Assembly (NCBI RefSeq): GCF_058153355.1 | Contig: NZ_CM177019.1 | Direction: 5' to 3' (one strand) | Length of the DNA stretch: 64,000 bases | Shown here: positions 1 to 64,000 of the stretch, piece by piece | Numbering within the stretch: the first letter of the stretch is position 1 | How the letters are laid out: every line of letters begins with the position of its first letter | Notes under the pieces: generated by a model | What the model was told of the DNA's origin: nothing | What the model saw: only the letters and a program-made list of their open reading frames with translations | Databases searched by the model: none | Program-made: the position numbers and the translations under genes

Positions 1-201
1 TTTCCAGATGTGCGGATAGATGGTGTTGCCTAAAACCATCCCCAACAAAATTGCGAGGGTGAGGGCACTAAACCCGGCACCCGCAACCGCGGGAATGGAA
101 CCACCCCACAGGGCGACCCCGGTGATAACTGCACTCAGGGCTAACCCCGGAATAAAATGCCACAGTGTACGATGTTGTTTCTGTAAGGTGATATTCGTCA
201 T
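1..201 (-). CDS. yeiH: UPF0324 inner membrane protein YeiH, N-terminal part (gene runs off window start)
   Basis: Reverse-strand translation from the ATG at 199-201 gives MTNITLQKQHRTLWHFIPGLALSAVITGVALWGG..., a hydrophobic membrane N-terminus; divergent from yeiE as in K-12 synteny. Confidence 0.7.
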   Translation of the reverse strand, partial: MTNITLQKQHRTLWHFIPGLALSAVITGVALWGGSIPAVAGAGFSALTLAILLGMVLGNTIYPHIWK

Positions 202-299
202 AACCCTCTCCTTTAACCGGGTATAAGGTTACGACTAACTGGTTTAAAAATAAAATTGATTATATATTTATAATCAATCTTTATAAGTGGTAAGCGACT

Positions 300-1181
300 A
301 TGCACATCACCCTCCGGCAGTTGGAAGTTTTTGCAGAAGTATTGAAAAGTGGATCAACCACCCAGGCGTCGGTGATGCTGGCGTTGTCGCAATCAGCAGT
401 GAGCGCAGCCTTGACTGACCTGGAAGGGCAGCTTGGCGTGCAACTGTTTGATCGCGTGGGGAAAAGACTGGTTGTTAATGAACACGGGCGGCTGCTCTAT
501 CCGCGTGCGTTGGCACTGCTTGAACAGGCGATTGAAATCGAACAACTGTTTCGCGAAGACAACGGCGCGATTCGTATCTATGCCAGTAGTACTATCGGTA
601 ACTACATTCTGCCTGCAGTCATTGCCCGTTATCGCCATGATTATCCGCAGTTGCCGATTGAACTTAGCGTTGGGAACAGCCAGGACGTGATGCAAGCGGT
701 GCTGGATTTCCGCGTTGATATTGGCTTTATTGAAGGACCGTGCCACAGCACTGAAATCATCTCTGAACCGTGGCTGGAAGACGAGCTGGTGGTTTTCGCC
801 GCGCAGACTTCGCCGTTGGCTCGTGGTCCGGTCACCTTAGAGCAGCTGGCCGCTGCGCCGTGGATCCTGCGTGAACGCGGTTCCGGCACGCGGGAGATTG
901 TCGATTATCTGTTGCTGTCACATTTACCGAAGTTTGAGATGGCGATGGAGTTAGGTAACTCCGAGGCAATCAAACATGCGGTGCGTCATGGATTGGGAAT
1001 TAGTTGCCTGTCGCGACGGGTCATTGAAGATCAATTGCAGGCAGGCACGTTAAGTGAAGTTGCGGTCCCTCTGCCGCGCTTGATGCGCACGTTGTGGCGT
1101 ATACATCATCGGCAAAAACACCTTTCCAACGCGCTTCGGCGCTTTCTGGACTACTGCGATCCCGCGAATGTACCGTGTTAA
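300..1181 (+). CDS. yeiE: LysR-family transcriptional regulator YeiE
   Basis: 293-aa ORF with N-terminal LysR HTH ([24 protein letters not shown]) and a co-inducer domain; position next to lysP. Confidence 0.9.
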
Positions 1182-1385
1182 GTCACGGTACAGGAACATG
1201 CTGGTGCTGTGTCGATTTCGTGACGCAGTGCTTGCGGCATGCATTCGCCAGAAAAGAGATTGGCTGCTTTACTTATAATCCCGGGGCGATCATGAAGGTG
1301 TCTTATAACCGTGTATTTCTGCCGGAAGGATTGCCAATCGTCTGCTACAATCGCGCCTCATTTTTAAGATGGATAGCATTTTTGT

Positions 1386-2855
1386 ATGGTTTCCGAAACT
1401 AAAACCACAGAAGCGCCGGGCTTACGCCGTGAATTAAAGGCGCGTCACCTGACGATGATTGCCATTGGCGGTTCCATCGGTACAGGTCTTTTTGTTGCCT
1501 CTGGCGCAACGATTTCTCAGGCAGGTCCGGGCGGGGCATTGCTCTCGTATATGTTGATTGGCCTGATGGTTTACTTCCTGATGACCAGTCTCGGTGAACT
1601 GGCTGCTTACATGCCGGTTTCCGGTTCGTTTGCCACTTACGGTCAGAACTATGTTGAAGAAGGCTTTGGCTTTGCGCTGGGCTGGAACTACTGGTACAAC
1701 TGGGCTGTGACTATTGCCGTTGACCTGGTTGCTGCGCAGCTGGTTATGAGCTGGTGGTTCCCGGATACACCCGGTTGGATCTGGAGTGCGCTGTTCCTCG
1801 GCGTTATCTTCCTGCTGAACTACATTTCGGTCCGTGGCTTTGGTGAAGCAGAATACTGGTTCTCACTGATCAAGGTTACGACGGTTATTGTCTTTATTGT
1901 TGTCGGCGTGCTGATGATTATCGGTATCTTCAAAGGCGCACAGCCTGCGGGCTGGAGCAACTGGACAATCGGCGAAGCACCGTTTGCTGGTGGTTTTGCG
2001 GCAATGATCGGCGTGGCAATGATTGTCGGCTTCTCTTTCCAGGGTACCGAGCTGATCGGTATTGCTGCAGGCGAGTCCGAAGATCCGGCGAAAAACATTC
2101 CACGCGCGGTACGTCAGGTGTTCTGGCGAATCCTGTTGTTCTATGTGTTCGCGATCCTGATCATCAGCCTGATTATTCCGTACACCGATCCGAGCCTGCT
2201 GCGTAATGATGTGAAAGACATCAGCGTCAGTCCGTTCACCCTGGTATTCCAACACGCGGGTCTGCTCTCTGCGGCGGCGGTGATGAACGCTGTTATTCTG
2301 ACGGCGGTGCTGTCAGCGGGTAACTCCGGTATGTATGCGTCTACTCGTATGTTGTACACCCTGGCGTGTGACGGTAAAGCGCCGCGCATTTTCGCTAAAT
2401 TGTCGCGTGGTGGCGTGCCGCGTAACGCGCTGTATGCGACGACGGTGATTGCCGGTCTGTGCTTCCTGACCTCCATGTTTGGTAACCAGACGGTATACCT
2501 GTGGTTGCTGAACACCTCTGGTATGACAGGCTTTATTGCCTGGCTGGGGATTGCGATTAGCCACTACCGCTTCCGTCGCGGTTACGTATTGCAGGGACAC
2601 GACATTAACGATCTGCCGTACCGTTCAGGCTTCTTCCCACTGGGGCCGATCTTCGCATTCATTCTGTGTCTGATTATCACTTTGGGCCAGAACTACGAAG
2701 CGTTCCTGAAAGACACCATTGACTGGGGCGGCGTAGCGGCAACATATATTGGTATCCCGCTGTTCCTGATTATCTGGTTCGGATACAAGCTGATTAAAGG
2801 AACTCACTTCGTACGCTACAGCGAAATGAAGTTCCCGCAGAACGATAAGAAATAA
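1386..2855 (+). CDS. lysP: Lysine-specific permease (APC family)
   Basis: 489-aa ORF with 12-TM amino acid permease signature; N-terminus MVSETKTTEAPGLRRELK; synteny. Confidence 0.95.
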   Translation: MVSETKTTEAPGLRRELKARHLTMIAIGGSIGTGLFVASGATISQAGPGGALLSYMLIGLMVYFLMTSLGELAAYMPVSGSFATYGQNYVEEGFGFALGWNYWYNWAVTIAVDLVAAQLVMSWWFPDTPGWIWSALFLGVIFLLNYISVRGFGEAEYWFSLIKVTTVIVFIVVGVLMIIGIFKGAQPAGWSNWTIGEAPFAGGFAAMIGVAMIVGFSFQGTELIGIAAGESEDPAKNIPRAVRQVFWRILLFYVFAILIISLIIPYTDPSLLRNDVKDISVSPFTLVFQHAGLLSAAAVMNAVILTAVLSAGNSGMYASTRMLYTLACDGKAPRIFAKLSRGGVPRNALYATTVIAGLCFLTSMFGNQTVYLWLLNTSGMTGFIAWLGIAISHYRFRRGYVLQGHDINDLPYRSGFFPLGPIFAFILCLIITLGQNYEAFLKDTIDWGGVAATYIGIPLFLIIWFGYKLIKGTHFVRYSEMKFPQNDKK

Positions 2856-2876
2856 GTTTCCTCCCTTCCTTGCTAA

Positions 2877-2902
2877 GCCCTCTCAACCGAGAGGGCTTTT
2901 TC
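2877..2902 (+). terminator. Rho-independent terminator downstream of lysP
   Basis: GC stem gccctctc / gagagggc with loop aacc, followed by tttttc. Confidence 0.6.
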
Positions 2903-2949
2903 AATTCTATTTCCCTGACAAATCATGTGGATATAAATCTTAACATTTG

Positions 2950-2980
2950 GATTGATAATTGTTATCGTTTGCATTATCGT
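2950..2980. promoter_or_regulatory. Fur box in the cirA promoter region
   Basis: gattgataattgttatcgtttgcattatc resembles the Fur consensus GATAATGATAATCATTATC; cirA is a classical Fur-repressed gene. Confidence 0.55.
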
Positions 2981-3147
2981 TACGCCGAAATCAAAAAAGG
3001 CTGACAAATCAGGGGCTGTTCCGGCTTTCTGGGATGATCACCTGCATACAAATAAGTCCACCGCGATGCTGCCGTACGCAAGGGGACGTGAAAAAGATGT
3101 GAGCGATAACCCATTTTATTTTCGTAGTTACCTCATGGAGATATGGA

Positions 3148-5127
3148 ATGTTTAGGTTGAACCCCTTCGTACGGGTCGGGCTGTGTTTGTCCGCTATTTC
3201 TTGTGCATGGCCTGTGTTAGCGGTCGATGATGATGGCGAAACGATGGTTGTCACCGCATCTTCCGTTGAGCAAAACCTTAAAGATGCACCCGCCAGTATC
3301 AGCGTCATTACCCAGGAAGACCTGCAGCGAAAACCAGTACAGAATCTAAAGGATGTGCTCAAAGAAGTGCCTGGCGTACAACTGACGAACGAAGGGGATA
3401 ACCGTAAGGGCGTTAGTATTCGTGGTCTGGACAGCAGCTACACCCTGATTCTCGTCGACGGTAAACGCGTTAACTCCCGCAATGCCGTCTTCCGCCACAA
3501 TGATTTCGATCTGAACTGGATCCCGGTCGATTCCATCGAACGTATTGAAGTGGTCCGTGGCCCGATGTCGTCGCTGTACGGTTCCGATGCGCTCGGCGGT
3601 GTCGTGAATATCATCACCAAAAAAATCGGTCAGAAATGGTCGGGTACCGTTACTGTCGATACCACCATTCAGGAACATCGCGATCGCGGTGATACCTATA
3701 ACGGTCAGTTCTTTACCAGCGGGCCATTAATTGACGGTGTGCTGGGAATGAAAGCTTACGGCAGCCTGGCAAAACGTGAAAAGGATAACCCGCAAAACTC
3801 AACTACCACCGATACCGGAGAAACGCCGCGTATTGAAGGATTCTCCAGCCGCGACGGCAATGTGGAATTTGCCTGGACGCCGAATCAAAATCACGATTTT
3901 ACTGCCGGATACGGTTTTGACCGTCAGGATCGTGATTCCGACTCGCTGGACAAAAACCGCCTGGAACGTCAGAACTACTCCGTCAGCCATAATGGGCGTT
4001 GGGATTACGGCACCAGCGAACTGAAATACTACGGTGAGAAAGTCGAAAACAAAAACCCTGGCAACAGCAGCCCGATTACTTCCGAAAGCAATACGGTCGA
4101 TGGTAAATACACGTTGCCACTGACGGCGATTAATCAGTTTGTTACGGTTGGCGGTGAATGGCGTCACGACAAACTTAGCGATGCAGTAAACCTGACCGGA
4201 GGAACAAGCTCCAAAACGTCTGCCAGCCAGTACGCGCTGTTTGTGGAAGATGAATGGCGGATCTTCGAGCCGCTGGCGCTGACGACCGGCGTGCGTATGG
4301 ACGATCACGAAACCTACGGTGAACACTGGAGTCCTCGTGCCTACCTGGTTTATAACGCCACCGACACCGTAACGGTGAAAGGGGGCTGGGCGACGGCATT
4401 TAAAGCGCCTTCTCTGTTGCAACTTAGCCCTGACTGGACGAGCAATTCCTGCCGTGGCGCATGCAAGATTGTGGGTAGCCCGGATCTGAAACCTGAAACC
4501 AGCGAAAGTTGGGAGCTGGGGCTTTACTACATGGGTGAAGAAGGCTGGCTGGAAGGGGTTGAATCCAGCGTGACCGTTTTCCGCAACGATGTAAAAGATC
4601 GTATCAGCATCAGCCGTACGTCTGACGTCAATGCTGCTCCGGGCTACCAAAACTTTGTCGGTTTTACAGCGGACGGTGTGCCAGTATTCAGCTACTACAA
4701 CGTTAACAAAGCACGTATTCAGGGCGTGGAAACCGAACTGAAAATTCCGTTCAACGATGAATGGAAACTGTCGATCAACTACACCTACAACGATGGTCGT
4801 GATGTCAGCAACGGCGAAAACAAACCGTTGTCCGATCTGCCGTTCCATACCGCTAACGGTACGCTGGACTGGAAACCGCTGGCGCTGGAAGACTGGTCAT
4901 TCTATGTTTCTGGTCACTATACCGGGCAGAAACGCGCCGACAGCGCGACGGCTAAAACTCCGGGCGGTTATACCATCTGGAATACCGGCGCGGCCTGGCA
5001 GGTGACCAAAGACGTCAAACTGCGTGCGGGTGTGCTGAACCTTGGCGACAAGGATCTCAGTCGTGACGACTACAGCTATAACGAAGACGGACGTCGTTAC
5101 TTTATGGCAGTGGATTATCGCTTCTGA
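3148..5127 (+). CDS. cirA: TonB-dependent outer membrane receptor CirA (colicin I receptor / catecholate siderophore receptor)
   Basis: 659-aa ORF with signal peptide, TonB box (ETMVVTAS), plug and beta-barrel, and C-terminal aromatic residue (…VDYRF). Confidence 0.95.
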
Positions 5128-5134
5128 TGCGAAG

Positions 5135-5161
5135 ATGCCCGGCGTCGATCCCGCCGGGCAT
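5135..5161. terminator. GC-rich hairpin between convergent cirA and the MFS transporter gene (possible bidirectional terminator)
   Basis: atgcccggcg ... cgccgggcat inverted repeat; no clear T-tract on either side. Confidence 0.3.
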
Positions 5162-5185
5162 AATCCCAGAAATTCGCTTCTGGCT

Positions 5186-6508
5186 TTATAACCGATGAAA
5201 TTTTGCCAGTAAGGCCAGTGAAAATGTTGTCAGCAAAATGGTAATGACTGCGTAAATATACACTCCTGACCATTCCCAACTGTTTTTCACCATAATAACT
5301 GGAAGCCCTGCCATTGCCGCGCCTAAATAACTAAACAAGCCCCTGAATCCAGTAATGGAACCTGCCGCATCTTTATGCGTAACATCAAGACACCCGACAG
5401 CGAATAACATATGCGGTCCATACAATGCAAACCCCATGATTGTAAACAGAATAGCCGTTAATGTGTAGGAGACGTCCTGCACCAGCGGTACGAGAACGAT
5501 GCAAATACATAAAGCGATGGCAAAGATTAATCCGGTCATCCAGCGGTTACTTTTAAACATGAAATCGGACAAGTACCCCGCCAGTAATCCCCCAGCAAGT
5601 CCACCTGCTTCAAACCAGGATATAATGGAGTTCGCTTTAATCAGGCTCCAGTTATGAACCTGAGAATAATAAATTTGTGGCCAGTCATTGAGGATGGTGC
5701 GTGCAATATAGACCGACATATCCCCGAGGATAATGAGCCAAACTAATGGGTTGGTAAGAATATATTTAACGAATATTTGCCAAAAACTGAGATCAACCGG
5801 ACTTGCTTTAACTTGTGCAAGTTCTGTCGGGTCGTTGCGCCACTTACCGACGTTAGGCAAACCGAGCGTGCCGGGACGATCTTTTATCGTAAACAAGGCA
5901 ACAATCCCCATAATCAGTGAGATTACACCCGGAACATAAAAGCCCATCTTCCAGCTGCCACTAAAAGCAATAGCAAAGCTTGTCAGGAGAGGCGCAAGAC
6001 TACCGCCAATATTATGCGCAGCTTCAACAACTGCCCACCAGCGTCCGCGTTCATTTTTCGAGAACCACGAGGCCATAATTTTTGCCATTGGCGGAAAACT
6101 GGTACCCTGGAGAATAGCATTAAGGCTATACAGGATATAGAACGCAGCAACGCTGTCTGAAAAACCGAAAAGAATGTTAACAATACCGACGCCAATAAGT
6201 ACGGGGCCAGTCATCGCTCGTGGGTTAATTTTATCGACTAACATGCCACCTACAAACTTCATGGAGCCATAAAGAATGTAAAAGACCGACGACATGATAG
6301 CGAAATCTTGTGCGGTTAATGACGTATCCGTTAACATCGCTGGCATGGCCGCAGAGAAATTCTTGCGGGTTAAGTAAAATACGGCATAAGAGATAAATAC
6401 AGAGGTGATGATTTCAATGCGAAATTTTTTATAAGTATGATCAACTTCTTCTTTTGGTTTGACCACAGGTTGGTCGGCCTGGCTGAAAATAAATTTTTTC
6501 AAACTCAT
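5186..6508 (-). CDS. MFS transporter, organophosphate:Pi antiporter (GlpT/UhpT/PgtP-like) family
   Basis: 440-aa ORF with about 12 TM segments; N-terminal region YAVFYLTRKNFSAAMP matches the GlpT/UhpT-family motif; in an AT-richer accessory block. Confidence 0.85.
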   Translation of the reverse strand: MSLKKFIFSQADQPVVKPKEEVDHTYKKFRIEIITSVFISYAVFYLTRKNFSAAMPAMLTDTSLTAQDFAIMSSVFYILYGSMKFVGGMLVDKINPRAMTGPVLIGVGIVNILFGFSDSVAAFYILYSLNAILQGTSFPPMAKIMASWFSKNERGRWWAVVEAAHNIGGSLAPLLTSFAIAFSGSWKMGFYVPGVISLIMGIVALFTIKDRPGTLGLPNVGKWRNDPTELAQVKASPVDLSFWQIFVKYILTNPLVWLIILGDMSVYIARTILNDWPQIYYSQVHNWSLIKANSIISWFEAGGLAGGLLAGYLSDFMFKSNRWMTGLIFAIALCICIVLVPLVQDVSYTLTAILFTIMGFALYGPHMLFAVGCLDVTHKDAAGSITGFRGLFSYLGAAMAGLPVIMVKNSWEWSGVYIYAVITILLTTFSLALLAKFHRL

Positions 6509-6540
6509 TGTGAGTTTCCTTTTCTGTGAACCTTATGGCG

Positions 6541-7428
6541 CTATAATTTTTCTTCTATAAAAAAGAGAAGCGACTCGAAACCATTAAAATTAATCTGGTC
6601 AGCAATTTTTTCCCGGGTTTTAGGTTTTGCTTTCCATGCCACGCCATTTCCGGCATGCAAAAGCATAGGAATATCATTGGCACCATCTCCACAGGCAATG
6701 ATGTTTTCACGGCAGATAGCTAACTCTGTCGCTAAATTTATCAGGGTTTGCTTTTTCTTTTCTGCATTCATAATAGGTAAGGTAATTGTATCAGTTAACA
6801 GATCTTCCTTAATGCGCACAGAGTTAGAAAATGCAAAATCAAGTTGATATTTTTCCTTCAATCGCTCAGTAAAAATATCCAAACCTCCAGATATAATTGC
6901 CGTCTTGAATCCTTTTTCTTTTAGTATGGGAAGAATAGTTTCAAGACCTGGTGAAAGAGTCATCTGTTCACAAACTTGATGCAATATATCTTTATGCGTT
7001 CCTTTAAGCATGGCAATTCGCCGGGTAAAACTGGTATCAAAATCGATTTTCCCTTCCATCGCTTCACGGGTCAGTGCGGTGATTTTTTCAGAGATGCCGA
7101 GTCTACGGGCTATTTCATCGACACCTTCTTCTTCAACAAAGGTGGAATCCATATCAAAGGCAATAATTCCCTGATCCGGTAAGACCCTGGGTTTACGGAA
7201 AAAATCGAATTGATGATTATCAGCACGGTGACGTAAACCAGCATAAAAAGCAGGGTTGGTAACATCATCTGGTAATACTAGCTTTAGATACTCTTTATTT
7301 ATTTTCCCACTGTAATTCGTTGTTAGCGAAAACACCGAGGGGGAAATCTTTAAATGTTGCAGATAATCTTCCAGACATTTTTGGGTGATGTCGATGCCTG
7401 TTGGCGACAAGAAATAAATAATCGTCAT
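6541..7428 (-). CDS. HAD-superfamily phosphoserine phosphatase (SerB paralogue)
   Basis: 295-aa ORF with HAD motif I (IIAFDMDSTF), EGKIDFDTSF, AIISGG and GDGANDIPML; aligns by eye to E. coli SerB along its length. Confidence 0.85.
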   Translation of the reverse strand: MTIIYFLSPTGIDITQKCLEDYLQHLKISPSVFSLTTNYSGKINKEYLKLVLPDDVTNPAFYAGLRHRADNHQFDFFRKPRVLPDQGIIAFDMDSTFVEEEGVDEIARRLGISEKITALTREAMEGKIDFDTSFTRRIAMLKGTHKDILHQVCEQMTLSPGLETILPILKEKGFKTAIISGGLDIFTERLKEKYQLDFAFSNSVRIKEDLLTDTITLPIMNAEKKKQTLINLATELAICRENIIACGDGANDIPMLLHAGNGVAWKAKPKTREKIADQINFNGFESLLFFIEEKL

Positions 7429-7520
7429 TTACCGCTCCTTTTTATCTGCAATGATTATAATAAGATTTCGTAGAAGCTGATGTATCTGACAATCACAGTT
7501 GTGAATGTTAAATAAAAGAT

Positions 7521-7585
7521 AAAAAAGTACTTTTTTTGATACTTTGAAATAATAAGATACTAAAAGTACCATTTTTGATATCTTT
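7521..7585. promoter_or_regulatory. Divergent promoter region of the island with a direct repeat (AAAAGTAC-N6/7-TTGATA)
   Basis: aaaagtactttttttgatac (7523-7542) and aaaagtaccatttttgatatc (7562-7582), two near-identical copies about 40 bp apart in an AT-rich intergenic region between divergent operons. Confidence 0.3.
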
Positions 7586-7617
7586 ACCAGGATATAACGA
7601 ATAACTATTTTTCAACG

Positions 7618-8991
7618 TTGAAGGAATCATTTACAAATATGGAAAGCTGCGTAGATATATTCAAGATAGTTATTGGTCCATCCAGTTCCCGCACAGTCGG
7701 GCCAATGCGTGCGGCTTATAATTTTGTGTCACAATTGAAACAGCGAGAAATGTTACCTTTGTTGCGGAAAATTGATGTCGAACTTTATGGTGCGCTGTCA
7801 TTAAGCCGCAAGTGCCATAATGTTGATGTGGCGATTTATCTCGGTTTGCAAGGACACTTACCTGACAGCGTTGACATTCGCATGGAAATGTCCGCCATCA
7901 GGCGTGCAGAAACTGAGGCGACGCTGGAAGTTATGCCTGGTGTCAACGTCAGTGTATCCATTCTTTCTAATCTACAAGCGCATCCGGGGCACCCTTATGC
8001 GATGACATTTCGTGCCAGAGATGACTGGTTTACACTTTATGAAGAAACCTGGTTTTCTATCGGCGACGGTCAAGTGCTAAAAGCAGGAGAGGCGATTATT
8101 CCTCCATCAGTCACTCCACATCCTTTTGAATTCCAGAACGCAAACGAATTATTAAAACTTTGTCAGCAAAACGGATTATCTGTCGCGGCATTAATGATGA
8201 AAAACGAACTGCACTGCCAGACAGCAGCTTTTTTGCATGACGATCTTCATAAAAAATGGGAAGTAATGAAGGATGCGGTTTATCGCGGGATGCATACAGA
8301 AGGATTACTTCCAGGTCCGTTTCAGGTTAACCGTCGTGCCTGTGCTTTATATAAATCGTTGCAGTCAAAGGGGTTTTCCAATGACTTCCTGACTGCGCTC
8401 AATTGGGTCAATACTTTTGCCATTGCGGTGAGCGAAGAAAATGCTGCGGGTGGACGTGTCGTGACAGCACCCACCAACGGCGCGAGCGGTATTATCCCGG
8501 CTGTACTGTGCTGGTATGATAAATTCATTCACGAGCTTGATACATACTCCGTTACCCGCTTTTTACTGACCGCTGGTGCCATCGCCATTCTGTTCAAAAA
8601 AAATGCCTCTATTCTGGGTTCTGAAGTTGGATGTCAGGGGGAAATAGGTGTTGCCAGTTCAATGGCGGCAGCAGGATTAGCAGAACTTATGGGCGGGTCA
8701 GTGGCTCAGGTACTTAGCGCGGCAGAAATTGCGATGGAGCATCATTTAGGTTTGACCTGTGATCCAGTTGGCGGGCAGGTACAAATTCCTTGTATTGAAC
8801 GAAATGCTATTTCAGCTGTGAAAGCTATCAACGCAACGACGATGGCGTTGAGTCGCATAAGCGAGCCGTGCATTACGCTGGATGAGATAATTTCCGCGAT
8901 GTATGAAACCGGAAAGGATATGAGCGCTAAATACCGTGAAACTTATCATGGCTGTCTGAGCAAATTGCAGCCAAGAAAAAAGGATGCGTAA
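7618..8991 (+). CDS. L-serine dehydratase (L-serine ammonia-lyase, Fe-S type, single-chain SdaA-like)
   Basis: 457-aa ORF; N-terminal [20 protein letters not shown] matches the SdaA/SdaB/TdcG signature; true start may be the Met at 7639. Confidence 0.9.
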
Positions 8992-9382
8992 GATGAAATA
9001 TAATACGATGAATAACAACGAAATTATTTTATCACTGTGCGCTCGCATTAAAGAAACGCGTATCTCATTATCATTGACCCAACAGCAGTTAGCCGAGCGT
9101 GCATTGGTGGGCATAGCAACGGTCAAGCGGATTGAAAAGGGGGGAAGTTTAAATCTTGATACTCTCATTTCTCTTCTGCGCGCGCTGAATAAATTGCAAA
9201 ATCTCGATGCCATATTGTTCGAAGCAGAAATGCGTAATTTCAACGAAAATAGTTCCAGCGGCGAAGGGGCAGGGCGACTACAGGTACGCCAGCAACTGAC
9301 AGATTTAAACCAGAAGTCTCCAGCCCCGCACGCAGATGACCATAATTTTAGTACGGCGCTGGAAAATACCCTCTGCTGGTGA
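8984..9382 (+). CDS. XRE-family helix-turn-helix transcriptional regulator
   Basis: 132-aa ORF with HTH region LSLTQQQLAERALVGIATVKRIEKG; overlaps the 3' end of the serine dehydratase gene, suggesting co-transcription. Confidence 0.7.
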   Translation: MRKMKYNTMNNNEIILSLCARIKETRISLSLTQQQLAERALVGIATVKRIEKGGSLNLDTLISLLRALNKLQNLDAILFEAEMRNFNENSSSGEGAGRLQVRQQLTDLNQKSPAPHADDHNFSTALENTLCW

Positions 9383-10252
<870 letters not shown>

Positions 10253-10476
10253 TCATCATACCGTTTATTCAATGTGCTGTGAGTAACTTTCACTTCCGTA
10301 TATACATAACGATGTTTTAACATCTGCTGATGAAAGGCAGCGGCAATTACAATAATTATCGCTGTGAATACTGGATTATGTGCGCCGCCTCACGCACAAT
10401 AATCAGGCTGTAAATCAGCTTAATAACTTTGCCCCCACGCAGGGCGGAGGCGTCACACCTGCAGGAGAAATCATAA

Positions 10477-11145
10477 ATGCCATCACTCAGTAAAGAAGCG
10501 GCCCTGGTTCATGAAGCGTTAGTTGCGCGAGGACTGGAAACACCGCTGCGCCCGCCCGTGCATGAAATGGATAACGAAACGCGCAAAAGCCTTATTGCTG
10601 GTCATATGACCGAAATCATGCAGCTGCTGAATCTCGACCTGGCTGATGACAGTTTGATGGAAACGCCGCATCGCATCGCTAAAATGTATGTCGATGAAAT
10701 TTTCTCCGGTCTGGATTACGCCAATTTCCCGAAAATCACCCTCATTGAAAACAAAATGAAGGTTGATGAAATGGTCACCGTGCGCGATATCACCCTGACC
10801 AGTACCTGTGAACACCATTTTGTTACCATCGATGGCAAAGCGACGGTGGCTTATATCCCGAAAGATTCGGTGATCGGTCTGTCAAAAATTAACCGTATCG
10901 TGCAGTTCTTTGCCCAGCGTCCGCAGGTGCAGGAACGTCTGACGCAGCAAATTCTCATTGCGCTACAAACGCTGCTGGGCACCAATAACGTGGCTGTCTC
11001 TATCGATGCGGTACATTACTGCGTGAAGGCGCGCGGCATCCGCGATGCAACCAGTGCCACGACAACGACCTCTCTTGGTGGATTGTTCAAATCCAGTCAG
11101 AATACGCGCCACGAGTTTCTGCGCGCTGTGCGTCATCACAACTGA
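10477..11145 (+). CDS. folE: GTP cyclohydrolase I
   Basis: 222-aa ORF; conserved core ...[21 protein letters not shown]... Confidence 0.95.
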
Positions 11146-11161
11146 TTAAAAGGCAGGAACC

Positions 11162-12319
11162 ATGGAGCGCAACGTCACGCTCGATTTTGTTCGCGGCGTC
11201 GCCATTCTGGGGATCCTGCTATTAAACATCAGCGCCTTTGGGTTACCAAAGGCGGCTTATCTCAATCCCGCCTGGTACGGCGCTATTACGCCGCAGGATG
11301 CATGGACCTGGGCATTACTCGATCTCATCGGTCAGGTGAAATTCCTCACGCTTTTTGCGTTGCTGTTTGGTGCTGGCCTGCAAATGTTGCTACCCCGTGG
11401 CAAACGCTGGATCCAGTCGCGGTTAACACTGTTAGTCTTGTTGGGCTTTATTCACGGTTTATTGTTCTGGGACGGCGATATTCTGTTGGCTTACGGGCTG
11501 GTGGGCTTAATCTGTTGGCGGCTGGTGCGCGATGCTCCATCGGTAAAAAGCCTGTTTAATACCGGCGTCATGCTTTATCTGGTGGGGCTTGGCGTTTTGC
11601 TATTGTTGGGGTTGATTTCAGACAGTCAGACCAGCCGCGCCTGGACGCCGGATGCATCGGCTATTTTGTATGAAAAATACTGGAAGCTTCATGGCGGCGT
11701 TGAAGCGATCGGTAACCGTGCCGATGGAGTTGGGAACAGTTTACTGGCACTGGGCGCACAGTATGGCTGGCAACTGGCAGGGATGATGCTAATTGGCGCG
11801 GCGCTGATGCGCAGTGGCTGGCTGAAAGGGCAGTTTAGCTTGCGCCATTATCGGCGTACCGGTTTTGTGCTGGTGGCGATTGGGGTGATCATTAACCTTC
11901 CAGCGATCGCCCTGCAATGGCGGCTGGACTGGGCATATCGCTGGTGCGCCTTCTTACTTCAGATGCCGCGGGAACTGAGTGCGCCGTTTCAGGCGGTTGG
12001 CTATGCGTCGCTGTTTTATGGTTTCTGGCCGCAATTGAGCCGCTTTAAGCTGGTGCTCGCGATCGCCTGCGTCGGACGGATGGCGCTGACCAACTATCTA
12101 TTGCAAACGCTGATTTGTACCACGCTTTTTTATCACCTCGGTTTGTTTATGCAGTTTGACCGTCTGGAATTGCTGGCGTTTGTTATTCCGGTATGGCTGG
12201 CGAATATTCTCTTCTCTGTTATCTGGCTGCGTTACTTCCGTCAGGGGCCGGTGGAATGGCTCTGGCGTCAGTTAACTTTACGTGCTGCCGGACCTGCATT
12301 ATCTAAAACATCAAGATAA
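11162..12319 (+). CDS. yeiB: DUF418-family inner membrane protein YeiB
   Basis: 385-aa polytopic membrane ORF; synteny folE-yeiB-galS. Confidence 0.85.
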   Translation: MERNVTLDFVRGVAILGILLLNISAFGLPKAAYLNPAWYGAITPQDAWTWALLDLIGQVKFLTLFALLFGAGLQMLLPRGKRWIQSRLTLLVLLGFIHGLLFWDGDILLAYGLVGLICWRLVRDAPSVKSLFNTGVMLYLVGLGVLLLLGLISDSQTSRAWTPDASAILYEKYWKLHGGVEAIGNRADGVGNSLLALGAQYGWQLAGMMLIGAALMRSGWLKGQFSLRHYRRTGFVLVAIGVIINLPAIALQWRLDWAYRWCAFLLQMPRELSAPFQAVGYASLFYGFWPQLSRFKLVLAIACVGRMALTNYLLQTLICTTLFYHLGLFMQFDRLELLAFVIPVWLANILFSVIWLRYFRQGPVEWLWRQLTLRAAGPALSKTSR

Positions 12320-12460
12320 CGATCTGGATCACATTCATTAACAAAATGGTTGTAACCGTTTCCATTGCTGTGACTCGATTCACGAAGTCCTGAATTCAGT
12401 GCTGACAAAATAGCCGCCAGCAAGCAGGCATTTACTGCAATCTCATAACAGGTAGTGAAT

Positions 12461-13501
12461 ATGATCACCATTCGTGATGTAGCGCGTCAGGCTGGCGTCT
12501 CTGTGGCAACGGTTTCCCGGGTGCTCAATAACAGCACGCTGGTCAGTGCCGACACGCGTGAAGCAGTAATGAAAGCAGTGAGCGAGCTGGATTATCGGCC
12601 AAACGCCAATGCCCAGGCGCTGGCAACTCAGGTTAGCGATACCATTGGCGTGGTGGTAATGGACGTTTCTGATGCGTTTTTCGGCGCGCTGGTAAAAGCG
12701 GTGGATCTCGTCGCCCAGCAGCACCAGAAATATGTGCTAATAGGTAATAGCTATCATGAAGCGGAAAAAGAGCGTCATGCCATTGAGGTGTTAATTCGCC
12801 AGCGTTGTAACGCGTTGATTGTTCATTCAAAAGCGTTAAGCGATGATGAATTAGCGCAGTTTATGGATAACATTCCCGGTATGGTGTTAATCAACCGCGT
12901 TGTGCCAGGTTACGCCCATCGTTGCGTTTGCCTGGATAATCTCAGCGGTGCCCGAATGGCCACGCGCATGTTGCTCAATAATGGTCATCAACGTATTGGT
13001 TATCTTTCTTCCAGCCACGGTATTGAAGATGATGCCATGCGCAAAGCAGGCTGGATGAGTGCGTTGAAAGAGCAGGATATTATTCCGTCGGAAAGCTGGA
13101 TTGGCACTGGCACCCCGGACATGCCAGGCGGTGAGGCGGCGATGGTTGAACTGCTGGGGCGCAATCTACAACTTACCGCTGTATTTGCATACAACGACAA
13201 TATGGCCGCTGGCGCACTGACGGCATTAAAAGATAATGGTATTGCGATTCCGTTACATCTCTCAATCATCGGTTTCGATGATATTCCCATCGCTCGTTAC
13301 ACCGACCCACAATTAACGACCGTGCGTTATCCCATTGCTTCGATGGCAAAATTAGCTACCGAACTGGCCTTACAAGGGGCAGCAGGCAACATTGATCCTC
13401 ACGCCAGCCACTGTTTTATGCCGACGTTAGTGCGTCGCCATTCTGTCGCAACGCGCCAGAATGCGGCAGCGATCACTAACTCAACAAATCAGTCGATGTA
13501 A
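12461..13501 (+). CDS. galS: LacI/GalR-family repressor GalS (mgl isorepressor)
   Basis: N-terminal [27 protein letters not shown] and periplasmic-binding-fold sugar domain; start taken at the second Met of the 348-aa ORF. Confidence 0.9.
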
Positions 13502-13529
13502 CCGCTTTCAATCTGTGAGTGATTTCACA
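13496..13529. promoter_or_regulatory. mgl control region: GalS/GalR-type operator followed by a CRP site
   Basis: atgtaaccgctttcaat resembles the gal operator GTGTAAACGATTCCAC; tgtgagtgatttcaca (13514-13529) is a near-consensus CRP site TGTGA-N6-TCACA. Confidence 0.55.
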
Positions 13530-13779
13530 GTATATTAACAATGCGATAGCTATGATTGCACCGTTTTAACGCTGTAACCTGTATGTAACAGTGAATCATC
13601 ACTTTCACCGAGGTAATAGCGTCATAACAACAATTAAAGCCGTTTTCTGGAGCGTTACCGGGCATGGAAGAACGAATTTTAAAAAGTGAGCTTCGGCGTT
13701 CAGTAACACTTCATTAACTCTACTGCCCCGCCGAGCATTTATCTCAAGCACTACCCTGCATAAGAAAACCGGAGATCTC

Positions 13780-14778
13780 ATGAATAAGAAGGTGTTAACC
13801 CTGTCTGCAATCATGGCCAGCATGTTATTCGGTGCTACTGCACACGCTGCTGATACCCGTATTGGTGTAACAATCTATAAGTACGACGATAACTTTATGT
13901 CTGTTGTGCGCAAGGCTATCGAACAAGATGCGAAAGCCGCGCCAGATGTTCAGCTGCTGATGAATGATTCTCAGAATGACCAGTCCAAGCAGAACGATCA
14001 GATCGATGTATTGCTGGCGAAAGGGGTGAAGGCACTGGCGATCAACCTGGTTGACCCGGCAGCTGCGGGTACGGTGATTGAGAAAGCGCGCGGGCAAAAC
14101 GTGCCGGTGGTTTTCTTTAACAAAGAACCGTCTCGTAAGGCGCTGGATAGCTACGATAAAGCCTACTATGTCGGCACTGACTCCAAAGAGTCCGGCATTA
14201 TTCAGGGCGATTTGATTGCTAAGCATTGGGCGGCAAACCAGGATTGGGATCTCAACAAAGACGGTCAGATTCAATTCGTACTGCTGAAAGGTGAACCGGG
14301 CCATCCGGATGCAGAAGCACGCACCACTTACGTGATTAAAGAGCTGAATGACAAAGGCATCAAAACTGAACAGTTACAGTTAGATACCGCTATGTGGGAT
14401 ACCGCTCAGGCGAAAGATAAGATGGACGCCTGGCTGTCTGGCCCGAACGCCAACAAAATCGAAGTGGTTATCGCCAACAACGATGCGATGGCAATGGGCG
14501 CAGTAGAAGCACTGAAAGCACACAACAAGTCCAGCATTCCAGTGTTTGGTGTCGATGCGCTGCCAGAAGCTCTGGCACTGGTGAAATCCGGTGCACTGGC
14601 GGGCACCGTATTGAACGACGCTAACAACCAGGCGAAAGCGACTTTTGATCTGGCGAAAAACCTGGCCGATGGCAAAGGTGCGGCTGATGGTACCAACTGG
14701 AAAATCGACAACAAAGTGGTCCGCGTACCTTACGTTGGCGTAGATAAAGACAACCTGGCTGAATTCAGCAAGAAATAA
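13780..14778 (+). CDS. mglB: Periplasmic galactose/glucose-binding protein
   Basis: 332-aa ORF with signal peptide and periplasmic sugar-binding fold; followed by mglA and mglC. Confidence 0.95.
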
Positions 14779-14786
14779 GACTGATT

Positions 14787-14809
14787 GGGCGCAGTCATTT
14801 ACTGCGCCC
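14787..14809 (+). terminator. Intercistronic hairpin between mglB and mglA (attenuator-type)
   Basis: gggcgcagt cattt actgcgccc followed by ttattg. Confidence 0.5.
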
Positions 14810-14838
14810 TTATTGTATGGCCAACAAGGTAAAATTAT

Positions 14839-16359
14839 ATGGTCAGCTCAACGACTCCGTCTTCCGGGGAATACTTGTTGGAAATGAGCGGTATCAACAA
14901 GTCTTTTCCGGGTGTTAAGGCACTTGATAACGTTAATTTAAAAGTCCGGCCACATTCTATCCATGCATTAATGGGGGAAAACGGCGCAGGAAAATCAACA
15001 TTATTAAAATGCCTGTTTGGTATTTATCAAAAAGACTCCGGCACCATTTTGTTCCAGGGTAAAGAGATCGATTTTCATTCTGCCAAAGAAGCACTGGAAA
15101 ATGGTATTTCGATGGTACACCAGGAATTAAACCTGGTATTACAACGTTCGGTGATGGACAACATGTGGCTGGGGCGATATCCCACCAAAGGCATGTTTGT
15201 CGATCAGGACAAAATGTACCGCGAAACCAAAGCGATTTTTGATGAGCTGGATATTGATATCGATCCGCGTGCGCGCGTCGGCACATTATCCGTTTCGCAA
15301 ATGCAGATGATCGAAATCGCCAAAGCGTTTTCCTATAACGCGAAAATTGTGATTATGGATGAACCGACATCTTCGTTAACTGAAAAAGAGGTCAATCATC
15401 TTTTCACTATTATTCGTAAATTAAAAGAGCGCGGCTGCGGTATTGTTTATATCTCGCATAAAATGGAAGAAATCTTCCAGTTATGTGATGAAGTCACCGT
15501 ATTGCGCGACGGTCAGTGGATCGCTACCGAACCGCTGGCAGGGCTAACGATGGACAAGATCATCGCCATGATGGTTGGACGCTCTCTTAACCAGCGTTTC
15601 CCTGACAAAGAAAACAAGCCGGGCGAAGTGATTCTGGAAGTGCGTAATCTGACGTCGCTGCGCCAGCCGTCGATTCGCGATGTCTCGTTTGATCTGCATA
15701 AAGGGGAGATCCTCGGTATTGCCGGTCTGGTGGGGGCGAAACGTACTGATATTGTTGAGACGTTATTTGGTATTCGCGAGAAATCGGCTGGCACCATTAC
15801 GTTGCACGGCAAAAAGATCAATAACCATAACGCTAACGAAGCCATAAACCACGGATTTGCACTGGTAACTGAAGAGCGCCGCTCAACGGGAATTTATGCC
15901 TATCTGGATATTGGCTTTAACTCGTTAATTTCCAATATCCGCAACTACAAAAATAAAGTTGGCTTGCTGGATAACTCGCGGATGAAAAGCGATACCCAGT
16001 GGGTAATTGATTCGATGCGGGTAAAAACGCCGGGACATCGTACGCAAATTGGTTCACTCTCCGGCGGTAATCAGCAAAAGGTAATTATTGGGCGCTGGCT
16101 GCTTACGCAACCAGAAATATTAATGCTCGATGAACCAACGCGCGGTATTGATGTCGGAGCGAAGTTTGAAATTTATCAGTTAATTGCCGACCTGGCGAAG
16201 AAAGGCAAGGGGATTATTATTATTTCCTCCGAAATGCCAGAGTTGTTAGGGATAACAGACCGTATTCTGGTCATGAGCAATGGTCTCGTTTCCGGAATTG
16301 TCGATACAAAAACAACAACGCAAAACGAAATTCTGCGTCTTGCGTCTTTGCACCTTTAA
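14839..16359 (+). CDS. mglA: Galactose/methyl-galactoside ABC transporter ATP-binding protein (duplicated ABC domains)
   Basis: 506-aa ORF with two Walker A/ABC signature sets (GENGAGKST ...). Confidence 0.95.
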
Positions 16360-16374
16360 GATTAGGGGCCTCCC

Positions 16375-17385
16375 ATGAGTGCGTTAAATAAGAAAAGTTT
16401 TCTTACTTACCTGAAAGAGGGCGGTATTTACGTCGTTCTTTTAGTTTTGCTGGCGATTATTATTTTCCAGGACCCAACTTTTTTAAGTCTGTTGAACTTA
16501 AGTAATATTCTCACCCAGTCATCGGTGCGTATTATTATCGCGCTTGGTGTGGCAGGATTAATTGTCACCCAGGGGACCGACCTTTCTGCGGGACGTCAGG
16601 TAGGGCTGGCAGCCGTGGTGGCAGCGACGTTATTGCAGTCCATGGATAACGCTAACAAAGTATTCCCGGAAATGGCGACGATGCCGATTGCGCTGGTAAT
16701 TCTGATTGTCTGTGCCATTGGCGCGGTGATCGGTTTGATCAACGGCCTGATTATCGCTTATCTCAACGTGACGCCATTCATTACCACGCTCGGCACGATG
16801 ATTATCGTCTACGGCATCAACTCGCTCTATTACGACTTTGTCGGGGCGTCGCCAATTTCTGGTTTTGACAGTGGTTTCTCTACCTTTGCTCAGGGCTTTG
16901 TCGCGCTGGGGAGCTTCCGTCTTTCTTACATCACTTTCTACGCGTTGATTGCGGTGGCATTCGTCTGGGTGTTGTGGAACAAAACCCGCTTCGGCAAGAA
17001 CATTTTTGCCATTGGCGGTAACCCGGAAGCGGCGAAAGTTTCTGGTGTCAACGTTGGCCTGAACCTGCTGATGATCTACGCGTTGTCTGGTGTGTTCTAT
17101 GCCTTTGGCGGGATGTTAGAAGCCGGACGTATCGGCTCTGCCACCAACAACCTCGGCTTTATGTATGAGCTGGATGCTATCGCAGCGTGCGTGGTGGGCG
17201 GCGTATCGTTTAGCGGCGGTGTGGGGACGGTAATTGGTGTAGTGACCGGGGTAATTATTTTTACCGTCATCAACTATGGCCTGACGTATATCGGCGTAAA
17301 CCCATACTGGCAGTACATCATCAAAGGGGCGATTATTATCTTCGCCGTGGCGCTGGATTCACTGAAATACGCGCGTAAGAAGTGA
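16375..17385 (+). CDS. mglC: Galactose/methyl-galactoside ABC transporter permease
   Basis: 336-aa polytopic ORF immediately after mglA. Confidence 0.95.
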   Translation: MSALNKKSFLTYLKEGGIYVVLLVLLAIIIFQDPTFLSLLNLSNILTQSSVRIIIALGVAGLIVTQGTDLSAGRQVGLAAVVAATLLQSMDNANKVFPEMATMPIALVILIVCAIGAVIGLINGLIIAYLNVTPFITTLGTMIIVYGINSLYYDFVGASPISGFDSGFSTFAQGFVALGSFRLSYITFYALIAVAFVWVLWNKTRFGKNIFAIGGNPEAAKVSGVNVGLNLLMIYALSGVFYAFGGMLEAGRIGSATNNLGFMYELDAIAACVVGGVSFSGGVGTVIGVVTGVIIFTVINYGLTYIGVNPYWQYIIKGAIIIFAVALDSLKYARKK

Positions 17386-17400
17386 TGTGAATGTGGGTAT

Positions 17401-17450
17401 TGCCGGATGCGCCGCATCCGGCAATCGGTGCCAAATGCCGGATGCGTCTC
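17401..17450. repeat. REP (palindromic unit) element(s)
   Basis: ttgccggatgcgccgcatccggcaa palindrome plus a second gccggatgcg copy. Confidence 0.6.
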
Positions 17451-17455
17451 TGATT

Positions 17456-18691
17456 TTACAACGTTACCGGGTGTTCTTTCTCTCCCTTCTTAAACTTCAC
17501 TTCCCCAAGATCAATACAACCCACCGGGCAGACGTGACCGCAAAGCAGGCAACCCACACATTTCTCGGTATTACAATGCGGTGTGCGGGTTTTCTCGCTC
17601 CATTCCATCGCCTGGTGACCGCCGTCATAACAGGAAATATAACAGCGTCCACAGCCAACACATTTATCGAGATTGATGTTGGGATAGACAATATAACTGC
17701 GGTCTAAATCTTCCGCCGGAACAATATTGTGATTCGCCAGACCTACCATCTCCTGCAACGAATCAAACCCCTGATCGGCAAGATAGTGTGACAACCCGCT
17801 CGCCATATCTTCCACTATCCGATAGCCGTACTGCATAATGCCGGTGGTCACCTGCAATGTCGCTGCACCGAGCAATAAAAACTCTGCCGCATCTTCCCAG
17901 GTTTCAATACCGCCGATACCGCTAATCGGGAAATCGCGCAGCTCTGGATGGGTGCGCATTTGCTGAATAAAGCGTAGGGCGATCGGTTTTACCGCTTTAC
18001 CGGAATATCCGGAAATACTCGATTTACCGTTAACGATCGGCATACCAATTTTCTGATTAAGATCGATATTGGTGATGGATTTAACGGTATTAATCGCCGC
18101 AATGCCATCTGCGCCGCCGCGCTTCGCAGCCAGCGCCACTTCGCACATATCACCGATATTCGGCGTCATCTTCGCCAGCATCGGCAGCGTAGAACCACGT
18201 TTCACTGCCCGACAATATTTTTCTACCAGCTCCGGGCTTTGCCCGACATCACTACCCATCGCATGAGAAGTCATTTGCGGACAGGAGAAGTTACACTCGA
18301 TCATATCCGCACCAGCTTCTTGCACCAGGCGCGCCAGATCCTCCCACTGCTGTTCATTTTCGCCCATGATCGAGGCGATCAATACTTTGTCCGGATAATC
18401 TTCTTTCAGCCGACGCAGGGCGGCCAGATTCTCCTCCAGAGGATGTTCGGCAATCTGCTCCATATTTTTGAAGCCGATAAAACCGGTATCTTCTTTCACC
18501 AGATGATCAAAACGTGGTGAGACTTCGTTGGCGATAAAAAAGCCGATCGTTTTAAATACCACGCCACCCCAGCCCGTGTCGTAGGCTTTGGCGCACATCT
18601 CATAGCAGTTGCCTACCGGCGAAGAAGAGAGGCAGAACGGGTTGGGAAACTTCACGCCGCAAAAAGTAATCGAAAGATCTTTCGTTAACAT
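17456..18691 (-). CDS. preA: NAD-dependent dihydropyrimidine dehydrogenase subunit PreA (dihydroorotate-dehydrogenase-like, with 4Fe-4S ferredoxin domain)
   Basis: ORF with DHOD-like TIM barrel and C-terminal Cys clusters ([11 protein letters not shown]...[12 protein letters not shown]); start taken at [10 protein letters not shown]. Confidence 0.9.
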
Positions 18692-19923
18692 GAGCAAGCT
18701 CCCTCTAAATAGTGATGAATCGCCTCGGCGGCTTCTTTCCCGGTTTTCACGGCATAGACCACGGTTTTGTCACCCTCAACAATATCGCCAGCAGCAAAGA
18801 CTTGCGGATCGCGGGTCTGGTAATTTTGTGTATTGATGGTGTTACGCTGCGGCTCTAACTCCGCAAAGGCATCCAGTCTGGCATGCTGACCGACGGCGAG
18901 AATAATTTTATCTGCCGCCATCGTCAGTTCGCCCGGTAAGCGTACATGCTTAAACGTGACTTTATTGCCTTCCACGGCCACTGGTGTGAATCCATCGATG
19001 ATCGAAACGCCCAACTCCCGGGCGCTGGCAAACTCTTTTTCGCTTGCCGGAAACTCATCTAACTCTTCACGTGCTACGCAGGTTACCGCCTGACAGCCGA
19101 GAACTTTCAGCGTGCTGGCAACGTCCATCGCGACATCACCGCCGCCGATAATTAATGCGCTTTGTGGAATGCTGATATCGCCTTGCGCCTGGCGTGCACG
19201 TTGCAGGAAGTCGACGGCAATCTCAACGTCGCTATGCTCAAACAGCGGTAGCCCCGAACCGCTCGATAACCCCACGGTGACAAGTACTGCGCGGTTTTCG
19301 GCTTTCAGTTGCGCCAGGGTGAGTACTTTACCTATTTCGTTATTGCACTTAATGGTCACGCCCATTTTTTCAATACGGGCGATTTCTGCATCCAGCACCG
19401 ATTGCGGTAACCGAAATTGCGGAATACCGTTACACAGCCAGCCACCGGGTTGCGCTTCTTTTTCATAAATAGTGACGTCGTACCCCATATTTGTCAGCGT
19501 CACACTGGCCTGTAACCCGGCAGGGCCCGCGCCAATAATCGCTACCTTACCGAGCGTTTTAGTGCCTGGCTGATAAATTTCCATCCCGGTTTGTTGTTCA
19601 AAATCAGTGATAAAACGCTGTAAGCGCCCAATATCAATGGGATCATCAACACCGGCACGGGTACAACCGCTCTGGCATAATTTCTCCGTTGGGCAAATTC
19701 TGGCGCATACAGCACCTAAGGCATTATTTTCGCGAATTGTCTCGGCAGCGCCTTTAAAATTACGAAAGTAGATTGAGCGTATAAATTTCCCCGGATCGGT
19801 TTGTGCCGGGCAAGCCTGACTACAGGGAGCGTCGTGACATAATAAACAGCGAGAGGCTTCTTTAATCGCCAGTAAAGGCGTAAAAGCCGGAGTGAGTTCA
19901 TCCAGATAATTTTGTTGCGGCAT
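18685..19923 (-). CDS. preT: NAD-dependent dihydropyrimidine dehydrogenase subunit PreT (GltD-like FAD/NAD oxidoreductase)
   Basis: 412-aa ORF with Rossmann motif IIGAGPAGL and N-terminal Cys cluster; coupled to preA. Confidence 0.9.
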
Positions 19924-20108
19924 GTGATCTTCCTTAATGCTATGAGTAATTAAGGCGAACGCTAAATATACTCGTCATACTTCAAGTTGCATGTGCTGCG
20001 TCTGCGTTAGCTCACCCCAGTCACTTGTCGCCTTCCTGCAACTCGAATTATTTAGAGCATAAATATTGCGTGCTGATATTAAGGCTAAGCGTGTGGGGAA
20101 ATTTAAAC

Positions 20109-20124
20109 TGTGAAAGAATTCACA
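20109..20124. promoter_or_regulatory. Consensus CRP-binding site
   Basis: tgtgaaagaattcaca is a perfect TGTGA-N6-TCACA palindrome in the preT/yeiS upstream region. Confidence 0.4.
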
Positions 20125-20209
20125 AATAGCTGCGGTTCAGAATGTTATATCCGCAGCTTATTGACTGAAGTAATAATTATTCTCAATAATTAACAGGGGA
20201 GGGACAATA

Positions 20210-22245
<2,036 letters not shown>

Positions 22246-22304
22246 GGCGTTGCCTCATAATCATGTAATGGGATAACAGTTTACGAACCCGTTATGGCTT
22301 TATA

Positions 22305-22320
22305 TGTGATCTGAATCTCA
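22305..22320. promoter_or_regulatory. CRP-like site in the cdd promoter region
   Basis: tgtgatctgaatctca (TGTGA-N6-TCTCA) upstream of cdd, a known CRP/CytR-controlled gene. Confidence 0.4.
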
Positions 22321-22374
22321 TTAATTGTGCAACGAATGAAACTTACATCAAAAATGCGCGACGCATCGCAAATT

Positions 22375-23501
<1,127 letters not shown>

Positions 23502-23604
23502 TTAATTCGTAAAACGTGCTACCGATCACATTAAGAATTCTCAGCATAGTTGAATTACAGGGAAGTAACATCGGGCGAGTGCCCAGTTCAGCACACTAAT
23601 TCTG

Positions 23605-24504
23605 CTATAAAAAGTGCAGAAACTGACTTAAAGCATAAGAAGGCGTTTCGTTATTACGCCAAAACACACCGACGCTGCCTTTCTGTTCAATCTTTGGCAG
23701 GTTGAGGATCACCAGTTGCCCCTGGCTGGCATAACGTTGCGCCAGGCGTAATGACAAAATAGAGATCATATTGCTGCTTTGTAACAGGTTGGTACTGACG
23801 TTCATCGACGCCGACTCAATCGTGTTTTCTGGCAGCATCACGCCGTGGTCTACCAGCGCATTATCAATGCTGATGCGGATGGGGGTACCTGTCGGCCAGA
23901 CTATCCACCGCCAGTTAGCAAGATCATTCCAGCTGAGGGTGGCGTATTTCGCCAGTGGATGCTCAGGACGGGCGACAAAGCATACCGGCTCGGTGTAGAG
24001 CACGCGATAATTCAGCGGCAGCTGCAACGCGCGACCGCCAATTCGCCCAACCACCACATCGATAGAACCTGCCAACAGATCTTGCAGCAATGGGGTCATC
24101 ACCTTCTCTTCGATATTCAGGTGTAGAGTTGGCATCTCCTTGAGCAAATGCAAAATCGCCTGGGATACGCAGTCAGTGGCGACGGGAGAACAGCCAATTT
24201 TCAGACTGCCGACCAGTCCACCTTGTTTAAAACGGGCCAGTTCATGTTGCGAGCGCTCCATGTCATTGATTAACCGCTGGGCATGTTGCAATAACAATCT
24301 ACCGCCTTCGGTAGGGCGTAACCCTTTGCTGTGCCGCTCAAAGAGTGTGAGGCCGATCTCATCTTCGAGTTGTGACAACCATTTCGACAGCGCAGGCTGG
24401 GTGATATTCATCATCCGCGCGACATGGGTCAGATTGCCCTGTTCACCCAGCGCCACCAGCATTTGCAGGTGATGAAGCTTTAGTTTCTGCGCCCAGTTTG
24501 CCAT
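23605..24504 (-). CDS. mhbR: LysR-family regulator of the 3-hydroxybenzoate/gentisate cluster (MhbR-like)
   Basis: HTH MANWAQKLKLHHLQMLVALGEQGNLTHVARMMNITQPALSKWL; divergent from the catabolic operon; start chosen at the Met preceded by GGAGG. Confidence 0.8.
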   Translation of the reverse strand: MANWAQKLKLHHLQMLVALGEQGNLTHVARMMNITQPALSKWLSQLEDEIGLTLFERHSKGLRPTEGGRLLLQHAQRLINDMERSQHELARFKQGGLVGSLKIGCSPVATDCVSQAILHLLKEMPTLHLNIEEKVMTPLLQDLLAGSIDVVVGRIGGRALQLPLNYRVLYTEPVCFVARPEHPLAKYATLSWNDLANWRWIVWPTGTPIRISIDNALVDHGVMLPENTIESASMNVSTNLLQSSNMISILSLRLAQRYASQGQLVILNLPKIEQKGSVGVFWRNNETPSYALSQFLHFL

Positions 24505-24509
24505 TTGCC

Positions 24510-24525
24510 ATAACCTCCAGGTTAT
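24510..24525. promoter_or_regulatory. Palindromic LysR-type box (ATAACC-N4-GGTTAT) at the mhbR/mhbT divergent promoter
   Basis: ataacctccaggttat, a perfect inverted repeat immediately upstream of the mhbR start. Confidence 0.4.
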
Positions 24526-24630
24526 CTCTCTGCCCGAAATGCCATTGTACATTTCATCTCTTTAATCACAATATCGCAACATACATAAAACAAAAGAAAC
24601 ATCTACCTTACCTGCACTGAGGCATTTACT

Positions 24631-25989
24631 ATGACTCAACGACGTGATTTACAAGCACTGATCGATGCTGCTCCGGTCGGCAAGATGCAGTGGCGCGTTA
24701 TCATCTGCTGTTTTCTGGTGGTAATGCTCGATGGTTTTGACACCGCGGCTATCGGATTTATCGCCCCTGATATTCGCACTCACTGGCAACTCACCGCAGG
24801 CGATCTCGCCCCGCTTTTTGGCGCGGGTCTGCTGGGATTAACCGCAGGCGCACTGCTTTGTGGCCCGTTGTCTGACCGCTTTGGCCGCAAGCGGGTGATT
24901 GAGCTGTGCGTCTTTTTATTTGGCGCGTTAAGTCTCGCCTCTGCGTTTTCACCAGATCTGCAAACGCTGGTATTACTGCGTTTTCTCACAGGGCTTGGGC
25001 TTGGCGGGGCGATGCCGAACACCATCACCATGACCTCGGAGTATCTGCCTGCCCGCCGCCGAGGCGCGCTGGTGACGCTGATGTTTTGCGGCTTTACGCT
25101 GGGTTCGGCGTTTGGCGGGATTGTCAGCGCACAGCTGGTGCCGGTGATTGGCTGGCACGGGATCCTGGTGTTGGGTGGCGTATTACCGCTGATGCTGTTT
25201 GTCGCACTGCTTGTGATTCTTCCGGAATCGCCACGCTGGCAGGTGCGCCGCCAGTTACCACAGGCGGTGATTGCAAAAACTGTCAGCGCCATTACCCGCG
25301 AGCGTTATGTCGATACCCACTTTTATCTCAATGAATCAGCCTCCGTTACAAAAGGCAGCATTCGTCAACTGTTTATGGGACGTCAGTTACCCATTACGTT
25401 GATGTTGTGGGTAGTGTTCTTTATGAGCCTGCTGATTATTTACCTGCTCTCAAGCTGGATGCCAACGCTGTTGAACCATCGCGGCATAGACCTGCAACAC
25501 GCGTCCAGGGTCACCGCCGCGTTCCAGATTGGCGGTACGTTGGGCGCGCTGGCGCTGGGCGTGCTGATGGATAAGTTCAATCCTTTCCGCGTGCTGGCGC
25601 TGAGCTATGCCGTAGGCGCTGTATGCATCGTGATGATTGGCTTAAGCCAGGATGGATTATGGCTGATGGCGCTGGCGATTTTCGGCACCGGCATTGGCAT
25701 TAGCGGATCTCAGGTGGGGTTGAACGCGTTGACCGCAACGCTCTACCCAACGCAAAGCCGCGCCACGGGCGTGAGCTGGTCAAACGCCGTAGGCCGCTGC
25801 GGCGCGATTGTCGGCTCGCTTTCTGGCGGCCTGATGATGGCGATGAATTTCTCTTTCGACACCCTGTTTTTCATTATCGCTGTGCCCGCGGCGATCAGTG
25901 CGGTGATGTTAAGCCTGCTGATCGCCGTGGTTCGCCAGTCGACCTCTGTCCCTGACTCACTGCCTCGCGCAGGCGTTGTGAACGAATAA
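24631..25989 (+). CDS. mhbT: MFS aromatic acid (3-hydroxybenzoate/gentisate) transporter, MhbT-like
   Basis: 452-aa 12-TM MFS ORF with motif [12 protein letters not shown]; first gene of the catabolic operon. Confidence 0.8.
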
Positions 25990-26000
25990 GGAGCATCCTA

Positions 26001-27029
26001 ATGACTGATAACAATCAAAAAAGCCGCGAGCAATTTTATCAGCATATTTCCGGGCAAAACCTGACCCCGCTGTGGGAGTCACTGCACCACCTGGTGCCGA
26101 AAACGCCCAACGCCAACTGTGCGCCAGCGTACTGGAATTATCAGGAGATCCGCCCGCTGCTGCTGGAGAGCGGCAGCCTGATTGGTGCGAAAGAGGCCGT
26201 GCGCCGCGTGCTGGTGCTGGAAAACCCGGCGCTGCGCGGGCAGTCTTCCATTACCGCGACTTTATATGCCGGTTTGCAACTGATCATGCCGGGCGAAGTG
26301 GCACCGAGTCATCGTCATAATCAGTCGGCGCTGCGTTTTATTGTTGAAGGCAAAGGGGCATTTACCGCCGTTGATGGCGAACGCACGCCAATGAATGAGG
26401 GCGATTTTATCCTGACCCCACAATGGCGCTGGCACGATCATGGTAACCCTGGCGACGAACCGGTTATCTGGCTCGATGGGCTGGATCTGCCATTAGTGAA
26501 CACTCTGGGCTGCGGTTTTGCCGAAGATTACCCGGAAGAGCAACAACCGGTAACGCGTAAAGAGGGCGATTATCTGCCGCGTTACGCTGCCAATATGTTG
26601 CCGCTGCGCCATCAGACGGGGAACTCCTCACCGATCTTTAACTATCGTTATGACCGTAGCCGCGAAGTGCTGCACGATTTAACCCGCCTGGGCGATGCCG
26701 ACGAGTGGGATGGCTACAAAATGCGCTATGTCAACCCGGTCACCGGCGGCTATCCGATGCCGTCGATGGGCGCCTTCCTGCAACTGCTACCGAAAGGGTT
26801 CGCTTCCCGCGTGGCGCGTACCACTGACAGCACTATCTACCATGTAGTGGAAGGTAGCGGACAAGTCACCATCGGCAATGAAATCTTCACCTTTAGTGCA
26901 AAAGATATCTTTGTGGTGCCGACCTGGCACGGCGTGTCATTCCAGACTACGCAAGATACCGTTTTATTCAGTTTTTCGGACAGACCGGTACAAGAAGCCC
27001 TGGGGCTGTTCCGCGAAGCGCGTTATTAA
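26001..27029 (+). CDS. mhbD: Gentisate 1,2-dioxygenase (bicupin)
   Basis: 342-aa ORF with cupin His motif ([17 protein letters not shown]...) and two cupin halves. Confidence 0.9.
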
Positions 27030-27044
27030 TTTGGGAGAGAGAAA

Positions 27045-27746
27045 ATGACTCAATATGTATTCGAACCACAAGCGCCCGTTACCGTACCGGTTGTTGGCAG
27101 TGATGAACAATTCCCCGTGCGCCGCGTTTACTGCGTCGGGCGTAACTATGCCGCCCACGCCCGCGAAATGGGCTTTGATCCGGATCGTGAACCCCCCTTC
27201 TTCTTCTGCAAACCAGCAGATGCCGTTGTTCCGGTCGCCGCTGGCGAAACGCTGGCGCTGCCGTATCCGGCGCAGACCGATAACTATCATTACGAAATTG
27301 AACTGGTGGTGGCGATTGGTAAAAAGGGCAGCGATATCCCACTGGAAAAGGCCCATGAATATGTCTGGGGTTATGCCACAGGCCTTGATATGACGCGCCG
27401 GGACCGTCAAATGGAAATGCGTCAGATGGGCCGCCCGTGGGAAATCGGCAAAGCATTTGATCTCTCGGCCCCCATCGCACCGCTGCACAAAGCCAGCGAA
27501 ACCGGCGGTATTGATAACGCACCAATCTGGTTACAGGTAAACGGTGAAGATCACCAGCGCAGCGATATTCGCCATCTCATCTGGTCGGTGAATGAAACCA
27601 TCAGCTACCTGTCAGGCTTCTTTGAGCTGCAACCGGGCGATCTGATCTTCACTGGTACGCCAGAAGGGGTGGGCCCGGTAGTGAAAGGTGATGTGATCAC
27701 GGGCAACGTCGAGGGCTTAACCCCTATCGCGGTGAAGATTGTCTGA
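27045..27746 (+). CDS. mhbH: Fumarylpyruvate hydrolase (FAH family)
   Basis: 233-aa ORF with fumarylacetoacetate-hydrolase-family fold signature (…[15 protein letters not shown]…). Confidence 0.85.
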
Positions 27747-27751
27747 GGTGC

Positions 27752-28399
27752 ATGATGAAGCTGTACAGTTTTTTTAATAGTTCAGCATCGTACCGGGTAC
27801 GCATTGCGCTGGCGCTGAAAGGCATTAATTACCAGACCGAAGGGGTGAATATCCGTATTGGTCAGCAAAATGAACTGGCCTATCGGCGGATGAATCCTGT
27901 CGGGCTGGTGCCGACGCTGCTGACTGACGAGGGCGAGTCACTCGGTCAGTCGCTGGCGATTATTGACTGGCTGGATCGTCACTACCCGCAAGTTCCGCTG
28001 GTGCCGCAGGAAGAACCGGCCCGCAATAAGGTGCTGGAAATTGTCTATGCCATCGCCTGTGATATTCATCCATTGAATAACCTGCGCGTGCTGCGCTACC
28101 TGACCGAAGAGCTGAACGTCAGTGAAGAAGAGAAAAAACGCTGGTATGCGCACTGGATCCAGCAAGGTTTAAGCGCGGTGGAACAGCTACTGCGCCAGAG
28201 CCAGTCGGGGCAATTTTGTGTGGGTGAGACGCCGACGCTGGCAGACTGCTGCCTTGTTCCGCAGTGGGCGAACGCGCTACGTATGAACTGCGATCTGAGT
28301 GGATATCCGCGCTGCAAAGCGGTGTACGACGCCTGCACACAACTGCCAGCGTTCATTGCCGCAGCGCCAGAAAATCAACAAGATAAAATTTCAGCCTGA
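27752..28399 (+). CDS. mhbI: Maleylpyruvate isomerase (zeta-class glutathione S-transferase)
   Basis: 215-aa ORF with GST N-terminal thioredoxin-like start MKLYSFFNSSASYRVRIALALKG. Confidence 0.85.
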   Translation: MMKLYSFFNSSASYRVRIALALKGINYQTEGVNIRIGQQNELAYRRMNPVGLVPTLLTDEGESLGQSLAIIDWLDRHYPQVPLVPQEEPARNKVLEIVYAIACDIHPLNNLRVLRYLTEELNVSEEEKKRWYAHWIQQGLSAVEQLLRQSQSGQFCVGETPTLADCCLVPQWANALRMNCDLSGYPRCKAVYDACTQLPAFIAAAPENQQDKISA

Positions 28400-28413
28400 C
28401 CAGGAGAACCATA

Positions 28414-29607
28414 ATGACTAAAGTGACACGCGCAGTAATTGTGGGAGGCGGGATCGGCGGTGCGGCAACTGCGCTGTCACTGGCCCGCCAGGGGATCAAA
28501 GTGGTGCTGCTGGAAAAGGCGCATGAGATCGGTGAGATTGGCGCAGGTATCCAGTTGGGGCCAAATGCGTTTTCGGCGTTGGATAGTCTTGGTGTTGGCG
28601 AAATCGCCCGCCAACGTGCGGTATTCACCGATCACATCACCATGATGGACGCGGTGAACGCCGAAGAAGTGGTGCGTATTGAAACCGGGCAGGCCTTTCG
28701 TGACCATTTCGGCGGCCCTTACGCGGTGATCCTCCGGGTTGATATTCATGCCTCGGTGTGGGAAGCGGTACTGACGCATCCGGACGTGGAGTATCACACC
28801 TCTACGAATGTCGTGGATATTCGTGAGACGGAAGACGATGTCACCGTTTTCGACGATCGAGGTAATAGCTGGAGCGGCGATATTTTGATTGGCTGTGATG
28901 GCGTGAAGTCAGTGGTGCGCCAGAGCTTATTAGGCGATGCGCCGCGCGTCACCGGTCATGTGGTCTACCGTGCGGTTATCGATTGTGCGGATATGCCGGA
29001 AGATTTACGTATTAATGCGCCGGTATTGTGGGCGGGTCCGCACTGTCACCTGGTACATTATCCTTTGCGCGGCGGCAAGCAGTATAACCTGGTGGTGACA
29101 TTCCACAGCCGCCACCAGGAAGAGTGGGGCGTGAAGGATGGCAGTAAAGAGGAAGTGCTTTCCTATTTTGAAGGCATTCACCCGCGTCCTCGCCAGATGC
29201 TGGATAAACCGACGTCATGGCGACGCTGGTCAACGGCCGATCGTGAACCGGTAGGGAAATGGGGGACTAACCGCATTACGCTGGTGGGCGATGCGGCCCA
29301 TCCGGTGACGCAGTATATGGCACAAGGTGCCTGTATGGCGCTGGAAGATGCAGTAACGCTGGGTAAGGCGCTGGCGCAGTGTGAGGGTGATGCGGCGCAA
29401 GCTTTTGCGCTGTATGAGTCGGTACGTATTCCGCGTACCGCGCGCATCGTCTGGTCGACCCGTGAAATGGGGCGGGTTTATCACGCCGCAGGGGTAGAAC
29501 GTCAGGTACGTAACCTGCTGTGGAAAGGGAAATCGCAGGCAGAGTTTTATCGCGGCATGGAGTGGCTGTACGGCTGGAAAGAAGATAACTGTCTGCAACC
29601 ACGCTGA
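28414..29607 (+). CDS. mhbM: 3-hydroxybenzoate 6-hydroxylase (FAD-dependent monooxygenase)
   Basis: 397-aa ORF with FAD-binding GxGxxG (VIVGGGIGGAATAL) and the DG and GD motifs of flavin hydroxylases. Confidence 0.85.
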   Translation: MTKVTRAVIVGGGIGGAATALSLARQGIKVVLLEKAHEIGEIGAGIQLGPNAFSALDSLGVGEIARQRAVFTDHITMMDAVNAEEVVRIETGQAFRDHFGGPYAVILRVDIHASVWEAVLTHPDVEYHTSTNVVDIRETEDDVTVFDDRGNSWSGDILIGCDGVKSVVRQSLLGDAPRVTGHVVYRAVIDCADMPEDLRINAPVLWAGPHCHLVHYPLRGGKQYNLVVTFHSRHQEEWGVKDGSKEEVLSYFEGIHPRPRQMLDKPTSWRRWSTADREPVGKWGTNRITLVGDAAHPVTQYMAQGACMALEDAVTLGKALAQCEGDAAQAFALYESVRIPRTARIVWSTREMGRVYHAAGVERQVRNLLWKGKSQAEFYRGMEWLYGWKEDNCLQPR

Positions 29608-29638
29608 GTACTTCTTACCCAATCAGGTGCACGGACGG

Positions 29639-29676
29639 TCCCCTCGCCCCTTTGGGGAGAGGGTTAGGGTGAGGGG
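29639..29676. repeat. G/C-tract structured repeat at the junction between the mhb cluster and dusC
   Basis: tcccctcgcccctttggggagagggttagggtgagggg, with nested inverted repeats cccc-ttt-gggg and ccctc...gaggg. Confidence 0.4.
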
Positions 29677-29726
29677 AAAAATCTTGCCCGAATTAATCAG
29701 TAAGTCAGTTTGTCTGCAAACACCAG

Positions 29727-29755
29727 AGGCGCTAACATAGCGCCTCATTTTTTTG
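29727..29755 (+). terminator. Rho-independent terminator after the mhb operon
   Basis: aggcgctaacatagcgcct hairpin followed by cattttttt; lies inside the long ORF-track N-terminal extension of dusC, which argues for the downstream dusC start. Confidence 0.5.
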
Positions 29756-29766
29756 CGGGTGATGAT

Positions 29767-30714
29767 ATGCGTGTGTTACTGGCGCCGATGGAGGGTGTAC
29801 TCGACTCTCTGGTGCGTGAATTGCTGACCGAAGTTAACGACTACGATCTGTGCATCACCGAGTTTGTCCGCGTGGTGGATCAACTGCTGCCGGTAAAAGT
29901 TTTTCATCGCATTTGCCCGGAGCTACAAAACGCCAGCCGAACGCCATCCGGTACGCTGGTGCGCGTGCAATTGCTGGGTCAGTTCCCACAATGGCTGGCA
30001 GAGAACGCCGCCCGTGCGGTGGAGTTAGGTTCCTGGGGTGTGGATCTTAATTGCGGCTGTCCGTCGAAAACGGTTAACGGTAGCGGCGGCGGGGCGACAC
30101 TACTCAAAGATCCTGAACTCATCTACCAGGGTGCAAAAGCGATGCGTGAAGCTGTACCGGCGCATTTGCCCGTCAGTGTGAAAGTGCGTCTGGGCTGGGA
30201 CAGCGGTGAGAAGAAATTTGAAATCGCCGATGCGGTTCAACAGGCTGGCGCTACGGAGTTGGTGGTGCATGGGCGGACAAAAGAGCAGGGGTACCGCGCG
30301 GAGCATATTGACTGGCAGGCGATTGGCGAGATTCGCCAACGGCTGAATATTCCAGTGATTGCCAACGGTGAAATCTGGGACTGGCAGAGCGCGCAACAGT
30401 GTATGGCGATCAGCGGCTGTGACGCGGTGATGATTGGTCGCGGAGCGCTCAATATTCCCAATCTGAGCCGAGTGGTAAAATACAACGAACCGCGAATGCC
30501 GTGGCCGGAGGTGGTTGCTTTGCTACAAAAATATACCCGTCTGGAAAAGCAGGGCGATACCGGGTTATATCACGTTGCGCGGATTAAACAGTGGTTGAGT
30601 TATTTGCGTAAAGAATACGATGAAGCAACAGAATTATTTCAGCATGTTCGGGTGTTGAATAATTCCCCTGATATTGCAAGGGCTATTCAGGCAATTGATA
30701 TCGAGAAACTCTAA
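29767..30714 (+). CDS. dusC: tRNA-dihydrouridine(16) synthase DusC
   Basis: 315-aa product starting [36 protein letters not shown]; TIM-barrel Dus family. Confidence 0.9.
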
Positions 30715-31086
30715 GAAACCATAGTGATGTTTTTTGACAATGTGTTAGCTCTTTATCAATAGGCCGCACGGTTGTTTGGTGGCGTCAAAATCGCCGAGGC
30801 GTTCCCTGAAGGCCGGGGCAGCCCACATGGATGTGGGCTGAGGGCGCGTTTTACAGGGATGTTACCTCGCGCCCGACCCGGTAGCCGTAAGGGATAAGCC
30901 GAGGGCACCGCGCAGCGGCGATTTTGTTCGCCAGAGCCCGGGGGTGCAGGGGGCGGCGGCGACTGGTCGCCCCCTGCGCGCTCCTTGCGCTAGTGATTAT
31001 ATGAAGCAATGCACATGACAGGAGCGCAACAGGATGAGAGACTGAAATATTCTCGTTATTTTCGGATCTGATGACGTTAATTAATT

Positions 31087-31170
31087 TTAAAATATCATCT
31101 TAAATACGCCAGTCACCACCAGTAGTCCAATCAGGAAAATAATCAATACAGCCCAGAGTATAATTTTCAT
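31087..31170 (-). CDS. yohP: Small membrane protein YohP (27 aa)
   Basis: Reverse-strand ORF MKIILWAVLIIFLIGLLVVTGVFKMIF; below the ORF-track size cut-off and read manually. Confidence 0.75.
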   Translation of the reverse strand: MKIILWAVLIIFLIGLLVVTGVFKMIF

Positions 31171-31393
31171 TGGCGTTCCTTTATTTGTGAGTGTCGAATA
31201 AGTATAGGAAAAAACGAAGCCCTTTGCCGTTACTCATAAGTGATTAAGATAAATCGGAGAATATCATTCACTTACTGTATATTTTTCTGAATATGTCGTT
31301 TTATTGCCACTGATGTATTGCCACGCGAAACTAAAAAATATATTGCATCACACGGTAATCTCCGCGCACCTTTTCTTACCTGACTATTCCTCC

Positions 31394-32830
31394 ATGAATC
31401 GTGATTCCTTTTACCCAGCCATCGCCTGTTTTCCTCTGTTACTGATGCTGGCCGGGTGTGCGCCTATGCATGAAACCCGCCAGGCGTTAAGCCAGCAAAC
31501 ACCCGCTGCGCAAGTTGACACCGCATTACCTACGGCGCTGAAAAATGGTTGGCCAGACAGCCAATGGTGGCTGGAGTATCACGATAATCAACTCACTTCA
31601 TTAATTAACTATGCACTGCAGAACGCACCGGATATGCAGGTGGCTGAACAGCGCATTCAGCTGGCTGAAGCCCAGGCGAAGGCAGTTGCCACTCAGGATG
31701 GCCCTCAGATCGATTTTTCTGCGGATATGGAGCGGCAAAAAATGTCGGCAGAAGGGCTAATGGGGCCGTTTGCTCTGAACGATCCTGCCGCAGGTACGAC
31801 CGGTCCGTGGTACACCAATGGTACTTTTGGCTTAACGGCGGGCTGGCATCTTGATATTTGGGGAAAAAATCGGGCGGAGGTTACTGCTCGCCTCGGTACG
31901 GTTAAAGCACGGGCGGCGGAACGCGAGCAAACCCGCCAATTGCTGGCTGGCAGCGTAGCCCGCCTGTACTGGGAGTGGCAAACCCAGGCAGCGTTAAACA
32001 CTGTTTTGCAGCAAATCGTAAAAGAGCAGAACACCATTATCGCGACCGATCGCCAGCTATATCAGAACGGGATTACTTCTTCAGTTGAAGGTGTGGAAAC
32101 CGATATTAATGCTAGCAAGACCCGGCAGCAGCTCAACGATGCCGTGGGAAAAATGAAAATTATTGAGGCACGGTTAAGCGCACTTACAAATCACCAGATA
32201 AAGTCATTGAAGCTTAAACCGGTTGAGTTGCCGAAAGTGGCAAGTCAGCTTCCTGATGAACTGGGGTATTCATTGCTGGCACGGCGGGCAGATTTGCAGG
32301 CAGCGCATTGGTACGTTGAGTCATCGTTAAGCACCATTGATGCGGCAAAAGCGGCATTTTATCCTGACATCAACCTGATGGCCTTCCTGCAACAGGATGC
32401 GTTGCACTTAAGCGATTTGTTCCGTCATTCCGCGCAGCAAATGGGCGTTACGGCAGGCCTGACGCTACCCATTTTCGATAGTGGTCGTCTTAACGCCAAC
32501 CTCGATATTGCAAAAGCCGAAAGCAACTTGTCTATCGCCAGCTACAACAAAGCGGTGGTTGAAGCGGTGAATGACGTGGCGCGGGCAGCCAGTCAGGTTC
32601 AGACGCTGGCGGAGAAAAACCAGCATCAGGCGCAAATTGAGCGCGATGCCTTGCGTGTGGTAGGTCTTGCGCAGGCCCGCTTTAACGCGGGTATCATTGC
32701 TGGTTCCCGCGTCAGCGAAGCCAGAATCCCGGCGCTGCGTGAGCGGGCCAATGGCCTGTTATTGCAAGGGCAGTGGCTGGATGCCTCCATTCAACTCACT
32801 GGTGCGTTGGGCGGGGGTTACAAACGCTGA
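31394..32830 (+). CDS. mdtQ: Outer membrane efflux lipoprotein, OMF/NodT family (MdtQ), apparently intact
   Basis: 478-aa product from MNRDSFYPAIACFPLLLMLAGCAP with lipobox LAGC; TolC-like repeats; uninterrupted frame. Confidence 0.85.
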   Translation: MNRDSFYPAIACFPLLLMLAGCAPMHETRQALSQQTPAAQVDTALPTALKNGWPDSQWWLEYHDNQLTSLINYALQNAPDMQVAEQRIQLAEAQAKAVATQDGPQIDFSADMERQKMSAEGLMGPFALNDPAAGTTGPWYTNGTFGLTAGWHLDIWGKNRAEVTARLGTVKARAAEREQTRQLLAGSVARLYWEWQTQAALNTVLQQIVKEQNTIIATDRQLYQNGITSSVEGVETDINASKTRQQLNDAVGKMKIIEARLSALTNHQIKSLKLKPVELPKVASQLPDELGYSLLARRADLQAAHWYVESSLSTIDAAKAAFYPDINLMAFLQQDALHLSDLFRHSAQQMGVTAGLTLPIFDSGRLNANLDIAKAESNLSIASYNKAVVEAVNDVARAASQVQTLAEKNQHQAQIERDALRVVGLAQARFNAGIIAGSRVSEARIPALRERANGLLLQGQWLDASIQLTGALGGGYKR

Positions 32831-32882
32831 TGATATACGCCTTCTATACTTAACGTTTATTCAGCGTTAAGTGGAGAACTCG

Positions 32883-33644
32883 ATGGCACAGGTCGCGATT
32901 ATTACCGCTTCCGATTCGGGGATCGGCAAAGAGTGCGCGTTATTACTGGCGCAGCAGGGTTTTGATATTGGTATTACCTGGCACTCAGATGAAGAAGGGG
33001 CAAAAGATACCGCGCGTGAGGTGGTTAGCCACGGCGTACGTGCGGAGATGGTGCAGTTGGATCTCGGTAAACTGCCAGAGGGGGCACTGGCGCTGGAGAA
33101 ACTTATTCAACGGCTGGGGCGCATCGATGTGCTCGTGAATAATGCGGGCACAATGACCAAAGCGCCGTTTCTTGATATGGCTTTCGATGAGTGGCGCAAG
33201 ATTTTTACCGTTGATGTTGATGGTGCATTTTTATGCTCGCAAATTGCGGCCCGCCAGATGGTGAAACAAGGGCAGGGCGGTCGCATCATCAACATTACGT
33301 CGGTACATGAGCATACGCCGCTGCCGGATGCCAGCGCCTATACAGCCGCTAAACATGCACTCGGTGGGCTAACCAAAGCGATGGCGCTTGAGCTGGTCAG
33401 GCATAAGATTTTGGTGAATGCAGTCGCGCCTGGGGCTATCGCCACGCCAATGAATGGCATGGATGACGGCGACGTGAAGCCCGACGCGGAGCCTTCGATT
33501 CCCCTGCGGCGTTTCGGCGCAACGCATGAGATTGCCAGCCTGGTGGCGTGGTTATGCTCTGAAGGCGCAAATTACACCACCGGGCAGTCGTTAATTGTCG
33601 ATGGTGGCTTTATGCTGGCGAATCCGCAGTTCAACCCAGAATAG
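32883..33644 (+). CDS. yohF: Short-chain dehydrogenase/reductase YohF
   Basis: 253-aa product with SDR motifs TASDSGIGKE (cofactor binding) and Y-x3-K (YTAAKHAL). Confidence 0.9.
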   Translation: MAQVAIITASDSGIGKECALLLAQQGFDIGITWHSDEEGAKDTAREVVSHGVRAEMVQLDLGKLPEGALALEKLIQRLGRIDVLVNNAGTMTKAPFLDMAFDEWRKIFTVDVDGAFLCSQIAARQMVKQGQGGRIINITSVHEHTPLPDASAYTAAKHALGGLTKAMALELVRHKILVNAVAPGAIATPMNGMDDGDVKPDAEPSIPLRRFGATHEIASLVAWLCSEGANYTTGQSLIVDGGFMLANPQFNPE

Positions 33645-33691
33645 CACTGTGAGGTGCGTGGTTATTTCAATGGGTAATCTTTGGTAGGTAT

Positions 33692-33762
33692 GATAAGACG
33701 CATAAGCGTCGCATCAGGCATGGTGCGACGGATGTCGGATGCGGCGCAAACCGCCTTATCCG
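33692..33762. repeat. REP/BIME elements between convergent yohF and yohD
   Basis: gataagacgcataagcgtcgcatcaggcat and cggatgcggcgcaaaccgccttatccg. Confidence 0.6.
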
Positions 33763-33773
33763 AGGCAATGGTT

Positions 33774-34352
33774 TTACGCCTGATCATCCGGCTTTTTCTT
33801 CCCGCGCCGTTTCAGCCACCAGCGCACGCCAACCACCAGAACCACGACCAGAATCAACCAGACCCAGTGCTTCAAATGCTGGTCGAGATTGTGCAACCAC
33901 GGCGCAATCACCTGACCACCAGCATAACCGATAGTGGTAAAAATCAACGCCCAGGCAAATGCGCCGAGAATATTCAGCGGCAGAAAGATTTTCGGCGGCA
34001 GCTGGCTGGCACCAATCAGCGTCGGGCCAATCACCCTAAAGCCATACATAAAACGCGTACCAATGACAAACAGATACGGATGGCGTTGGATAAGTTTCTG
34101 CGCCCGCTCAATTTTATCCTGATGTTTCGAGAAACGGCGTAATAGCTTGCCGCCAAAGCGCCGCCCGCACAGATAAAGCACCTGGTCGCCAATCATGCCG
34201 CCAAGCGCCACAGAAAGTACCACCAGCGGGAACTTTAATAGTCCCTGATGTGCCGCAACGCCTCCCAGCAAAGTCACGGTTTCACCTTCCGCCAGGCTAC
34301 CGATCACCAGCGCGGCATAACCATATTGTGAGATGAGTGTATTGAGATCCAT
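33774..34352 (-). CDS. yohD: DedA-family inner membrane protein YohD
   Basis: 192-aa ORF with DedA/SNARE-associated fold; synteny. Confidence 0.9.
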   Translation of the reverse strand: MDLNTLISQYGYAALVIGSLAEGETVTLLGGVAAHQGLLKFPLVVLSVALGGMIGDQVLYLCGRRFGGKLLRRFSKHQDKIERAQKLIQRHPYLFVIGTRFMYGFRVIGPTLIGASQLPPKIFLPLNILGAFAWALIFTTIGYAGGQVIAPWLHNLDQHLKHWVWLILVVVLVVGVRWWLKRRGKKKPDDQA

Positions 34353-34521
34353 AGGCCAGTCTGTCTCCCTTTAGTTGCCTGTAAGCATACACCCTGTGAA
34401 TAGTTAACGCTGAAAAAGGACATACATCAGACGGTGCAAATTACATGAGCGAACAAAAAATAATCACAAGCTGACTTATACTTGAACTGTCAGGTTCATG
34501 AACTCACAACAAGGGGGCGGT

Positions 34522-35109
34522 ATGAGCCATGTCTGGGGACTGTTTTCCCATCCCGATCGTGAAATGCAGGTGATTAATCGCGAAAACGAAACGATTTCTC
34601 ATCACTACACCCACCACGTTTTGCTGATGGCGGCAATTCCGGTGATTTGCGCCTTCATTGGCACCACACAAATTGGCTGGAATTTTGGCGATGGCACCAT
34701 CCTGAAGTTATCCTGGTTTACCGGACTGGCGCTGGCTGTCTTGTTTTATGGCGTTATGCTGGCTGGGGTCGCGGTGATGGGGCGGGTCATCTGGTGGATG
34801 GCGCGCAATTATCCGCAGCGTCCGTCACTTGCGCACTGCATGGTCTTTGCGGGCTACGTTGCAACTCCGCTGTTTTTAAGCGGTCTGGTGGCGCTTTATC
34901 CGCTGGTCTGGTTGTGTGCGCTGGTCGGCACGGTGGCGCTGTTTTACACCGGCTACCTGCTTTATCTCGGTATTCCGAGCTTCCTGAATATCAACAAAGA
35001 GGAAGGCCTTAGCTTCTCCAGTTCGACGCTGGCGATTGGCGTGCTGGTACTGGAAGTGCTGCTCGCCCTTACCGTTATACTATGGGGTTACGGTTATCGT
35101 TTGTTCTAG
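34522..35109 (+). CDS. yohC: Yip1-family inner membrane protein YohC
   Basis: 195-aa product from MSHVWGLFSHPDREMQVINRE; 5 TM segments. Confidence 0.85.
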   Translation: MSHVWGLFSHPDREMQVINRENETISHHYTHHVLLMAAIPVICAFIGTTQIGWNFGDGTILKLSWFTGLALAVLFYGVMLAGVAVMGRVIWWMARNYPQRPSLAHCMVFAGYVATPLFLSGLVALYPLVWLCALVGTVALFYTGYLLYLGIPSFLNINKEEGLSFSSSTLAIGVLVLEVLLALTVILWGYGYRLF

Positions 35110-35282
35110 CAAGTTCTTTTGTGTTGCATTGCTGGCGTAAATGTCAGCAATGCAGCATTTCCTCACGATTCTCCTTTGACGATCGCACTTTTTGCTCGTT
35201 ATGATGGCGTCGCTAGCCTCAGTAAATCCTTACTCCGGCGGTGCGCAACCTGTGCGCGTGAACCACTATCTGAATGCTCATC

Positions 35283-36215
35283 ATGCCGAAATTTCGAGTT
35301 TCTTTATTTAGCCTGGCCCTGATGCTGGCTGTGCCTTTTGCGCCGCAGGCCGTTGCGAAAACGGCAGCCGCTACCACCGCTTCACAACCGGAAATTGCTT
35401 CCGGTAGCGCGATGATTGTTGATCTGAATACCAACAAAGTGATCTATTCGAACCACCCGGATCTGGTGCGTCCGATTGCGTCTATCAGTAAATTAATGAC
35501 CGCGATGGTCGTGCTGGATGCGCGACTGCCGCTGGATGAAAAACTAAAAGTGGATATCAGCCAGACGCCGGAGATGAAAGGGGTCTATTCGCGCGTACGA
35601 CTGAACAGCGAAATCAGCCGTAAAGATATGCTGTTGCTGGCGCTGATGTCTTCAGAAAACCGCGCGGCGGCAAGCCTTGCGCACCATTATCCCGGTGGCT
35701 ACAAAGCCTTTATTAAGGCGATGAATGCGAAAGCGAAATCGCTCGGAATGAACAACACGCGCTTTGTTGAACCGACCGGATTGTCGGTGCATAACGTTTC
35801 AACTGCCCGTGACTTAACCAAACTGCTTATTGCCAGCAAACAATATCCATTGATCGGGCAGTTAAGTACTACCCGGGAAGATATGGCAACCTTCTCTAAC
35901 CCGACGTATACGCTGCCGTTCCGCAATACTAACCATCTGGTGTATCGCGATAACTGGAATATTCAGTTAACCAAAACCGGTTTTACCAATGCGGCGGGCC
36001 ATTGTCTGGTGATGCGCACGGTTATCAATAATAAACCGGTGGCGCTGGTAGTGATGGATGCGTTTGGCAAATATACCCATTTTGCCGATGCCAGCCGCCT
36101 GCGTACCTGGATTGAAACCGGTAAAGTGATGCCAGTTCCGGCAGCAGCGTTGAGCTATAAAAAACAAAAAGCCGCCCAGATGGCGGCGGCGGGGCAGACG
36201 GCGCAGAACGATTAA
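35283..36215 (+). CDS. pbpG: D-alanyl-D-alanine endopeptidase PBP7
   Basis: 310-aa product with signal peptide and active-site SxxK (SISKLMT) and SxN motifs. Confidence 0.9.
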
Positions 36216-36228
36216 GGGTAGGCAGAAT

Positions 36229-36297
36229 AAGGCGTTTACGCCGCATCCGGCATTCGGAGCACAATGCCTGATGCGATGCTTCTATTTGCATCAGGCA
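36229..36297. repeat. REP elements between convergent pbpG and dld
   Basis: aggcgtttacgccgcatccggca and gcctgatgcgatgcttctatttgcatcaggc. Confidence 0.6.
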
Positions 36298-36308
36298 TCC
36301 AGCCGTAT

Positions 36309-38024
36309 TTACTCCACTTCCTGCCAGTTTTTCCGCTTACTGGTTTTACCGATCCCCGGATTCATGCTGTTGGTCGGATCGTTCTCGCGATAGAACTTCT
36401 GCAACGTCTCCGGTGCTTTATACAAATGACCGACGTTATGCTCGGCAGGGTATTGCGCGCCGCGCTGCTGTAGCAGTTCCAGCATCTGTTCTTTCAACGC
36501 ATGCACATCCACGCCTTTTTTAACGATGTAATCCTGATGGAAGACATAGCACATAAAATGGCCGTAATAGAGCTTGTGCACCAGCTGGCAGTCGATCTCC
36601 GGCGGTAAATGCTCATACCACTCGGTGTCGTTACGCCGCAGAGCGATATCCAGCGCCAGAATGTCTTCGACTTCATCGGAATGCACGGCCTGATAACGAA
36701 TTGCTGCGCCCGCAGCGGCGAAACGGTGTAAAAACGCTTTGCTGCCTTCCTCCGGCGTACAGACAAAGAAATCGCCCTCGGCCTGTTTGAAATAATCCAC
36801 CAGCCACGATTTAGCTTCGCCGACGCCATCGCCCGCCATTTTTAACAGCAGATGATGTTCATATTTATCGCGCCAGCTTTTCATGCGCGGTGGTAAATGG
36901 CTGGGGAACAAGTGACCGAATTTTTGCATCGCACGGTCGGTAAAATGCGGACGGAAGAATTTCACTTTCTCCAGCATCGCATCGGTGCGTCCCTTGAGAT
37001 TAAAGAAGAACGGCATCTTGTCGGTGCCTAACTTATCAATCATCAGGAAGGTATCTTTGCCGTATTTTTCCGCAATATCGTAGATATCCCGGTGCATATA
37101 TTCCCCGGCAACTGGCAGATTTTCGAAATTAGCCAGAATATGACGGCGGATTTCGGTCAGTACTTCCGGCTGGTTGGTGCCGATATAAAACACCTGCTGG
37201 TTTTTTTCCGCTTCGAAGGTATCAAGACGTACCGCAAAGACGGCCAGTTTACCGGCGCAACCGGAGGATTCAAACAGGCGATCCGGGTCGGCGTTATAAC
37301 GTGCGGGTGTGTCGGCTTCAATATCACGAACGCGGTGGACATAGTCATAATCGTGGGCGTGACGACCATCGTGGCGAATATCATCTTCTTTGATGCGATC
37401 GTCATCCAGCTTGCTAAGGATCTGCTCCGGCGTTTCGCCCAGATCAATCCCCAGATGATTCACCAGCGTCAGTTTGCCTTCTTCATTTATACGCGCGAAT
37501 AACGACATTTCGGTATACGCCGGGCCACGCTGCACCAGCGAGCCGCCGGAGTTGTTACAAATACCGCCGATGACCGATGCGCCTATACACGATGATCCAA
37601 TCACTGAGTGCGGTTCGCGTCCCAGCGGTTTGAGGGCTTTTTCCAGCGAATAGAGTGTGGTGCCCGGATAGGCCAGCACCTGTTCGCCCTTACCGAGTAC
37701 GTGCAGCTTGTCGAGACGCAGGGTGCTGATGATCACGATATCGCGATCATAATCGTTACCGTTTGGCGTCGATCCTTCGGTCAGACCTGTATTGGCGGCC
37801 TGCATCAGAATAATTTTGTCGGCGGTGACGCAGGCTTTCAGCACCCGCCACAATTCCAGTAGTGAGCCAGGGAAAACGACAGCCAGCGCGTCGCCCTGAC
37901 CAGAACGGAAGCCCTTGCGATAGCGGGCCGTTTTTGCGGGATCGGTGAGCAGGTGTGAATGACCGACCAGACGGGCAAGTTCATTCAAAAAGGCTTTATT
38001 ATCAGTTGTTGTCATGGAAGACAT
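36309..38024 (-). CDS. dld: FAD-dependent D-lactate dehydrogenase (membrane-associated, quinone-linked)
   Basis: 571-aa product from MSSMTTTDNKAFLNELARLVG; FAD-binding PCMH domain. Confidence 0.9.
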   Translation of the reverse strand: MSSMTTTDNKAFLNELARLVGHSHLLTDPAKTARYRKGFRSGQGDALAVVFPGSLLELWRVLKACVTADKIILMQAANTGLTEGSTPNGNDYDRDIVIISTLRLDKLHVLGKGEQVLAYPGTTLYSLEKALKPLGREPHSVIGSSCIGASVIGGICNNSGGSLVQRGPAYTEMSLFARINEEGKLTLVNHLGIDLGETPEQILSKLDDDRIKEDDIRHDGRHAHDYDYVHRVRDIEADTPARYNADPDRLFESSGCAGKLAVFAVRLDTFEAEKNQQVFYIGTNQPEVLTEIRRHILANFENLPVAGEYMHRDIYDIAEKYGKDTFLMIDKLGTDKMPFFFNLKGRTDAMLEKVKFFRPHFTDRAMQKFGHLFPSHLPPRMKSWRDKYEHHLLLKMAGDGVGEAKSWLVDYFKQAEGDFFVCTPEEGSKAFLHRFAAAGAAIRYQAVHSDEVEDILALDIALRRNDTEWYEHLPPEIDCQLVHKLYYGHFMCYVFHQDYIVKKGVDVHALKEQMLELLQQRGAQYPAEHNVGHLYKAPETLQKFYRENDPTNSMNPGIGKTSKRKNWQEVE

Positions 38025-38219
38025 TTTCCACTCCTTGTGGTGGCGAAAAAATATCACAAACTAGAATAGCGCCTTGTATGACAATTCAGCGAGTGAATAT
38101 TTTGAAAATTCAGACAATAAACTGAGCATTCTTTTTCTCTCTCTATCATGCTTATGGCAAACTACGGTTTTTGCACCATTTTCGCTGCCTCGTCGGGCAA
38201 CAGAGGAAGAAAAATCCAT

Positions 38220-40517
38220 ATGAAATGGCTATGTTCAGTAGGAATCGCGGTGAGTCTGGCCCTGCAGCCAGCACTGGCGGATGATTTATTCGGCAACCAT
38301 CCATTAACGCCCGAAGCGCGGGATGCGTTCGTCACCGAACTGCTTAAGAAAATGACAGTTGATGAGAAAATTGGTCAGCTGCGCTTAATCAGCGTCGGCC
38401 CGGATAATCCGAAAGAGGCGATCCGCGAGATGATCAAAGACGGGCAGGTTGGGGCGATTTTCAACACCGTAACCCGTCAGGATATCCGCGCCATGCAGGA
38501 TCAGGTGATGGAATTAAGCCGCCTGAAAATCCCTCTTTTCTTTGCTTACGACGTGCTGCACGGTCAACGCACGGTTTTCCCGATTAGCCTCGGTCTGGCC
38601 TCTTCTTTTAATCTTGATGCGGTGAAAACGGTCGGGCGTGTCTCTGCTTATGAAGCCGCAGATGATGGCCTGAACATGACCTGGGCACCGATGGTCGATG
38701 TCTCGCGCGATCCGCGCTGGGGACGTGCTTCCGAAGGTTTTGGCGAAGATACGTATCTCACTTCGATTATGGGTAAAACCATGGTGGAAGCGATGCAGGG
38801 TAAAAGCCCGGCAGATCGCTACTCGGTGATGACCAGCGTCAAACACTTTGCCGCTTACGGCGCGGTAGAAGGTGGTAAAGAGTACAACACCGTCGATATG
38901 AGTCCGCAGCGCCTGTTTAATGATTATATGCCGCCGTACAAAGCGGGGCTGGACGCAGGCAGCGGCGCGGTGATGGTGGCGCTGAACTCGCTGAACGGCA
39001 CGCCAGCCACCTCCGACTCCTGGCTGCTGAAAGATGTTCTGCGCGACCAGTGGGGCTTTAAAGGCATCACCGTTTCCGATCACGGCGCAATCAAAGAGCT
39101 GATTAAACATGGCACGGCGGCAGACCCGGAAGATGCGGTGCGCGTGGCACTGAAATCGGGCATCAACATGAGTATGAGCGACGAGTATTACTCGAAGTAT
39201 CTGCCTGGGTTGATCAAATCCGGCAAAGTGACGATGGAAGAGCTGGATGACGCTGCCCGTCATGTACTGAACGTGAAATATGATATGGGGTTGTTTAACG
39301 ACCCGTACAGCCATCTCGGTCCGAAAGAGTCTGACCCGGTGGATACCAATGCCGAAAGCCGCCTGCACCGCAAAGAAGCGCGTGAAGTGGCACGCGAAAG
39401 CCTGGTGTTGCTGAAAAACCGTCTCGAAACGTTACCGCTGAAAAAATCAGCCACCATTGCGGTGGTTGGGCCACTGGCGGACAGCAAACGTGACGTGATG
39501 GGCAGCTGGTCCGCAGCCGGTGTTGCCGATCAATCCGTGACCGTACTGACCGGGATTAAAAATGCCGTCGGTGAAAACGGTAAAGTGCTGTACGCCAAAG
39601 GGGCGAACGTTACCAGTGACAAAGGCATTATCGATTTCCTGAATCAGTATGAAGAGGCGGTCAAAGTCGATCCGCGTTCGCCCCAAGAGATGATTGATGA
39701 AGCGGTGCAAACCGCGAAACAATCTGATGTGGTGGTGGTTGTGGTCGGTGAAGCTCAGGGGATGGCGCACGAGGCTTCCAGCCGTACCGATATTACTATT
39801 CCGCAAAGCCAACGTGACTTGATTGCGGCGCTGAAAGCCACCGGTAAACCGCTGGTGCTGGTGCTGATGAACGGACGTCCACTGGCGCTGGTGAAAGAAG
39901 ATCAGCAGGCTGATGCGATTCTGGAAACCTGGTTTGCGGGGACTGAAGGCGGTAATGCGATTGCCGATGTGTTGTTTGGCGATTACAACCCGTCGGGCAA
40001 GCTGCCGATGTCCTTCCCGCGTTCTGTCGGGCAGATCCCGGTGTACTACAGCCATCTGAATACCGGTCGGCCGTATAATGCCGACAAGCCGAACAAATAC
40101 ACTTCGCGTTATTTTGATGAAGCTAACGGGGCGCTGTATCCGTTCGGCTATGGTCTGAGCTATACCACCTTCACCGTCTCTGATGTGAAACTTTCTGCGC
40201 CGACCATGAAGCGTGACGGCAAAGTGACCGCCAGTGTGCAGGTGACGAACACCGGTAAGCGCGAAGGGGCGACGGTAGTGCAGATGTACTTGCAGGATGT
40301 GACGGCTTCCATGAGTCGCCCGGTGAAGCAGCTGAAAGGCTTTGAGAAAATCACCCTGAAACCGGGCGAAACTCAGACCGTCAGCTTCCCGATTGATATC
40401 GAGGCGCTGAAGTTCTGGAATCAACAGATGAAATATGACGTCGAGCCTGGCAAGTTCAATGTCTTTATCGGCACTGATTCCGCACGCGTTAAGAAAGGCG
40501 AGTTTGAGTTGCTGTAA
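38220..40517 (+). CDS. bglX: Periplasmic beta-glucosidase (GH3)
   Basis: 765-aa product from MKWLCSVGIAVSLALQPALA (signal peptide); GH3 N-terminal and C-terminal domains. Confidence 0.9.
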   Translation: MKWLCSVGIAVSLALQPALADDLFGNHPLTPEARDAFVTELLKKMTVDEKIGQLRLISVGPDNPKEAIREMIKDGQVGAIFNTVTRQDIRAMQDQVMELSRLKIPLFFAYDVLHGQRTVFPISLGLASSFNLDAVKTVGRVSAYEAADDGLNMTWAPMVDVSRDPRWGRASEGFGEDTYLTSIMGKTMVEAMQGKSPADRYSVMTSVKHFAAYGAVEGGKEYNTVDMSPQRLFNDYMPPYKAGLDAGSGAVMVALNSLNGTPATSDSWLLKDVLRDQWGFKGITVSDHGAIKELIKHGTAADPEDAVRVALKSGINMSMSDEYYSKYLPGLIKSGKVTMEELDDAARHVLNVKYDMGLFNDPYSHLGPKESDPVDTNAESRLHRKEAREVARESLVLLKNRLETLPLKKSATIAVVGPLADSKRDVMGSWSAAGVADQSVTVLTGIKNAVGENGKVLYAKGANVTSDKGIIDFLNQYEEAVKVDPRSPQEMIDEAVQTAKQSDVVVVVVGEAQGMAHEASSRTDITIPQSQRDLIAALKATGKPLVLVLMNGRPLALVKEDQQADAILETWFAGTEGGNAIADVLFGDYNPSGKLPMSFPRSVGQIPVYYSHLNTGRPYNADKPNKYTSRYFDEANGALYPFGYGLSYTTFTVSDVKLSAPTMKRDGKVTASVQVTNTGKREGATVVQMYLQDVTASMSRPVKQLKGFEKITLKPGETQTVSFPIDIEALKFWNQQMKYDVEPGKFNVFIGTDSARVKKGEFELL

Positions 40518-40526
40518 TGCTTTAGT

Positions 40527-40647
<121 letters not shown>

Positions 40648-40789
40648 AGAAACGCCGGGCAAAATATGCCCTTTAAGTATTTATCTGATTCTGCAACTGA
40701 ATCCTTCCGCTCAGGCTAACCCCGCCATTATCAACTATGCTTTTCTCTTAATTCGCTGAAAACAACAGTAAAAGAATGAGGAAAGCATC

Positions 40790-41707
40790 ATGCCACTCTC
40801 AAAGCTCTGGGCAGGTTCACTGGTTTTGTTGGCAGCCGTGAGCCTGCCGCTACAGGCGGCTTCCCCCGTTAAAGTCGGTTCGAAAATCGATACCGAAGGC
40901 GCGCTACTCGGCAACATTATTTTGCAAGTGCTGGAAAGCCACGGCGTACCGACGGTGAATAAAGTCCAGTTGGGAACCACGCCGGTGGTGCGCGGGGCGA
41001 TTACTTCCGGTGAACTGGATATCTATCCGGAATATACCGGCAATGGCGCGTTTTTCTTTAAAGATGAAAACGATGCGGCGTGGAAAAATGCCGGGCAAGG
41101 CTACGAGAAAGTCAAAAAGCTCGATGCAGAACAAAACAAGTTAATCTGGCTGACGCCTGCGCCTGCAAATAACACCTGGACCATCGCCGTGCGTCAGGAT
41201 GTTGCAGAGAAAAACAAACTCACTTCGCTTGCCGACCTGAGTCGTTATCTGAAAGACGGTGGCACCTTCAAACTGGCGGCCTCAGCAGAGTTTATCGAAC
41301 GCGCCGATGCCTTACCCGCTTTTGAAAAAGCCTATGGCTTTAAGCTCAGTCAGGATCAGTTGCTGTCACTGGCCGGTGGCGACACTGCGGTGACAATCAA
41401 AGCTGCTGCCCAGCAAACATCCGGCGTTAATGCGGCGATGGCTTACGGCACCGACGGCCCGGTCGCGGCGCTGGGGCTGCAAACCTTAAGCGATCCGCAA
41501 GGCGTGCAACCTATCTACGCGCCTGCACCAGTGGTGCGTGAATCGGTGTTGAAGGAGTATCCGCAAATGGCACAGTGGCTACAGCCAGTCTTCGCCAGCC
41601 TCGATGCAAAAACATTGCAGCAACTGAATGCCAGCATTGCTGTGGAAGGACTGGATGCCAAAAAAGTGGCTGCCGACTACCTGAAACAAAAAGGGTGGAC
41701 GAAGTAA
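40790..41707 (+). CDS. osmF: Periplasmic glycine betaine-binding protein OsmF (YehZ)
   Basis: 305-aa ORF with signal peptide; first gene of osmF-yehYXW ABC transporter operon. Confidence 0.9.
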   Translation: MPLSKLWAGSLVLLAAVSLPLQAASPVKVGSKIDTEGALLGNIILQVLESHGVPTVNKVQLGTTPVVRGAITSGELDIYPEYTGNGAFFFKDENDAAWKNAGQGYEKVKKLDAEQNKLIWLTPAPANNTWTIAVRQDVAEKNKLTSLADLSRYLKDGGTFKLAASAEFIERADALPAFEKAYGFKLSQDQLLSLAGGDTAVTIKAAAQQTSGVNAAMAYGTDGPVAALGLQTLSDPQGVQPIYAPAPVVRESVLKEYPQMAQWLQPVFASLDAKTLQQLNASIAVEGLDAKKVAADYLKQKGWTK

Positions 41708-41713
41708 TTTCCC

Positions 41714-42871
41714 GTGACTTATTTCCGTATTAATCCTGTTCTGGCGCTGCTGCTGTTGCTGACGGCAATCGCAGCGGCGCTGCCGTTTATCAGTTACGCG
41801 CCTAATCGTTTAGTCTCGGGTGAGGGGCGTCATCTCTGGCAGCTGTGGCCGCAAACGATCTGGATGCTGGTGGGCGTTGGTTGCGCCTGGCTGACCGCCT
41901 GTTTTATTCCCGGTAAAAAAGGCAGCATTTTTGCACTCATTCTGGCGCAATTCGTCTTCATATTGCTGGTGTGGGGCGCGGGAAAGGCGGCGACACAACT
42001 GGCGCAAAATGGCAGTGCGCTGGCGCGTACCAGCCTCGGCAGTGGTTTCTGGCTGGCTGCGGCGCTGGCATTGCTGGCCTGTAGCGATGCCATCCGCCGA
42101 ATCTCCACGCATCCGCTGTGGCGCTGGTTGTTGCATATGCAGATTGCCATTATTCCGCTGTGGTTGCTGTACTCCGGTACGCTTAACGATCTTTCGCTAA
42201 TGAAAGAATACGCCAACCGTCAGGATGTGTTTAATGACGCGCTGGCGCAACATCTGACGTTGCTGTTTGGTGCGGTGCTGCCTGCGTTAGTGATTGGTGT
42301 GCCGCTGGGCGTCTGGTGCTACTTTTCCACTGCGCGGCAGGGGGCGATTTTTTCTCTGCTGAATGTCATTCAGACCGTGCCTTCGGTGGCGCTCTTTGGC
42401 CTGTTGATTGCGCCGCTTGCCGCGCTGGTTACGGCCTTTCCGTGGCTGGGTAAGCTCGGCATAGCAGGAACCGGAATGACACCCGCACTGATTGCGCTGG
42501 TGCTCTATGCCTTGCTGCCGCTGGTGCGCGGTGTGGTAGTCGGCTTGAACCAGATCCCGCACGATGTGCTGGAGAGCGCCACAGCGATGGGCTTGAACGG
42601 AGCACAGCGATTCCTGCATGTGCAGCTACCGCTGGCGTTACCGGTATTTCTGCGCAGCCTGCGGGTGGTGATGGTGCAAACCGTCGGCATGGCGGTGATT
42701 GCGGCATTAATCGGCGCAGGTGGTTTTGGTGCGCTGGTTTTCCAGGGGCTGCTAAGCAGTGCCATTGATTTAGTGTTGCTGGGGGTGATCCCGGTAATCG
42801 TACTGGCGGTGCTGATCGACGCACTGTTCGATCTGGTTATCGCACTGCTGAAGGTGAAACGTAATGATTGA
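41714..42871 (+). CDS. yehY: ABC transporter permease YehY
   Basis: 385-aa polytopic ORF; operon position. Confidence 0.9.
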
Positions 42872-43790
42872 ATTTAGCCATGTCAGCAAACTGTTCGGCA
42901 CACAAAAAGCCGTTAACGATCTCAATCTCAATTTTCAGGAAGGGAGTTTTTCGGTGCTGATTGGTACATCAGGCTCCGGTAAATCCACCACATTGAAAAT
43001 GATCAACCGTCTGGTAGAGCATGACAGCGGAGTGATCCGCTTTGCCGGAGAAGAAATTCGCTCGCTGCCAGTGCTGGAGTTACGCCGCCGGATGGGCTAT
43101 GCCATTCAATCTATTGGCCTGTTTCCCCACTGGAGCGTGGCGCAAAACATTGCTACTGTGCCGCAATTACAAAAATGGTCGCGGGCGCGGATCGACGACC
43201 GTATCGACGAATTAATGGCGCTACTGGGGCTGGAGCCGAATTTGCGTGAGCGTTATCCGCATCAGCTTTCCGGCGGTCAGCAGCAACGTGTGGGAGTGGC
43301 CCGCGCACTGGCTGCCGATCCGCAAGTCTTACTGATGGATGAACCCTTTGGCGCACTGGACCCGGTAACGCGCGGCGCGTTGCAACAAGAGATGACGCGT
43401 ATTCACCGTTTGTTAGGGCGCACCATTGTGCTGGTCACTCATGATATTGATGAGGCGCTACGGCTGGCAGAACATCTGGTATTGATGGATCACGGTGAAG
43501 TGGTGCAGCAGGGCAATCCGCTGACGATGCTGACTCGTCCGGCGAATGAATTTGTCCGCCAGTTTTTTGGCCGTAGTGAACTGGGTGTGCGCCTGCTTTC
43601 GTTACGTAGCGTGGCGGATTATGTGCGCCGCGAAGAGCGGGCTGAAGGTGAGGCGCTGGCAGAAGAAATGACGCTACGCGATGCGCTCTCCCTGTTTGTC
43701 GCGCGGGGATGCGAAGTGCTGCCGGTGGTGAACACGCAGGGCCAGCCTTGCGGTACGCTGCATTTTCAGGATCTGCTGGTGGAGGCGTAA
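42864..43790 (+). CDS. yehX: ABC transporter ATP-binding protein YehX (with C-terminal CBS-like region)
   Basis: Walker [10 protein letters not shown], signature LSGGQQQRV and Walker B LLMDEP. Confidence 0.9.
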
Positions 43791-43794
43791 GCGT

Positions 43795-44526
43795 ATGAAG
43801 ATGTTGCGCGATCCGCTGTTCTGGCTCATTGCTCTGTTTGTGGCGCTGATTTTCTGGCTGCCTTACAGCCAGCCGCTGTTTTCTGCCTTGTTCCCACAAC
43901 TGCCACGACCCGTTTATCAGCAAGAAAGTTTTGCCGTCCTGGCGCTGGCCCATTTCTGGCTGGTGGGAATTTCGAGTTTGTTTGCTGTGATCATTGGCGT
44001 TGGTGCCGGAATTGCCGTCACTCGACCGTGGGGTGCGGAATTTCGCCCACTGGTAGAAACTATCGCTGCCGTTGGGCAGACTTTTCCGCCCGTCGCGGTG
44101 CTGGCGATTGCTGTTCCGGTGATGGGGTTTGGTCTGCAACCGGCGATTATCGCCTTGATCCTGTACGGTGTGCTGCCCGTCCTGCAGGCGACACTTGCCG
44201 GGCTGGGATCGATTGATGCCAGCGTGACAGAAGTTGCTAAAGGTATGGGAATGAGCCGTGGTCAGCAACTGCGTAAGGTCGAGCTACCGCTGGCGGCTCC
44301 GGTGATTCTGGCGGGCGTGCGAACTTCGGTGATTATCAACATTGGTACGGCGACGATCGCCTCAACGGTAGGGGCCAGCACGCTGGGTACGCCCATCATC
44401 ATCGGGCTTAGCGGATTTAATACCGCGTATGTGATCCAGGGGGCGTTACTGGTGGCACTGGCGGCGATCATCGCAGACCGCCTGTTTGAAAGGCTGGTGC
44501 AGGCGCTTAGCCAGCACGCAAAATAA
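43795..44526 (+). CDS. yehW: ABC transporter permease YehW
   Basis: 243-aa polytopic ORF; operon position. Confidence 0.9.
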
Positions 44527-44614
44527 AGGTATAACCTGCGAGCATGACGCCACCAATTCCGCCTAACGCCATAAACAGGAACAGGGCGATGACCCCAATT
44601 TTAGCTATGCGCAT
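44507..44614 (-). CDS. yohO: Small membrane protein YohO (35 aa)
   Basis: Reverse-strand [38 protein letters not shown] read manually; overlaps the yehW 3' end. Confidence 0.7.
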
Positions 44615-44673
44615 AATGCACTCCTTATGTTAACGAAAGGATTGTACAGTAAAGCGCATTTGTTAACGAATCA

Positions 44674-45405
44674 TTAAATGCCGAGTGGGAAAATATCATG
44701 GCCTTGTTCCTGCCAACTGGTAAGTTGCTGCTGTTGGGCAGAGGTTCGATTTTCACCGCACCACACCAGCAATGTACGGCCTTCGAACAGTTCAGGGCGT
44801 AGTTGATTGAGCGAGTGGGCGAGGACATCAATGCGCCAGCCCTGTTGACTGGCAATCCAGCCCTCTAGCCACAGACGGGTGGTATCCTGAATATTCCAGC
44901 CAACCACCAGCGCATCTTTACCCTGTTTTTTACGTGCCGAAGCCAGACAAATGGCGATGTAGTTGATCAGTACGCCGTCGAGGATCGCCAGCAGCGCCTG
45001 GAGAGTCGGTTGTTGGCACTGAAGTCGTCGGCGCAGAGGAATAAACAGGTGCGTGGTGAGTGTCTGGGCGGGGTAATCCTGACCGCGCTCTTTGATCCAC
45101 GTTCGCAGGCTATGCAGATTGCCGCTTTGCAGGTAAGTCAGTAATGTTTCTTGCTGATCGCGCCAGCCGTTCTGCACATCAACATTTTCATTACTGAGCA
45201 GCATTTTAACTTTGCTGACCTGCACGCCGTTGTCGATCCAGCGTTTGATCTCGCGGATCCGGTCAATATCGGCATCATTGAACAGCCGATGACCGCCGTC
45301 TGTCCGTTGCGGTTTCAGCAATCCGTAACGCCTCTGCCACGCGCGTAACGTGACAGGGTTAATATCACAAAGCAACGCCACTTCACCAATTGTGTAAAGC
45401 GCCAT
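44674..45405 (-). CDS. mlrA: MerR-family regulator MlrA (activator of csgD)
   Basis: 243-aa ORF with MerR HTH MALYTIGEVALLCDINPVTLRAWQRRYGLLKPQRTDGGHRLF. Confidence 0.9.
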   Translation of the reverse strand: MALYTIGEVALLCDINPVTLRAWQRRYGLLKPQRTDGGHRLFNDADIDRIREIKRWIDNGVQVSKVKMLLSNENVDVQNGWRDQQETLLTYLQSGNLHSLRTWIKERGQDYPAQTLTTHLFIPLRRRLQCQQPTLQALLAILDGVLINYIAICLASARKKQGKDALVVGWNIQDTTRLWLEGWIASQQGWRIDVLAHSLNQLRPELFEGRTLLVWCGENRTSAQQQQLTSWQEQGHDIFPLGI

Positions 45406-45626
45406 CGTCTCACCCTTGCTCGCGAGGTCCCAGTTTAACTTTAGACGCAGTTTTGCGAACCAGGTAGTTTTGCCCGTTTTTTGTTCATCTATAGGGTGAT
45501 TTTATTTTTGCCAGGCGATTTTGAGTGATCGTACTCACGAATTCTCATTTTTTTGCAAGAGTTCAAAGAAAGTTAAACGCAGGCAATGTATGTTACGCGT
45601 TTTAAAGGGAAGTGTGGTTTGCGGGT

Positions 45627-47312
45627 ATGTACGATTTTAATCTGGTGTTGCTGCTGCTTCAGCAGATGTGCGTTTTTTTAGTCATTGCGTGGTTAATGAG
45701 TAAAACGCCATTATTCATACCGTTAATGCAGGTCACGGTTCGTCTGCCGCATAAATTTCTCTGCTACATCGTCTTTTCCATCTTCTGCATCATGGGCACT
45801 TGGTTTGGGCTGCACATTGACGATTCTATTGCCAATACCCGTGCGATTGGTGCGGTAATGGGCGGCTTACTCGGCGGTCCGGTCGTCGGTGGGCTGGTTG
45901 GTCTGACCGGCGGGTTACATCGATATTCGATGGGGGGCATGACCGCGCTAAGTTGCATGATCTCGACCATCGTTGAAGGATTGCTCGGCGGCCTGGTACA
46001 CAGCATCCTGATCCGTCGCGGGCGCACTGATAAAGTCTTTAACCCCATTACCGCCGGTGCCGTCACGTTCGTCGCTGAAATGGTGCAAATGTTGATCATC
46101 CTGGCGATCGCCCGACCTTATGAAGATGCGGTGCGTCTGGTGAGTAATATTGCTGCGCCAATGATGGTCACCAATACCGTCGGCGCGGCGCTGTTTATGC
46201 GTATATTGCTCGATAAACGCGCGATGTTTGAAAAATACACTTCGGCTTTTTCTGCTACTGCGCTGAAAGTGGCTGCCTCGACGGAAGGCATTTTGCGCCA
46301 GGGGTTTAACGAAGTGAACAGCATGAAAGTGGCACAGGTGCTGTATCAGGAGCTGGATATTGGTGCAGTCGCGATTACCGATCGAGAGAAATTGCTGGCC
46401 TTTACCGGAATTGGTGACGACCACCATTTACCTGGTAAACCGATTTCTTCGACTTACACCTTAAAAGCGATTGAAACCGGTGAAGTGGTCTACGCCGATG
46501 GCAACGAAGTGCCTTACCGTTGCTCGTTGCATCCGCAATGCAAACTGGGTTCGACGCTGGTGATTCCGTTGCGTGGTGAAAATCAGCGGGTGATGGGCAC
46601 CATCAAATTGTATGAAGCCAAAAACCGTTTGTTCAGTTCAATCAATCGCACGCTGGGCGAGGGGATTGCGCAACTGCTTTCGGCGCAGATCCTCGCCGGG
46701 CAATATGAGCGGCAAAAAGCGATGCTCACCCAGTCAGAGATCAAACTGCTTCACGCTCAGGTGAACCCCCATTTTTTGTTTAATGCGCTTAACACCATTA
46801 AAGCGGTGATCCGCCGCGACAGCGAACAGGCCAGCCAGCTGGTGCAGTATCTTTCCACTTTTTTCCGCAAAAACTTAAAGCGGCCTTCGGAGTTTGTTAC
46901 TCTCGCCGACGAAATTGAACATGTGAACGCTTATCTGCAAATTGAAAAGGCGCGCTTCCAGTCGCGGTTGCAGGTCAGCATTGCTATTCCGCAAGAATTA
47001 TCCCAGCAGCAATTGCCCGCGTTTACCCTGCAACCGATTGTGGAAAACGCCATTAAACATGGGACATCACAACTGCTGGATACAGGGCGAGTAGCAATCA
47101 GCGCCCGACGTGAGGGGCAACATTTGATGCTGGAGATCGAAGACAATGCTGGCTTGTATCAACCGGTAACCAATGCCAGCGGGCTGGGGATGAATCTGGT
47201 GGATAAGCGTTTACGTGAACGGTTTGGCGATGACTATGGGATAAGCGTCGCCTGTGAACCTGATAATTACACCCGAATAACGTTACGACTGCCATGGAGG
47301 GACGAGGCATGA
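45627..47312 (+). CDS. btsS: LytS-type sensor histidine kinase BtsS (YehU)
   Basis: 561-aa product with 5TMR-LYT membrane domain, GAF region and His_kinase/HATPase region (…[11 protein letters not shown]…). Confidence 0.9.
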
Positions 47313-48028
47313 TTAAAGTCTTAATTGTCGATGACGAACCGTTAGCACGGGAGAACCTGCGCGTATTTTTGCAGGAGCAGAGTGATATTGAAATTGTCGG
47401 CGAGTGTTCAAACGCTGTAGAAGGGATCGGCGCGGTGCATAAACTGCGCCCGGACGTGCTGTTCCTCGATATCCAGATGCCGCGCATCAGTGGTCTGGAA
47501 ATGGTGGGAATGCTCGACCCGGAACATCGTCCGTATATCGTTTTTCTCACCGCGTTTGACGAATACGCCATTAAAGCCTTTGAAGAACATGCATTTGATT
47601 ATCTCCTGAAGCCAATTGATGAAGCGCGGCTGGAGAAAACGCTGGCGCGTTTGCGTCAGGAGCGCAGCAAGCAGGATGTTTCGCTGTTACCGGAAAATCA
47701 ACAGGCGCTGAAATTTATCCCTTGTACGGGGCATAGTCGGATTTATTTGCTGCAAATGAGAGATGTAGCATTTGTCAGCAGTCGGATGAGCGGTGTCTAC
47801 GTTACCAGCCACGAAGGGAAAGAAGGTTTTACCGAACTGACTTTGCGCACCCTGGAGAGCCGTACACCACTACTGCGCTGCCATCGTCAGTACCTGGTTA
47901 ACCTCGCGCATTTACAGGAGATTCGTCTGGAAGATAACGGCCAGGCCGAGTTGATTTTACGTAATGGCTTAACTGTTCCGGTCAGCCGCCGCTATCTGAA
48001 AAGTTTAAAAGAGGCGATTGGCCTGTAA
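47309..48028 (+). CDS. btsR: LytTR-family response regulator BtsR (YehT)
   Basis: 239-aa product from [16 protein letters not shown] with receiver domain (Asp in VLFLDIQMP) and C-terminal LytTR DNA-binding domain; 4-nt overlap with btsS. Confidence 0.9.
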
Positions 48029-48074
48029 AAGACTGCTAAAATGGTTTTTTGCCTCATCAACACCTGAAGGCCTC

Positions 48075-48545
48075 ATGCTAAGTAACGATATTCTGCGCAG
48101 CGTGCGCTACATTTTGAAAGCCAATAATAACGACTTGGTGCGCATTCTGGCGCTGGGTAATGTCGAAGCCACTGCGGAACAGATCGCCGTCTGGCTACGC
48201 AAAGAAGACGAAGAAGGGTTTCAGCGTTGTCCGGACATTGTTCTGTCTTCATTCCTGAATGGCCTGATTTATGAAAAACGTGGCAAGGATGAGTCAGCTC
48301 CGGCACTGGAGCCGGAACGTCGCATTAATAACAACATCGTGCTGAAAAAATTACGTATCGCGTTTTCGCTGAAAACTGATGATATTCTGGCGATCCTTAC
48401 CGAACAGCAGTTCCGCGTTTCGATGCCGGAAATTACGGCGATGATGCGTGCACCGGATCATAAAAACTTTCGTGAATGCGGCGATCAATTCATGCGTTAT
48501 TTTCTGCGTGGGCTGGCAGCGCGCCAGCATGTGAAGAAAAGCTAA
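48075..48545 (+). CDS. yehS: DUF1456-family protein YehS
   Basis: 156-aa product from MLSNDILRSVRYILKANNNDLVRI; synteny. Confidence 0.85.
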   Translation: MLSNDILRSVRYILKANNNDLVRILALGNVEATAEQIAVWLRKEDEEGFQRCPDIVLSSFLNGLIYEKRGKDESAPALEPERRINNNIVLKKLRIAFSLKTDDILAILTEQQFRVSMPEITAMMRAPDHKNFRECGDQFMRYFLRGLAARQHVKKS

Positions 48546-48587
48546 GACGGGTATGGCGGCCATGCGAAGAACATGGCCGCCGACAGA

Positions 48588-49049
48588 TTATTTCACTTCT
48601 TTAAAACCAGCGGCTTTCATCACCAGTTCCATTTGCGCCATAGTGATACCTTTTTTGGCATCTTCAGCAGAAACGTTGATACCTGAAATACCCTGCAGGG
48701 CTTTAAAATCAACTTTTTCCATATCGATAGTCACGTTTTCCTGAGCATAAGTATCGGTAAAGGTTAATTTTTCTTCAACGCCAGGGATGTTTTTATATTT
48801 GGCACTTAACGGCTCAAGTGTCTTGGCAGCATCTTCTTTGGTGGTTGCACCAATGGAAGCAAATTGAATTTTGGTTTCAGAAGATTGCTTAAGAACCTTG
48901 TCACCTTTGTAGACATAGGTAATAGCAATTTCAGTACCGTTCAGATTAGCGCTAAATTTCTTCGATTCTTCTTTGTCACCGCAGCCAGCAAGAGAGAAAA
49001 CCAGAACAGATGCAACAACAAGGGAAAACAGCTTATTGAAAGCCTTCAT
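48588..49049 (-). CDS. yehR: DUF1307-family lipoprotein YehR
   Basis: 153-aa product MKAFNKLFSLVVASVLVFSLAGC with lipobox LAGC. Confidence 0.85.
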   Translation of the reverse strand: MKAFNKLFSLVVASVLVFSLAGCGDKEESKKFSANLNGTEIAITYVYKGDKVLKQSSETKIQFASIGATTKEDAAKTLEPLSAKYKNIPGVEEKLTFTDTYAQENVTIDMEKVDFKALQGISGINVSAEDAKKGITMAQMELVMKAAGFKEVK

Positions 49050-49180
49050 GTAAAACTCCATTTTATTTAATCAAGGAACTGGTGACCACACCAGGGGCCA
49101 TATAGGATATGCCTAATACCTTGGCGTGAGCAGTCCGGAACTGGAGTAGAACTCTTTGTAAAAAGCACTATTTGTCCTTG

Positions 49181-51172
49181 TTACTCAAGCAAGGTTAATA
49201 ATTGTTCGCAAAGCAAAACGCAGTTATTCATTGCTTCTCCCCGTGCCTCGCCTTCTGTATTACGAAATTGTCCCAACACATGTGCCAGCCGATAAAAACC
49301 CATCGCGGTGAGTTCATTGACCAGCAACTCTGACTGACTAATGGCACTCTGTTCCTGATAGCGCCAGCCATTATGGAGCAGTTGAATAAGCAACGCCTGA
49401 CAGCGCATCAGTAACTGATGAGTGGTAGACGGTACAGGCAGAACGCTGGCAGAAGGTAGCGGTGCCACAGGCGCAGTTTCTGCGTCCAGCGCCCAGGCGC
49501 GGGTTTTTGTCATCATCACCCGTGGTTCCAGTGTCAATTGCCCCTCTACAAAACTGACAAAGCCAGAAACCAGACTCACGGGGTCGTCTGTTTGTTGTAA
49601 CAGAGCTGCCATGCGTTCAACGGCAAAAGGAGAACAGGCAGATGCCGGAAGGGATAACGTCAGCACATTATCGTCACCTTCGCCACTGATTACCTGCGCA
49701 TCCAGTGTCTGCCGACTGCTGTCCCAACCGAGTGAAATGCACTCTTCTACTGGCAGAATAAATAAGTTATCGACCTGGTTAAGCTGTCGTATGGCGGCTG
49801 GCGGACGTTGGCGTAAATATTCCCGCAAAGCCACAATGCCCGGCTGGCGCAGTGGTGCGCTCAACATTTGCCAGGCATCAGGCGACAGCGGAACAACACT
49901 GCTTAAGCGGTTGCGGGTAGCTAATAGCAACTCGCCATCAGCACTGCGTTTTGCTGCTTGTGAAACAATTTGCCCACCCGCCAGCGCGCCAGCCTGAAAA
50001 CTAAACAGCCGCCGTTTTGCCGCTGGAGAGTTATCCTGTTCACTTCTCGGCCAACTGCGCGAAAGATGCAAAATACTGCCGGTGTCGGGATCGGTGAACC
50101 AGATGCGTAAACCATACCGCTCATTATCCTGCCAGCAACGCATACCTAGTGACACCAGCCGCAAATGATCAAGCTTTGCTTCGCCAGCAATGCCTGCGCC
50201 AATGACCGTGCGCCACGGTATGGGCGGTACTTCACCGACACTGTCACGTCGCGCCATCTCTTGTGCACTGTTCAAGCGACTGGTTAACGCCGCAAGCTGG
50301 CACAAGCATTTTCCGGCATGATAGTAGCTGGCGCGGGCGTGGAAGGCATCAACGCTTGCCCGTAGCTGTCGTAGTGATTCACTTACCCAACGCCAGTTGC
50401 AGCGTTCCGCCGCTTGCTGCGCGCGGCTGAAAGCGGCCTCGTAGTGGATTGACGGTTGGCTGATGCCTCCCAGCCATAATGCCTGACTTAATTGCTGAAC
50501 ATATTGACGACATGCTTTACCTTCGTCGCTGGAAAACGGATCGTCAGATGATGTGACGTGTTCACTGTGCATCTGCCAGATCAAATGAGTAAATTCTGCT
50601 TGTTGATTTTTGGCCTCGACGAAGGCCTGCACAGCCAGTGCTACGTGTTCACACAGCGTTCCTTCAATACAATCACAACGGGCGAAACGAATGCTGCTGC
50701 GGGAATAAAAACGCACATCGCTCATCGGTAAGCGGGCAGAGGGAATTTCGCCCGGCGTGCAGAACAACTCAATGGTGATGCCTTTAGCGACCAGCGCCTG
50801 CGCGCGTTTGCGCGTGGTATTGGGCAGGGTAGCCAGTTCTTCCTGCCAGATTGCCGGATCCCACTCTTCTTCTTTTTCCGTAGGCTGGGCGGTGGCACAA
50901 AGTCGTTGATAACTTAACACCAGCATCACGCGATGACGGCACATGCCGCTGGCCCCGCAGCTGCATTGAGCCTCTTTCAGTGCCTGACTGTTCGCCAGCC
51001 GGGTACGGACACCGTCACTGAACGTGGCGATTAAAGCGCCGTTCTCATGGCAGATTTCCGGGACATTGCCATTTTCCAGTTCCTTAAGGCTGCGCTTCAC
51101 AAAACCAGCATTGCTTAACGCCGTCAGGGCCTGCGGTGTCAGTTCTAATAATTCCGGACGTAGTGAATTCAT
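49181..51172 (-). CDS. yehQ: SWIM zinc-finger protein YehQ
   Basis: Start MNSLRPELLELTPQ overlaps the yehP stop (ATGA); two CxCx5CxH SWIM motifs visible (CSCGASGMCRH and CDCIEGTLCEH). Confidence 0.85.
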   Translation of the reverse strand: MNSLRPELLELTPQALTALSNAGFVKRSLKELENGNVPEICHENGALIATFSDGVRTRLANSQALKEAQCSCGASGMCRHRVMLVLSYQRLCATAQPTEKEEEWDPAIWQEELATLPNTTRKRAQALVAKGITIELFCTPGEIPSARLPMSDVRFYSRSSIRFARCDCIEGTLCEHVALAVQAFVEAKNQQAEFTHLIWQMHSEHVTSSDDPFSSDEGKACRQYVQQLSQALWLGGISQPSIHYEAAFSRAQQAAERCNWRWVSESLRQLRASVDAFHARASYYHAGKCLCQLAALTSRLNSAQEMARRDSVGEVPPIPWRTVIGAGIAGEAKLDHLRLVSLGMRCWQDNERYGLRIWFTDPDTGSILHLSRSWPRSEQDNSPAAKRRLFSFQAGALAGGQIVSQAAKRSADGELLLATRNRLSSVVPLSPDAWQMLSAPLRQPGIVALREYLRQRPPAAIRQLNQVDNLFILPVEECISLGWDSSRQTLDAQVISGEGDDNVLTLSLPASACSPFAVERMAALLQQTDDPVSLVSGFVSFVEGQLTLEPRVMMTKTRAWALDAETAPVAPLPSASVLPVPSTTHQLLMRCQALLIQLLHNGWRYQEQSAISQSELLVNELTAMGFYRLAHVLGQFRNTEGEARGEAMNNCVLLCEQLLTLLE

Positions 51173-52305
51173 GACTGAAGATTCTCCGCAAGCCAGGTAG
51201 CCAGTTCGCCCGGCGTCATTGCGGCTATTTGTGCGCCGACATTTACCAGCGCCTGGGCTGTATCGCGGTCGTAGCAAGGTGTTGCGGTGCTATCGAGCGC
51301 TGCCAGTCCCAGCACTTTGATGCCGCTCTGGACACACTTTTTCACCTGATGCGTCAGCAATGATGATGAACCCCCTTCATAAAAATCGCTCACGAGGATG
51401 ATGACGCTTTTCGCTGGTTGTTCAATAAGTTGCCGACCATATTCCACGGCGCTGGCGATATTGGTCCCGCCATCCAGCTGTACTTTCATTAATAACTCTA
51501 CCGGATCGGCAACGTCTGCCGTGAGATCGACGACGCTTGTGTCAAAAGCGACCAGATGGGTGCGGATACCGGGTAACTGCCATAAACAGGCCGCCATCAC
51601 CGCTGAGTGGATCACCGAATCGACCATTGAGCCGCTTTGATCAACCAGTAACACCAGCTGCCATTGTTCGCTATGGCGTTTAATTCGGCTGTTAAAGCGG
51701 GGGGATTCGATATACAACTTGCCGTGTTGCGGGTGCCAGTGTTGCAGGTTGGCGCGCAGAGTACTTTTGAAATCGAAATTACGTGCCAGTGGAATAAATG
51801 AGCGGCGACGGCGATCGCGGACACCTGAAAAAGCCTGACGAACTTCCTTTGCCAGTCGCGCCATAATTTCTTCAACAACCTGGCGCACTATCCGGCGGGC
51901 GGCAGCCAGCACTTCGGGATTCATCAGATGTTTGGTGTGCAAAACGGCGCGTAGCAGGCTTTCAGAAGGCTGCATACGCTCCAGCACGTCGAGATTCGTC
52001 ACCACATCTTCAATGCCGTAGCGCAGTACGGCATCGCTTTCCAGCCGCTCAATCACCCGTTGCGGAAATAGTGTGTGAATACTGTTGATCCACTCAGGGG
52101 TGGTGAGATTTGAGTCACCTAATCCACCGGAGCGTTCACCACGCTGGAGCCGTTCAGGATCGCGCCCATACAGCCACTCCAGCGCGTGGTCTATCTGCCG
52201 GGCATTGTCATCCAGCCCACAAAGCGTCGTTTCTGCCGCTTCGCCAAGAATTAATCGCCAGCGTTGTAGCTCACGAGTGGTCAGAAGATCGTTCAGTTCA
52301 GACAT
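51169..52305 (-). CDS. yehP: von Willebrand factor A (VWA) domain protein YehP
   Basis: 378-aa product from MSELNDLLTTRELQRW; MIDAS motif DxSxS in LVLLVDQSGSM. Confidence 0.85.
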   Translation of the reverse strand: MSELNDLLTTRELQRWRLILGEAAETTLCGLDDNARQIDHALEWLYGRDPERLQRGERSGGLGDSNLTTPEWINSIHTLFPQRVIERLESDAVLRYGIEDVVTNLDVLERMQPSESLLRAVLHTKHLMNPEVLAAARRIVRQVVEEIMARLAKEVRQAFSGVRDRRRRSFIPLARNFDFKSTLRANLQHWHPQHGKLYIESPRFNSRIKRHSEQWQLVLLVDQSGSMVDSVIHSAVMAACLWQLPGIRTHLVAFDTSVVDLTADVADPVELLMKVQLDGGTNIASAVEYGRQLIEQPAKSVIILVSDFYEGGSSSLLTHQVKKCVQSGIKVLGLAALDSTATPCYDRDTAQALVNVGAQIAAMTPGELATWLAENLQS

Positions 52306-54577
52306 GGAAAACTCCCCAGTGTTGCAGTGATGCCAGTGCCTGCTGTTCGAGTTGTTGATGATGTGCAATGGCTTGCGGTGGACAATGCAACGGCATTTGC
52401 AGCGCTGAAACGGGAAGCTGTGCGAGCTGGTAATGCTCAAGCACCTGATGCGCCAGCGTCCCGCGTTCTCGTGGTGGTAGCCAGGCCATCGCCGCGCGTA
52501 AATCGGGCAGGGCGTTAATAAAATCGTCGTCACTCAGTTGATTTAAATGACTACTGAAACCGGCGATAAATGCCGGCTGACAGGCCAGTTGATGGCGGGC
52601 CAGCGCCAGCAAACCGTGCAGCGCCTCGCCAGATTGTGCCGGGGATAATTGTGCCAGCATCGTCAGCGCCGCTTCGGCACTGGCGTTGGGATGTTCCAGA
52701 CGCATCAGCGCGCCAAGGGCCGCACCGCGATCCAGCGCTGGGGCATGAATCGCCTGACTGCGACGTTCCAGTAAGGCTACCGCCGCAGAAAGCGAAACGC
52801 CGGGTAAATTAACGCCGCTATTTAGATCGCGCAGGATATGGCAAAGCGCCTGCCAGCTATGCAGGTGAGCGTGAAACTCCTTCTCATCCGGCCTGCCGTT
52901 GGATTCACATAGCCACAGTGTGCGATCGATAGCCGCGTATAACGTCGTCTGTAATATCTGCGCGCCTTGCATACCGCTGATTTCATCGAGCTGCCACAAG
53001 GCGTAAAGCACTTCCAGCGCCTGGCCCATTTCGGCAAACTGATTTTCCTTGGCGATTAATAATGTGAGTTGTTCCAGTAATTGCTGACTGAAGGACGCCA
53101 GACCCGCTAACGCGGCCTGGCTAAGACATGTGGTGATGCCGCTGATTCCACCCGCGTCCAGCATATCGGCTTCTAATTTATTGCGTGCGGCCTCCTGGAG
53201 TGTGGCACCAAAGCAGGCGGCTTCAATCAATGCCGCATGTTGGCTAAGTGGCTGGGTTAATGTCCAGCGTTCTTCACCGTTGCCCGCCAGCGTCAGTGTA
53301 CTTCCTTGCTCGCGCACAATGCCGGGAATCTCCAGTATTACCAACTGATGTAGCACCTGACTTTGCGCCAGTCCATCGGGGGTAAAGCGATTTAAGGTAA
53401 GCTCCGCCGGAAGAGAGATTCCGGTACGTTCCAGTTCGTAGGTGACATCTTTTGGCAGAGGTGGCTGTGGCGTCGAGGGGGCAAGTTTACCGAATCCGTC
53501 ACCTGCTAATGTGTCTATCAACGTTACCAGTATCGGATCGGTATCGGGATGAATAACGTCGCGATAGCTCCACGGCAACGGCGCATTCAAGGCTTCTTTA
53601 ATCAGCGAGCCTGCTATGGCATCCAGCCAGTCAGTGCGTAACGGTAGTGTATGACCGCGCAACTGTGCCAGCGCCATCGCATGTAAATGAGCGGCAGCCA
53701 TATCCGCGGTTGAAGCAGGCAATTTGTGCTGGCGCAAACGGGTAAGAACCGTTTTTAGTAGTTGTTCACCTGCCTGCTGCAAGCCCCACCGCCAGCACCA
53801 GTTTTGCCAGACCGGGGCAGGCATTCCTGAAAGGTATCCTGCCAGCACATCAAGGCGCTTTTCACTGTATGGCGTGAGATAGCAACCTGTAACGGCATCA
53901 TCCTGTGAGAGCAATTCTGGCTTGTTAATTTCTTGCGGGCATTCGCGCCACATTTTTGCCAGTGCCGGAGCGTGCCAGCCTCCGCAGACGACTAATACGT
54001 CGCCATTATTTTGCTGCATCGCCCATGCAATCCAGCGGGCCATAAAGGCTTCGCGCTGACGATTGAGTGCATCGCCGGAGGCGTCGCCCCGCAGTTGTGC
54101 AAAATAGTGCGCCAGTGCAGAGGGTAATATAGTTTGCTGGCTTTCATCTTCGAACAAGTGATCCCACAAGGTGTCGCTGTTATCCATGCGGGTGGCACGC
54201 AGCAGAAAGGCCTGGCTTTCCTCTTGCATATCAGGCGAATCATCCTCTTCTTCACTTTGTGCCCAGCAAGGCAAATCGATGAAGTAAGTTTGTGCCTGAA
54301 TACGACGTGCGGCTTGTAGCGCCTGCCACTCCGGCGAAAATTCAGCAAATGGCGTCCAGGCACCACGCCCGGGGGCCGCACCGTCCTGATACTGGCAATA
54401 ACTGTAAATAGCTACCGGAAGCTGGTGGGCTAACAACAGTTCGTCTACCCGGTCATTAAAATCAGCCGGGCCTTCAATCAACACGTATCGTGGCCGCTGG
54501 CTTTCGATTAACGATTTCACCAGCCGGGCGCAGGCCGGACTATGATGCCGGATGCCGACAATTAACGGCTCGCTCAT
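52298..54577 (-). CDS. yehM: Large uncharacterised protein YehM
   Basis: 759-aa product from MSEPLIVGIRHHSPACARLV; no recognisable catalytic motif by eye; sits between the AAA+ and VWA genes. Confidence 0.85.
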   Translation of the reverse strand: MSEPLIVGIRHHSPACARLVKSLIESQRPRYVLIEGPADFNDRVDELLLAHQLPVAIYSYCQYQDGAAPGRGAWTPFAEFSPEWQALQAARRIQAQTYFIDLPCWAQSEEEDDSPDMQEESQAFLLRATRMDNSDTLWDHLFEDESQQTILPSALAHYFAQLRGDASGDALNRQREAFMARWIAWAMQQNNGDVLVVCGGWHAPALAKMWRECPQEINKPELLSQDDAVTGCYLTPYSEKRLDVLAGYLSGMPAPVWQNWCWRWGLQQAGEQLLKTVLTRLRQHKLPASTADMAAAHLHAMALAQLRGHTLPLRTDWLDAIAGSLIKEALNAPLPWSYRDVIHPDTDPILVTLIDTLAGDGFGKLAPSTPQPPLPKDVTYELERTGISLPAELTLNRFTPDGLAQSQVLHQLVILEIPGIVREQGSTLTLAGNGEERWTLTQPLSQHAALIEAACFGATLQEAARNKLEADMLDAGGISGITTCLSQAALAGLASFSQQLLEQLTLLIAKENQFAEMGQALEVLYALWQLDEISGMQGAQILQTTLYAAIDRTLWLCESNGRPDEKEFHAHLHSWQALCHILRDLNSGVNLPGVSLSAAVALLERRSQAIHAPALDRGAALGALMRLEHPNASAEAALTMLAQLSPAQSGEALHGLLALARHQLACQPAFIAGFSSHLNQLSDDDFINALPDLRAAMAWLPPRERGTLAHQVLEHYQLAQLPVSALQMPLHCPPQAIAHHQQLEQQALASLQHWGVFHV

Positions 54578-54587
54578 GCATCTTTCC

Positions 54588-55676
54588 TCACGGCAGGCGG
54601 TGGCGAGCTTGATAATAAGCCTGCCAGTGAGCTTCTTTATGTGTAGCGACACGTTGTTCGAAGTAACGGCGCAGACGTGCGCGATCTTCTTCGTTATCTT
54701 TGACGATGGTTCCGGCAATACAGTCCACCAGGTCGGCTGGCTCCCCCGCGCGATTCGCTAAAAACCAGGCGCGGACGCCCACGGCGTGGGCCACGTTAAC
54801 GGCTTCAGCGGTGGACATAATCGCTGTAAGGGTATCCATTGACGTTTTCTTTTCGCCGTTGGCACGCAGATCGCGGAAGGTGCGTACCAGTAACTCAAGT
54901 ACCGCGTCAGGCACTTTATGCGGAATACCGCTATGGGCCAACAAACGCGCCGAAGCACTGGCGACCAGTTCCAGCTCCTGGGCGAAATCCATAATCGGAA
55001 AAACCGTTTCAAAATCGAATCGGCGTTTTAGTGCCGCGCTCATTTCATTAACGCCGCGATCGCGGGTATTGGCGGTGACAATAATATTAAAGCCTTCCCG
55101 CGCATAGAGCTGACTGGCTTCACCAGTGAGTTCCGGCACCGTCATAACCCTGTCAGAAAGCATACCTAACAGACAGTCTTGTACTTCCAGTGGTGTACGC
55201 GTTATCTCTTCAAAACGGACAATTTTGCCGTCGCGCATTCCCTGGTAGAGCGGGGCAGGGACCAGCGCTTCCGTTGACGGACCATGATTAATAAGCAGGG
55301 CGTAGTTCCAGCCGTACTTGATTTGATCTTCGGTGGTAGATGCGCCGCCCTGGATAGTTAACCCAGCATCGCCGCTAATAGCGGTTGCCAGTAATTCAGA
55401 CAGGAGAGATTTTGCGGTGCCAGGTTCCCCCACCAACATCAAACCGCGCCCGGTAGCAAGAGTGACTAACATGCGTTCGACAGCGGAGGGACTAATCACG
55501 ACTTTACGGCTGATATTTTGCGCGCTATCGCCAAGAATAAAAGAACGGGCCGCAGGCAAACTTAACTGCCAACCGGGCGGGCAAGGTGCGTTATCATTTT
55601 GCTTTAATTTTGCCAGTTCATCGGCGTATAACACAGCGGCAGGCGGACGCTGCAGATGATTATTCTGCGGTGACAT
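54588..55676 (-). CDS. yehL: MoxR-family AAA+ ATPase YehL
   Basis: 362-aa ORF with Walker A GEPGTAKS and the AAA+ core; first gene of the yehLMPQ operon. Confidence 0.9.
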   Translation of the reverse strand: MSPQNNHLQRPPAAVLYADELAKLKQNDNAPCPPGWQLSLPAARSFILGDSAQNISRKVVISPSAVERMLVTLATGRGLMLVGEPGTAKSLLSELLATAISGDAGLTIQGGASTTEDQIKYGWNYALLINHGPSTEALVPAPLYQGMRDGKIVRFEEITRTPLEVQDCLLGMLSDRVMTVPELTGEASQLYAREGFNIIVTANTRDRGVNEMSAALKRRFDFETVFPIMDFAQELELVASASARLLAHSGIPHKVPDAVLELLVRTFRDLRANGEKKTSMDTLTAIMSTAEAVNVAHAVGVRAWFLANRAGEPADLVDCIAGTIVKDNEEDRARLRRYFEQRVATHKEAHWQAYYQARHRLP

Positions 55677-55786
55677 ATATTCATCCCTGAAATGTATTAA
55701 TCAAATAAACGATATTTTACGCGCAATAAATGTTTGGCGCATTAGTTGTTTGAGCGGAAAATATCTGGAAAGCAGATCACAGTAAA

Positions 55787-55868
55787 TAAAAAAACCTGCT
55801 GGTGAGGCAGGTTCTTTTATTTACTACTTTGACGATAACTTGCTGATTGTGCAACATTTCGTACCAAC
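55787..55868 (-). ncRNA. orzO: Candidate antisense sRNA antitoxin (OrzO-like) transcribed divergently from the toxin gene
   Basis: Minus-strand -10 TATAAT (plus coordinates 55875-55880) with a TTGCAA -35 at 55898-55903; predicted transcript starts at the reverse complement of an 18-nt repeat (55851-55868) and ends at a strong terminator (55794-55822). Symbol is from memory of the EHEC locus and is not verified. Confidence 0.4.
55794..55822 (-). terminator. Rho-independent terminator (strong on the minus strand, weaker bidirectional)
   Basis: acctgc-tggtgagg-gcaggt hairpin flanked by aaataaaaaa on one side and tcttttattt on the other. Confidence 0.6.
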
Positions 55869-55897
55869 GAATGAATTATAACCATATCCACATCCCG

Positions 55898-55925
55898 TTG
55901 CAATTCACTAAGCGAGATTTATAAT
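55898..55925 (+). promoter_or_regulatory. Sigma70-type promoter for the small toxin mRNA (long 5' UTR)
   Basis: -35 ttgcaa (55898-55903), 16-bp spacer, -10 tataat (55920-55925); predicted start about 174 nt upstream of the toxin ATG. Confidence 0.4.
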
Positions 55926-56106
55926 CGTGCCCGTTGGGAGGTTGTGCCGGATTGAACCAATTTCAAGTCCTGGCTGCCGGACGGGGGGTGCCGCAGGTGG
56001 TGCCCTGATCCGGAGAGCAACGTTTCGTACCAACATACGTAAACCAGTATCGACAGGCAGTGTAAGGGTAAGGTGCTGGTGTTGCGCTCCTTAATAAGGA
56101 GAGCGG

Positions 56107-56196
56107 ATGGACACGCTGACACAAAAGTCAACCGTGCTCATTGCCGTACTGGAGTTATTAGTGGCTCTGTTGCGGTTGATTGATTTGTTGAAGTAA
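56107..56196 (+). CDS. zorO: Type I toxin-like small hydrophobic peptide (29 aa), ZorO-like
   Basis: ORF MDTLTQKSTVLIAVLELLVALLRLIDLLK preceded by SD aaggagagcgg-ATG; amphipathic single helix resembling TisB/DinQ-class toxins. Symbol assigned from memory, moderate certainty. Confidence 0.55.
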   Translation: MDTLTQKSTVLIAVLELLVALLRLIDLLK

Positions 56197-56218
56197 CGGG
56201 CAAATTGAAACGCATCTA

Positions 56219-56245
56219 AGGGGGAATACCGTTTCCCCCTTTAAT
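56219..56245 (+). terminator. Terminator hairpin after the toxin ORF (also at the 3' end of convergent yehK)
   Basis: agggggaa-taccgt-ttccccct followed by ttaataaagctattttt. Confidence 0.45.
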
Positions 56246-56249
56246 AAAG

Positions 56250-56570
56250 CTATTTTTCTATTTGTTGGATGAATATATTTTGTAGTTCACGATTAAAAAT
56301 TGCTATTACAGTTTTAGGTGATTCACCTCGTAATTTACGCTCATCAATAAATTCATCTCTTATATAAATCAACGCATCATTTATTAGCGGGTCGACATCT
56401 TCTCGATCACGTTGATGAAATGTTGGATGTAGCCGGAATCGCTCCAACCGGTAGACGGAACCAGTAAATAATTCAGAGCATTTATGGATCTCAAGTCTGA
56501 AGGAAAACGGATCTTCAGGTACAGGGACTTCATAATCATAAGTAGCGACCAGCTCTTTTTGCACGATCAT
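56250..56570 (-). CDS. yehK: Small uncharacterised protein YehK
   Basis: 106-aa ORF immediately downstream of yehI on the same strand. Confidence 0.8.
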   Translation of the reverse strand: MIVQKELVATYDYEVPVPEDPFSFRLEIHKCSELFTGSVYRLERFRLHPTFHQRDREDVDPLINDALIYIRDEFIDERKLRGESPKTVIAIFNRELQNIFIQQIEK

Positions 56571-56630
56571 CGCTTTTCCCGGTGGTAAGTCGTGTTGATA
56601 ACGGGCAGTCGCATCACTGCCCGCTGTGTT

Positions 56631-59600
56631 TTAATGGAAAATGACGTCAGGTGCGCTTAACGCTTCACTCAAATCAAACGTATCGAGTTCGGCAAAAGTG
56701 ACAGATTTATTGTCACGGTACACTCGAAGAGAACGGAAGCTCATTAGCGCTTTGCTATCAGCACTGTAGTGGTTAAAACCGGGTGAAAACTTAAGGACCA
56801 GCCGATACTCGCCCAGGTCATAGACACATGCGTCCTCAAAACCTGACTCCCAGCCTTTGTATCGCATTCCCATAAGTTGCCCAACGGTTGCGGATTTACC
56901 TTCCCAGCGAGTCAGGCTGTTACTGGCTGACTCGTCAGGTGTGAGCAGCACTGTGCGCCGCATCAACTGGCGAAAAGGCGGCATAATTTCGTAATCGGCA
57001 AAAACCTGTGCAAATTCACTGCGCATTTCTGCTGTCATTTCTAACGGGTGGGCAATGCCAATCAGAGCATCCGCAGGCAGGTCAATTGGCTCATCTTGTG
57101 CGTTGCAGAACTCCCCCTCAGCGGCCACGCGAAAGGCGTTGAGTAAACGACGCGGTTCATTTGCCGGATAAACCGCCCATATTAATCGCTGAGTAACCAG
57201 GCGAGTAAAGGGATGATTAACAAACAGAGAATGAAAATCTGCCAGCGACCAGCGTCGGGTGGTGCGTAGGGCAGTTTCAAGACGCGGGAGCAGGTTTTTG
57301 CTCACCTGAGTGGCATCTTTTTTTAGCCCTTTTAGTCGGGCCAGTGCCTCGGGTGCTTTCAGCTGATCGTCATCGGCGCGCAACCGGGGAACACTTTTCT
57401 GGCGAACGTTTTGCTGATCAAAGATAACCGGGTTGAGGTTTTCATCGAAGCGAACGGTAAACTGCCGGGGTCCAAAATCAAATATCAACGCCTGCGGATC
57501 ATCCAGGCCCAGTGTTGGGACTAATCTGTCCGCTAACTCTTCCTGGCTTAGTCCACGATTTTCTGCGACCACCTGAAGAAATTCCGCCGCGTTATCACGT
57601 AAGGGACGGGATTTCGCCCGTTGCGATATATGATGCAGCTGTATCAGCGCCATATCATTATTCATCAGGGTAAGTATGTTCAGGCCACTGACGGCGCGGG
57701 CAGATTTGCCTTCCTGTGGCCAGGCGAGGATCTGTGTTGTCAGATCCCGAGCCGTGCTTTCGTCACCAAAGAGACTTAACGCCAAAAAAGCCCAGTTGTC
57801 TTTTGCGGGGGCGCCAGCCTGTTGCCAGGCGGTGAAGAGATCCCAGGCAAAAGCGGCCAGCGTTTGTGGCTGGCAGAACGTTTTCAGTTGTTCCAGCCCA
57901 CAATAAAAACGTCCGCCCTGGGTAAAGCGCAGCATTTCGCCGATAATTTCCAGAGCATCATCAGTAACATGTTGATTATTCGTGATAATTCTCGGTCTGG
58001 ACCACATTGTCGGATGCCAGAAATCAGGGGCTTTGGGAATGCGTGCCGGGTAAATGTCCATTGGACCCTGTTTAAGTAATTGCTCCAGGGCAGGCCATAC
58101 ATCTGTATGCTGCCAGCGGTTTGCCACGGTTTGCAGTAATTCGCCATGCCCTTGTTCATACAGTAAACGCAGAGCGCTGAGTGCCGCTTCGCTGTTATCG
58201 CCAGACCTGGCAAAGATTAATGGGATCAGCGCCGTAGCCGTATGCTCCGGCCATTGTAAAATCCACTGGCGAGCCAGATTACGCTGGCCCGCAAAACGAT
58301 GCCAGACGCGGGCAACGGGCAGCGCCAGTTCTGTTGCGCCAAAATGAATCAGCAGCGGAAATATCTCTTTGGGATGTCGGGCAAAGGCGGTGATTAATCC
58401 GGGCAAAGCATCGGTACCCAGGACACTTAACAGATATTCTACCCCGGTGTAATGAAAATCAGCCGCGACAATTTGTTGCCAGCACGATACCGCCATTTCG
58501 CGCGGCATTTGCGCGATAAGATACAGGTTCCATACTCCCCAACGCTTTTCATCAGTGTAATTAAATTTGCGTTGGAAAGTTCGCCACCCCTCCATCAACG
58601 CAACACTATCTTGTGCCAGTAATGCGCTGGCGGCCTCTTCCCGGTAGTGTTTATTTTCATTCTGTTTTGCCTGATAATTGAGCAATCTTCCTACTGAAGT
58701 ATGTGTCTCTAGTTGATCGGTATCCAGAGCATCCAATTGTCCTTTGAGAATAAACTCATTAAACTTCCACCTGTGATCTTCAAAACCTAATTCCCGCAAG
58801 AAGGTATCCGCCCCTCTGTTAGCAAGACGTTCGTCAAAAGACATGGCGCTAAAATGGTCAATTGCAGTTTGCTGTTCCGGCGTCCAGTGTTTATTCGGCG
58901 ACCTGTACGCTTGCGGTACAAGCGTAAGTTCAGGTAGCGAAAAGTGAGTTATGGAAGCCTTTTTCCTGCCACGCCACGGTGGTGAAACGAGGATTTCAGG
59001 CAGACTACTGTTATCGGTGCTATCAATAACCGGTTTTGGCGAAGCCGATAAATAACTATTCACCACTGCCCGGGCTTGAGTACTTAACGACGGGATCACC
59101 TCTTCTGCCAGTTGTGGCTGCGATGCCATCAGCGTTTGTAACAGCGTACGCCAGTATTCATCACGTGCTTTTTGCTGTGCAGGCAGCTTTTTGTCTTCGA
59201 TGATAGGATAACCAGGGCGCGTAGGGGGGGCTTTTAACGCCAGTAGTTCTGCCAGTGCGGCGAGCGTCGCATGGGGAAAGTTTTTACTGTATTTAGCCAC
59301 ACGCTGCAGGCTGGGTTTGTTTTTATCGGCAACTAACAGCAAGATGCGAATAACTTGCGGATGGTTAATTTGTACCAGCAGGCTACCGCAATCTTCTTTA
59401 TGGGCATACATCGCGAGGCGTGGAACGGCTGCAATTCCTTGTTCGCGCAAAAGGGCGGCGCAGGCCGCGTAGCCGAAGTGGTTTTCATGCGACATGTAGC
59501 TGGCTTCGCGATCGCTAAATATATCCTGGCTCCAGTAGCGTTCGAGTTTTCTCACCGCTCTGGGGTCATTAGCAACAACTTTTAACCACTCCTTAGAATG

Positions 59601-60287
59601 AAAATGAGTCCGCGGGCATTCAAGGCCTACCAACTCATTGGCGATTTCTGGTTTCTCCGGGAGGATGAGTGCAATAAAAGGACGGCGAACTTGGGGTAGT
59701 CCTGGCAGTGCGGCAATGAGTTTGTCGGCGCAACGCTGCCAGCAGCTTTCCTCTGCCAGAGAGAGAGGCTTACGCAGTCGGAGATCGAATTCGTTATAGG
59801 TTTCTGAGCGATAACCATAACCATAGCCATAGTCCTCCTTCTGATACTGCAATGTTACTACCAGAGGATCGTTCTCATAACACCGCGCAATAAACTGGCG
59901 TGCAATCACCACCTCAGTCGCATATTCCAGCCCCTCTTGTTGGACGATTTCGTCGAGCAACTGTTGGCTGTCATTTTGCGCGATACAGGCTAGCGCCGCC
60001 ATTGTCCGGGCCGGAATTGAGGGTTTGTGCTCGCCGATCAAGTTGATGGCTTGCGTAATGGCCGACTGCCACTCCAGTGAAAAATTTTCATAACGCCAGA
60101 CAATGTTTTTTTTCTTCTCAGCAATGTGTAGCAATTTATCACCCAGTGTCTGGATGAGGCTTTCAGTGATAACAGGCACCGGTTCGCCCGGCCAATTGCG
60201 ATGGCTGAGTGGTGTTTTGCCTTTTTTATATTTCAGTTCCAGTTGGGCGTTATCCGCCAGCCACGGTAATTCCTTGTCCATGCTCAT
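56631..60287 (-). CDS. yehI: Giant DUF4132-family protein YehI
   Basis: 1218-aa ORF; paralogous to the adjacent molR product (shared blocks such as HLSLAEESCWQRCADKLIAALP...ALILPEKPEIANE). Confidence 0.9.
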   Translation of the reverse strand: MSMDKELPWLADNAQLELKYKKGKTPLSHRNWPGEPVPVITESLIQTLGDKLLHIAEKKKNIVWRYENFSLEWQSAITQAINLIGEHKPSIPARTMAALACIAQNDSQQLLDEIVQQEGLEYATEVVIARQFIARCYENDPLVVTLQYQKEDYGYGYGYRSETYNEFDLRLRKPLSLAEESCWQRCADKLIAALPGLPQVRRPFIALILPEKPEIANELVGLECPRTHFHSKEWLKVVANDPRAVRKLERYWSQDIFSDREASYMSHENHFGYAACAALLREQGIAAVPRLAMYAHKEDCGSLLVQINHPQVIRILLLVADKNKPSLQRVAKYSKNFPHATLAALAELLALKAPPTRPGYPIIEDKKLPAQQKARDEYWRTLLQTLMASQPQLAEEVIPSLSTQARAVVNSYLSASPKPVIDSTDNSSLPEILVSPPWRGRKKASITHFSLPELTLVPQAYRSPNKHWTPEQQTAIDHFSAMSFDERLANRGADTFLRELGFEDHRWKFNEFILKGQLDALDTDQLETHTSVGRLLNYQAKQNENKHYREEAASALLAQDSVALMEGWRTFQRKFNYTDEKRWGVWNLYLIAQMPREMAVSCWQQIVAADFHYTGVEYLLSVLGTDALPGLITAFARHPKEIFPLLIHFGATELALPVARVWHRFAGQRNLARQWILQWPEHTATALIPLIFARSGDNSEAALSALRLLYEQGHGELLQTVANRWQHTDVWPALEQLLKQGPMDIYPARIPKAPDFWHPTMWSRPRIITNNQHVTDDALEIIGEMLRFTQGGRFYCGLEQLKTFCQPQTLAAFAWDLFTAWQQAGAPAKDNWAFLALSLFGDESTARDLTTQILAWPQEGKSARAVSGLNILTLMNNDMALIQLHHISQRAKSRPLRDNAAEFLQVVAENRGLSQEELADRLVPTLGLDDPQALIFDFGPRQFTVRFDENLNPVIFDQQNVRQKSVPRLRADDDQLKAPEALARLKGLKKDATQVSKNLLPRLETALRTTRRWSLADFHSLFVNHPFTRLVTQRLIWAVYPANEPRRLLNAFRVAAEGEFCNAQDEPIDLPADALIGIAHPLEMTAEMRSEFAQVFADYEIMPPFRQLMRRTVLLTPDESASNSLTRWEGKSATVGQLMGMRYKGWESGFEDACVYDLGEYRLVLKFSPGFNHYSADSKALMSFRSLRVYRDNKSVTFAELDTFDLSEALSAPDVIFH

Positions 60288-60290
60288 TCC

Positions 60291-63200
60291 TTATTCAAAC
60301 AGGGCTTCGATGTCGTTAATTAACTCGCTAGCGGTGATGTCATCGAGTGCGGAGAACTGCGCTTCCTGTGTTGAATTAATCCCCCAGCCATAGCTTTCTG
60401 CTTTGCCTTCCCATAGCCACAGCTTGCTTAAGAGTTGCTCGGCACTGAGTTCGGCTGGCGACATACCAACTGCAAATCCTTCATCGATTTCCATGATTAA
60501 TGACCAGCGGCCCAGAGGTTTGATCATCCAGCCGATCCAGCCACCGTCCTGCGGTTCACCACGCATCCAGCCTTTATTCGCCAGCCCCATTACCCGACCG
60601 CTCGGGCATTTTCTGCCTGCCCAGCGGGTCAATTCGCTGGCATTGCGCTCGGTTTCTGTCAGGGCGTAACTGTTACGGTCGAGCTGGCGGAACGGCGGTA
60701 GCAGTTCGTAGTCGGCAAAAAGCTGACCAAAGGCGGCAGCATCCGTGGGTGATATTTCCAGAACGTGAGGAATGCCAACAGAGATATCGCCTTCCGGCAG
60801 GGTGAAAAGATCATCGTCAGCGGTGCTGTAGCTGTTATCTTCCGCCACACGGAAGCACGCCAGTAACTGGTTGTCTGCGCTATAAATGCCCCAAATCAGA
60901 CGGCGGGTTAAGTGGCAGACCAGCGGATGCTCAACCAGAAAGAGCTGAAAGTTTTCTGGCGACCAGCGGCGGCGCAGGCACATGGCGGATTCCAGCCTTG
61001 CCACCTGCTGGGCGGCAACGGTACGCGCATCTTTTTTCAGCAGTTTGTAGCGGTTAACTGCATCGTTCGCTTGAGTTTCATCATCGCTTTTGTTCGGTTT
61101 AGGCAAGTCTTTCAGGCGGCTGCCGGAAGCATCACGCACAAACGGTTTTAAGGTTTCATCAAAGCTGACGGTGAACTGCCGTGGCCCGAAATCCAGCAGC
61201 AGCGAACCGTTATCATCCAGACCGAGATCCGGTGCTAACCGGTCTTCAAGCTCCGCCACCGTGAGTTCGCGGCTCTCGGCAATGTCGGCAATTTTTTCTT
61301 TTGCCCGCTCCTGTAATGCTTTGAATTTCAGTTTCTGGGCGATGCCGTTAAGCTGCATCAGGGCGATATCACTACCGATAGCAGCGAGAATATCCAGCCC
61401 GACGGTGGCGCGTTTATGCTGGGATTCACCAGGCCAGGCGCGAATCAAAGGCGTCAGTTTGCGGGCGGTATCATCGTTGCCGAGAACACCTAACGCAGTG
61501 AACGCCCAGCTTTCTTTCGACGGTGCGCCAGCGGTCTGCCAGGCGGTAAACAGATCCCAGGCAAATTCAGCCAGTGAGTCGGCGGTACAGGCATCTTTCA
61601 CCTGCAATAACCCCGCATACAGAGCCTCTTCCTGAGGGAAGCGGAGCATTTCACCGAGGTGGAGGAGGGCGTTATCTGGCAGTGATTGGGCGTTTGCTTT
61701 TAATACCGGGCGTGTCCAGAGCGATGGCTGATAAAAGGCCGGAAGTGTCGGGATTTTAGTCGGGTGATTATCTAAGGGATCGAGCGCAAGTAGAGCGTTC
61801 ACCGCATCGGTTACTTCCGGCTGGTTATAACGCTGGGCGATTTCTTGCAGTAATGACGGATAACCACTTTCAATCAACATACGTAAGGCGGCGCGGGCGT
61901 TATCCTGGGCTTCACCAGCTTTGCCGAGTGCCGCAGGCAACAGGCCGATAATGGCATGTTCCGGATATTTCAGCAGCCAGGTGCGGGCGTCTTGTCGTAG
62001 AGTTTTGAGTTTGTTAAAGGCGCGGGCGACGGCAGGAGCCAGTTCCGTTGCGGCAAAATAATTAGCAACCGCAAAACCTTCTTGAGGGTAGCGTGAAAAC
62101 GAGTGTAGAAAACCACTCATACCTGCCAGTCGCAAATAAAGCATGACAGGTTTTACCGCGGTATGCGGCTCTTTGCTGAGAAACTCCCATAGTTTAATCG
62201 CTGTTTGCATAGGTAAAAAGGGAAGTGAGTTGAGATGCCACTCCCCCTGATACGGTGCATGGTGGGCTTTAAACATTTGGATGAGTGTAGCGAAGTCCTC
62301 ACGTTCCCATGCGTCAATTGCCGAGTCAGAAGCGCCGATATATTTATATGTGTCAAAATCCCAGCGGCGATACCCCAGCGAGTAAAGGAAATCTTTAGCA
62401 CCTTCACCTGGCTTATGCGATTCCCAGTCCCAATGAGTTTGAAACTCTTTTGCTTCTGTGTCGGTTATTGTGCATATGGATTTGAGTTTGAGCGGTGCTA
62501 AATCCAACACCGGAATCGTCGATTTTTTCTTTTTCGAAAGCCAGGGAGGTAAGACTAATACGGCTGGCAGTAGAGCGGCGCAGGCATGGTTTGACGGTTG
62601 TATCAGTTGTTGCTGGCATGATTTCAGCACTTCAACTGCGGCTGTCGAGAGCCAGGGAGTGACCTGTTCTGCCAGTGCCGGTTGCGAGATAAGCATCGTC
62701 ATTAGCATAATGCGCCAAGTATTCTCTTCTTTTTGCGCAAGAAGTTCCGCCAGTGCCGCCAGTGCTGCGTGTGGGAACGCAGCGCAAGCTTTCGTCATCC
62801 GATCGTGACAGCGTTTAGTTTGCCCGGCTACACGTATGAGCAGTGTTAATGCGAACGGATGATTGATATGACGCAATACATCTGCGCAGTAGTCACTTGC
62901 GGCATAGGGAGCAAATCTGGGCAGGGCTGCAACACCTTGCTCCTGTAATACGGTGGCTGACAATATCGCACCACAATAGTAATCATCAAAAATGGCATAT
63001 GGCTCGTGATATTTTTCTAATGAGGCAAGAATGTGCTCATCAGTCGCCACTATTTTTAGCCACTCAAGCGAGGGTAATTTTTTTTTCCCCAGTAGACGCT
63101 GGGCAATTTCATGTGCAATTTCTGGTTTTTCGGGTAATAACAAAGCAATTAATGGTTGCCGCCATTCTGGAATATGTGGAATTGCGGCAATAAGTTTTTG

Positions 63201-64000
63201 TGCACATTTTTGCCAGAGAGACTCTTCCGCCAGTGATAAATGTTTCCGTAGGCGTAATTCAAAACTGGAATATTGCTGCAGGTTATCAGGTGCAATACCA
63301 GACGGCAGAATAATAATGGTATTATTCGCATAATCCCATTCAATATCAATCTGTTGAAGATGTATTACTACATCAGTAGCATATTCCAGGCCACCTTCCT
63401 GAACGAGCTGATCCATAACATCCTCACGCTCTTTATATCTCGTGCACTTCAGTTCAAGTGCCGTGAGTACAGCCATTACTGGTGATGGTAACTGTGTTGT
63501 TTTCAGGCAGTCGATCTGACTGAGCGCCTGGGAGATGGCGTTTTGCCATTCTAAAGAACAGGCGCTGAAGTCAAATGTGGCTGTTTTATTATCCCGTTGC
63601 AACACGCTACAGGCTAAGCGGCGTAACTGGGTCAATTCGTCTGCTTGCTGAACAGGAACTCCGGGAAAGCGGCGATGGCTTAACGTGGTGTGTACAACTT
63701 CGGGCGGAAAAACGACAGCAATATCTTTCGCCAGCCACGGTAAAACATCATCTGTATTTTTGTCAGCCACACGGGCTTCTGCTACGCAAAAGGGTTGTTC
63801 CTGAATAATGGTGGATAAGGCCGCTACCTTGAGAGAATCCGTTACCGTTTGGGAAGGTTGCAAAGAATTATCCTTCGCTTGCCCCACATACCCCTTCTTC
63901 ACCTTCTCCGCAATCAGCCTCAGTTCCGCTTTTTCCGCCGCCGCAGCATCAGCAAAGCTTTTTACCTGGCTTTGCCCGTTGGTACTGACTTTGCCCCAAC
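60291..64000 (-). CDS. molR: Giant DUF4132-family protein MolR (YehH/YehG/YehF equivalent), intact frame, 5' end beyond window
   Basis: Uninterrupted reading frame from 60291 to the window edge, with no in-frame stop in 63903-64000; paralogue of yehI. Confidence 0.8.
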   Translation of the reverse strand, partial: WGKVSTNGQSQVKSFADAAAAEKAELRLIAEKVKKGYVGQAKDNSLQPSQTVTDSLKVAALSTIIQEQPFCVAEARVADKNTDDVLPWLAKDIAVVFPPEVVHTTLSHRRFPGVPVQQADELTQLRRLACSVLQRDNKTATFDFSACSLEWQNAISQALSQIDCLKTTQLPSPVMAVLTALELKCTRYKEREDVMDQLVQEGGLEYATDVVIHLQQIDIEWDYANNTIIILPSGIAPDNLQQYSSFELRLRKHLSLAEESLWQKCAQKLIAAIPHIPEWRQPLIALLLPEKPEIAHEIAQRLLGKKKLPSLEWLKIVATDEHILASLEKYHEPYAIFDDYYCGAILSATVLQEQGVAALPRFAPYAASDYCADVLRHINHPFALTLLIRVAGQTKRCHDRMTKACAAFPHAALAALAELLAQKEENTWRIMLMTMLISQPALAEQVTPWLSTAAVEVLKSCQQQLIQPSNHACAALLPAVLVLPPWLSKKKKSTIPVLDLAPLKLKSICTITDTEAKEFQTHWDWESHKPGEGAKDFLYSLGYRRWDFDTYKYIGASDSAIDAWEREDFATLIQMFKAHHAPYQGEWHLNSLPFLPMQTAIKLWEFLSKEPHTAVKPVMLYLRLAGMSGFLHSFSRYPQEGFAVANYFAATELAPAVARAFNKLKTLRQDARTWLLKYPEHAIIGLLPAALGKAGEAQDNARAALRMLIESGYPSLLQEIAQRYNQPEVTDAVNALLALDPLDNHPTKIPTLPAFYQPSLWTRPVLKANAQSLPDNALLHLGEMLRFPQEEALYAGLLQVKDACTADSLAEFAWDLFTAWQTAGAPSKESWAFTALGVLGNDDTARKLTPLIRAWPGESQHKRATVGLDILAAIGSDIALMQLNGIAQKLKFKALQERAKEKIADIAESRELTVAELEDRLAPDLGLDDNGSLLLDFGPRQFTVSFDETLKPFVRDASGSRLKDLPKPNKSDDETQANDAVNRYKLLKKDARTVAAQQVARLESAMCLRRRWSPENFQLFLVEHPLVCHLTRRLIWGIYSADNQLLACFRVAEDNSYSTADDDLFTLPEGDISVGIPHVLEISPTDAAAFGQLFADYELLPPFRQLDRNSYALTETERNASELTRWAGRKCPSGRVMGLANKGWMRGEPQDGGWIGWMIKPLGRWSLIMEIDEGFAVGMSPAELSAEQLLSKLWLWEGKAESYGWGINSTQEAQFSALDDITASELINDIEALFE

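Follow-up and report, generated by a model that had tools for sequence, protein, structure and literature searches.

The yehLMPQ operon: a conserved MoxR-VWA-SWIM gene set with DUF4132 partners and a putative hydrolase-like domain in YehM

Introduction

What do the products of the yehLMPQ genes do, and with which partners? Among the conserved gene blocks of the Escherichia coli core genome that are wholly uncharacterised, the one containing these genes ranks with the largest (some 6.5 kb, and over 14 kb when the DUF4132 genes are counted); between phyla, YehL is conserved to the same degree as many housekeeping proteins. The earlier note on this DNA had stated that the operon has no established function, and the literature bears this out: our search yielded no paper mentioning DUF5682, only passing mentions of DUF4132, none of which establishes a function, and no solved structure, defence-system model or paper assigning a function to yehLMPQ. 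In the literature covered, YehL figures solely as the protein after which one of seven MoxR subfamilies is named. That subfamily was already recognised; what seems to be new here, judging from the sequences, is the yehLMPQ module as a five-family unit including a hydrolase-like domain in YehM.

Organization of the locus

The following genes were identified in the window, i.e., the whole stretch of 64,000 nucleotides analyzed:

49181..51172, minus strand: yehQ, double-SWIM protein, 663 aa (two CxCx5CxH motifs; weak Pfam SWIM matches)
51169..52305, minus strand: yehP, CoxE-type VWA protein, 378 aa (Pfam VWA_CoxE, 2e-71)
52298..54577, minus strand: yehM, DUF5682 protein, 759 aa (Pfam DUF5682, 5e-96)
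54588..55676, minus strand: yehL, MoxR-family AAA+ ATPase of the YehL subfamily, 362 aa (Pfam AAA_5, 1e-33)
56250..56570, minus strand: yehK, 106 aa, GC content 37%, doubtful member of the module
56631..60287, minus strand: yehI, DUF4132 protein, ORF of 1218 aa (Pfam DUF4132, 8e-47, at the C-terminus)
60291..64000, minus strand: molR-like WGR and DUF4132 paralogue, cut by the end of the window (frame open to base 64000; WGR motif)

The four yehLMPQ genes are real: the ORFs, all on the minus strand, match these coordinates exactly, and the same boundaries are annotated in close E. coli relatives (yehL 362 aa, yehM 759, yehP 378 and a SWIM protein of 663). The description of this locus as a conserved MoxR-VWA-SWIM operon holds as regards its coordinates, its motifs and its conservation across phyla. 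The four genes had also been said to be coupled by ATGA overlaps, which is correct for yehP/yehQ, the sole ATGA junction in the operon, but not for yehM/yehP, which overlap by 8 nt (ATGTCTGA), nor for yehL/yehM, which are separated by a 10-nt spacer with the Shine-Dalgarno-like GAGGAAAG. Gene coupling is tight in the loci surveyed: a start codon that would overlap the preceding stop codon by 4 nt is available at 57 of the 78 M-P, 59 of the 76 P-Q and 21 of the 70 DUF4132-L junctions. The yehK product has no Pfam match, and its membership in the module is doubtful because the gene was detected only in the Escherichia loci of the survey.

Conserved residues in YehL, YehP and YehQ

The Walker A motif GEPGTAKS previously read in YehL was recovered upon translation (aa 83-90, nt 55407-55430), as was the Walker B motif VRFEEITR (aa 153-160, nt 55197-55220), and the AAA_5 match confirms that the protein is of the MoxR type. 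The Walker A and B motifs, the sensor-1 TAN and the arginines are at least 95% conserved (78-80 loci). The YehL of Escherichia is 63-66% identical to its orthologues in Actinobacteria, Myxococcota and Acidobacteriota, the identity between taxa ranging from 63 to 90%. Its best PDB sequence matches are the AAA domains of midasin, and the match to the Pfam bpMoxR family (E = 0.002) extends across only 52 residues. YehL shows both features by which MoxR ATPases are recognised, an AAA_5-type AAA+ domain and a neighbouring VWA gene: yehP is the second gene downstream of yehL in the operon, and the two genes co-occur in nearly all of the 80 loci.

The VWA assignment of YehP was likewise upheld. The MIDAS motif DQSGS (aa 222-226, nt 51628-51642) is intact and is completed by T281 and D307, so that YehP combines the profile match to VWA_CoxE with the five ligands DxSxS…T…D; D222, S224, S226, T281 and D307 are at least 95% conserved (78 loci), and the protein is 55-62% identical across phyla. 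Conservation of the ATPase and MIDAS residues at 95% or more, together with 55-66% identity of YehL and YehP across phyla, fits an active machine under strong constraint.

Both of the CxCx5CxH motifs attributed to YehQ were found in its translation and are conserved in its homologues: the first, CSCGASGMCRH (aa 70-80, nt 50933-50965), is invariant in 48/48 homologues and the second, CDCIEGTLCEH (aa 166-176, nt 50645-50677), is retained in 42/48. The Pfam SWIM matches are weak (E = 0.0036 and 0.24), and the AlphaFold2 model predicts the β-β-β-α context of the SWIM signature CxCxnCxH, with strands preceding each motif and a helix beginning at the CxH. In this model the fingers are followed by a four-helix bundle and then by a β-rich domain in the middle of the protein (aa ~331-560), and the C-terminus is a bundle of helices. 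The motifs of YehL, YehP and YehQ are conserved far beyond chance.

A putative hydrolase-like domain in YehM

YehM had been described as having no recognisable motif. This description has to be abandoned: a confident AlphaFold model predicts a TIKI/TraB/ChaN/erythromycin-esterase-like N-terminal domain followed by a HEAT/ARM-like helical solenoid, and the N-terminal domain carries an invariant GxxH…E…GxxH pattern. The features concerned are as follows:

53858-54577, minus strand: predicted N-terminal TIKI/TraB/ChaN/EreA-like α/β domain, aa 1-240 (AlphaFold model)
54545-54556, minus strand: G8xxH11, invariant
54473-54475, minus strand: E35, invariant
53972-53983, minus strand: G199xxH202, invariant

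The predicted domain shares the parallel β-sheet core of ChaN, HopBA1, Bcr135 and TraB, from which the TIKI/TraB/PrgY family takes its name, and ChaN is its top match; ChaN (2G5G), HopBA1 (5T09) and Bcr135 (PDB 3B55) are all listed as TIKI-superfamily proteins (PMC6254334). The RHHSPACA motif is invariant in the loci surveyed partly by construction, being one of two patterns with which these loci were retrieved. G8xxH11, E35 and G199xxH202 lie at the ends of β-strands and are invariant from E. coli to Actinobacteria. They occur in the same order as in the TraB-family protein YbaP (G38xxH41, E67, G249xxH252), which gives YehM the two GxxH motifs and the Glu of the TIKI/TraB/EreA/ChaN superfamily. 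Peptide-bond cleavage by RRSP depends on the 2His/2Glu site of this superfamily (PMC6254334). The conserved residues of YehM probably form the active site of a hydrolase.

YehM differs from the other members in that its putative domain is fused to a HEAT-like solenoid of about 500 aa and encoded inside a MoxR operon. Pfam detects only DUF5682 in it, with no profile similarity to any TIKI/TraB/EreA/ChaN member family, and no similarity to TraB/YbaP was detected by aligning profiles (hhalign probability 0.8%), a weak test given the shallow YbaP/TraB alignment (at least 65% identity). ChaN is a haem-binding, non-catalytic member of the superfamily, which counts against reading YehM as a hydrolase.

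DUF4132 partners and conserved gene order

A link with yehI and molR had been suggested, and the survey confirms it: genes encoding DUF4132 proteins are syntenic with yehLMPQ across phyla. The order one to three DUF4132 genes (with or without WGR), L, M, P, Q was found in 80 species of Proteobacteria, Myxococcota, Actinobacteria and Acidobacteriota. A DUF4132 gene adjoins yehL in 72 of the 80 loci, and a WGR N-terminus is present in 50. The DUF4132 genes of the window are yehI and the molR-like gene, the frame of which reads a WGR motif (WGKVSTNGQSQVKSF…KKGYV); the molR-like protein is 37% identical to YehI, and for its homologue in a close E. coli relative the annotation reads "WGR and DUF4132 domain-containing protein". 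From gene order, the functional unit is taken to be larger than four genes and to comprise five families, (WGR-)DUF4132, YehL, YehM, YehP and YehQ. Three loci carry the L-M-P triad without YehQ and without DUF4132, a pattern that fits a triad core accompanied by a co-occurring accessory pair, YehQ and DUF4132.

In Escherichia, about 570 nt containing terminators and a toxin-antitoxin locus separate the DUF4132 genes from yehL, a gap that counts against treating them as a unit with yehLMPQ. The occurrence and regulation of DUF4132 and WGR proteins on their own in Deinococcus also count against a module.

Possible functions of the module

We tentatively favour a MoxR-VWA machine for remodelling and processing that would have the WGR-DUF4132 proteins as its targets or be steered by them. 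YehL would form an ATP-hydrolysing MoxR ring on which YehP docks, the intact MIDAS metal site of the latter gripping an acidic residue or a peptide of the client in the manner of midasin, CbbQO or RavA-ViaA. YehM would serve as a HEAT-like scaffold, its predicted TIKI/TraB/erythromycin-esterase-type N-terminal domain cleaving or trimming the client held or unfolded by YehL-YehP, while YehQ might be a zinc-finger adaptor linking the large WGR-DUF4132 proteins to the L-M-P triad. These large proteins could be clients, or sensors conveying the trigger, which may be nucleic acid or DNA damage.

Parts of this scheme have counterparts elsewhere. An operon encoding MoxR, a vWA protein and the transglutaminase-like peptidase YebA, for which a role in ATP-dependent degradation has been predicted (PMC3495828), shares with yehLMPQ the combination of a motor, a vWA recruiter and a hydrolase-like third protein; the fold predicted for YehM is TIKI/TraB-like, however, not transglutaminase-like, YehM has no visible membrane segments, and the SWIM and DUF4132 partners are additional. 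Midasin/Rea1, an AAA_5 motor of eukaryotic ribosome assembly that carries a MIDAS domain at its C-terminus, resembles the module in the logic of an AAA_5 ring and a client-gripping MIDAS, but consists of a single chain of 4700-4900 residues with six fused AAA modules, whereas in yehLMPQ the parts are separate genes.

Alternatively, yehLMPQ might be a vWA-MoxR-type system serving in biological conflict or defence against phages, which we consider unlikely; here the WGR-DUF4132 proteins would be diversifying sensors of invader nucleic acid, MoxR-VWA would set the activation threshold and YehM would be the effector hydrolase. The tandem DUF4132 paralogues (one to three per locus) diverge fast, with 37% identity between neighbours versus 63-90% for YehL across taxa; the conservation of YehL and YehP, however, far exceeds that of typical defence genes. 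The distribution is patchy: Klebsiella, Erwinia, Serratia, β-proteobacteria, Actinobacteria and Myxococcota carry the module, while the top matches listed include no orthologue from Salmonella, Citrobacter or Enterobacter. The high identity across phyla suggests horizontal transfer. H-NS silences yehL/M, and the locus is a hotspot for transposon insertion, toxin-antitoxin insertion and deletion. On the other hand, it occupies one fixed chromosomal site in 5403 of the 5426 complete E. coli genomes and is almost never found on plasmids (39 of 72,556 records, several of them chromosome-sized) or phages. The vWA-MoxR ternary conflict systems (PMC7159879) also combine MoxR and a CoxE-like vWA protein with large extra components, and the module is, like them, enriched in large-genome, filamentous or social bacteria. 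Their defining third components (VMAP, iSTAND, β-propeller, FtsH) and the classical effector domains are nevertheless absent according to Pfam, neither SWIM nor WGR is mentioned in PMC7159879, and no PADLOC-DB v2 model matches any of the six proteins (E <= 0.01).

Rather improbable, in our view, is a pure chaperone or assembly factor, in which the N-terminal domain of YehM would be a non-catalytic binder of a ligand or peptide, like ChaN, and the complex would remodel or assemble the DUF4132 proteins or another complex, as RavA-ViaA and CbbQO do. Most of the characterised MoxR-VWA pairs are maturation factors, and YehM is predicted to be mainly a HEAT-like scaffold. The pairs RavA-ViaA, CbbQ-CbbO, NorQ-NorD and CoxD-CoxE resemble yehLMPQ in having an AAA_5/MoxR ATPase gene beside a VWA gene with an intact MIDAS, and YehP falls in the CoxE VWA family; in contrast to them, yehLMPQ has no client-enzyme gene nearby, and the DUF5682, double-SWIM and WGR-DUF4132 partners occur in none of these pairs. 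The invariance of both GxxH His residues and Glu35 from E. coli to Actinobacteria is what would be expected of an active site; binding of the ChaN type is not known to need a His/His/Glu triad. It is the putative hydrolase domain that shifts the likeliest mechanism from a pure chaperone to remodelling and processing.

The involvement of nucleic acids deserves caution. The suggestion that the operon targets them is not supported: all that speaks for it are the names SWIM and WGR, weak OB-fold matches and one LexA-like box in K-12 that is not conserved elsewhere. A remodeller associated with DNA damage or the nucleoid, in which WGR (as in PARP) and SWIM would bind DNA lesions while the MoxR motor strips or processes protein on DNA, is very unlikely. 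In K-12 the box (CTGGATAAAATTACAG) precedes yehF/molR by 10 nt, a published description places molR in the LexA regulon, and mitomycin C induces the WGR and DUF4132 proteins of Deinococcus via DdrO/IrrE; other γ/β-proteobacterial loci, however, do not share the box pattern upstream of the module, and it does not occur near the genes in the window, the OB matches are partial as well as weak, and nucleic-acid binding by the SWIM and WGR regions of these proteins is an assumption.

Least credible is a metal- or cofactor-insertion machine of the chelatase/CoxDE type (YehL as CobS/CoxD, YehP as CobT/CoxE and the ~1200-aa DUF4132 protein as CobN/BchH): the membership of YehP in VWA_CoxE, its weak NCBIfam match to a putative cobaltochelatase subunit, the weak matches of YehL to GvpN and its match to a PHROG family labelled "porphyrin biosynthesis", the ChaN fold predicted for YehM, which would bind a tetrapyrrole or metal, and the old name of molR, "molybdate metabolism regulator", would all suit it, but the cobaltochelatase match scores 15.8 bits against a cut-off of 779, YehI has no similarity to CobN/BchH (only DUF4132 was found), no metalloenzyme or cofactor-pathway gene is conserved beside the module in 83 loci, and the Deinococcus homologues responded without any joint response of molybdenum genes.

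Going beyond the remodelling and processing machine that we favour, it is conceivable, if quite doubtful, that the module is a new regulated ATP-dependent protein-processing system, a split bacterial "midasin" combined with a TIKI-type protease, in which the WGR-DUF4132 proteins would sense damaged or foreign nucleic acid and then be activated or destroyed by YehLMPQ. If so, a stress or immune switch would have been overlooked in E. coli owing to the damaged state of the copy in laboratory K-12. With a probable active site in YehM and a five-family unit, the "unknown operon" lends itself to concrete experiments. In K-12 MG1655, yehQ contains an amber stop and molR is broken, which could account for the lack of hints from genome-wide screens in K-12, and argues for using a strain with an intact locus and for relieving the H-NS repression.

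Organization and motifs of the yehLMPQ genes

The yehL, yehM, yehP, and yehQ genes lie head to tail in the window, with boundaries identical to those of the RefSeq annotation in close relatives. The features of the region are as follows:

49181-51172, minus: yehQ, 663 aa; Pfam SWIM, two weak matches (0.0036 and 0.24)
51169-52305, minus: yehP, 378 aa; Pfam VWA_CoxE (2e-71)
52298-54577, minus: yehM, 759 aa; Pfam DUF5682 (5e-96)
54588-55676, minus: yehL, 362 aa; Pfam AAA_5 (1e-33)
55788-55861, minus: OrzO sRNA; Rfam RF02083, 90.6 bits
56107-56196, plus: ZorO ORF, 29 aa, MDTLTQKSTVLIAVLELLVALLRLIDLLK
56250-56570, minus: yehK, 106 aa, 37% GC (window 51%), no Pfam match
upstream of yehL, minus: yehI, 1218-aa ORF with DUF4132 at the C-terminus
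frame open to the window end, minus: second DUF4132 paralogue, starting with a WGR motif, 37% identical to YehI

The ORFs, their translation, and the Pfam matches bear out the four genes described in the earlier note and the motifs quoted there, namely Walker A (GEPGTAKS) at residues 83-90 of YehL, MIDAS (DQSGS) at residues 222-226 of YehP, and two SWIM signatures (CxCx5CxH) at residues 70-80 and 166-176 of YehQ. The ATGA overlaps said to join the four genes are present at yehP/yehQ only: yehM and yehP overlap by 8 nt (ATGTCTGA), and yehL and yehM are separated by a 10-nt spacer carrying a Shine-Dalgarno-like sequence. The GC content of the four genes is 53.6-55.3%, vs. 51.2% in the whole window. 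The intergenic regions on either side are AT-rich (43-45% GC) and coincide with the H-NS binding published upstream of yehL; yehL and yehM rise in an hns/stpA mutant (PMC3686432).

The MoxR family has seven subfamilies, one of them named after YehL, and K-12 has two MoxR proteins, RavA and YehL (PMC3893208). Escherichia YehL is 63-66% identical to its counterparts in Actinobacteria, Myxococcota, or Acidobacteriota; the Walker A, Walker B (VRFEEITR), and sensor-1 (TAN) motifs and several arginines are at least 95% conserved, and the best matches among solved structures are the midasin AAA modules. YehP keeps 55-62% identity from phylum to phylum, and its five MIDAS ligands (D222, S224, S226, T281, and D307) are each at least 95% conserved.

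The N-terminal domain of YehM

YehM, in which the earlier note saw no recognizable motif, does carry invariant residues: G8xxH11, E35, and G199xxH202 are conserved down to 29-36% identity, RHHSPACA being one of the two patterns used for retrieving the loci. These residues lie at predicted beta-strand ends, and their order matches that of G38xxH41, E67, and G249xxH252 in YbaP, a TraB-family protein of E. coli. In the AlphaFold model, residues 1-240 adopt a TIKI/TraB-like fold, matching several proteins of this kind, and the rest of the matches of the model are to HEAT/ARM proteins, among them symplekin, TAF6, FANCI, and importins.

Matches of the YehM model to solved structures (rank, structure, protein, score)
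1, 2g5g, ChaN, 9.6
2, 8bqs_DQ, TraB-family protein, 9.4
11, 5t09, HopBA1, 8.3
16, 2rad, B. cereus 'succinoglycan biosynthesis' (erythromycin-esterase-like) protein, 8.0

ChaN (2G5G) and HopBA1 (5T09), along with Bcr135 (3B55), belong to the TIKI superfamily, the 2His/2Glu site of which is needed for the cleavage of a peptide bond by the RRSP endopeptidase (PMC6254334). At the sequence level, hhalign of the YehM N-domain alignment with a shallow TraB/YbaP alignment gave no signal, and searches of all PDB chains with the YehM, YehQ, YehP, and YehI sequences and the YehM and YehQ profiles returned nothing meaningful.

Truncated E. coli YehM clusters are both numerous and large (P0018, P0032, P0035, and P0052), including a 508-aa form (613 members, 173 contigs) and a 424-aa form (1108 members). 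Because of these large clusters, yehM would seem to have been recurrently pseudogenized in certain lineages of E. coli or Shigella.

Association with DUF4132 proteins

One genome per species was scanned with the YehM profile, which yielded at least 545 confirmed loci, 80 of which were kept; the ORFs called in them were scored against the proteins of E. coli and against profiles of YehM and YehQ. The co-occurrence with yehI/molR suggested in the earlier note holds across phyla, DUF4132 partners adjoining the module in most of these 80 loci: a DUF4132 protein of at least 700 aa is encoded within 10 kb in 72 of them. A recognizable WGR N-terminus is present on at least one DUF4132 protein in 50 of the 72, and almost always where DUF4132 is single-copy. 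The order DUF4132 (one to three tandem copies)-YehL-YehM-YehP-YehQ recurs in gamma- and beta-proteobacteria, Myxococcota, many Actinobacteria, and a Thermoanaerobaculia MAG; the DUF4132 gene lies downstream instead in two Burkholderia loci. The precomputed Pfam annotation of a Variovorax contig reads WGR+DUF4132, small ORF, AAA_5, DUF5682, VWA_CoxE, and a 751-aa protein. Since a start codon that would overlap the preceding stop by 4 nt exists at 57/78 M-P, 59/76 P-Q, and 21/70 DUF4132-L junctions, all five families form one tightly coupled operon in many taxa. All-against-all ORF clustering in 83 loci, where shadow ORFs in high-GC genomes blurred the clusters, detected no sixth conserved family around the module.

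Three loci (in two Myxococcota-type MAGs and one gut contig) carry L-M-P without YehQ or DUF4132, and one complete locus has YehQ and no DUF4132. Given the loci lacking both, YehQ and DUF4132 are for the most part present or absent as a pair, with L-M-P as the core. A distant YehL-YehM-YehP triad (YehM 25% identical) occurs at 253-4879 of MT835988.1, an unverified 14.2-kb 'Bacteriophage sp.' record from human faeces; it adjoins a RarA-like ATPase and a polysaccharide deacetylase, lacks YehQ and DUF4132, and looks bacterial rather than viral. Five apparent gene fusions (P0001, P0004, P0011, P0190, and P0153) were set aside as assembly or gene-calling artefacts, as they match E. coli genes at 93-95% identity or have frameshift-like junctions. 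The yehK gene, which lies between the DUF4132 genes and yehL, was found only in Escherichia loci and seems to be a small gene acquired on its own.

Proposed function

These data make it likely that the module works as an active remodelling machine of the MoxR-VWA type, with a functional link to DUF4132 proteins. The analysis shows the domain identities, the conservation of the motifs, the fold, and the synteny; from these we infer that the products form a complex and catalyse a reaction, and what its client and trigger may be. In the reading that the data support best, the YehL ring would provide ATP-driven force, the YehP MIDAS site would grip an acidic residue of the client, YehM would serve as a scaffold, the predicted and probably active TIKI/TraB-type hydrolase site of which would process the client, and YehQ might be the adaptor between the L-M-P core and the WGR-DUF4132 proteins, which would be clients or sensors. 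Taken as a whole, this scheme is tentative, and somewhat more apt to need amending than to stand. The MoxR-vWA-peptidase logic has a published precedent, itself only predicted (PMC3495828); the module is of the same kind as the familiar MoxR-VWA machines, with three specific partners added. If the YehM site were not a working one, the module might act as a non-catalytic chaperone, which we think rather unlikely.

The operon and the MoxR subfamily have already been catalogued, so that the observation as such is not novel. No functional study came up when the literature was searched by gene name and DUF number, and DUF5682 was not mentioned in the literature searched; for the five-family unit, the pattern of an L-M-P core with Q/DUF4132 accessories, and the TIKI/TraB-like catalytic-looking domain in DUF5682, no earlier account appears to exist in the searchable literature. 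Specialists may not be greatly surprised, but a part of the E. coli genome that has long been blank can now be tested directly.

Distribution and mobility

The DNA of the window is from Escherichia. A 7.7-kb stretch of it is present in 5403 of the 5426 complete E. coli genomes, once in each and on the chromosome, with 94% identity to most genomes and 97% to a few. The module is essentially absent from the plasmids and phages searched, and the PADLOC models gave no match to its proteins. A role in conflict or defence is improbable, since the module qualified neither as a ternary conflict system nor as a known defence system.

PHROGs 30700, 33984, 31592, 29006, 36295, and 20839 are near-identical to YehM, YehP, YehQ, YehK, and YehI, and the YehM PHROG is split at residues 509/517, exactly as in a truncated E. 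coli yehM. A phage origin was rejected, these small near-identical families probably reflecting a chromosomal region mis-called as prophage. The structure of the yeh region is unstable: an ST131 sublineage was reported to carry a blaCTX-M-15 transposon in its 'metG/DUF4132/yeh region' (PMC9334617), and a deletion in a S. sonnei lineage takes out yehM, yehL, and zorO (PMC12795559). In the window, a ZorO-OrzO type I toxin-antitoxin locus (55788-56196) lies between yehK and yehL, with a same-strand repeat, ttggtacgaaa[c/t]gttgc, that fits the sRNA/5'UTR pairing region; K-12 lacks this locus, the gap being 306 nt vs. 573 nt in the window.

Regulation and the K-12 copy

In Deinococcus radiodurans, mitomycin C induces a DUF4132 protein and a WGR protein via DdrO/IrrE, and E. 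coli molR is cited as a member of the LexA regulon (PMC8533742). In the K-12 MG1655 locus (L002), a credible LexA-box-like sequence, CTGGATAAAATTACAG (6450-6465; outside the window), lies 10 nt upstream of yehF/molR, the first WGR/DUF4132 gene. In the other gamma/beta-proteobacterial loci, the region upstream of the module showed no such pattern, and the single match in the window is a chance one inside yehQ, with none near the module genes. That the module is a DNA-damage remodeller is thus quite doubtful. A cofactor-insertion machine is even less probable, as the module did not qualify as a chelatase. NCBIfam gave only far-sub-threshold matches, to GvpN, MadB, McrB, and a chelatase subunit.

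The yehQ gene of K-12 MG1655 has an in-frame TAG at codon 615 (20943-20945 of L002), where the window encodes Glu and reads on to 663 aa, and K-12 molR is split into yehF and the pseudogene yehH (6475-10270 of L002). The K-12 copy is therefore probably crippled, which matters for the reading of K-12 knockout screens.

Follow-up and report, generated by a model that had tools for sequence, protein, structure and literature searches.

What occupies the gap between yehL and yehK in this Escherichia coli chromosome, and is it complete? The DNA analysed, here called the window, is a stretch of 64,000 nucleotides from contig NZ_CM177019.1 of RefSeq assembly GCF_058153355.1. The original prediction placed a type I toxin-antitoxin module in a 573-bp gap between yehK and yehL, and the gap measured here has the same size, running from 55677 to 56249. 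The flanking genes were named by alignment to the annotated yehL, yehK and yehI genes of four E. coli RefSeq records:

54588 to 55676, minus strand: yehL, named through the aligned RefSeq records.
56250 to 56570, minus strand: yehK, named in the same way.
56631 to 60287, minus strand: yehI, named in the same way.

The site between yehL and yehK is the chromosomal position of the zor-orz family. All RefSeq/PGAP records inspected were free of annotation within the gap. An NCBIfam scan assigned the 29-residue peptide encoded there to no family, which reflects a missing model and is not evidence against the open reading frame; exact-sequence look-up of the ZorO and ZorP peptides led to the UniProt names ZORO_ECO57 and ZORP_ECO57. 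A PADLOC scan of YehI, YehK, YehL, YehM, YehP, YehQ and a YehI paralogue gave no hits that would place the module in a known defence island.

Two Rfam families only were found above threshold in the whole 64-kb window, and one of them was OrzO-P (RF02083), the family that covers both OrzO and OrzP sRNAs. It matched the minus strand from 55861 to 55788 over the full model, positions 1–76, scoring 90.6 bits (gathering score 60, E = 6.8e-15). The divergent Orz sRNA of the family is therefore present, with the following parts:

55788 to 55868, minus strand: orzO, predicted gene for the OrzO antitoxin sRNA of about 81 nt (Rfam RF02083; 5′ end from the −10 box and identity with O157:H7).
55786 to 55813, minus strand: predicted OrzO intrinsic terminator, with the stem at 55813–55793 followed by UUUUUUU at 55792–55786.
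55851 to 55868, minus strand: OrzO nucleotides 1–18, the region that pairs with the toxin mRNA (exact 18-mer match).

A divergent transcription unit of approximately 80 nt had been proposed, and the length of about 81 nt predicted from the Rfam match and the −10 box agrees with it. The stem of the terminator is 12 bp in the minimum free energy (MFE) fold. The consensus terminator scan reported this symmetric hairpin on the plus strand only, and the run of seven T was read directly on the minus strand. The strong terminator originally placed at 55794–55822 thus stands as a hairpin, but its extent was slightly too long, since the stem occupies 55793–55813. Sub-threshold Rfam matches to ohsC, STnc370, Thr/Trp leaders and rliD all fell on the terminator hairpin and were rejected as generic terminator resemblance. 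A plus-strand OrzO-P match of 25 bits, on the same hairpin and well under threshold, was treated in the same way.

Scanning the gap for promoters yielded exactly two sites, arranged back to back around a common element:

55898 to 55903, both strands: −35 TTGCAA, palindromic and common to the two divergent promoters (promoter scan).
55920 to 55925, plus strand: zorO −10 TATAAT, with a 16-nt spacer from the −35 (promoter scan).
55880 to 55875, minus strand: orzO −10 TATAAT, with a 17-nt spacer from the −35 (promoter scan).

TTGCAA is the published −35 of zor and orz alike, and the TATAAT −10 is conserved (PMC11264685 Table 3). Judged from the −10 boxes, orzO RNA would start at about 55868 and zorO mRNA at about 55933, 174 nt 5′ of the ATG; a TATAAT promoter some 174 nt upstream of the reading frame was also what the first reading of this DNA had described. 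The toxin gene itself lies on the plus strand:

56107 to 56196, plus strand: zorO, 29 codons plus stop, encoding MDTLTQKSTVLIAVLELLVALLRLIDLLK (ORF list and comparison with ZorO).

The peptide is as first quoted, and the good Shine-Dalgarno sequence attributed to it is AAGGAG at 56096–56101 (+164 to +169), 5 nt before the ATG. The −35 TTGCAA, both TATAAT boxes, the ribosome binding site (RBS) AAGGAG and the 29-codon reading frame are each more than 99% conserved across 2,439 zor/orz loci (PMC11264685), and the window carries exactly these elements at the expected spacing. Compared with the published ZorO sequence, MDTLTQKLTVLIAVLELLVALLRLIDLLK (PMC6669753), the window peptide is identical at 28 of 29 residues; the sole difference is at residue 8, where Leu is replaced by Ser through a TTA to TCA change at 56128–56130. 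The ALLRL motif (residues 20–24), which is required for ZorO toxicity (PMC6669753), is intact. A nucleotide search against EHEC zorO/orzO, proposed in the original prediction, gave 95.6% identity with zorO-orzO of O157:H7 across 496 nt. The zor-orz identity offered there was correct, as shown by the 28/29 peptide identity and the above-threshold OrzO-P match.

To assign the copy to a type, the locus was compared with those of an O157:H7 strain, K-12 MG1655, ST2747 and R32_14_1F, and ten full units were compared, drawn from the window, three strains of E. coli and three further Escherichia species. The window zor mRNA agrees with O157 zorO at all but 7 of 264 positions, whereas 19 separate it from zorP. 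The seven differences lie at +21, +23, +32, +54 and +66 in the untranslated region (UTR), at +197 (L8S) and at +240 (synonymous). The five UTR differences are thus all within +21 to +66, and the UTR from +67 to +174 is identical to that of O157 zorO. On the antitoxin side, OrzO nucleotides 1–33 are identical to O157:H7 OrzO, with three differences in 81 nt, at nucleotides 34, 40 and 41. The U at position 34 adds one pair to a stem involving nucleotides 7–10 of the pairing region; its effect is predicted to be small, and the identical OrzO sequence is present in strain R32_14_1F. Because the UTR from +67 to +174 and OrzO nucleotides 1–33 are identical to those of O157:H7 zorO-orzO, the window unit is assigned to the O type. 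The V1 specificity block (OrzO nucleotides 6–11) reads UACGAA and has a matching target, and the toxin carries neither T3S, found in ZorP, nor A20S, found in ZorQ (PMC11264685). A P-type or Q-type copy was rejected on the 7 against 19 differences and on the O-type V1 block.

With EHEC O157:H7 EDL933 zorO-orzO (Fozo et al. 2010; PMC3919570; PMC5397157) the window copy shares the site, the architecture, the promoter hexamers, the 174-nt UTR, the 18-nt pairing, V1 UACGAA, the RBS hairpin and the 3′ hairpin. It differs in copy number. EHEC O157:H7 has two tandem units, zorP-orzP adjoining yehL and zorO-orzO adjoining yehK, whereas the window has one pair. At the junction yehK lies 53 nt after the zorO stop, as in ST2747, which also has one unit, compared with about 110 nt in O157:H7. 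R32_14_1F is the closest relative in the complete-genome set (98.3% identity over 3.6 kb here, with an identical OrzO) but has two units, a second one of a different type being inserted after the first. Both zorP-orzP and the third, zorQ-orzQ-like type share family, promoters, RBS and reading-frame length with the window copy. They are distinguished from it by the V1 block, AACACG in P-type Orz and GGCGCC in the second copy of R32_14_1F.

Taken together, the gap very probably contains an intact, single zor-orz type I toxin-antitoxin copy of the O type at its usual yehL-yehK site, with a mechanism assigned by orthology. The system is already known, and its configuration here is ordinary.

[quoted passage not shown] The leader of the window mRNA and the sites within it are:

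55933 to 56106, plus strand: predicted zorO 5′ UTR of 174 nt (distance from the −10; agrees with the published 174-nt UTR, PMC5397157).
56005 to 56034, plus strand: EAP region, +73 to +102, a putative ribosome standby site (coordinates transferred from PMC5397157).
56017 to 56034, plus strand: predicted OrzO target in zorO mRNA, +85 to +102, GCAACGUUUCGUACCAAC (18-mer search and duplex prediction).
56087 to 56101, plus strand: predicted RBS hairpin CUCCUU-AAU-AAGGAG (MFE fold).

OrzO nucleotides 1–18 are predicted to form 18 consecutive pairs with +85 to +102, including one G-U pair as in the reference copy; the G-U arises from a single A-to-G difference between the target site and the 18-mer of the orz gene. 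The pairing expected of the family is 15 continuous or 17 discontinuous pairs (PMC11264685), so the 18 consecutive pairs predicted within the EAP region exceed it. The target site is identical to the EHEC site. When the Orz 18-mer was searched for in the 64 kb with up to 3 mismatches, it was found in two places only, the orz gene and the zor UTR target, against a chance expectation of 0.04. The predicted duplex of the window OrzO with its target has a free energy of −31.3 kcal/mol, compared with −19 to −23 kcal/mol for other Orz types on the same target; non-cognate duplexes are thus 8–13 kcal/mol weaker than the cognate one.

The ten full units contain three Orz V1 types, and the zor target of each is changed to match. 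For the O, P and third types, duplexes are predicted at −31 to −33 kcal/mol when cognate and at −19 to −27 kcal/mol when non-cognate. The V1 block and the zor target therefore co-vary, since cognate duplexes are stronger than non-cognate ones, and the sequences indicate that the antitoxin-target interaction is maintained through this co-variation.

The published work on EHEC zorO describes control by the UTR and a standby site, and identifies delta-28, from which the first 28 nt have been removed, as the active form (PMC5397157). The published RBS, at +164 to +169, is sequestered in a stem (PMC5397157). [quoted passage not shown] The 5′ end (GUUGGGA...) paired with +85 to +102 in the full-length RNA, and this pairing was lost in delta-28. 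The predicted folds therefore agree with the published probing model, in which both forms have a paired RBS but only the full-length one a paired EAP region. The EAP region sequence is the same as in O157:H7 zorO and contains GGAGAG at 56012–56017 (+80 to +85), which corresponds to the GGAG(T/A)G conserved in the EAP region of zor loci (PMC11264685).

Beyond the reading frame lies a further hairpin:

56218 to 56242, plus strand: zorO 3′ hairpin, presumed terminator, AAGGGGGAA-N6-UUCCCCCUU and then U (fold and conservation).

This hairpin is G+C-rich, with 9 bp between 56218 and 56241, and is followed by only T-AAT-AAA, a T-run too short and weak for the consensus terminator scan to detect. The hairpin is kept in all ten zor units, from four species, with almost all variation confined to the loop. 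The proposal that zorO has its own terminator thus holds as far as a conserved 3′ hairpin is concerned, but the T-run is short and the scan missed it. If transcription ends there, zorO mRNA would be about 311 nt long, or about 283 nt after delta-28 processing, alongside an sRNA of about 81 nt. Reported EHEC zorO transcripts are of about 310 and 280 nt (PMC3919570), with a UTR of 174 nt (PMC5397157), and the sizes predicted for the two RNAs fit the published bands.

These elements suggest how the copy would work. Two back-to-back sigma-70 promoters sharing one palindromic −35 would produce a zorO mRNA of about 311 nt in one direction and the 81-nt OrzO in the other. Full-length zorO mRNA would be poorly translated, with its Shine-Dalgarno sequence in a hairpin and its 5′ end folded onto the EAP region at +73 to +102. 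Loss of the first 28 nt would open the EAP region as a ribosome standby site and allow toxin synthesis. The toxin, a helical peptide of 29 residues in the inner membrane, would depolarise the membrane and lower ATP, as reported for ZorO (PMC9860968; PMC6669753). Pairing of the first 18 nt of OrzO with +85 to +102 within the EAP region would block ribosome loading and lead to RNase III-dependent decay of the mRNA. We infer this mechanism by orthology from the published EDL933 experiments, together with expression and toxicity in this strain; in EHEC, toxicity of ZorO, rescue by OrzO, dependence on RNase III and independence of Hfq have been reported (PMC3919570). Multicopy zor-orz gives better growth in aminoglycosides, and expression of the locus responds to carbon source.

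Among the divergently encoded type I pairs of E. coli, zor-orz resembles tisB-istR1, shoB-ohsC and dinQ-agrB. In all of them a small hydrophobic toxin of the inner membrane is matched with a divergent sRNA whose complementarity is limited to about 18–21 nt and which pairs far 5′ of the RBS in a long structured 5′ UTR that requires 5′ processing and uses a standby-site mechanism. Their peptides differ in having no sequence homology to ZorO. The sole Rfam similarity to any of them is the sub-threshold ohsC match, 28.5 bits against a threshold of 50, on the terminator hairpin. Expression of tisB is under SOS (LexA) control, whereas no such control is known for zorO, and the full-length mRNA of zorO can still be translated, if weakly, whereas tisB +1 cannot (PMC5397157).

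The Leu8Ser substitution is the one coding change that separates the window toxin from published ZorO. A search of 5,426 complete E. coli genomes, with 4,175 zor places among them, gave no exact match to this allele; the best matches differ from it by exactly one base over 71 nt. The L8S peptide is likewise absent from a collection of 15 billion proteins, in which at least 1,000 contigs carry ZorO, 457 carry ZorP and 326 carry the A20S variant, and it was not found in one supplementary file of the mSystems paper. The substitution may be a private mutation, perhaps recent and slightly deleterious, or an error in sequencing. Through it the membrane segment loses a hydrophobic residue at its N-terminal edge, and the mean hydropathy of residues 8–28 drops from 2.43 to 2.21. 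Truncation of the N terminus by 8 or 13 residues leaves ZorO toxicity undiminished (PMC6669753), and because toxicity survives these truncations we expect Leu8Ser to be tolerated. That it is instead a functional rather than a neutral variant, with changed membrane insertion, orientation or potency, is unlikely.

Comparison of the ten reading frames from four species revealed nine distinct synonymous codon variants and three non-synonymous changes. The latter, T3S, Q6R and L8S, are all within residues 3–8. This synonymous-only variation in the core, together with the truncation and ALLRL data, therefore indicates that the peptide core is under purifying selection.

The gap could in principle have been read in other ways. 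Counts of promoter-like and terminator-like sites, taken alone, are not above shuffle expectation, which would fit a reading frame, hairpins and promoter-like hexamers that are chance features of an intergenic region. The Rfam match at E = 6.8e-15, an 18-nt complementarity expected 0.04 times per window, the 28/29 identity to an experimentally validated toxin and the conservation of the whole unit in four species, with only synonymous variation in the peptide core, make this explanation practically negligible, and a chance reading frame in particular is refuted by the Rfam match, the pairing statistic and the cross-species conservation. The RNA architecture could instead be intact around an attenuated or inactive toxin, in which Leu8Ser weakens membrane insertion and the copy, decaying or neutralised, is moving towards an orz-only state. 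Strains that have lost zor but kept orz are common, the substitution lowers hydropathy at the N-terminal end of the helix, and L8S is unmatched both among the zor places and in the protein collection that holds ZorO, ZorP and the A20S variant. This reading is at odds with the toxicity that remains after deletion of the first 8 or 13 residues and with the intact ALLRL (PMC6669753); the other natural substitutions, T3S and Q6R, also fall in the tolerant N-terminal part, and no further lesion was seen in the reading frame, the RBS, the UTR or the promoter. We consider it quite unlikely.

A different question is whether toxin control is the main, or the only, job of orz. The sRNA might act on other targets, or transcription from its promoter might read through into the co-oriented yehLMPQ operon, and a second role of this kind would explain the survival of orz without zor in about 30% of E. 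coli. In orz-only loci the promoters and the transcript are both kept with full conservation, and MG1655 expresses OrzP (PMC11264685). In the window orzO is transcribed toward yehL, 111 nt downstream, and from the Orz terminator to the start codon of yehL no sigma-70-like promoter match was found; the promoter scan is, however, a crude consensus match, so that this absence means little, and the terminator is strong, with its 12-bp stem and seven U. No other Orz target is known, and the co-variation of V1 with the zor target implies selection for toxin control wherever zor is present. We judge a second role to be very unlikely, and the preferred interpretation is still that of an intact O-type zor-orz copy.

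How widespread is such a copy? Some part of the gap is matched by 5,231 of 5,426 complete E. coli genomes, and 3,393 of the 5,426 match at least 80% of it, corresponding to a full unit. The original prediction presented the locus as an EHEC feature; with this many matches it is not specific to EHEC. In a published survey of 2,212 genomes, 3% gave no match, 25% had one copy, 42% had two and about 30% had orz alone (PMC11264685). The further statement that the locus is lacking in K-12 holds for the toxin gene but not for the antitoxin: K-12 MG1655 is without zor and keeps an intact orzP, both promoters and about 30 nt of the zor UTR, which is the published 'orz-only' state (PMC11264685). As for the host of the window copy, the yehQPML stretch (50000–55676) is 90–95% identical to 5,329 genomes and 97.4–98.0% identical to only nine, and in mglBAC the identity to these same few strains is 99.4%. 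On these identities the host belongs to a minority lineage of E. coli.

According to the primary papers, the family occurs only in E. coli and Shigella. Species were scanned with one exact conserved zor 28-mer against one GTDB representative genome per species. Intact units were found at the same yehL-yehK site in Escherichia sp. E1V33, in E. whittamii (two units) and in Escherichia sp. MOD1-EC7003, in regions 85–96% identical to the window, while the E. coli representative had no exact match to the 28-mer. The original prediction would have been undermined by a sequence unrelated to zor/orz or a reading frame lacking conservation; instead, the unit is conserved across four species. Since intact units are present in E. 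whittamii and two other Escherichia species, the zor-orz family is older than E. coli.

For this genome the zor-orz label is useful for annotation, because the gap is unannotated in RefSeq and the peptide has no NCBIfam model. The private Leu8Ser allele is a natural variant that laboratories working on membrane insertion of ZorO may use, and the intact units in other Escherichia modestly extend the published host range of the family.

A 2014 paper (PMC3919570) describes the zor-orz locus as restricted to E. coli and Shigella. Scanning one genome per species, we found intact zor/orz units at the yehL-yehK site in three representatives of non-coli Escherichia species:

Locus L005, Escherichia sp. 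E1V33: zor/orz between yehL and yehK
Locus L006, E. whittamii Sa2BVA5: two zor/orz units between yehL and yehK
Locus L007, Escherichia sp. MOD1-EC7003: zor/orz between yehL and yehK

The promoters, the cognate 18-nt pairing and the 29-codon ORF with its 3′ hairpin were all present in the units of these three loci. One of the two E. whittamii zor copies carries the substitution Q6R, and the MOD1-EC7003 unit joins the ZorO peptide with P-type pairing.

The right-hand zor junction is of two kinds, as seen by comparing window positions 56197-56260 with positions 3631-3740 of the O157:H7 locus (L002). The shorter kind, with yehK starting 53 nt past the zor stop codon, is found in the window, ST2747 and one of the E. 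whittamii units. The longer kind, in which an extra stretch beginning GCTATACTCGTCATACTTCAAGT comes after the zor 3′ hairpin, is found in O157:H7, R32_14_1F, E1V33 and MOD1-EC7003; in O157:H7 this stretch is approximately 50 nt long and places yehK approximately 110 nt past the zor stop codon.

At codon 8 of the window zorO (56128-56130), Ser (TCA) replaces Leu (TTA). The Ser allele had no exact match in 5,426 complete E. coli genomes, nor did the corresponding peptide in a collection of 15 billion proteins. The TCA codon may reflect either an error in sequencing or an allele private to this genome.

Identity to the yehQPML region of the window (50000-55676) is only 90–95% for 5,329 complete E. 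coli genomes; it reaches 97.4–98.0% in just nine, among them R32_14_1F, EC42405, 2013C-4282 and WL297. Identity to this R32_14_1F set is 99.4% across mglBAC (13780-17385). By this pattern of identities, the source of the window is a minority E. coli lineage, and its yeh cluster is unusually divergent.

Directly after yehI in window coordinates lies a further large gene:

60291-63902, minus strand: intact ORF of 1,203 codons

The encoded protein and YehI share 37% identity across approximately 1,190 residues, which makes them tandem paralogues. Neither protein had a match in NCBIfam or PADLOC.

Elsewhere in the window, an RNA motif lies immediately 5′ of a peptidase gene and overlaps its start:

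35198-35278, plus strand: Peptidase-S11 RNA motif (Rfam RF03039; 73.1 bits, threshold 34.8)
35274..36215: D-alanyl-D-alanine endopeptidase gene (NCBIfam NF008668; 599.6 bits)

The orzO gene is directed towards yehL and ends 111 nt ahead of the yehL start codon. A simple scan of this interval (55677-55787) found no sigma-70-like promoter. Transcription from the orz promoter could conceivably run on into yehLMPQ; if it does, this might bear on the persistence of loci that, as in K-12, have kept orz without zor.

Follow-up and report, generated by a model that had tools for sequence, protein, structure and literature searches.

In the 64-kb stretch of DNA analysed here (the window), two near-identical words bracket a pair of divergent promoters. 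The question raised by this locus is whether these words let a small RNA silence a toxin mRNA by base pairing, as an earlier note on this sequence had proposed. Both words were present where they had been placed: the first copy, GCAACATTTCGTACCAAC, lies at 55851-55868 and the second, GCAACGTTTCGTACCAAC, at 56017-56034. They are on the same strand, 166 nt apart, and are identical at 17/18 positions. As the bases bordering the two copies differ on both sides (t/a upstream and g/a downstream), the repeat is 18 nt long; of the length of 18 or 19 nt given previously, the first value held and the second did not.

The window was searched with a degenerate pattern of the repeat allowing up to 3 mismatches, and only the two known sites matched, the chance expectation being 0.08. 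A search for direct 18-mer pairs with at least 17/18 identity within 400 nt returned this pair alone from the whole 64 kb, and no comparable 18-mer pair arose in first-order Markov simulations (n = 30). The repeat is real and chance is excluded as its source. A chance similarity, or a functionless remnant passively left by a local duplication, has nothing but the shortness of the repeat in its favour. It is opposed by these counts and by the compensatory conservation across paralogues and species described below and, taken together with the literature, it is refuted; we give it practically no credence.

The repeat is flanked by yehL (54588-55676, minus strand) on one side and by yehK (56250-56570, minus) and yehI (56631-60287, minus) on the other. 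The gene order, yehM-yehL, then zor-orz, then yehK-yehI, is that of O157:H7 and of annotated E. coli genomes, and a zor-orz site between these yeh genes matches the original description (PMC2887945). In the genomes inspected, RefSeq annotates neither zorO nor orzO, which gives the assignment of this locus a value as annotation.

The antitoxin side of the locus was recognized by Rfam. The OrzO-P family (RF02083) matched at 55788-55861 on the minus strand with 90.6 bits (gathering score 60) over the full model, positions 1-76. The match stops short of 55868 because the OrzO-P model omits the first 7 nt of the RNA. The specificity region V1 of OrzO has been assigned to +9..+11 and reads GAA (PMC3919570), and this places the OrzO +1 at a G opposite window position 55868. 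With this start, the orzO gene would span 55788-55868 (minus strand) and encode an sRNA of ~81 nt whose 5' seed is followed, in the predicted fold, by a small internal hairpin and an intrinsic terminator. The transcript begins 5'-GUUGGUAC-GAA-AUGUUGC and thus carries the V1 of the O type, at 55858-55860. The first repeat copy (55851-55868, minus strand) corresponds to the first 18 nt of OrzO, 5'-GUUGGUACGAAAUGUUGC, the seed for the zorO mRNA. The proposal that this copy lies at the 5' end of the sRNA and is transcribed as antisense agrees with the +1 derived from the published V1.

The rho-independent terminator of orzO, a hairpin followed by a U-run, was located at 55788-55818 (minus strand) by the inverted repeat I1, the minimum free energy (MFE) fold and a terminator scan, and it is invariant across the 10 copies compared. 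This terminator (55781-55825) is built on an almost perfect 19-nt palindrome flanked by an A-run and, at the opposite end, a T-run, so that the scan scored it on either strand. Given its position just upstream of the yehL start codon (55676), it may also insulate yehL against read-through from orzO. Several sub-threshold Rfam matches were also obtained at this spot: ohsC with 28.5 bits (gathering score 50), the Thr and Trp leaders with ~25 bits, and OrzO-P on the plus strand with 25.2 bits. These were discarded, since the A-rich stretch, GC stem and U-run common to such terminators explain them. Neither an Rfam scan of the whole window nor the pattern search at up to 3 mismatches revealed a second, zorP/orzP-like copy; both returned this locus alone.

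On the toxin side, the published 5' UTR of zorO is 174 nt long. Counted back from the ATG at 56107, this length puts the zorO +1 at 55933, seven bases downstream of the TATAAT at 55920-55925, and the UTR has no indels relative to that of O157:H7 zorO. The zorO mRNA would therefore extend over 55933-56245 (plus strand), comprising the 174-nt 5' UTR, a 29-codon ORF and a terminator. The second repeat copy (56017-56034, plus strand) falls at +85..+102 of this UTR and is the OrzO target. It ends 72 nt before the ATG, close to the distance of about 70 nt estimated earlier, and its assignment to the toxin 5' UTR held given the published UTR length. The published EAP region (+73..+102), a putative ribosome standby site, ends with this target; its coordinates, mapped from PMC5397157, correspond to 56005-56034 on the plus strand. 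Inside this region, at 56011-56016, there is an RBS-like GGAGAG; a GGAG(T/A)G motif has been described in PMC11264685.

The zorO RBS itself, AAGGAG, is at 56096-56101 (position +164, plus strand), coincides with the published RBS and is enclosed in a short hairpin, GCGCTCCTTA / TAAGGAGAGC (inverted repeat I7). A weak direct repeat, family D3, was also seen in the UTR: CCCTGATCCGGAGAGC (56003-56018) and CCTTAATAAGGAGAGC (56089-56104) are 75% identical. The two halves have GGAGAGC in common, one at the true RBS and the other within the EAP region immediately 5' of the OrzO target, in keeping with the RBS-like standby motif proposed in PMC11264685.

The ORF downstream, taken from the ORF list and compared with canonical ZorO, lies at 56107-56196 (plus strand) and encodes the hydrophobic 29-aa Zor protein MDTLTQKSTVLIAVLELLVALLRLIDLLK, with the AAGGAG upstream of it. 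It is identical to ZorO (UniProt ZORO_ECO57, 'Small toxic protein ZorO') at 28/29 positions, and the sole difference is L8S. The zorO terminator, a GGGGGAA...TTCCCCC hairpin followed by TTT at 56220-56245 (plus strand), is conserved in the 10 copies and abuts the 3' end of the convergent yehK.

Since the same-strand 18-nt word is present in two units transcribed in opposite directions, OrzO is complementary over its first 18 nt to zorO +85..+102. In the RNA duplex, the single A/G difference between the copies becomes a U13·G wobble, and all 18 positions can therefore pair. The trans complementarity, put earlier at about 18 nt, thus amounts to 18 bp including one U·G wobble; without counting the wobble, the duplex has 17 Watson-Crick bp, arranged as 12(1)5. 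The energy calculated for the 18-nt seed duplex was -30.0 kcal/mol, compared with -13.5 +/- 2.0 kcal/mol for shuffled seeds. A value of -54.9 kcal/mol obtained for the full-length OrzO-mRNA duplex was set aside, as the calculation ignores intramolecular structure and the value is inflated. Repression by OrzO is known to need a minimum of 15 continuous or 17 discontinuous base pairs (PMC3919570), and the pairing found in the window, between divergent genes, is no shorter than this. In a survey of 2,439 loci, sufficient pairing was kept in 99.8% (PMC11264685).

Much of what could be asked of this pairing has been answered in published work on the O157:H7-type pair. The earlier note had called for the mapping of both start sites, for compensatory mutations in the two repeat copies and for an in vitro RNA-RNA binding assay, and all three are available. 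The start sites of zorO-orzO were mapped by primer extension (Fozo 2010, PMC2887945). Chimeras in which OhsC or IstR-1 received the first 18 nt of OrzO showed these nucleotides to be sufficient for repression; a mutation of V1 abolishes repression, and compensatory changes in zorO restore it (Wen 2014, PMC3919570). Binding and inhibition of translation were demonstrated in vitro (Wen 2017, PMC5397157), and OrzO shields the mRNA from lead cleavage at the EAP region, +73..+102 (PMC5397157). Repression by OrzO is largely RNase III-dependent and Hfq-independent (PMC3919570), and RNase III-linked cleavage has been published for the OrzO target. In an rnc mutant, too, translation is inhibited by OrzO, which presumably blocks access to the EAP standby site (PMC5397157).

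These experiments also bear on a reading in which the repeat copies act as DNA, for example as paired operator sites for a DNA-binding protein on both sides of the divergent promoters. Two direct copies 166 bp apart do bracket the promoter region, and direct repeats that co-vary are compatible with two sites for one protein as well. However, in trans tests from separate plasmids and heterologous promoters, repression was observed, was lost upon mutation of the seed and was restored by compensatory mutation (PMC3919570), and probing in vitro showed direct RNA-RNA binding (PMC5397157). An operator function is thereby refuted as the main mechanism, and we consider this reading very improbable. 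We return to RNA pairing as the function of the repeat.

Publications of 2010-2017 thus already describe the pairing site together with its mechanism and the start sites, and the family is present in Rfam and UniProt. The interpretation given in the earlier note is supported, in that it correctly rediscovered this mechanism. The locus serves as a validation: a real type I toxin-antitoxin module was reconstructed correctly from raw sequence.

The conservation of the locus was examined in an alignment of 10 copies from E. coli, E. whittamii and two further Escherichia species, with a mean column identity of 92%. The copies fall into three seed types, O, P and Q-like, and the seed and the target change together. 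Four of the 18 pairs changed on both sides, and 96.3% of the cells were still standard pairs. Such values were reached by only 2 to 5 of 500 shuffles, and registers slid along the alignment were 29-47% paired. This covariation test rests on three distinct sequence types, because a one-genome-per-species scan with an RBS/ATG word yielded too few zor loci to extend it: zor was found there only in E. whittamii and two further Escherichia species, and the E. coli representative had an orphan orz only.

Even the imperfections of the duplex are conserved among the O and P copies, which were taken from several Escherichia species. In the copies examined for this (loci L001, L002, L004, L005 and L006), the U13·G wobble was present in every O pair and an A7·G mismatch in every P pair; the Q-like type, represented by one copy, combined a G7·A mismatch with a G5·U wobble. 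In E. coli K-12 MG1655, the yehL-yehK interval (L007 699-774) is without the toxin and keeps an orphan orzP-type gene (Rfam 99.9 bits), already published as OrzPmg (PMC11264685). At this orphan locus the back-to-back promoter is complete; of the zor 5' UTR, ~45 nt remain, without the target site.

Transcription of the two genes would start from promoters arranged back to back. The orzO -10 element, TATAAT, is at 55875-55880 (minus strand), 6 nt upstream of the +1, and the zorO -10 element, also TATAAT, is at 55920-55925 (plus strand). Between them, at 55898-55903, lies a palindromic TTGCAA, the predicted -35 of both promoters; the layout is TATAAT (55880-55875, minus strand), 17 nt, TTGCAA, 16 nt, TATAAT (plus strand). 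The window locus thus carries the -35 TTGCAA and the -10 TATAAT of both family genes together with the 174-nt zorO UTR. The three hexamers and both spacer lengths were invariant in the 10 copies from four Escherichia species, and the spacer sequences varied at 12/17 positions on the orzO side and at 8/16 on the zorO side. In Table 3 of PMC11264685, the zor and orz entries each give '-35 (TTGCAA)', and the conservation figures are the same in the two, consistent with a single common hexamer.

A promoter consensus scan of an 800-nt region gave 2 matches, compared with 2.1 in shuffles, which is not significant. As the count does not exceed that of the shuffles, the common -35 is supported by conservation and the mapped start sites and not by the scan. 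Geometry, conservation and Table 3 all agree with the proposal that the divergent promoters share TTGCAA at 55898-55903, and its use by both promoters is a well-supported prediction. No promoter mutagenesis of zor-orz was found in the zor-orz papers cited here.

A single -35 for both promoters might have a regulatory consequence. Since two RNA polymerases cannot occupy one hexamer together, initiation of the toxin and antitoxin transcripts could be mutually exclusive on each chromosome, which would amount to a competitive, possibly stochastic switch. We put this forward tentatively, as a possible but rather doubtful property of the locus. If true, a transcriptional switch would sit upstream of the known post-transcriptional control. 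No discussion or test of this consequence of a common -35 was found in Wen 2014 or in the 2024 survey (PMC11264685).

The structure of the zorO mRNA was predicted as well. In the MFE fold of the full-length mRNA, the target at +85..+102 is paired with +1..+13. The first 28 nt (55933-55960, plus strand) are, according to the published processing, absent from the translationally more active delta-28 form; upon their removal in the predicted fold, the mean unpaired probability of the target rises from 0.36 to 0.53. The predicted fold agrees with the published processing model of zorO. It should be noted that the zorO mRNA (55933-55945) and OrzO both open with GUUGG. [quoted passage not shown] An explicit statement of such mimicry was not found in the zor-orz literature consulted for the mechanism.

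[quoted passage not shown] According to the proposed mechanism, two back-to-back sigma-70 promoters centred on one palindromic TTGCAA would drive divergent transcription, leftward from 55868 for the ~81-nt OrzO and rightward from 55933 for the zorO mRNA, which encodes a small membrane toxin. In the full-length mRNA, its own 5' end would sequester the OrzO target, and the loss of the first 28 nt would expose it. Binding of OrzO would then block standby-dependent translation and trigger a largely RNase III-dependent decay of the mRNA, so that the toxin is kept off. In this account, our analysis contributes the sequence identities, the family match, the covariation and the promoter geometry, and the RNA mechanism comes from the literature on identical pairing sequences. 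The strain probably expresses both the zorO and orzO RNAs. That overproduction of the toxin is toxic and that the cognate sRNA rescues the cells through its seed has been shown for EDL933, with identical pairing sequences, and would presumably hold for the window locus.

The one change in the toxin was considered separately. L8S results from a TTA to TCA change in codon 8 (56128-56130), at the start of the hydrophobic helix, and is missing from the other nine copies compared. The window could therefore hold a decaying or altered copy, with a toxin inactivated or weakened by L8S and a pairing that is a relic, or with an OrzO repurposed like the orphan OrzP of K-12. The exact L8S sequence of 29 aa was absent from a collection of ~15 billion proteins, in which canonical ZorO was found on at least 1000 contigs; the variant may be rare, or may be missed because ORFs of this size are often not called. 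In addition, ~30% of E. coli genomes, K-12 among them, have orz without zor (PMC11264685). Nevertheless, the 29-codon ORF is intact, as are the RBS hairpin, the EAP motif, the target, both promoters and both terminators, all of canonical form, and the charged residues published as important for toxicity (K7, E16, R23 and K29) are unchanged. Decay is thus unlikely, and the L8S toxin, by analogy with canonical ZorO, would still be toxic. We continue to regard the locus as a functional module.

Two further observations concern the rest of the window. The Rfam motif Peptidase-S11 (RF03039) matched at 35198-35278 on the plus strand with 73.1 bits (gathering score 34.8), and its last bases overlap the start (35274) of a 313-aa ORF, 35274-36215. 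From the gene order of E. coli, this ORF is probably pbpG. The region 50000-55676, containing yehQ, yehP, yehM and yehL, has 90-95% identity to 5,329 of the 5,339 matching E. coli records. The yehQ-yehL flank is ~98% identical to nine E. coli records, including bovine, goat and Tibetan pig isolates. The identity of 90-95% to most E. coli points to an uncommon lineage or a divergent allele of the region.

The closest known relative of the window locus is zorO-orzO of O157:H7 EDL933. Both repeat copies, the A/G difference between them and the V1 GAA are identical base for base in the two; in the reference, the orzO seed is at L001 3773-3790 and the zorO target at L001 3939-3956. Over 471 nt, the loci are 95.8% identical. 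They have the same -35 and -10 hexamers, the same 17- and 16-nt spacers and the same 174-nt UTR, as well as the same RBS hairpin, EAP motif, terminators and location between yehL and yehK. The differences are minor: the toxin of the window carries L8S, and a small number of substitutions, none of them in a functional element, affect the OrzO linker and the promoter spacers. In addition, a single copy occupies the 573-nt yehL-yehK interval of the window, whereas EDL933-type strains have zorP/orzP and zorO/orzO in tandem in 1.24 kb.

The paralogous pairs zorP-orzP and zorQ-orzQ share with the window locus the architecture, the constant bases flanking the seed (GCAAC...CCAAC), the promoters and the toxin family. 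They differ from it in the central bases of the seed; the V1 of OrzP is ACG, and the window copy belongs to the O type. The pairs do not cross-react (PMC3919570). Two further type I systems of E. coli, tisB-istR-1 and shoB-ohsC, also have a divergent sRNA whose 5' end pairs over ~18-21 nt far upstream of a sequestered RBS, and there too, as proposed for zorO, the pairing site is a standby site in the processed mRNA. These two systems are without sequence homology to the window locus and encode different toxins, and tisB is regulated by LexA.

What the first reader, a model, noticed from the sequence alone, without database searches (positions are those of the whole stretch)
56250..64000. Tandem giant paralogues molR and yehI (DUF4132, about 1200 aa each) plus small yehK directly upstream of yehLMPQ
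Two adjacent proteins of about 1200 aa on the same strand share colinear blocks, for example HLSLAEES(C/L)WQ(R/K)CA(D/Q)KLIAA and ALILPEKPEIA(N/H)E, indicating an ancient tandem duplication. molR reads as one uninterrupted frame to the window edge, whereas I recall it as a multi-fragment pseudogene in K-12. Their size and position next to the MoxR/VWA/SWIM operon suggest they may be substrates or scaffolds of that machinery.
Basis: partly seen in the sequence, partly recalled or inferred. Interest (0 to 1): 0.5.

Follow-up and report, generated by a model that had tools for sequence, protein, structure and literature searches.

The report
Giant MolR/YehI paralogues of YehLMPQ module
Two neighbouring 1,200-residue E. 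coli proteins of unknown function are true ancient duplicates, and they are the variable-copy, fast-diverging part of a five-gene ATP-driven module conserved across several bacterial phyla whose role is still untested.

Summary
On the minus strand lie yehK (56250-56570), yehI (56631-60281/60287) and molR, which is open from 60291 to the window edge and lacks only about 27 N-terminal codons. MolR and YehI are 37% identical over 1186 aa. K-12 molR is a three-fragment pseudogene, but intact 1262-aa MolR is the usual E. coli state, so the intact frame is not surprising.

In 52 of 73 loci from other genomes, one to at least seven tandem DUF4132 genes sit on the same strand as one YehL (MoxR AAA+), YehM (DUF5682), YehP (VWA) and YehQ (SWIM), in that order. 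This supports the proposed functional link. yehK is not part of this module: it is an AT-rich gene found only in Escherichia, inserted together with a zorO/orzO toxin-antitoxin copy.

The giant proteins are WGR + variable alpha-solenoid + conserved C-terminal half, under purifying selection, with a deeply diverged mosaic central cassette and 2-4 copies within Escherichia.

Best reading: they are client or adaptor subunits of a Midasin-like YehL/YehP remodeller. The biological role is unknown; a conflict or sensing role is possible but not shown. No effector domain, defence-model hit or informative fold match was found. The genes and family are long annotated, so interest is moderate.

The parts
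60291..64000 (-). molR (MolR1 type, WGR + DUF4132), cut by the window edge; about 27 N-terminal codons missing
   Evidence: The frame is open from 63998 to the stop at 60291-60293. It is 100% identical to the 1262-aa EC42405 protein over the shared part.
63876..63998 (-). C-terminal half of the WGR domain of MolR
   Evidence: Pfam PF05406, 35.4 bits against a cut-off of 22, profile positions 36-76 of 79.
60567..61124 (-). DUF4132 domain of MolR
   Evidence: Pfam PF13569, 174.1 bits, residues 959-1144 of the partial product.
62116..62493 (-). Central segment of molR that does not align with K-12 at the DNA level
   Evidence: There is a gap between the blastn HSPs 58960-62115 and 62494-64000 against K-12.
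56631..60287 (-). yehI (DUF4132, no WGR); probable start at 60281
   Evidence: ORF of 1218 aa. The SD-like TAAGGA overlaps the molR stop, 6 nt before the ATG at 60281. The product is 84% identical to K-12 YehI and 97% to an E. fergusonii protein.
56850..57404 (-). DUF4132 domain of YehI
   Evidence: Pfam PF13569, 160.9 bits, residues 962-1146. The AF2 model of residues 914-1218 has pLDDT 94.
58368..59030 (-). Hypervariable central cassette of YehI (about aa 420-640)
   Evidence: Identity to K-12 is 17-63% here against 80-100% in the flanks. Mean pairwise identity among 12 Escherichia alleles is 43-69%. dS is 2.3 against about 0.2 in the flanks, and dN/dS is 0.24.
56250..56570 (-). yehK, a 106-aa orphan gene confined to Escherichia; not part of the conserved module
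   Evidence: No hit in Pfam, NCBIfam or PADLOC. Relatives occur only in Escherichia and Shigella. GC is 37%.
56107..56196 (+). zorO-like type I toxin ORF (29 aa)
   Evidence: The product is MDTLTQKSTVLIAVLELLVALLRLIDLLK. The locus is described in PMC2887945.
55788..55861 (-). OrzO-P antitoxin sRNA
   Evidence: Rfam RF02083, 90.6 bits against a gathering score of 60. A promoter-like site lies at 55903-55875.
54588..55676 (-). yehL, MoxR-class AAA+ ATPase (AAA_5)
   Evidence: Pfam AAA_5, 117 bits. Walker A GEPGTAKS and Walker B VRFEE are invariant in 54 of 54 homologues. The nearest solved sequence is Midasin.
52298..54577 (-). yehM, DUF5682
   Evidence: Pfam PF18934, 323 bits. It co-occurs with the giant genes in 52 of 73 loci.
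51169..52305 (-). yehP, CoxE-like VWA protein with a MIDAS motif
   Evidence: Pfam VWA_CoxE, 240 bits. The motif DQSGS is conserved in 48 of 48 aligned homologues.
49181..51172 (-). yehQ, SWIM zinc-finger protein; intact here, a pseudogene in K-12
Evidence: Pfam SWIM, 29.9 bits. Two conserved CxCxnCxH motifs.

Best explanation
MolR and YehI are two members of a variable-number set of giant proteins. Each consists of an N-terminal WGR domain (lost in YehI), a variable alpha-helical solenoid, and a conserved C-terminal half ending in the DUF4132 alpha/beta domain. Together with YehL (MoxR AAA+ ATPase), YehM (DUF5682), YehP (VWA/MIDAS) and YehQ (double SWIM zinc finger) they form one conserved five-component module.

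Proposed mechanism, by analogy with Midasin, CbbQ-CbbO, NorQ-NorD and CoxD-CoxE:
- A YehL ring with the YehP MIDAS adaptor uses ATP to engage and remodel the conserved C-terminal half of the giant proteins.
- The variable solenoid and the WGR domain give each paralogue its own binding specificity.
- The giant proteins are therefore the clients or specificity adaptors of the machine, and several paralogues share one machine.

Shown: homology, domain content, conserved synteny, copy-number variation, the pattern of conservation, purifying selection, and intact catalytic motifs.

Inferred: physical interaction, direction of action, ligand and output.
For: - Paralogy: 37% identity over 1186 aa.
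- Family size: 5657 clusters at 50% identity, with the conserved part at residues about 520-1140.
- Synteny: D(n)-L-M-P-Q on one strand in 52 of 73 loci across several phyla, always with exactly one YehL and with n from 1 to at least 7. The median D-to-L gap is 54 nt.
- No other neighbour is conserved.
- Intact motifs: YehL Walker A/B, YehP MIDAS and YehQ SWIM motifs are invariant or nearly so. The nearest solved sequence to YehL is Midasin. YehL is the type member of a MoxR subfamily (PMC3893208).
- Structure: the AF2 model (pLDDT 89) is an alpha-solenoid plus a C-terminal alpha/beta domain.
- Conservation pattern: family-wide and within arrays, the WGR domain and the C-terminal half are conserved while the N-terminal solenoid varies.
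- Selection: dN/dS is 0.09-0.42 throughout.
- An invariant Ser-Glu lies in the last helix. It is a candidate MIDAS ligand; this is inference only.
Against: - No interaction, expression or phenotype data exist in the literature searched.
- In E. coli the giant genes are separated from yehL by yehK and a toxin-antitoxin copy. yehL and yehM rise in an hns/stpA mutant that has an H-NS-binding region in the adjacent intergenic DNA.
- About ten loci, mostly Massilia, hold a DUF4132 gene with no L-M-P-Q within 10 kb.
- The roles of YehM and YehQ are unexplained.
Confidence: 0.5

Rival explanations
1. The module is a biological-conflict (immune or surveillance) system. The diversified giant paralogues act as sensors of foreign nucleic acid or protein, through the WGR domain and the variable solenoid. 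YehL/YehP/YehM/YehQ transduce or execute the response. This concerns the biological role and could be true together with the best explanation.
For: - Copy number varies between strains: 2, 3 or 4 in Escherichia. The third paralogue is present in 1629 of 5426 complete E. coli genomes. Arrays reach at least 7 elsewhere.
- The central cassette is an ancient mosaic (dS 2.3 against 0.2), and YehI alleles within one genus are 63-98% identical.
- The whole yehQ-molR block is about 93% identical to more than 5300 E. coli genomes, while the flanking DNA is about 98%.
- Pseudogenes and insertions recur: K-12 molR and yehQ, IS1, and TnMB1860 in ST131.
- The module is distributed as a unit across phyla, with unrelated flanks.
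Against: - No nuclease, protease, NADase, pore or other effector domain was found in any of the five proteins.
- None of the seven proteins hit any PADLOC model.
- The bpMoxR match is below its cut-off and there is no beta-propeller partner.
- The locus is near-universal at a fixed chromosomal site in E. coli, in 5397-5407 of 5426 genomes, unlike typical accessory defence islands.
- dN/dS is below 1 everywhere.
- No viral structural match.
Confidence: 0.3
2. The module is a housekeeping maturation or assembly system, like NorQD, CoxDE or RavA-ViaA. The giant solenoid proteins are scaffolds that help assemble or insert a cofactor into an enzyme complex encoded elsewhere.
For: - Characterised MoxR-VWA pairs are chaperone-like maturation factors (PMC3893208; PMC8926400).
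- YehP belongs to the CoxE-like VWA family.
- The locus is near-universal in E. coli and under purifying selection.
Against: - No candidate client enzyme is conserved next to the module in 73 loci, whereas known MoxR clients are usually encoded alongside.
- Copy-number expansion and hypervariable cassettes are unusual for a dedicated assembly factor.
- K-12 tolerates loss of molR and yehQ.
Confidence: 0.15
3. MolR is a transcriptional regulator of molybdate metabolism, as its historical name and some database names ('MolR family transcriptional regulator') state.
For: Only the names attached to some database entries.
Against: - The Pfam scan finds no DNA-binding HTH domain and no molybdate-binding (Mop/TOBE) domain, only WGR and DUF4132.
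- No molybdenum-related gene is conserved near the family in 73 loci.
- The gene is dead in K-12.
Confidence: 0.02
4. The giant genes are decaying remnants with no present function, and the intact frame here is a matter of chance.
For: K-12 molR and yehQ are pseudogenes, and insertions into the region occur.
Against: - dN/dS is 0.09-0.42 over 1200 codons.
- There are invariant residues across 59-120 distant homologues.
- Intact 1262-aa MolR is widespread.
- The models have high confidence.
Confidence: 0.03

Closest known systems
MoxR AAA+ / VWA remodelling pairs (RavA-ViaA, CbbQ-CbbO, NorQ-NorD, CoxD-CoxE); YehL is the name-giving member of one of the seven MoxR subfamilies (Snider & Houry 2006, as cited in PMC3893208)
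   Same: There is an AAA_5 MoxR ATPase with invariant Walker motifs, next to a CoxE-like VWA protein with an intact MIDAS motif. The putative client genes are encoded alongside.
   Different: The partners here are giant WGR/solenoid/DUF4132 proteins in variable copy number, plus DUF5682 and a double-SWIM protein. None of these appears in a characterised MoxR system, and no enzyme client is linked.
Midasin (Rea1/Mdn1), the eukaryotic ribosome-assembly remodeller
   Same: It is the nearest solved sequence to YehL (E = 2.7e-8). The logic of AAA_5 modules combined with a MIDAS domain that grips an acidic residue of a client is the model for the proposed mechanism (established knowledge of Midasin).
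   Different: Midasin is a single polypeptide of about 4,900 residues with six AAA modules. Here the ATPase and the VWA domain are separate small proteins, and the clients are unrelated.
MoxR-vWA-beta-propeller ternary conflict systems (Kaur et al. 2020, eLife, PMC7159879)
   Same: A MoxR + vWA core is combined with diversifying partner proteins, with a patchy distribution and a proposed conflict role.
   Different: The bpMoxR profile match is below its cut-off (18.6 against 27 bits). There is no beta-propeller and no effector domain. That paper was not returned by a full-text search requiring three of the terms WGR, MoxR, SWIM and vWA.
Pfam DUF4132 / NCBI 'WGR and DUF4132 domain-containing protein'
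   Same: Both proteins are clear members, and databases already name them so.
   Different: The family entry carries no function. The module-level synteny, the arrays and the cassette variation found here were not in the literature I could search.

Membership tests
Pfam DUF4132 (PF13569) | Profile match above the gathering score | tested here: met
   MolR scores 174.1 bits and YehI 160.9 bits, against a cut-off of 27.
WGR domain (PF05406) | Profile match above the gathering score at the N-terminus | tested here: met
   MolR scores 35.4 bits against 22, with only profile positions 36-76 visible because of the window edge. YehI has no WGR. Among long family representatives, 77 of 116 have one.
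MoxR AAA+ ATPase (YehL subfamily) | AAA_5 module with Walker A and Walker B motifs | tested here: met
   AAA_5 scores 117 bits. GEPGTAKS and VRFEE are invariant in 54 of 54 homologues.
MoxR AAA+ ATPase (YehL subfamily) | Hexameric ring with ATPase activity stimulated by the VWA partner | not testable with these tools
   This needs biochemistry.
MoxR-VWA remodelling pair | Adjacent VWA protein with a MIDAS motif (DxSxS) | tested here: met
   YehP matches VWA_CoxE at 240 bits. DQSGS is conserved in 48 of 48 aligned homologues. The L-M-P order is conserved.
MoxR-VWA remodelling pair | A defined client protein remodelled by the pair | not testable with these tools
   MolR/YehI are proposed as clients from synteny alone.
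MoxR-vWA-beta-propeller ternary conflict system | bpMoxR-type ATPase plus a beta-propeller partner and effector domains | tested here: not met
   bpMoxR scores 18.6 bits against a cut-off of 27. No propeller or effector family was found in any of the seven proteins.
Known anti-phage defence systems (PADLOC-DB 2.0) | A match of any component to a defence-system protein model | tested here: not met
   There were no matches for all seven proteins at E <= 0.01.
Molybdate-responsive transcription regulator (ModE type) | A DNA-binding HTH domain plus a molybdate-binding Mop/TOBE domain | tested here: not met
   The Pfam scan of MolR returns only WGR and DUF4132.
HEAT/ARM alpha-solenoid proteins | Structural superposition on known solenoid repeats | tested here: inconclusive
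   Foldseek returns only HEAT/ARM proteins (mTOR, PP2A-A, importins, CAND1), but with E >= 5.9e-4 and TM 0.06-0.20. The helix content of the model agrees with a solenoid.
zor-orz type I toxin-antitoxin (side feature) | OrzO sRNA above the Rfam gathering score, with a divergent 29-aa hydrophobic ORF | tested here: met
   RF02083 scores 90.6 bits against 60. The ORF lies at 56107-56196. The locus is described in PMC2887945.

The most novel reading that the evidence does not exclude
The D(n)-YehL-YehM-YehP-YehQ module is an undescribed, widespread sensing or immune system. Arrays of diversified WGR/solenoid/DUF4132 proteins would act as interchangeable receptors for foreign nucleic acids or proteins, and a Midasin-like AAA+/MIDAS machine would convert binding into a response. 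E. coli would then carry a near-universal but allelically diverse example that is disabled in K-12, where both molR and yehQ are pseudogenes. That could explain why it has escaped laboratory study.
Probability: 0.25. Interest if true: 0.8.

Novelty: new variant of a known kind. Interest (0 to 1): 0.4.

Why it matters
These are among the largest uncharacterised proteins of E. coli, and the family is large: more than 5,600 clusters at 50% identity.

Treating MolR and YehI as the variable component of a conserved five-gene MoxR/VWA module gives a concrete, testable framework for a MoxR subfamily (YehL) that has had no proposed client since it was named in 2006.

It also carries a practical warning. 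K-12 is a poor model for this system, because molR and yehQ are both pseudogenes there. Strains with alleles like this window's have every gene seen in the window intact.

If the module proves to be a sensing or conflict system, it would be a new architecture with no recognisable effector. If it is a housekeeping remodeller, its client would still be new.

Tried and rejected
- **Defence-model scan (PADLOC):** nothing for any of the seven proteins.
- **NCBIfam:** only weak sub-threshold matches (GvpN, MadB, McrB for YehL), which are uninformative.
- **Sequence search of the PDB:** no hit for YehI or YehM and only chance-level single matches (E 0.4-0.8) for YehK and YehQ; only Midasin for YehL.
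- **Foldseek, whole YehI model against the PDB:** generic solenoids only.
- **Viral structure library:** nothing at E <= 0.001.
- **AlphaFold-database fold search:** the library was not available.
- **Search for a sixth conserved neighbour or an effector gene in 73 loci:** only generic families (ABC ATPase, GGDEF-EAL, LysR) or synteny within one genus.
- **Simple introgression of the block from E. fergusonii:** rejected. yehLMPQ is 93.5% identical to the fergusonii-type contig while yehK-yehI is 95.7%, so the locus is a mosaic.
- **YehK as a fragment of a DUF4132 protein:** no similarity.
- **Literature:** several searches found no functional study. One 'yehL' lead turned out to be an author's surname.


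Full report
**1. What is in the window**

All genes of the finding lie on the minus strand.
- yehK: 56250-56570, 106 aa.
- yehI: 56631-60287, 1218 aa from the first ATG. The SD-like TAAGGA overlaps the molR stop codon and sits 6 nt before the ATG at 60281, which is the start used in RefSeq for the 1216-aa homologue in strain EC42405.
- molR: runs from its stop at 60291-60293 to the window edge. The ORF lister stops at a GTG at 63902, but the frame stays open to 63998. The extra residues (WGKVSTNGQSQVKSF...KGY) are the C-terminal half of a WGR domain.

In the closest complete genome, E. coli EC42405, the same protein is 1262 aa and identical over the shared part. The window therefore lacks only the first 27 codons.

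Downstream on the same strand are yehL (AAA_5/MoxR), yehM (DUF5682), yehP (VWA_CoxE) and yehQ (SWIM), all intact.

**2. Checking the observation**

BLASTP of MolR against YehI gives 37% identity over 1186 aligned residues with E = 0, colinear from end to end. Both proteins carry DUF4132 far above the Pfam threshold.

YehI-type proteins of Klebsiella and Serratia are 55-62% identical to YehI, whereas MolR is 37-39%. The duplication therefore predates those genera, and 'ancient tandem duplication' is correct.

The K-12 recollection is also correct. RefSeq marks K-12 molR as 'frameshifted; internal stop'. I find a stop at codon 274 and a frame change near codon 957, which makes three pieces.

However, intact 1262-aa MolR, named 'WGR and DUF4132 domain-containing protein', is abundant in E. 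coli. Individual sequences are seen on at least 1000 contigs. K-12 is the odd one out, and the intact frame here is ordinary.

**3. The link to yehLMPQ**

An HMMER search of 1.84 billion representative proteins finds 5657 family clusters with E <= 0.001. They are typically 1100-1300 aa, and the conserved part is residues about 520-1140.

A scan of one genome per GTDB species returned 73 loci. I called ORFs in them and searched with the window's proteins over two rounds (phmmer, then hmmsearch).
- 52 of 73 loci hold exactly one YehL homologue together with YehM, YehP and YehQ.
- All lie on the same strand as the DUF4132 gene(s), in the order D(n)-L-M-P-Q. In Burkholderia the order is L-M-P-Q-D.
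- The taxa include Gamma- and Betaproteobacteria, Mycolicibacterium, Trichlorobacter and a Holophagales MAG.
- The median distance from the last D gene to the first ATG of L is 54 nt, and it is at most 150 nt in 36 of 47 loci.
- The number of D genes ranges from 1 to at least 7 (Massilia, Rhodoferax).
- Loci without L-M-P-Q are short contigs or extra copies in Massilia genomes.
- No further gene family is conserved next to the module beyond synteny within a genus.

**4. What does not belong**

yehK has relatives only in Escherichia and Shigella. It matches no family and has 37% GC against 51-55% for its neighbours.

The 573-bp yehK-yehL spacer holds a single zor-orz type I toxin-antitoxin copy.
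- A 29-aa ZorO-like ORF lies at 56107-56196 on the plus strand.
- An OrzO-P sRNA lies at 55788-55861 on the minus strand (Rfam 90.6 bits).
- Divergent promoter-like sites are present.

This matches the description of the locus by Fozo et al. (PMC2887945). In Escherichia, then, the ancestral D-L junction has been split by AT-rich insertions. yehL and yehM are de-repressed in hns/stpA mutants, which have an H-NS-binding region in the adjacent intergenic DNA (PMC3686432). 'Directly upstream' and co-transcription therefore do not hold for E. coli.

**5. Anatomy of the giant proteins**

An AlphaFold2 model of YehI residues 30-1218, built with 58 homologues, has mean pLDDT 89 and pTM 0.76. It is almost all helical up to about residue 930, followed by an alpha/beta domain. 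That domain modelled alone has pLDDT 94.

Fold searches were not informative.
- Foldseek against the PDB returns only HEAT/ARM solenoids with weak scores.
- The viral library gives nothing.
- No catalytic domain is recognisable.

Two thirds of long family members (77 of 116) start with WGR, so MolR has the majority architecture, consistent with YehI having lost WGR.

Family-wide, and within Massilia arrays whose paralogues are 44-62% identical, the WGR domain and the C-terminal half are conserved while the N-terminal solenoid is variable and rich in indels.

**6. Population variation**

- The flanking btsS-yehWXY DNA is about 98.3% identical to ordinary E. coli. The yehQ-molR block is only about 93% identical to more than 5300 genomes and 95-99% identical to just 10-21 genomes.
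- YehI here is 84% identical to K-12 YehI and 97% to a protein found in E. fergusonii. Comparison with that contig shows a mosaic rather than a simple introgression.
- Between the window and K-12, YehI residues 1-415 and 640-1218 are 80-100% identical, but residues about 416-640 are only 17-63% identical. The DNA of that segment cannot be aligned, and the same holds for a segment of molR.
- Among 12 Escherichia alleles this cassette averages 43-69% identity.
- Synonymous divergence in the cassette is saturated (dS 2.3) against about 0.2 in the flanks, and dN/dS is 0.09-0.42 everywhere. These are old alleles shuffled by recombination and kept under purifying selection. They are neither decaying genes nor products of recent positive selection.
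- Copy number varies: two in K-12, three in EC42405 and, at 80% or more coverage, in 1629 of 5426 complete genomes, and four on contigs carrying the E. fergusonii-type YehI.
- The region is also a recurrent insertion target: IS1 and TnMB1860 in ST131 (PMC9334617).

**7. The machinery looks active**

- YehL Walker A (GEPGTAKS) and Walker B (VRFEE) are invariant in 54 of 54 homologues.
- The YehP MIDAS motif (DQSGS) is conserved in 48 of 48 aligned homologues.
- Both SWIM CxCxnCxH motifs of YehQ are conserved.
- YehL's nearest solved relative by sequence is Midasin.
- YehL names one of the seven MoxR subfamilies, none of whose members has a known client (PMC3893208).

**8. Interpretation**

The best-supported reading is that MolR and YehI are the client or specificity-adaptor subunits of a Midasin-like YehL/YehP remodeller that also needs YehM and YehQ. 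The conserved C-terminal half would dock on the shared machine, and the WGR domain plus variable solenoid would give each paralogue its own target.

This rests on synteny, on the conservation pattern, and on analogy with CbbQO, NorQD, CoxDE and Midasin. No interaction has been shown.

The biological role is open.
- **For a conflict or sensing role:** copy-number variation, ancient mosaic cassettes, pseudogenisation, and module-wise spread across phyla.
- **Against it:** no effector domain, no match to any PADLOC model, a sub-threshold bpMoxR match with no propeller, and near-universal presence at one chromosomal site in E. coli.
- **Housekeeping maturation role:** possible, but no client enzyme is linked.
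- **The 'molybdate regulator' name:** no domain or neighbourhood evidence supports it.

**9. Novelty and score**

The genes, their family membership and the YehL subfamily are long recorded.

I could not find the following in the searchable literature:
- the five-gene module conserved across phyla;
- DUF4132 as its expandable component;
- the cassette variation;
- the point that K-12 has two of its genes broken.

I rate the system a new variant of a known kind (MoxR-VWA systems), with moderate interest.

Noticed in passing
window 55788-55861 (-) and 56107-56196 (+): A single zor-orz type I toxin-antitoxin copy sits in the yehK-yehL spacer. It consists of an OrzO-P sRNA (Rfam 90.6 bits) and a 29-aa ZorO-like ORF (MDTLTQKSTVLIAVLELLVALLRLIDLLK), with divergent promoter-like sites at about 55875-55925. 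K-12 lacks it, and O157 and EC42405 have a longer spacer of about 1.2 kb.
   Followed up: yes
window 56250-56570: yehK has 37% GC against 51-55% in the neighbouring genes, and its relatives occur only in Escherichia and Shigella. It looks like an AT-rich insertion rather than part of the conserved module. Its function is unknown.
   Followed up: partly
window about 47400-64000: The whole yehS/yehR-yehQ-molR block is about 93% identical to more than 5300 E. coli genomes, while DNA just to the left (40000-49000) is about 98.3% identical. Only 10-21 genomes carry a 95-99% match. Comparison with a contig carrying the E. fergusonii-type YehI shows a mosaic: 93.5% over yehLMPQ and 95.7% over yehK-yehI. 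The left boundary of the divergent block was not mapped.
   Followed up: partly
window 58368-59030 (yehI) and 62116-62493 (molR): Central cassettes of both giant genes cannot be aligned with K-12 at the DNA level. For YehI, protein identity there is 17-63% and dS is saturated, while the flanks are 80-100% identical.
   Followed up: yes
L002 16702-20511; L077 1-9991: Copy number of the giant genes varies within Escherichia. A third WGR-DUF4132 paralogue next to metG is present in 1629 of 5426 complete E. coli genomes, and contigs carrying the E. fergusonii-type YehI have four in tandem. Whether this window's genome has a third copy beyond its edge cannot be told.
   Followed up: yes
window 49181-51172: yehQ (SWIM) is intact here but carries an internal stop in K-12. 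K-12 therefore lacks two genes of the module (molR and yehQ).
   Followed up: partly
window 51169-52305 (yehP): A paper on +1 ribosomal frameshift prediction (FSscan, PMC2790909) mentions yehP 36 times, which suggests a reported frameshift-prone site in this gene. I did not read it. yehM/yehP overlap by 8 nt and yehP/yehQ by 4 nt, which suggests translational coupling.
   Followed up: no
L012, L030, L038, L049, L055, L058 (Massilia), L073 (Rhodoferax): These loci hold tandem arrays of 5 to at least 7 DUF4132 genes, 44-62% identical to each other, upstream of a single YehLMPQ set. Massilia genomes also have several solitary copies elsewhere.
   Followed up: partly
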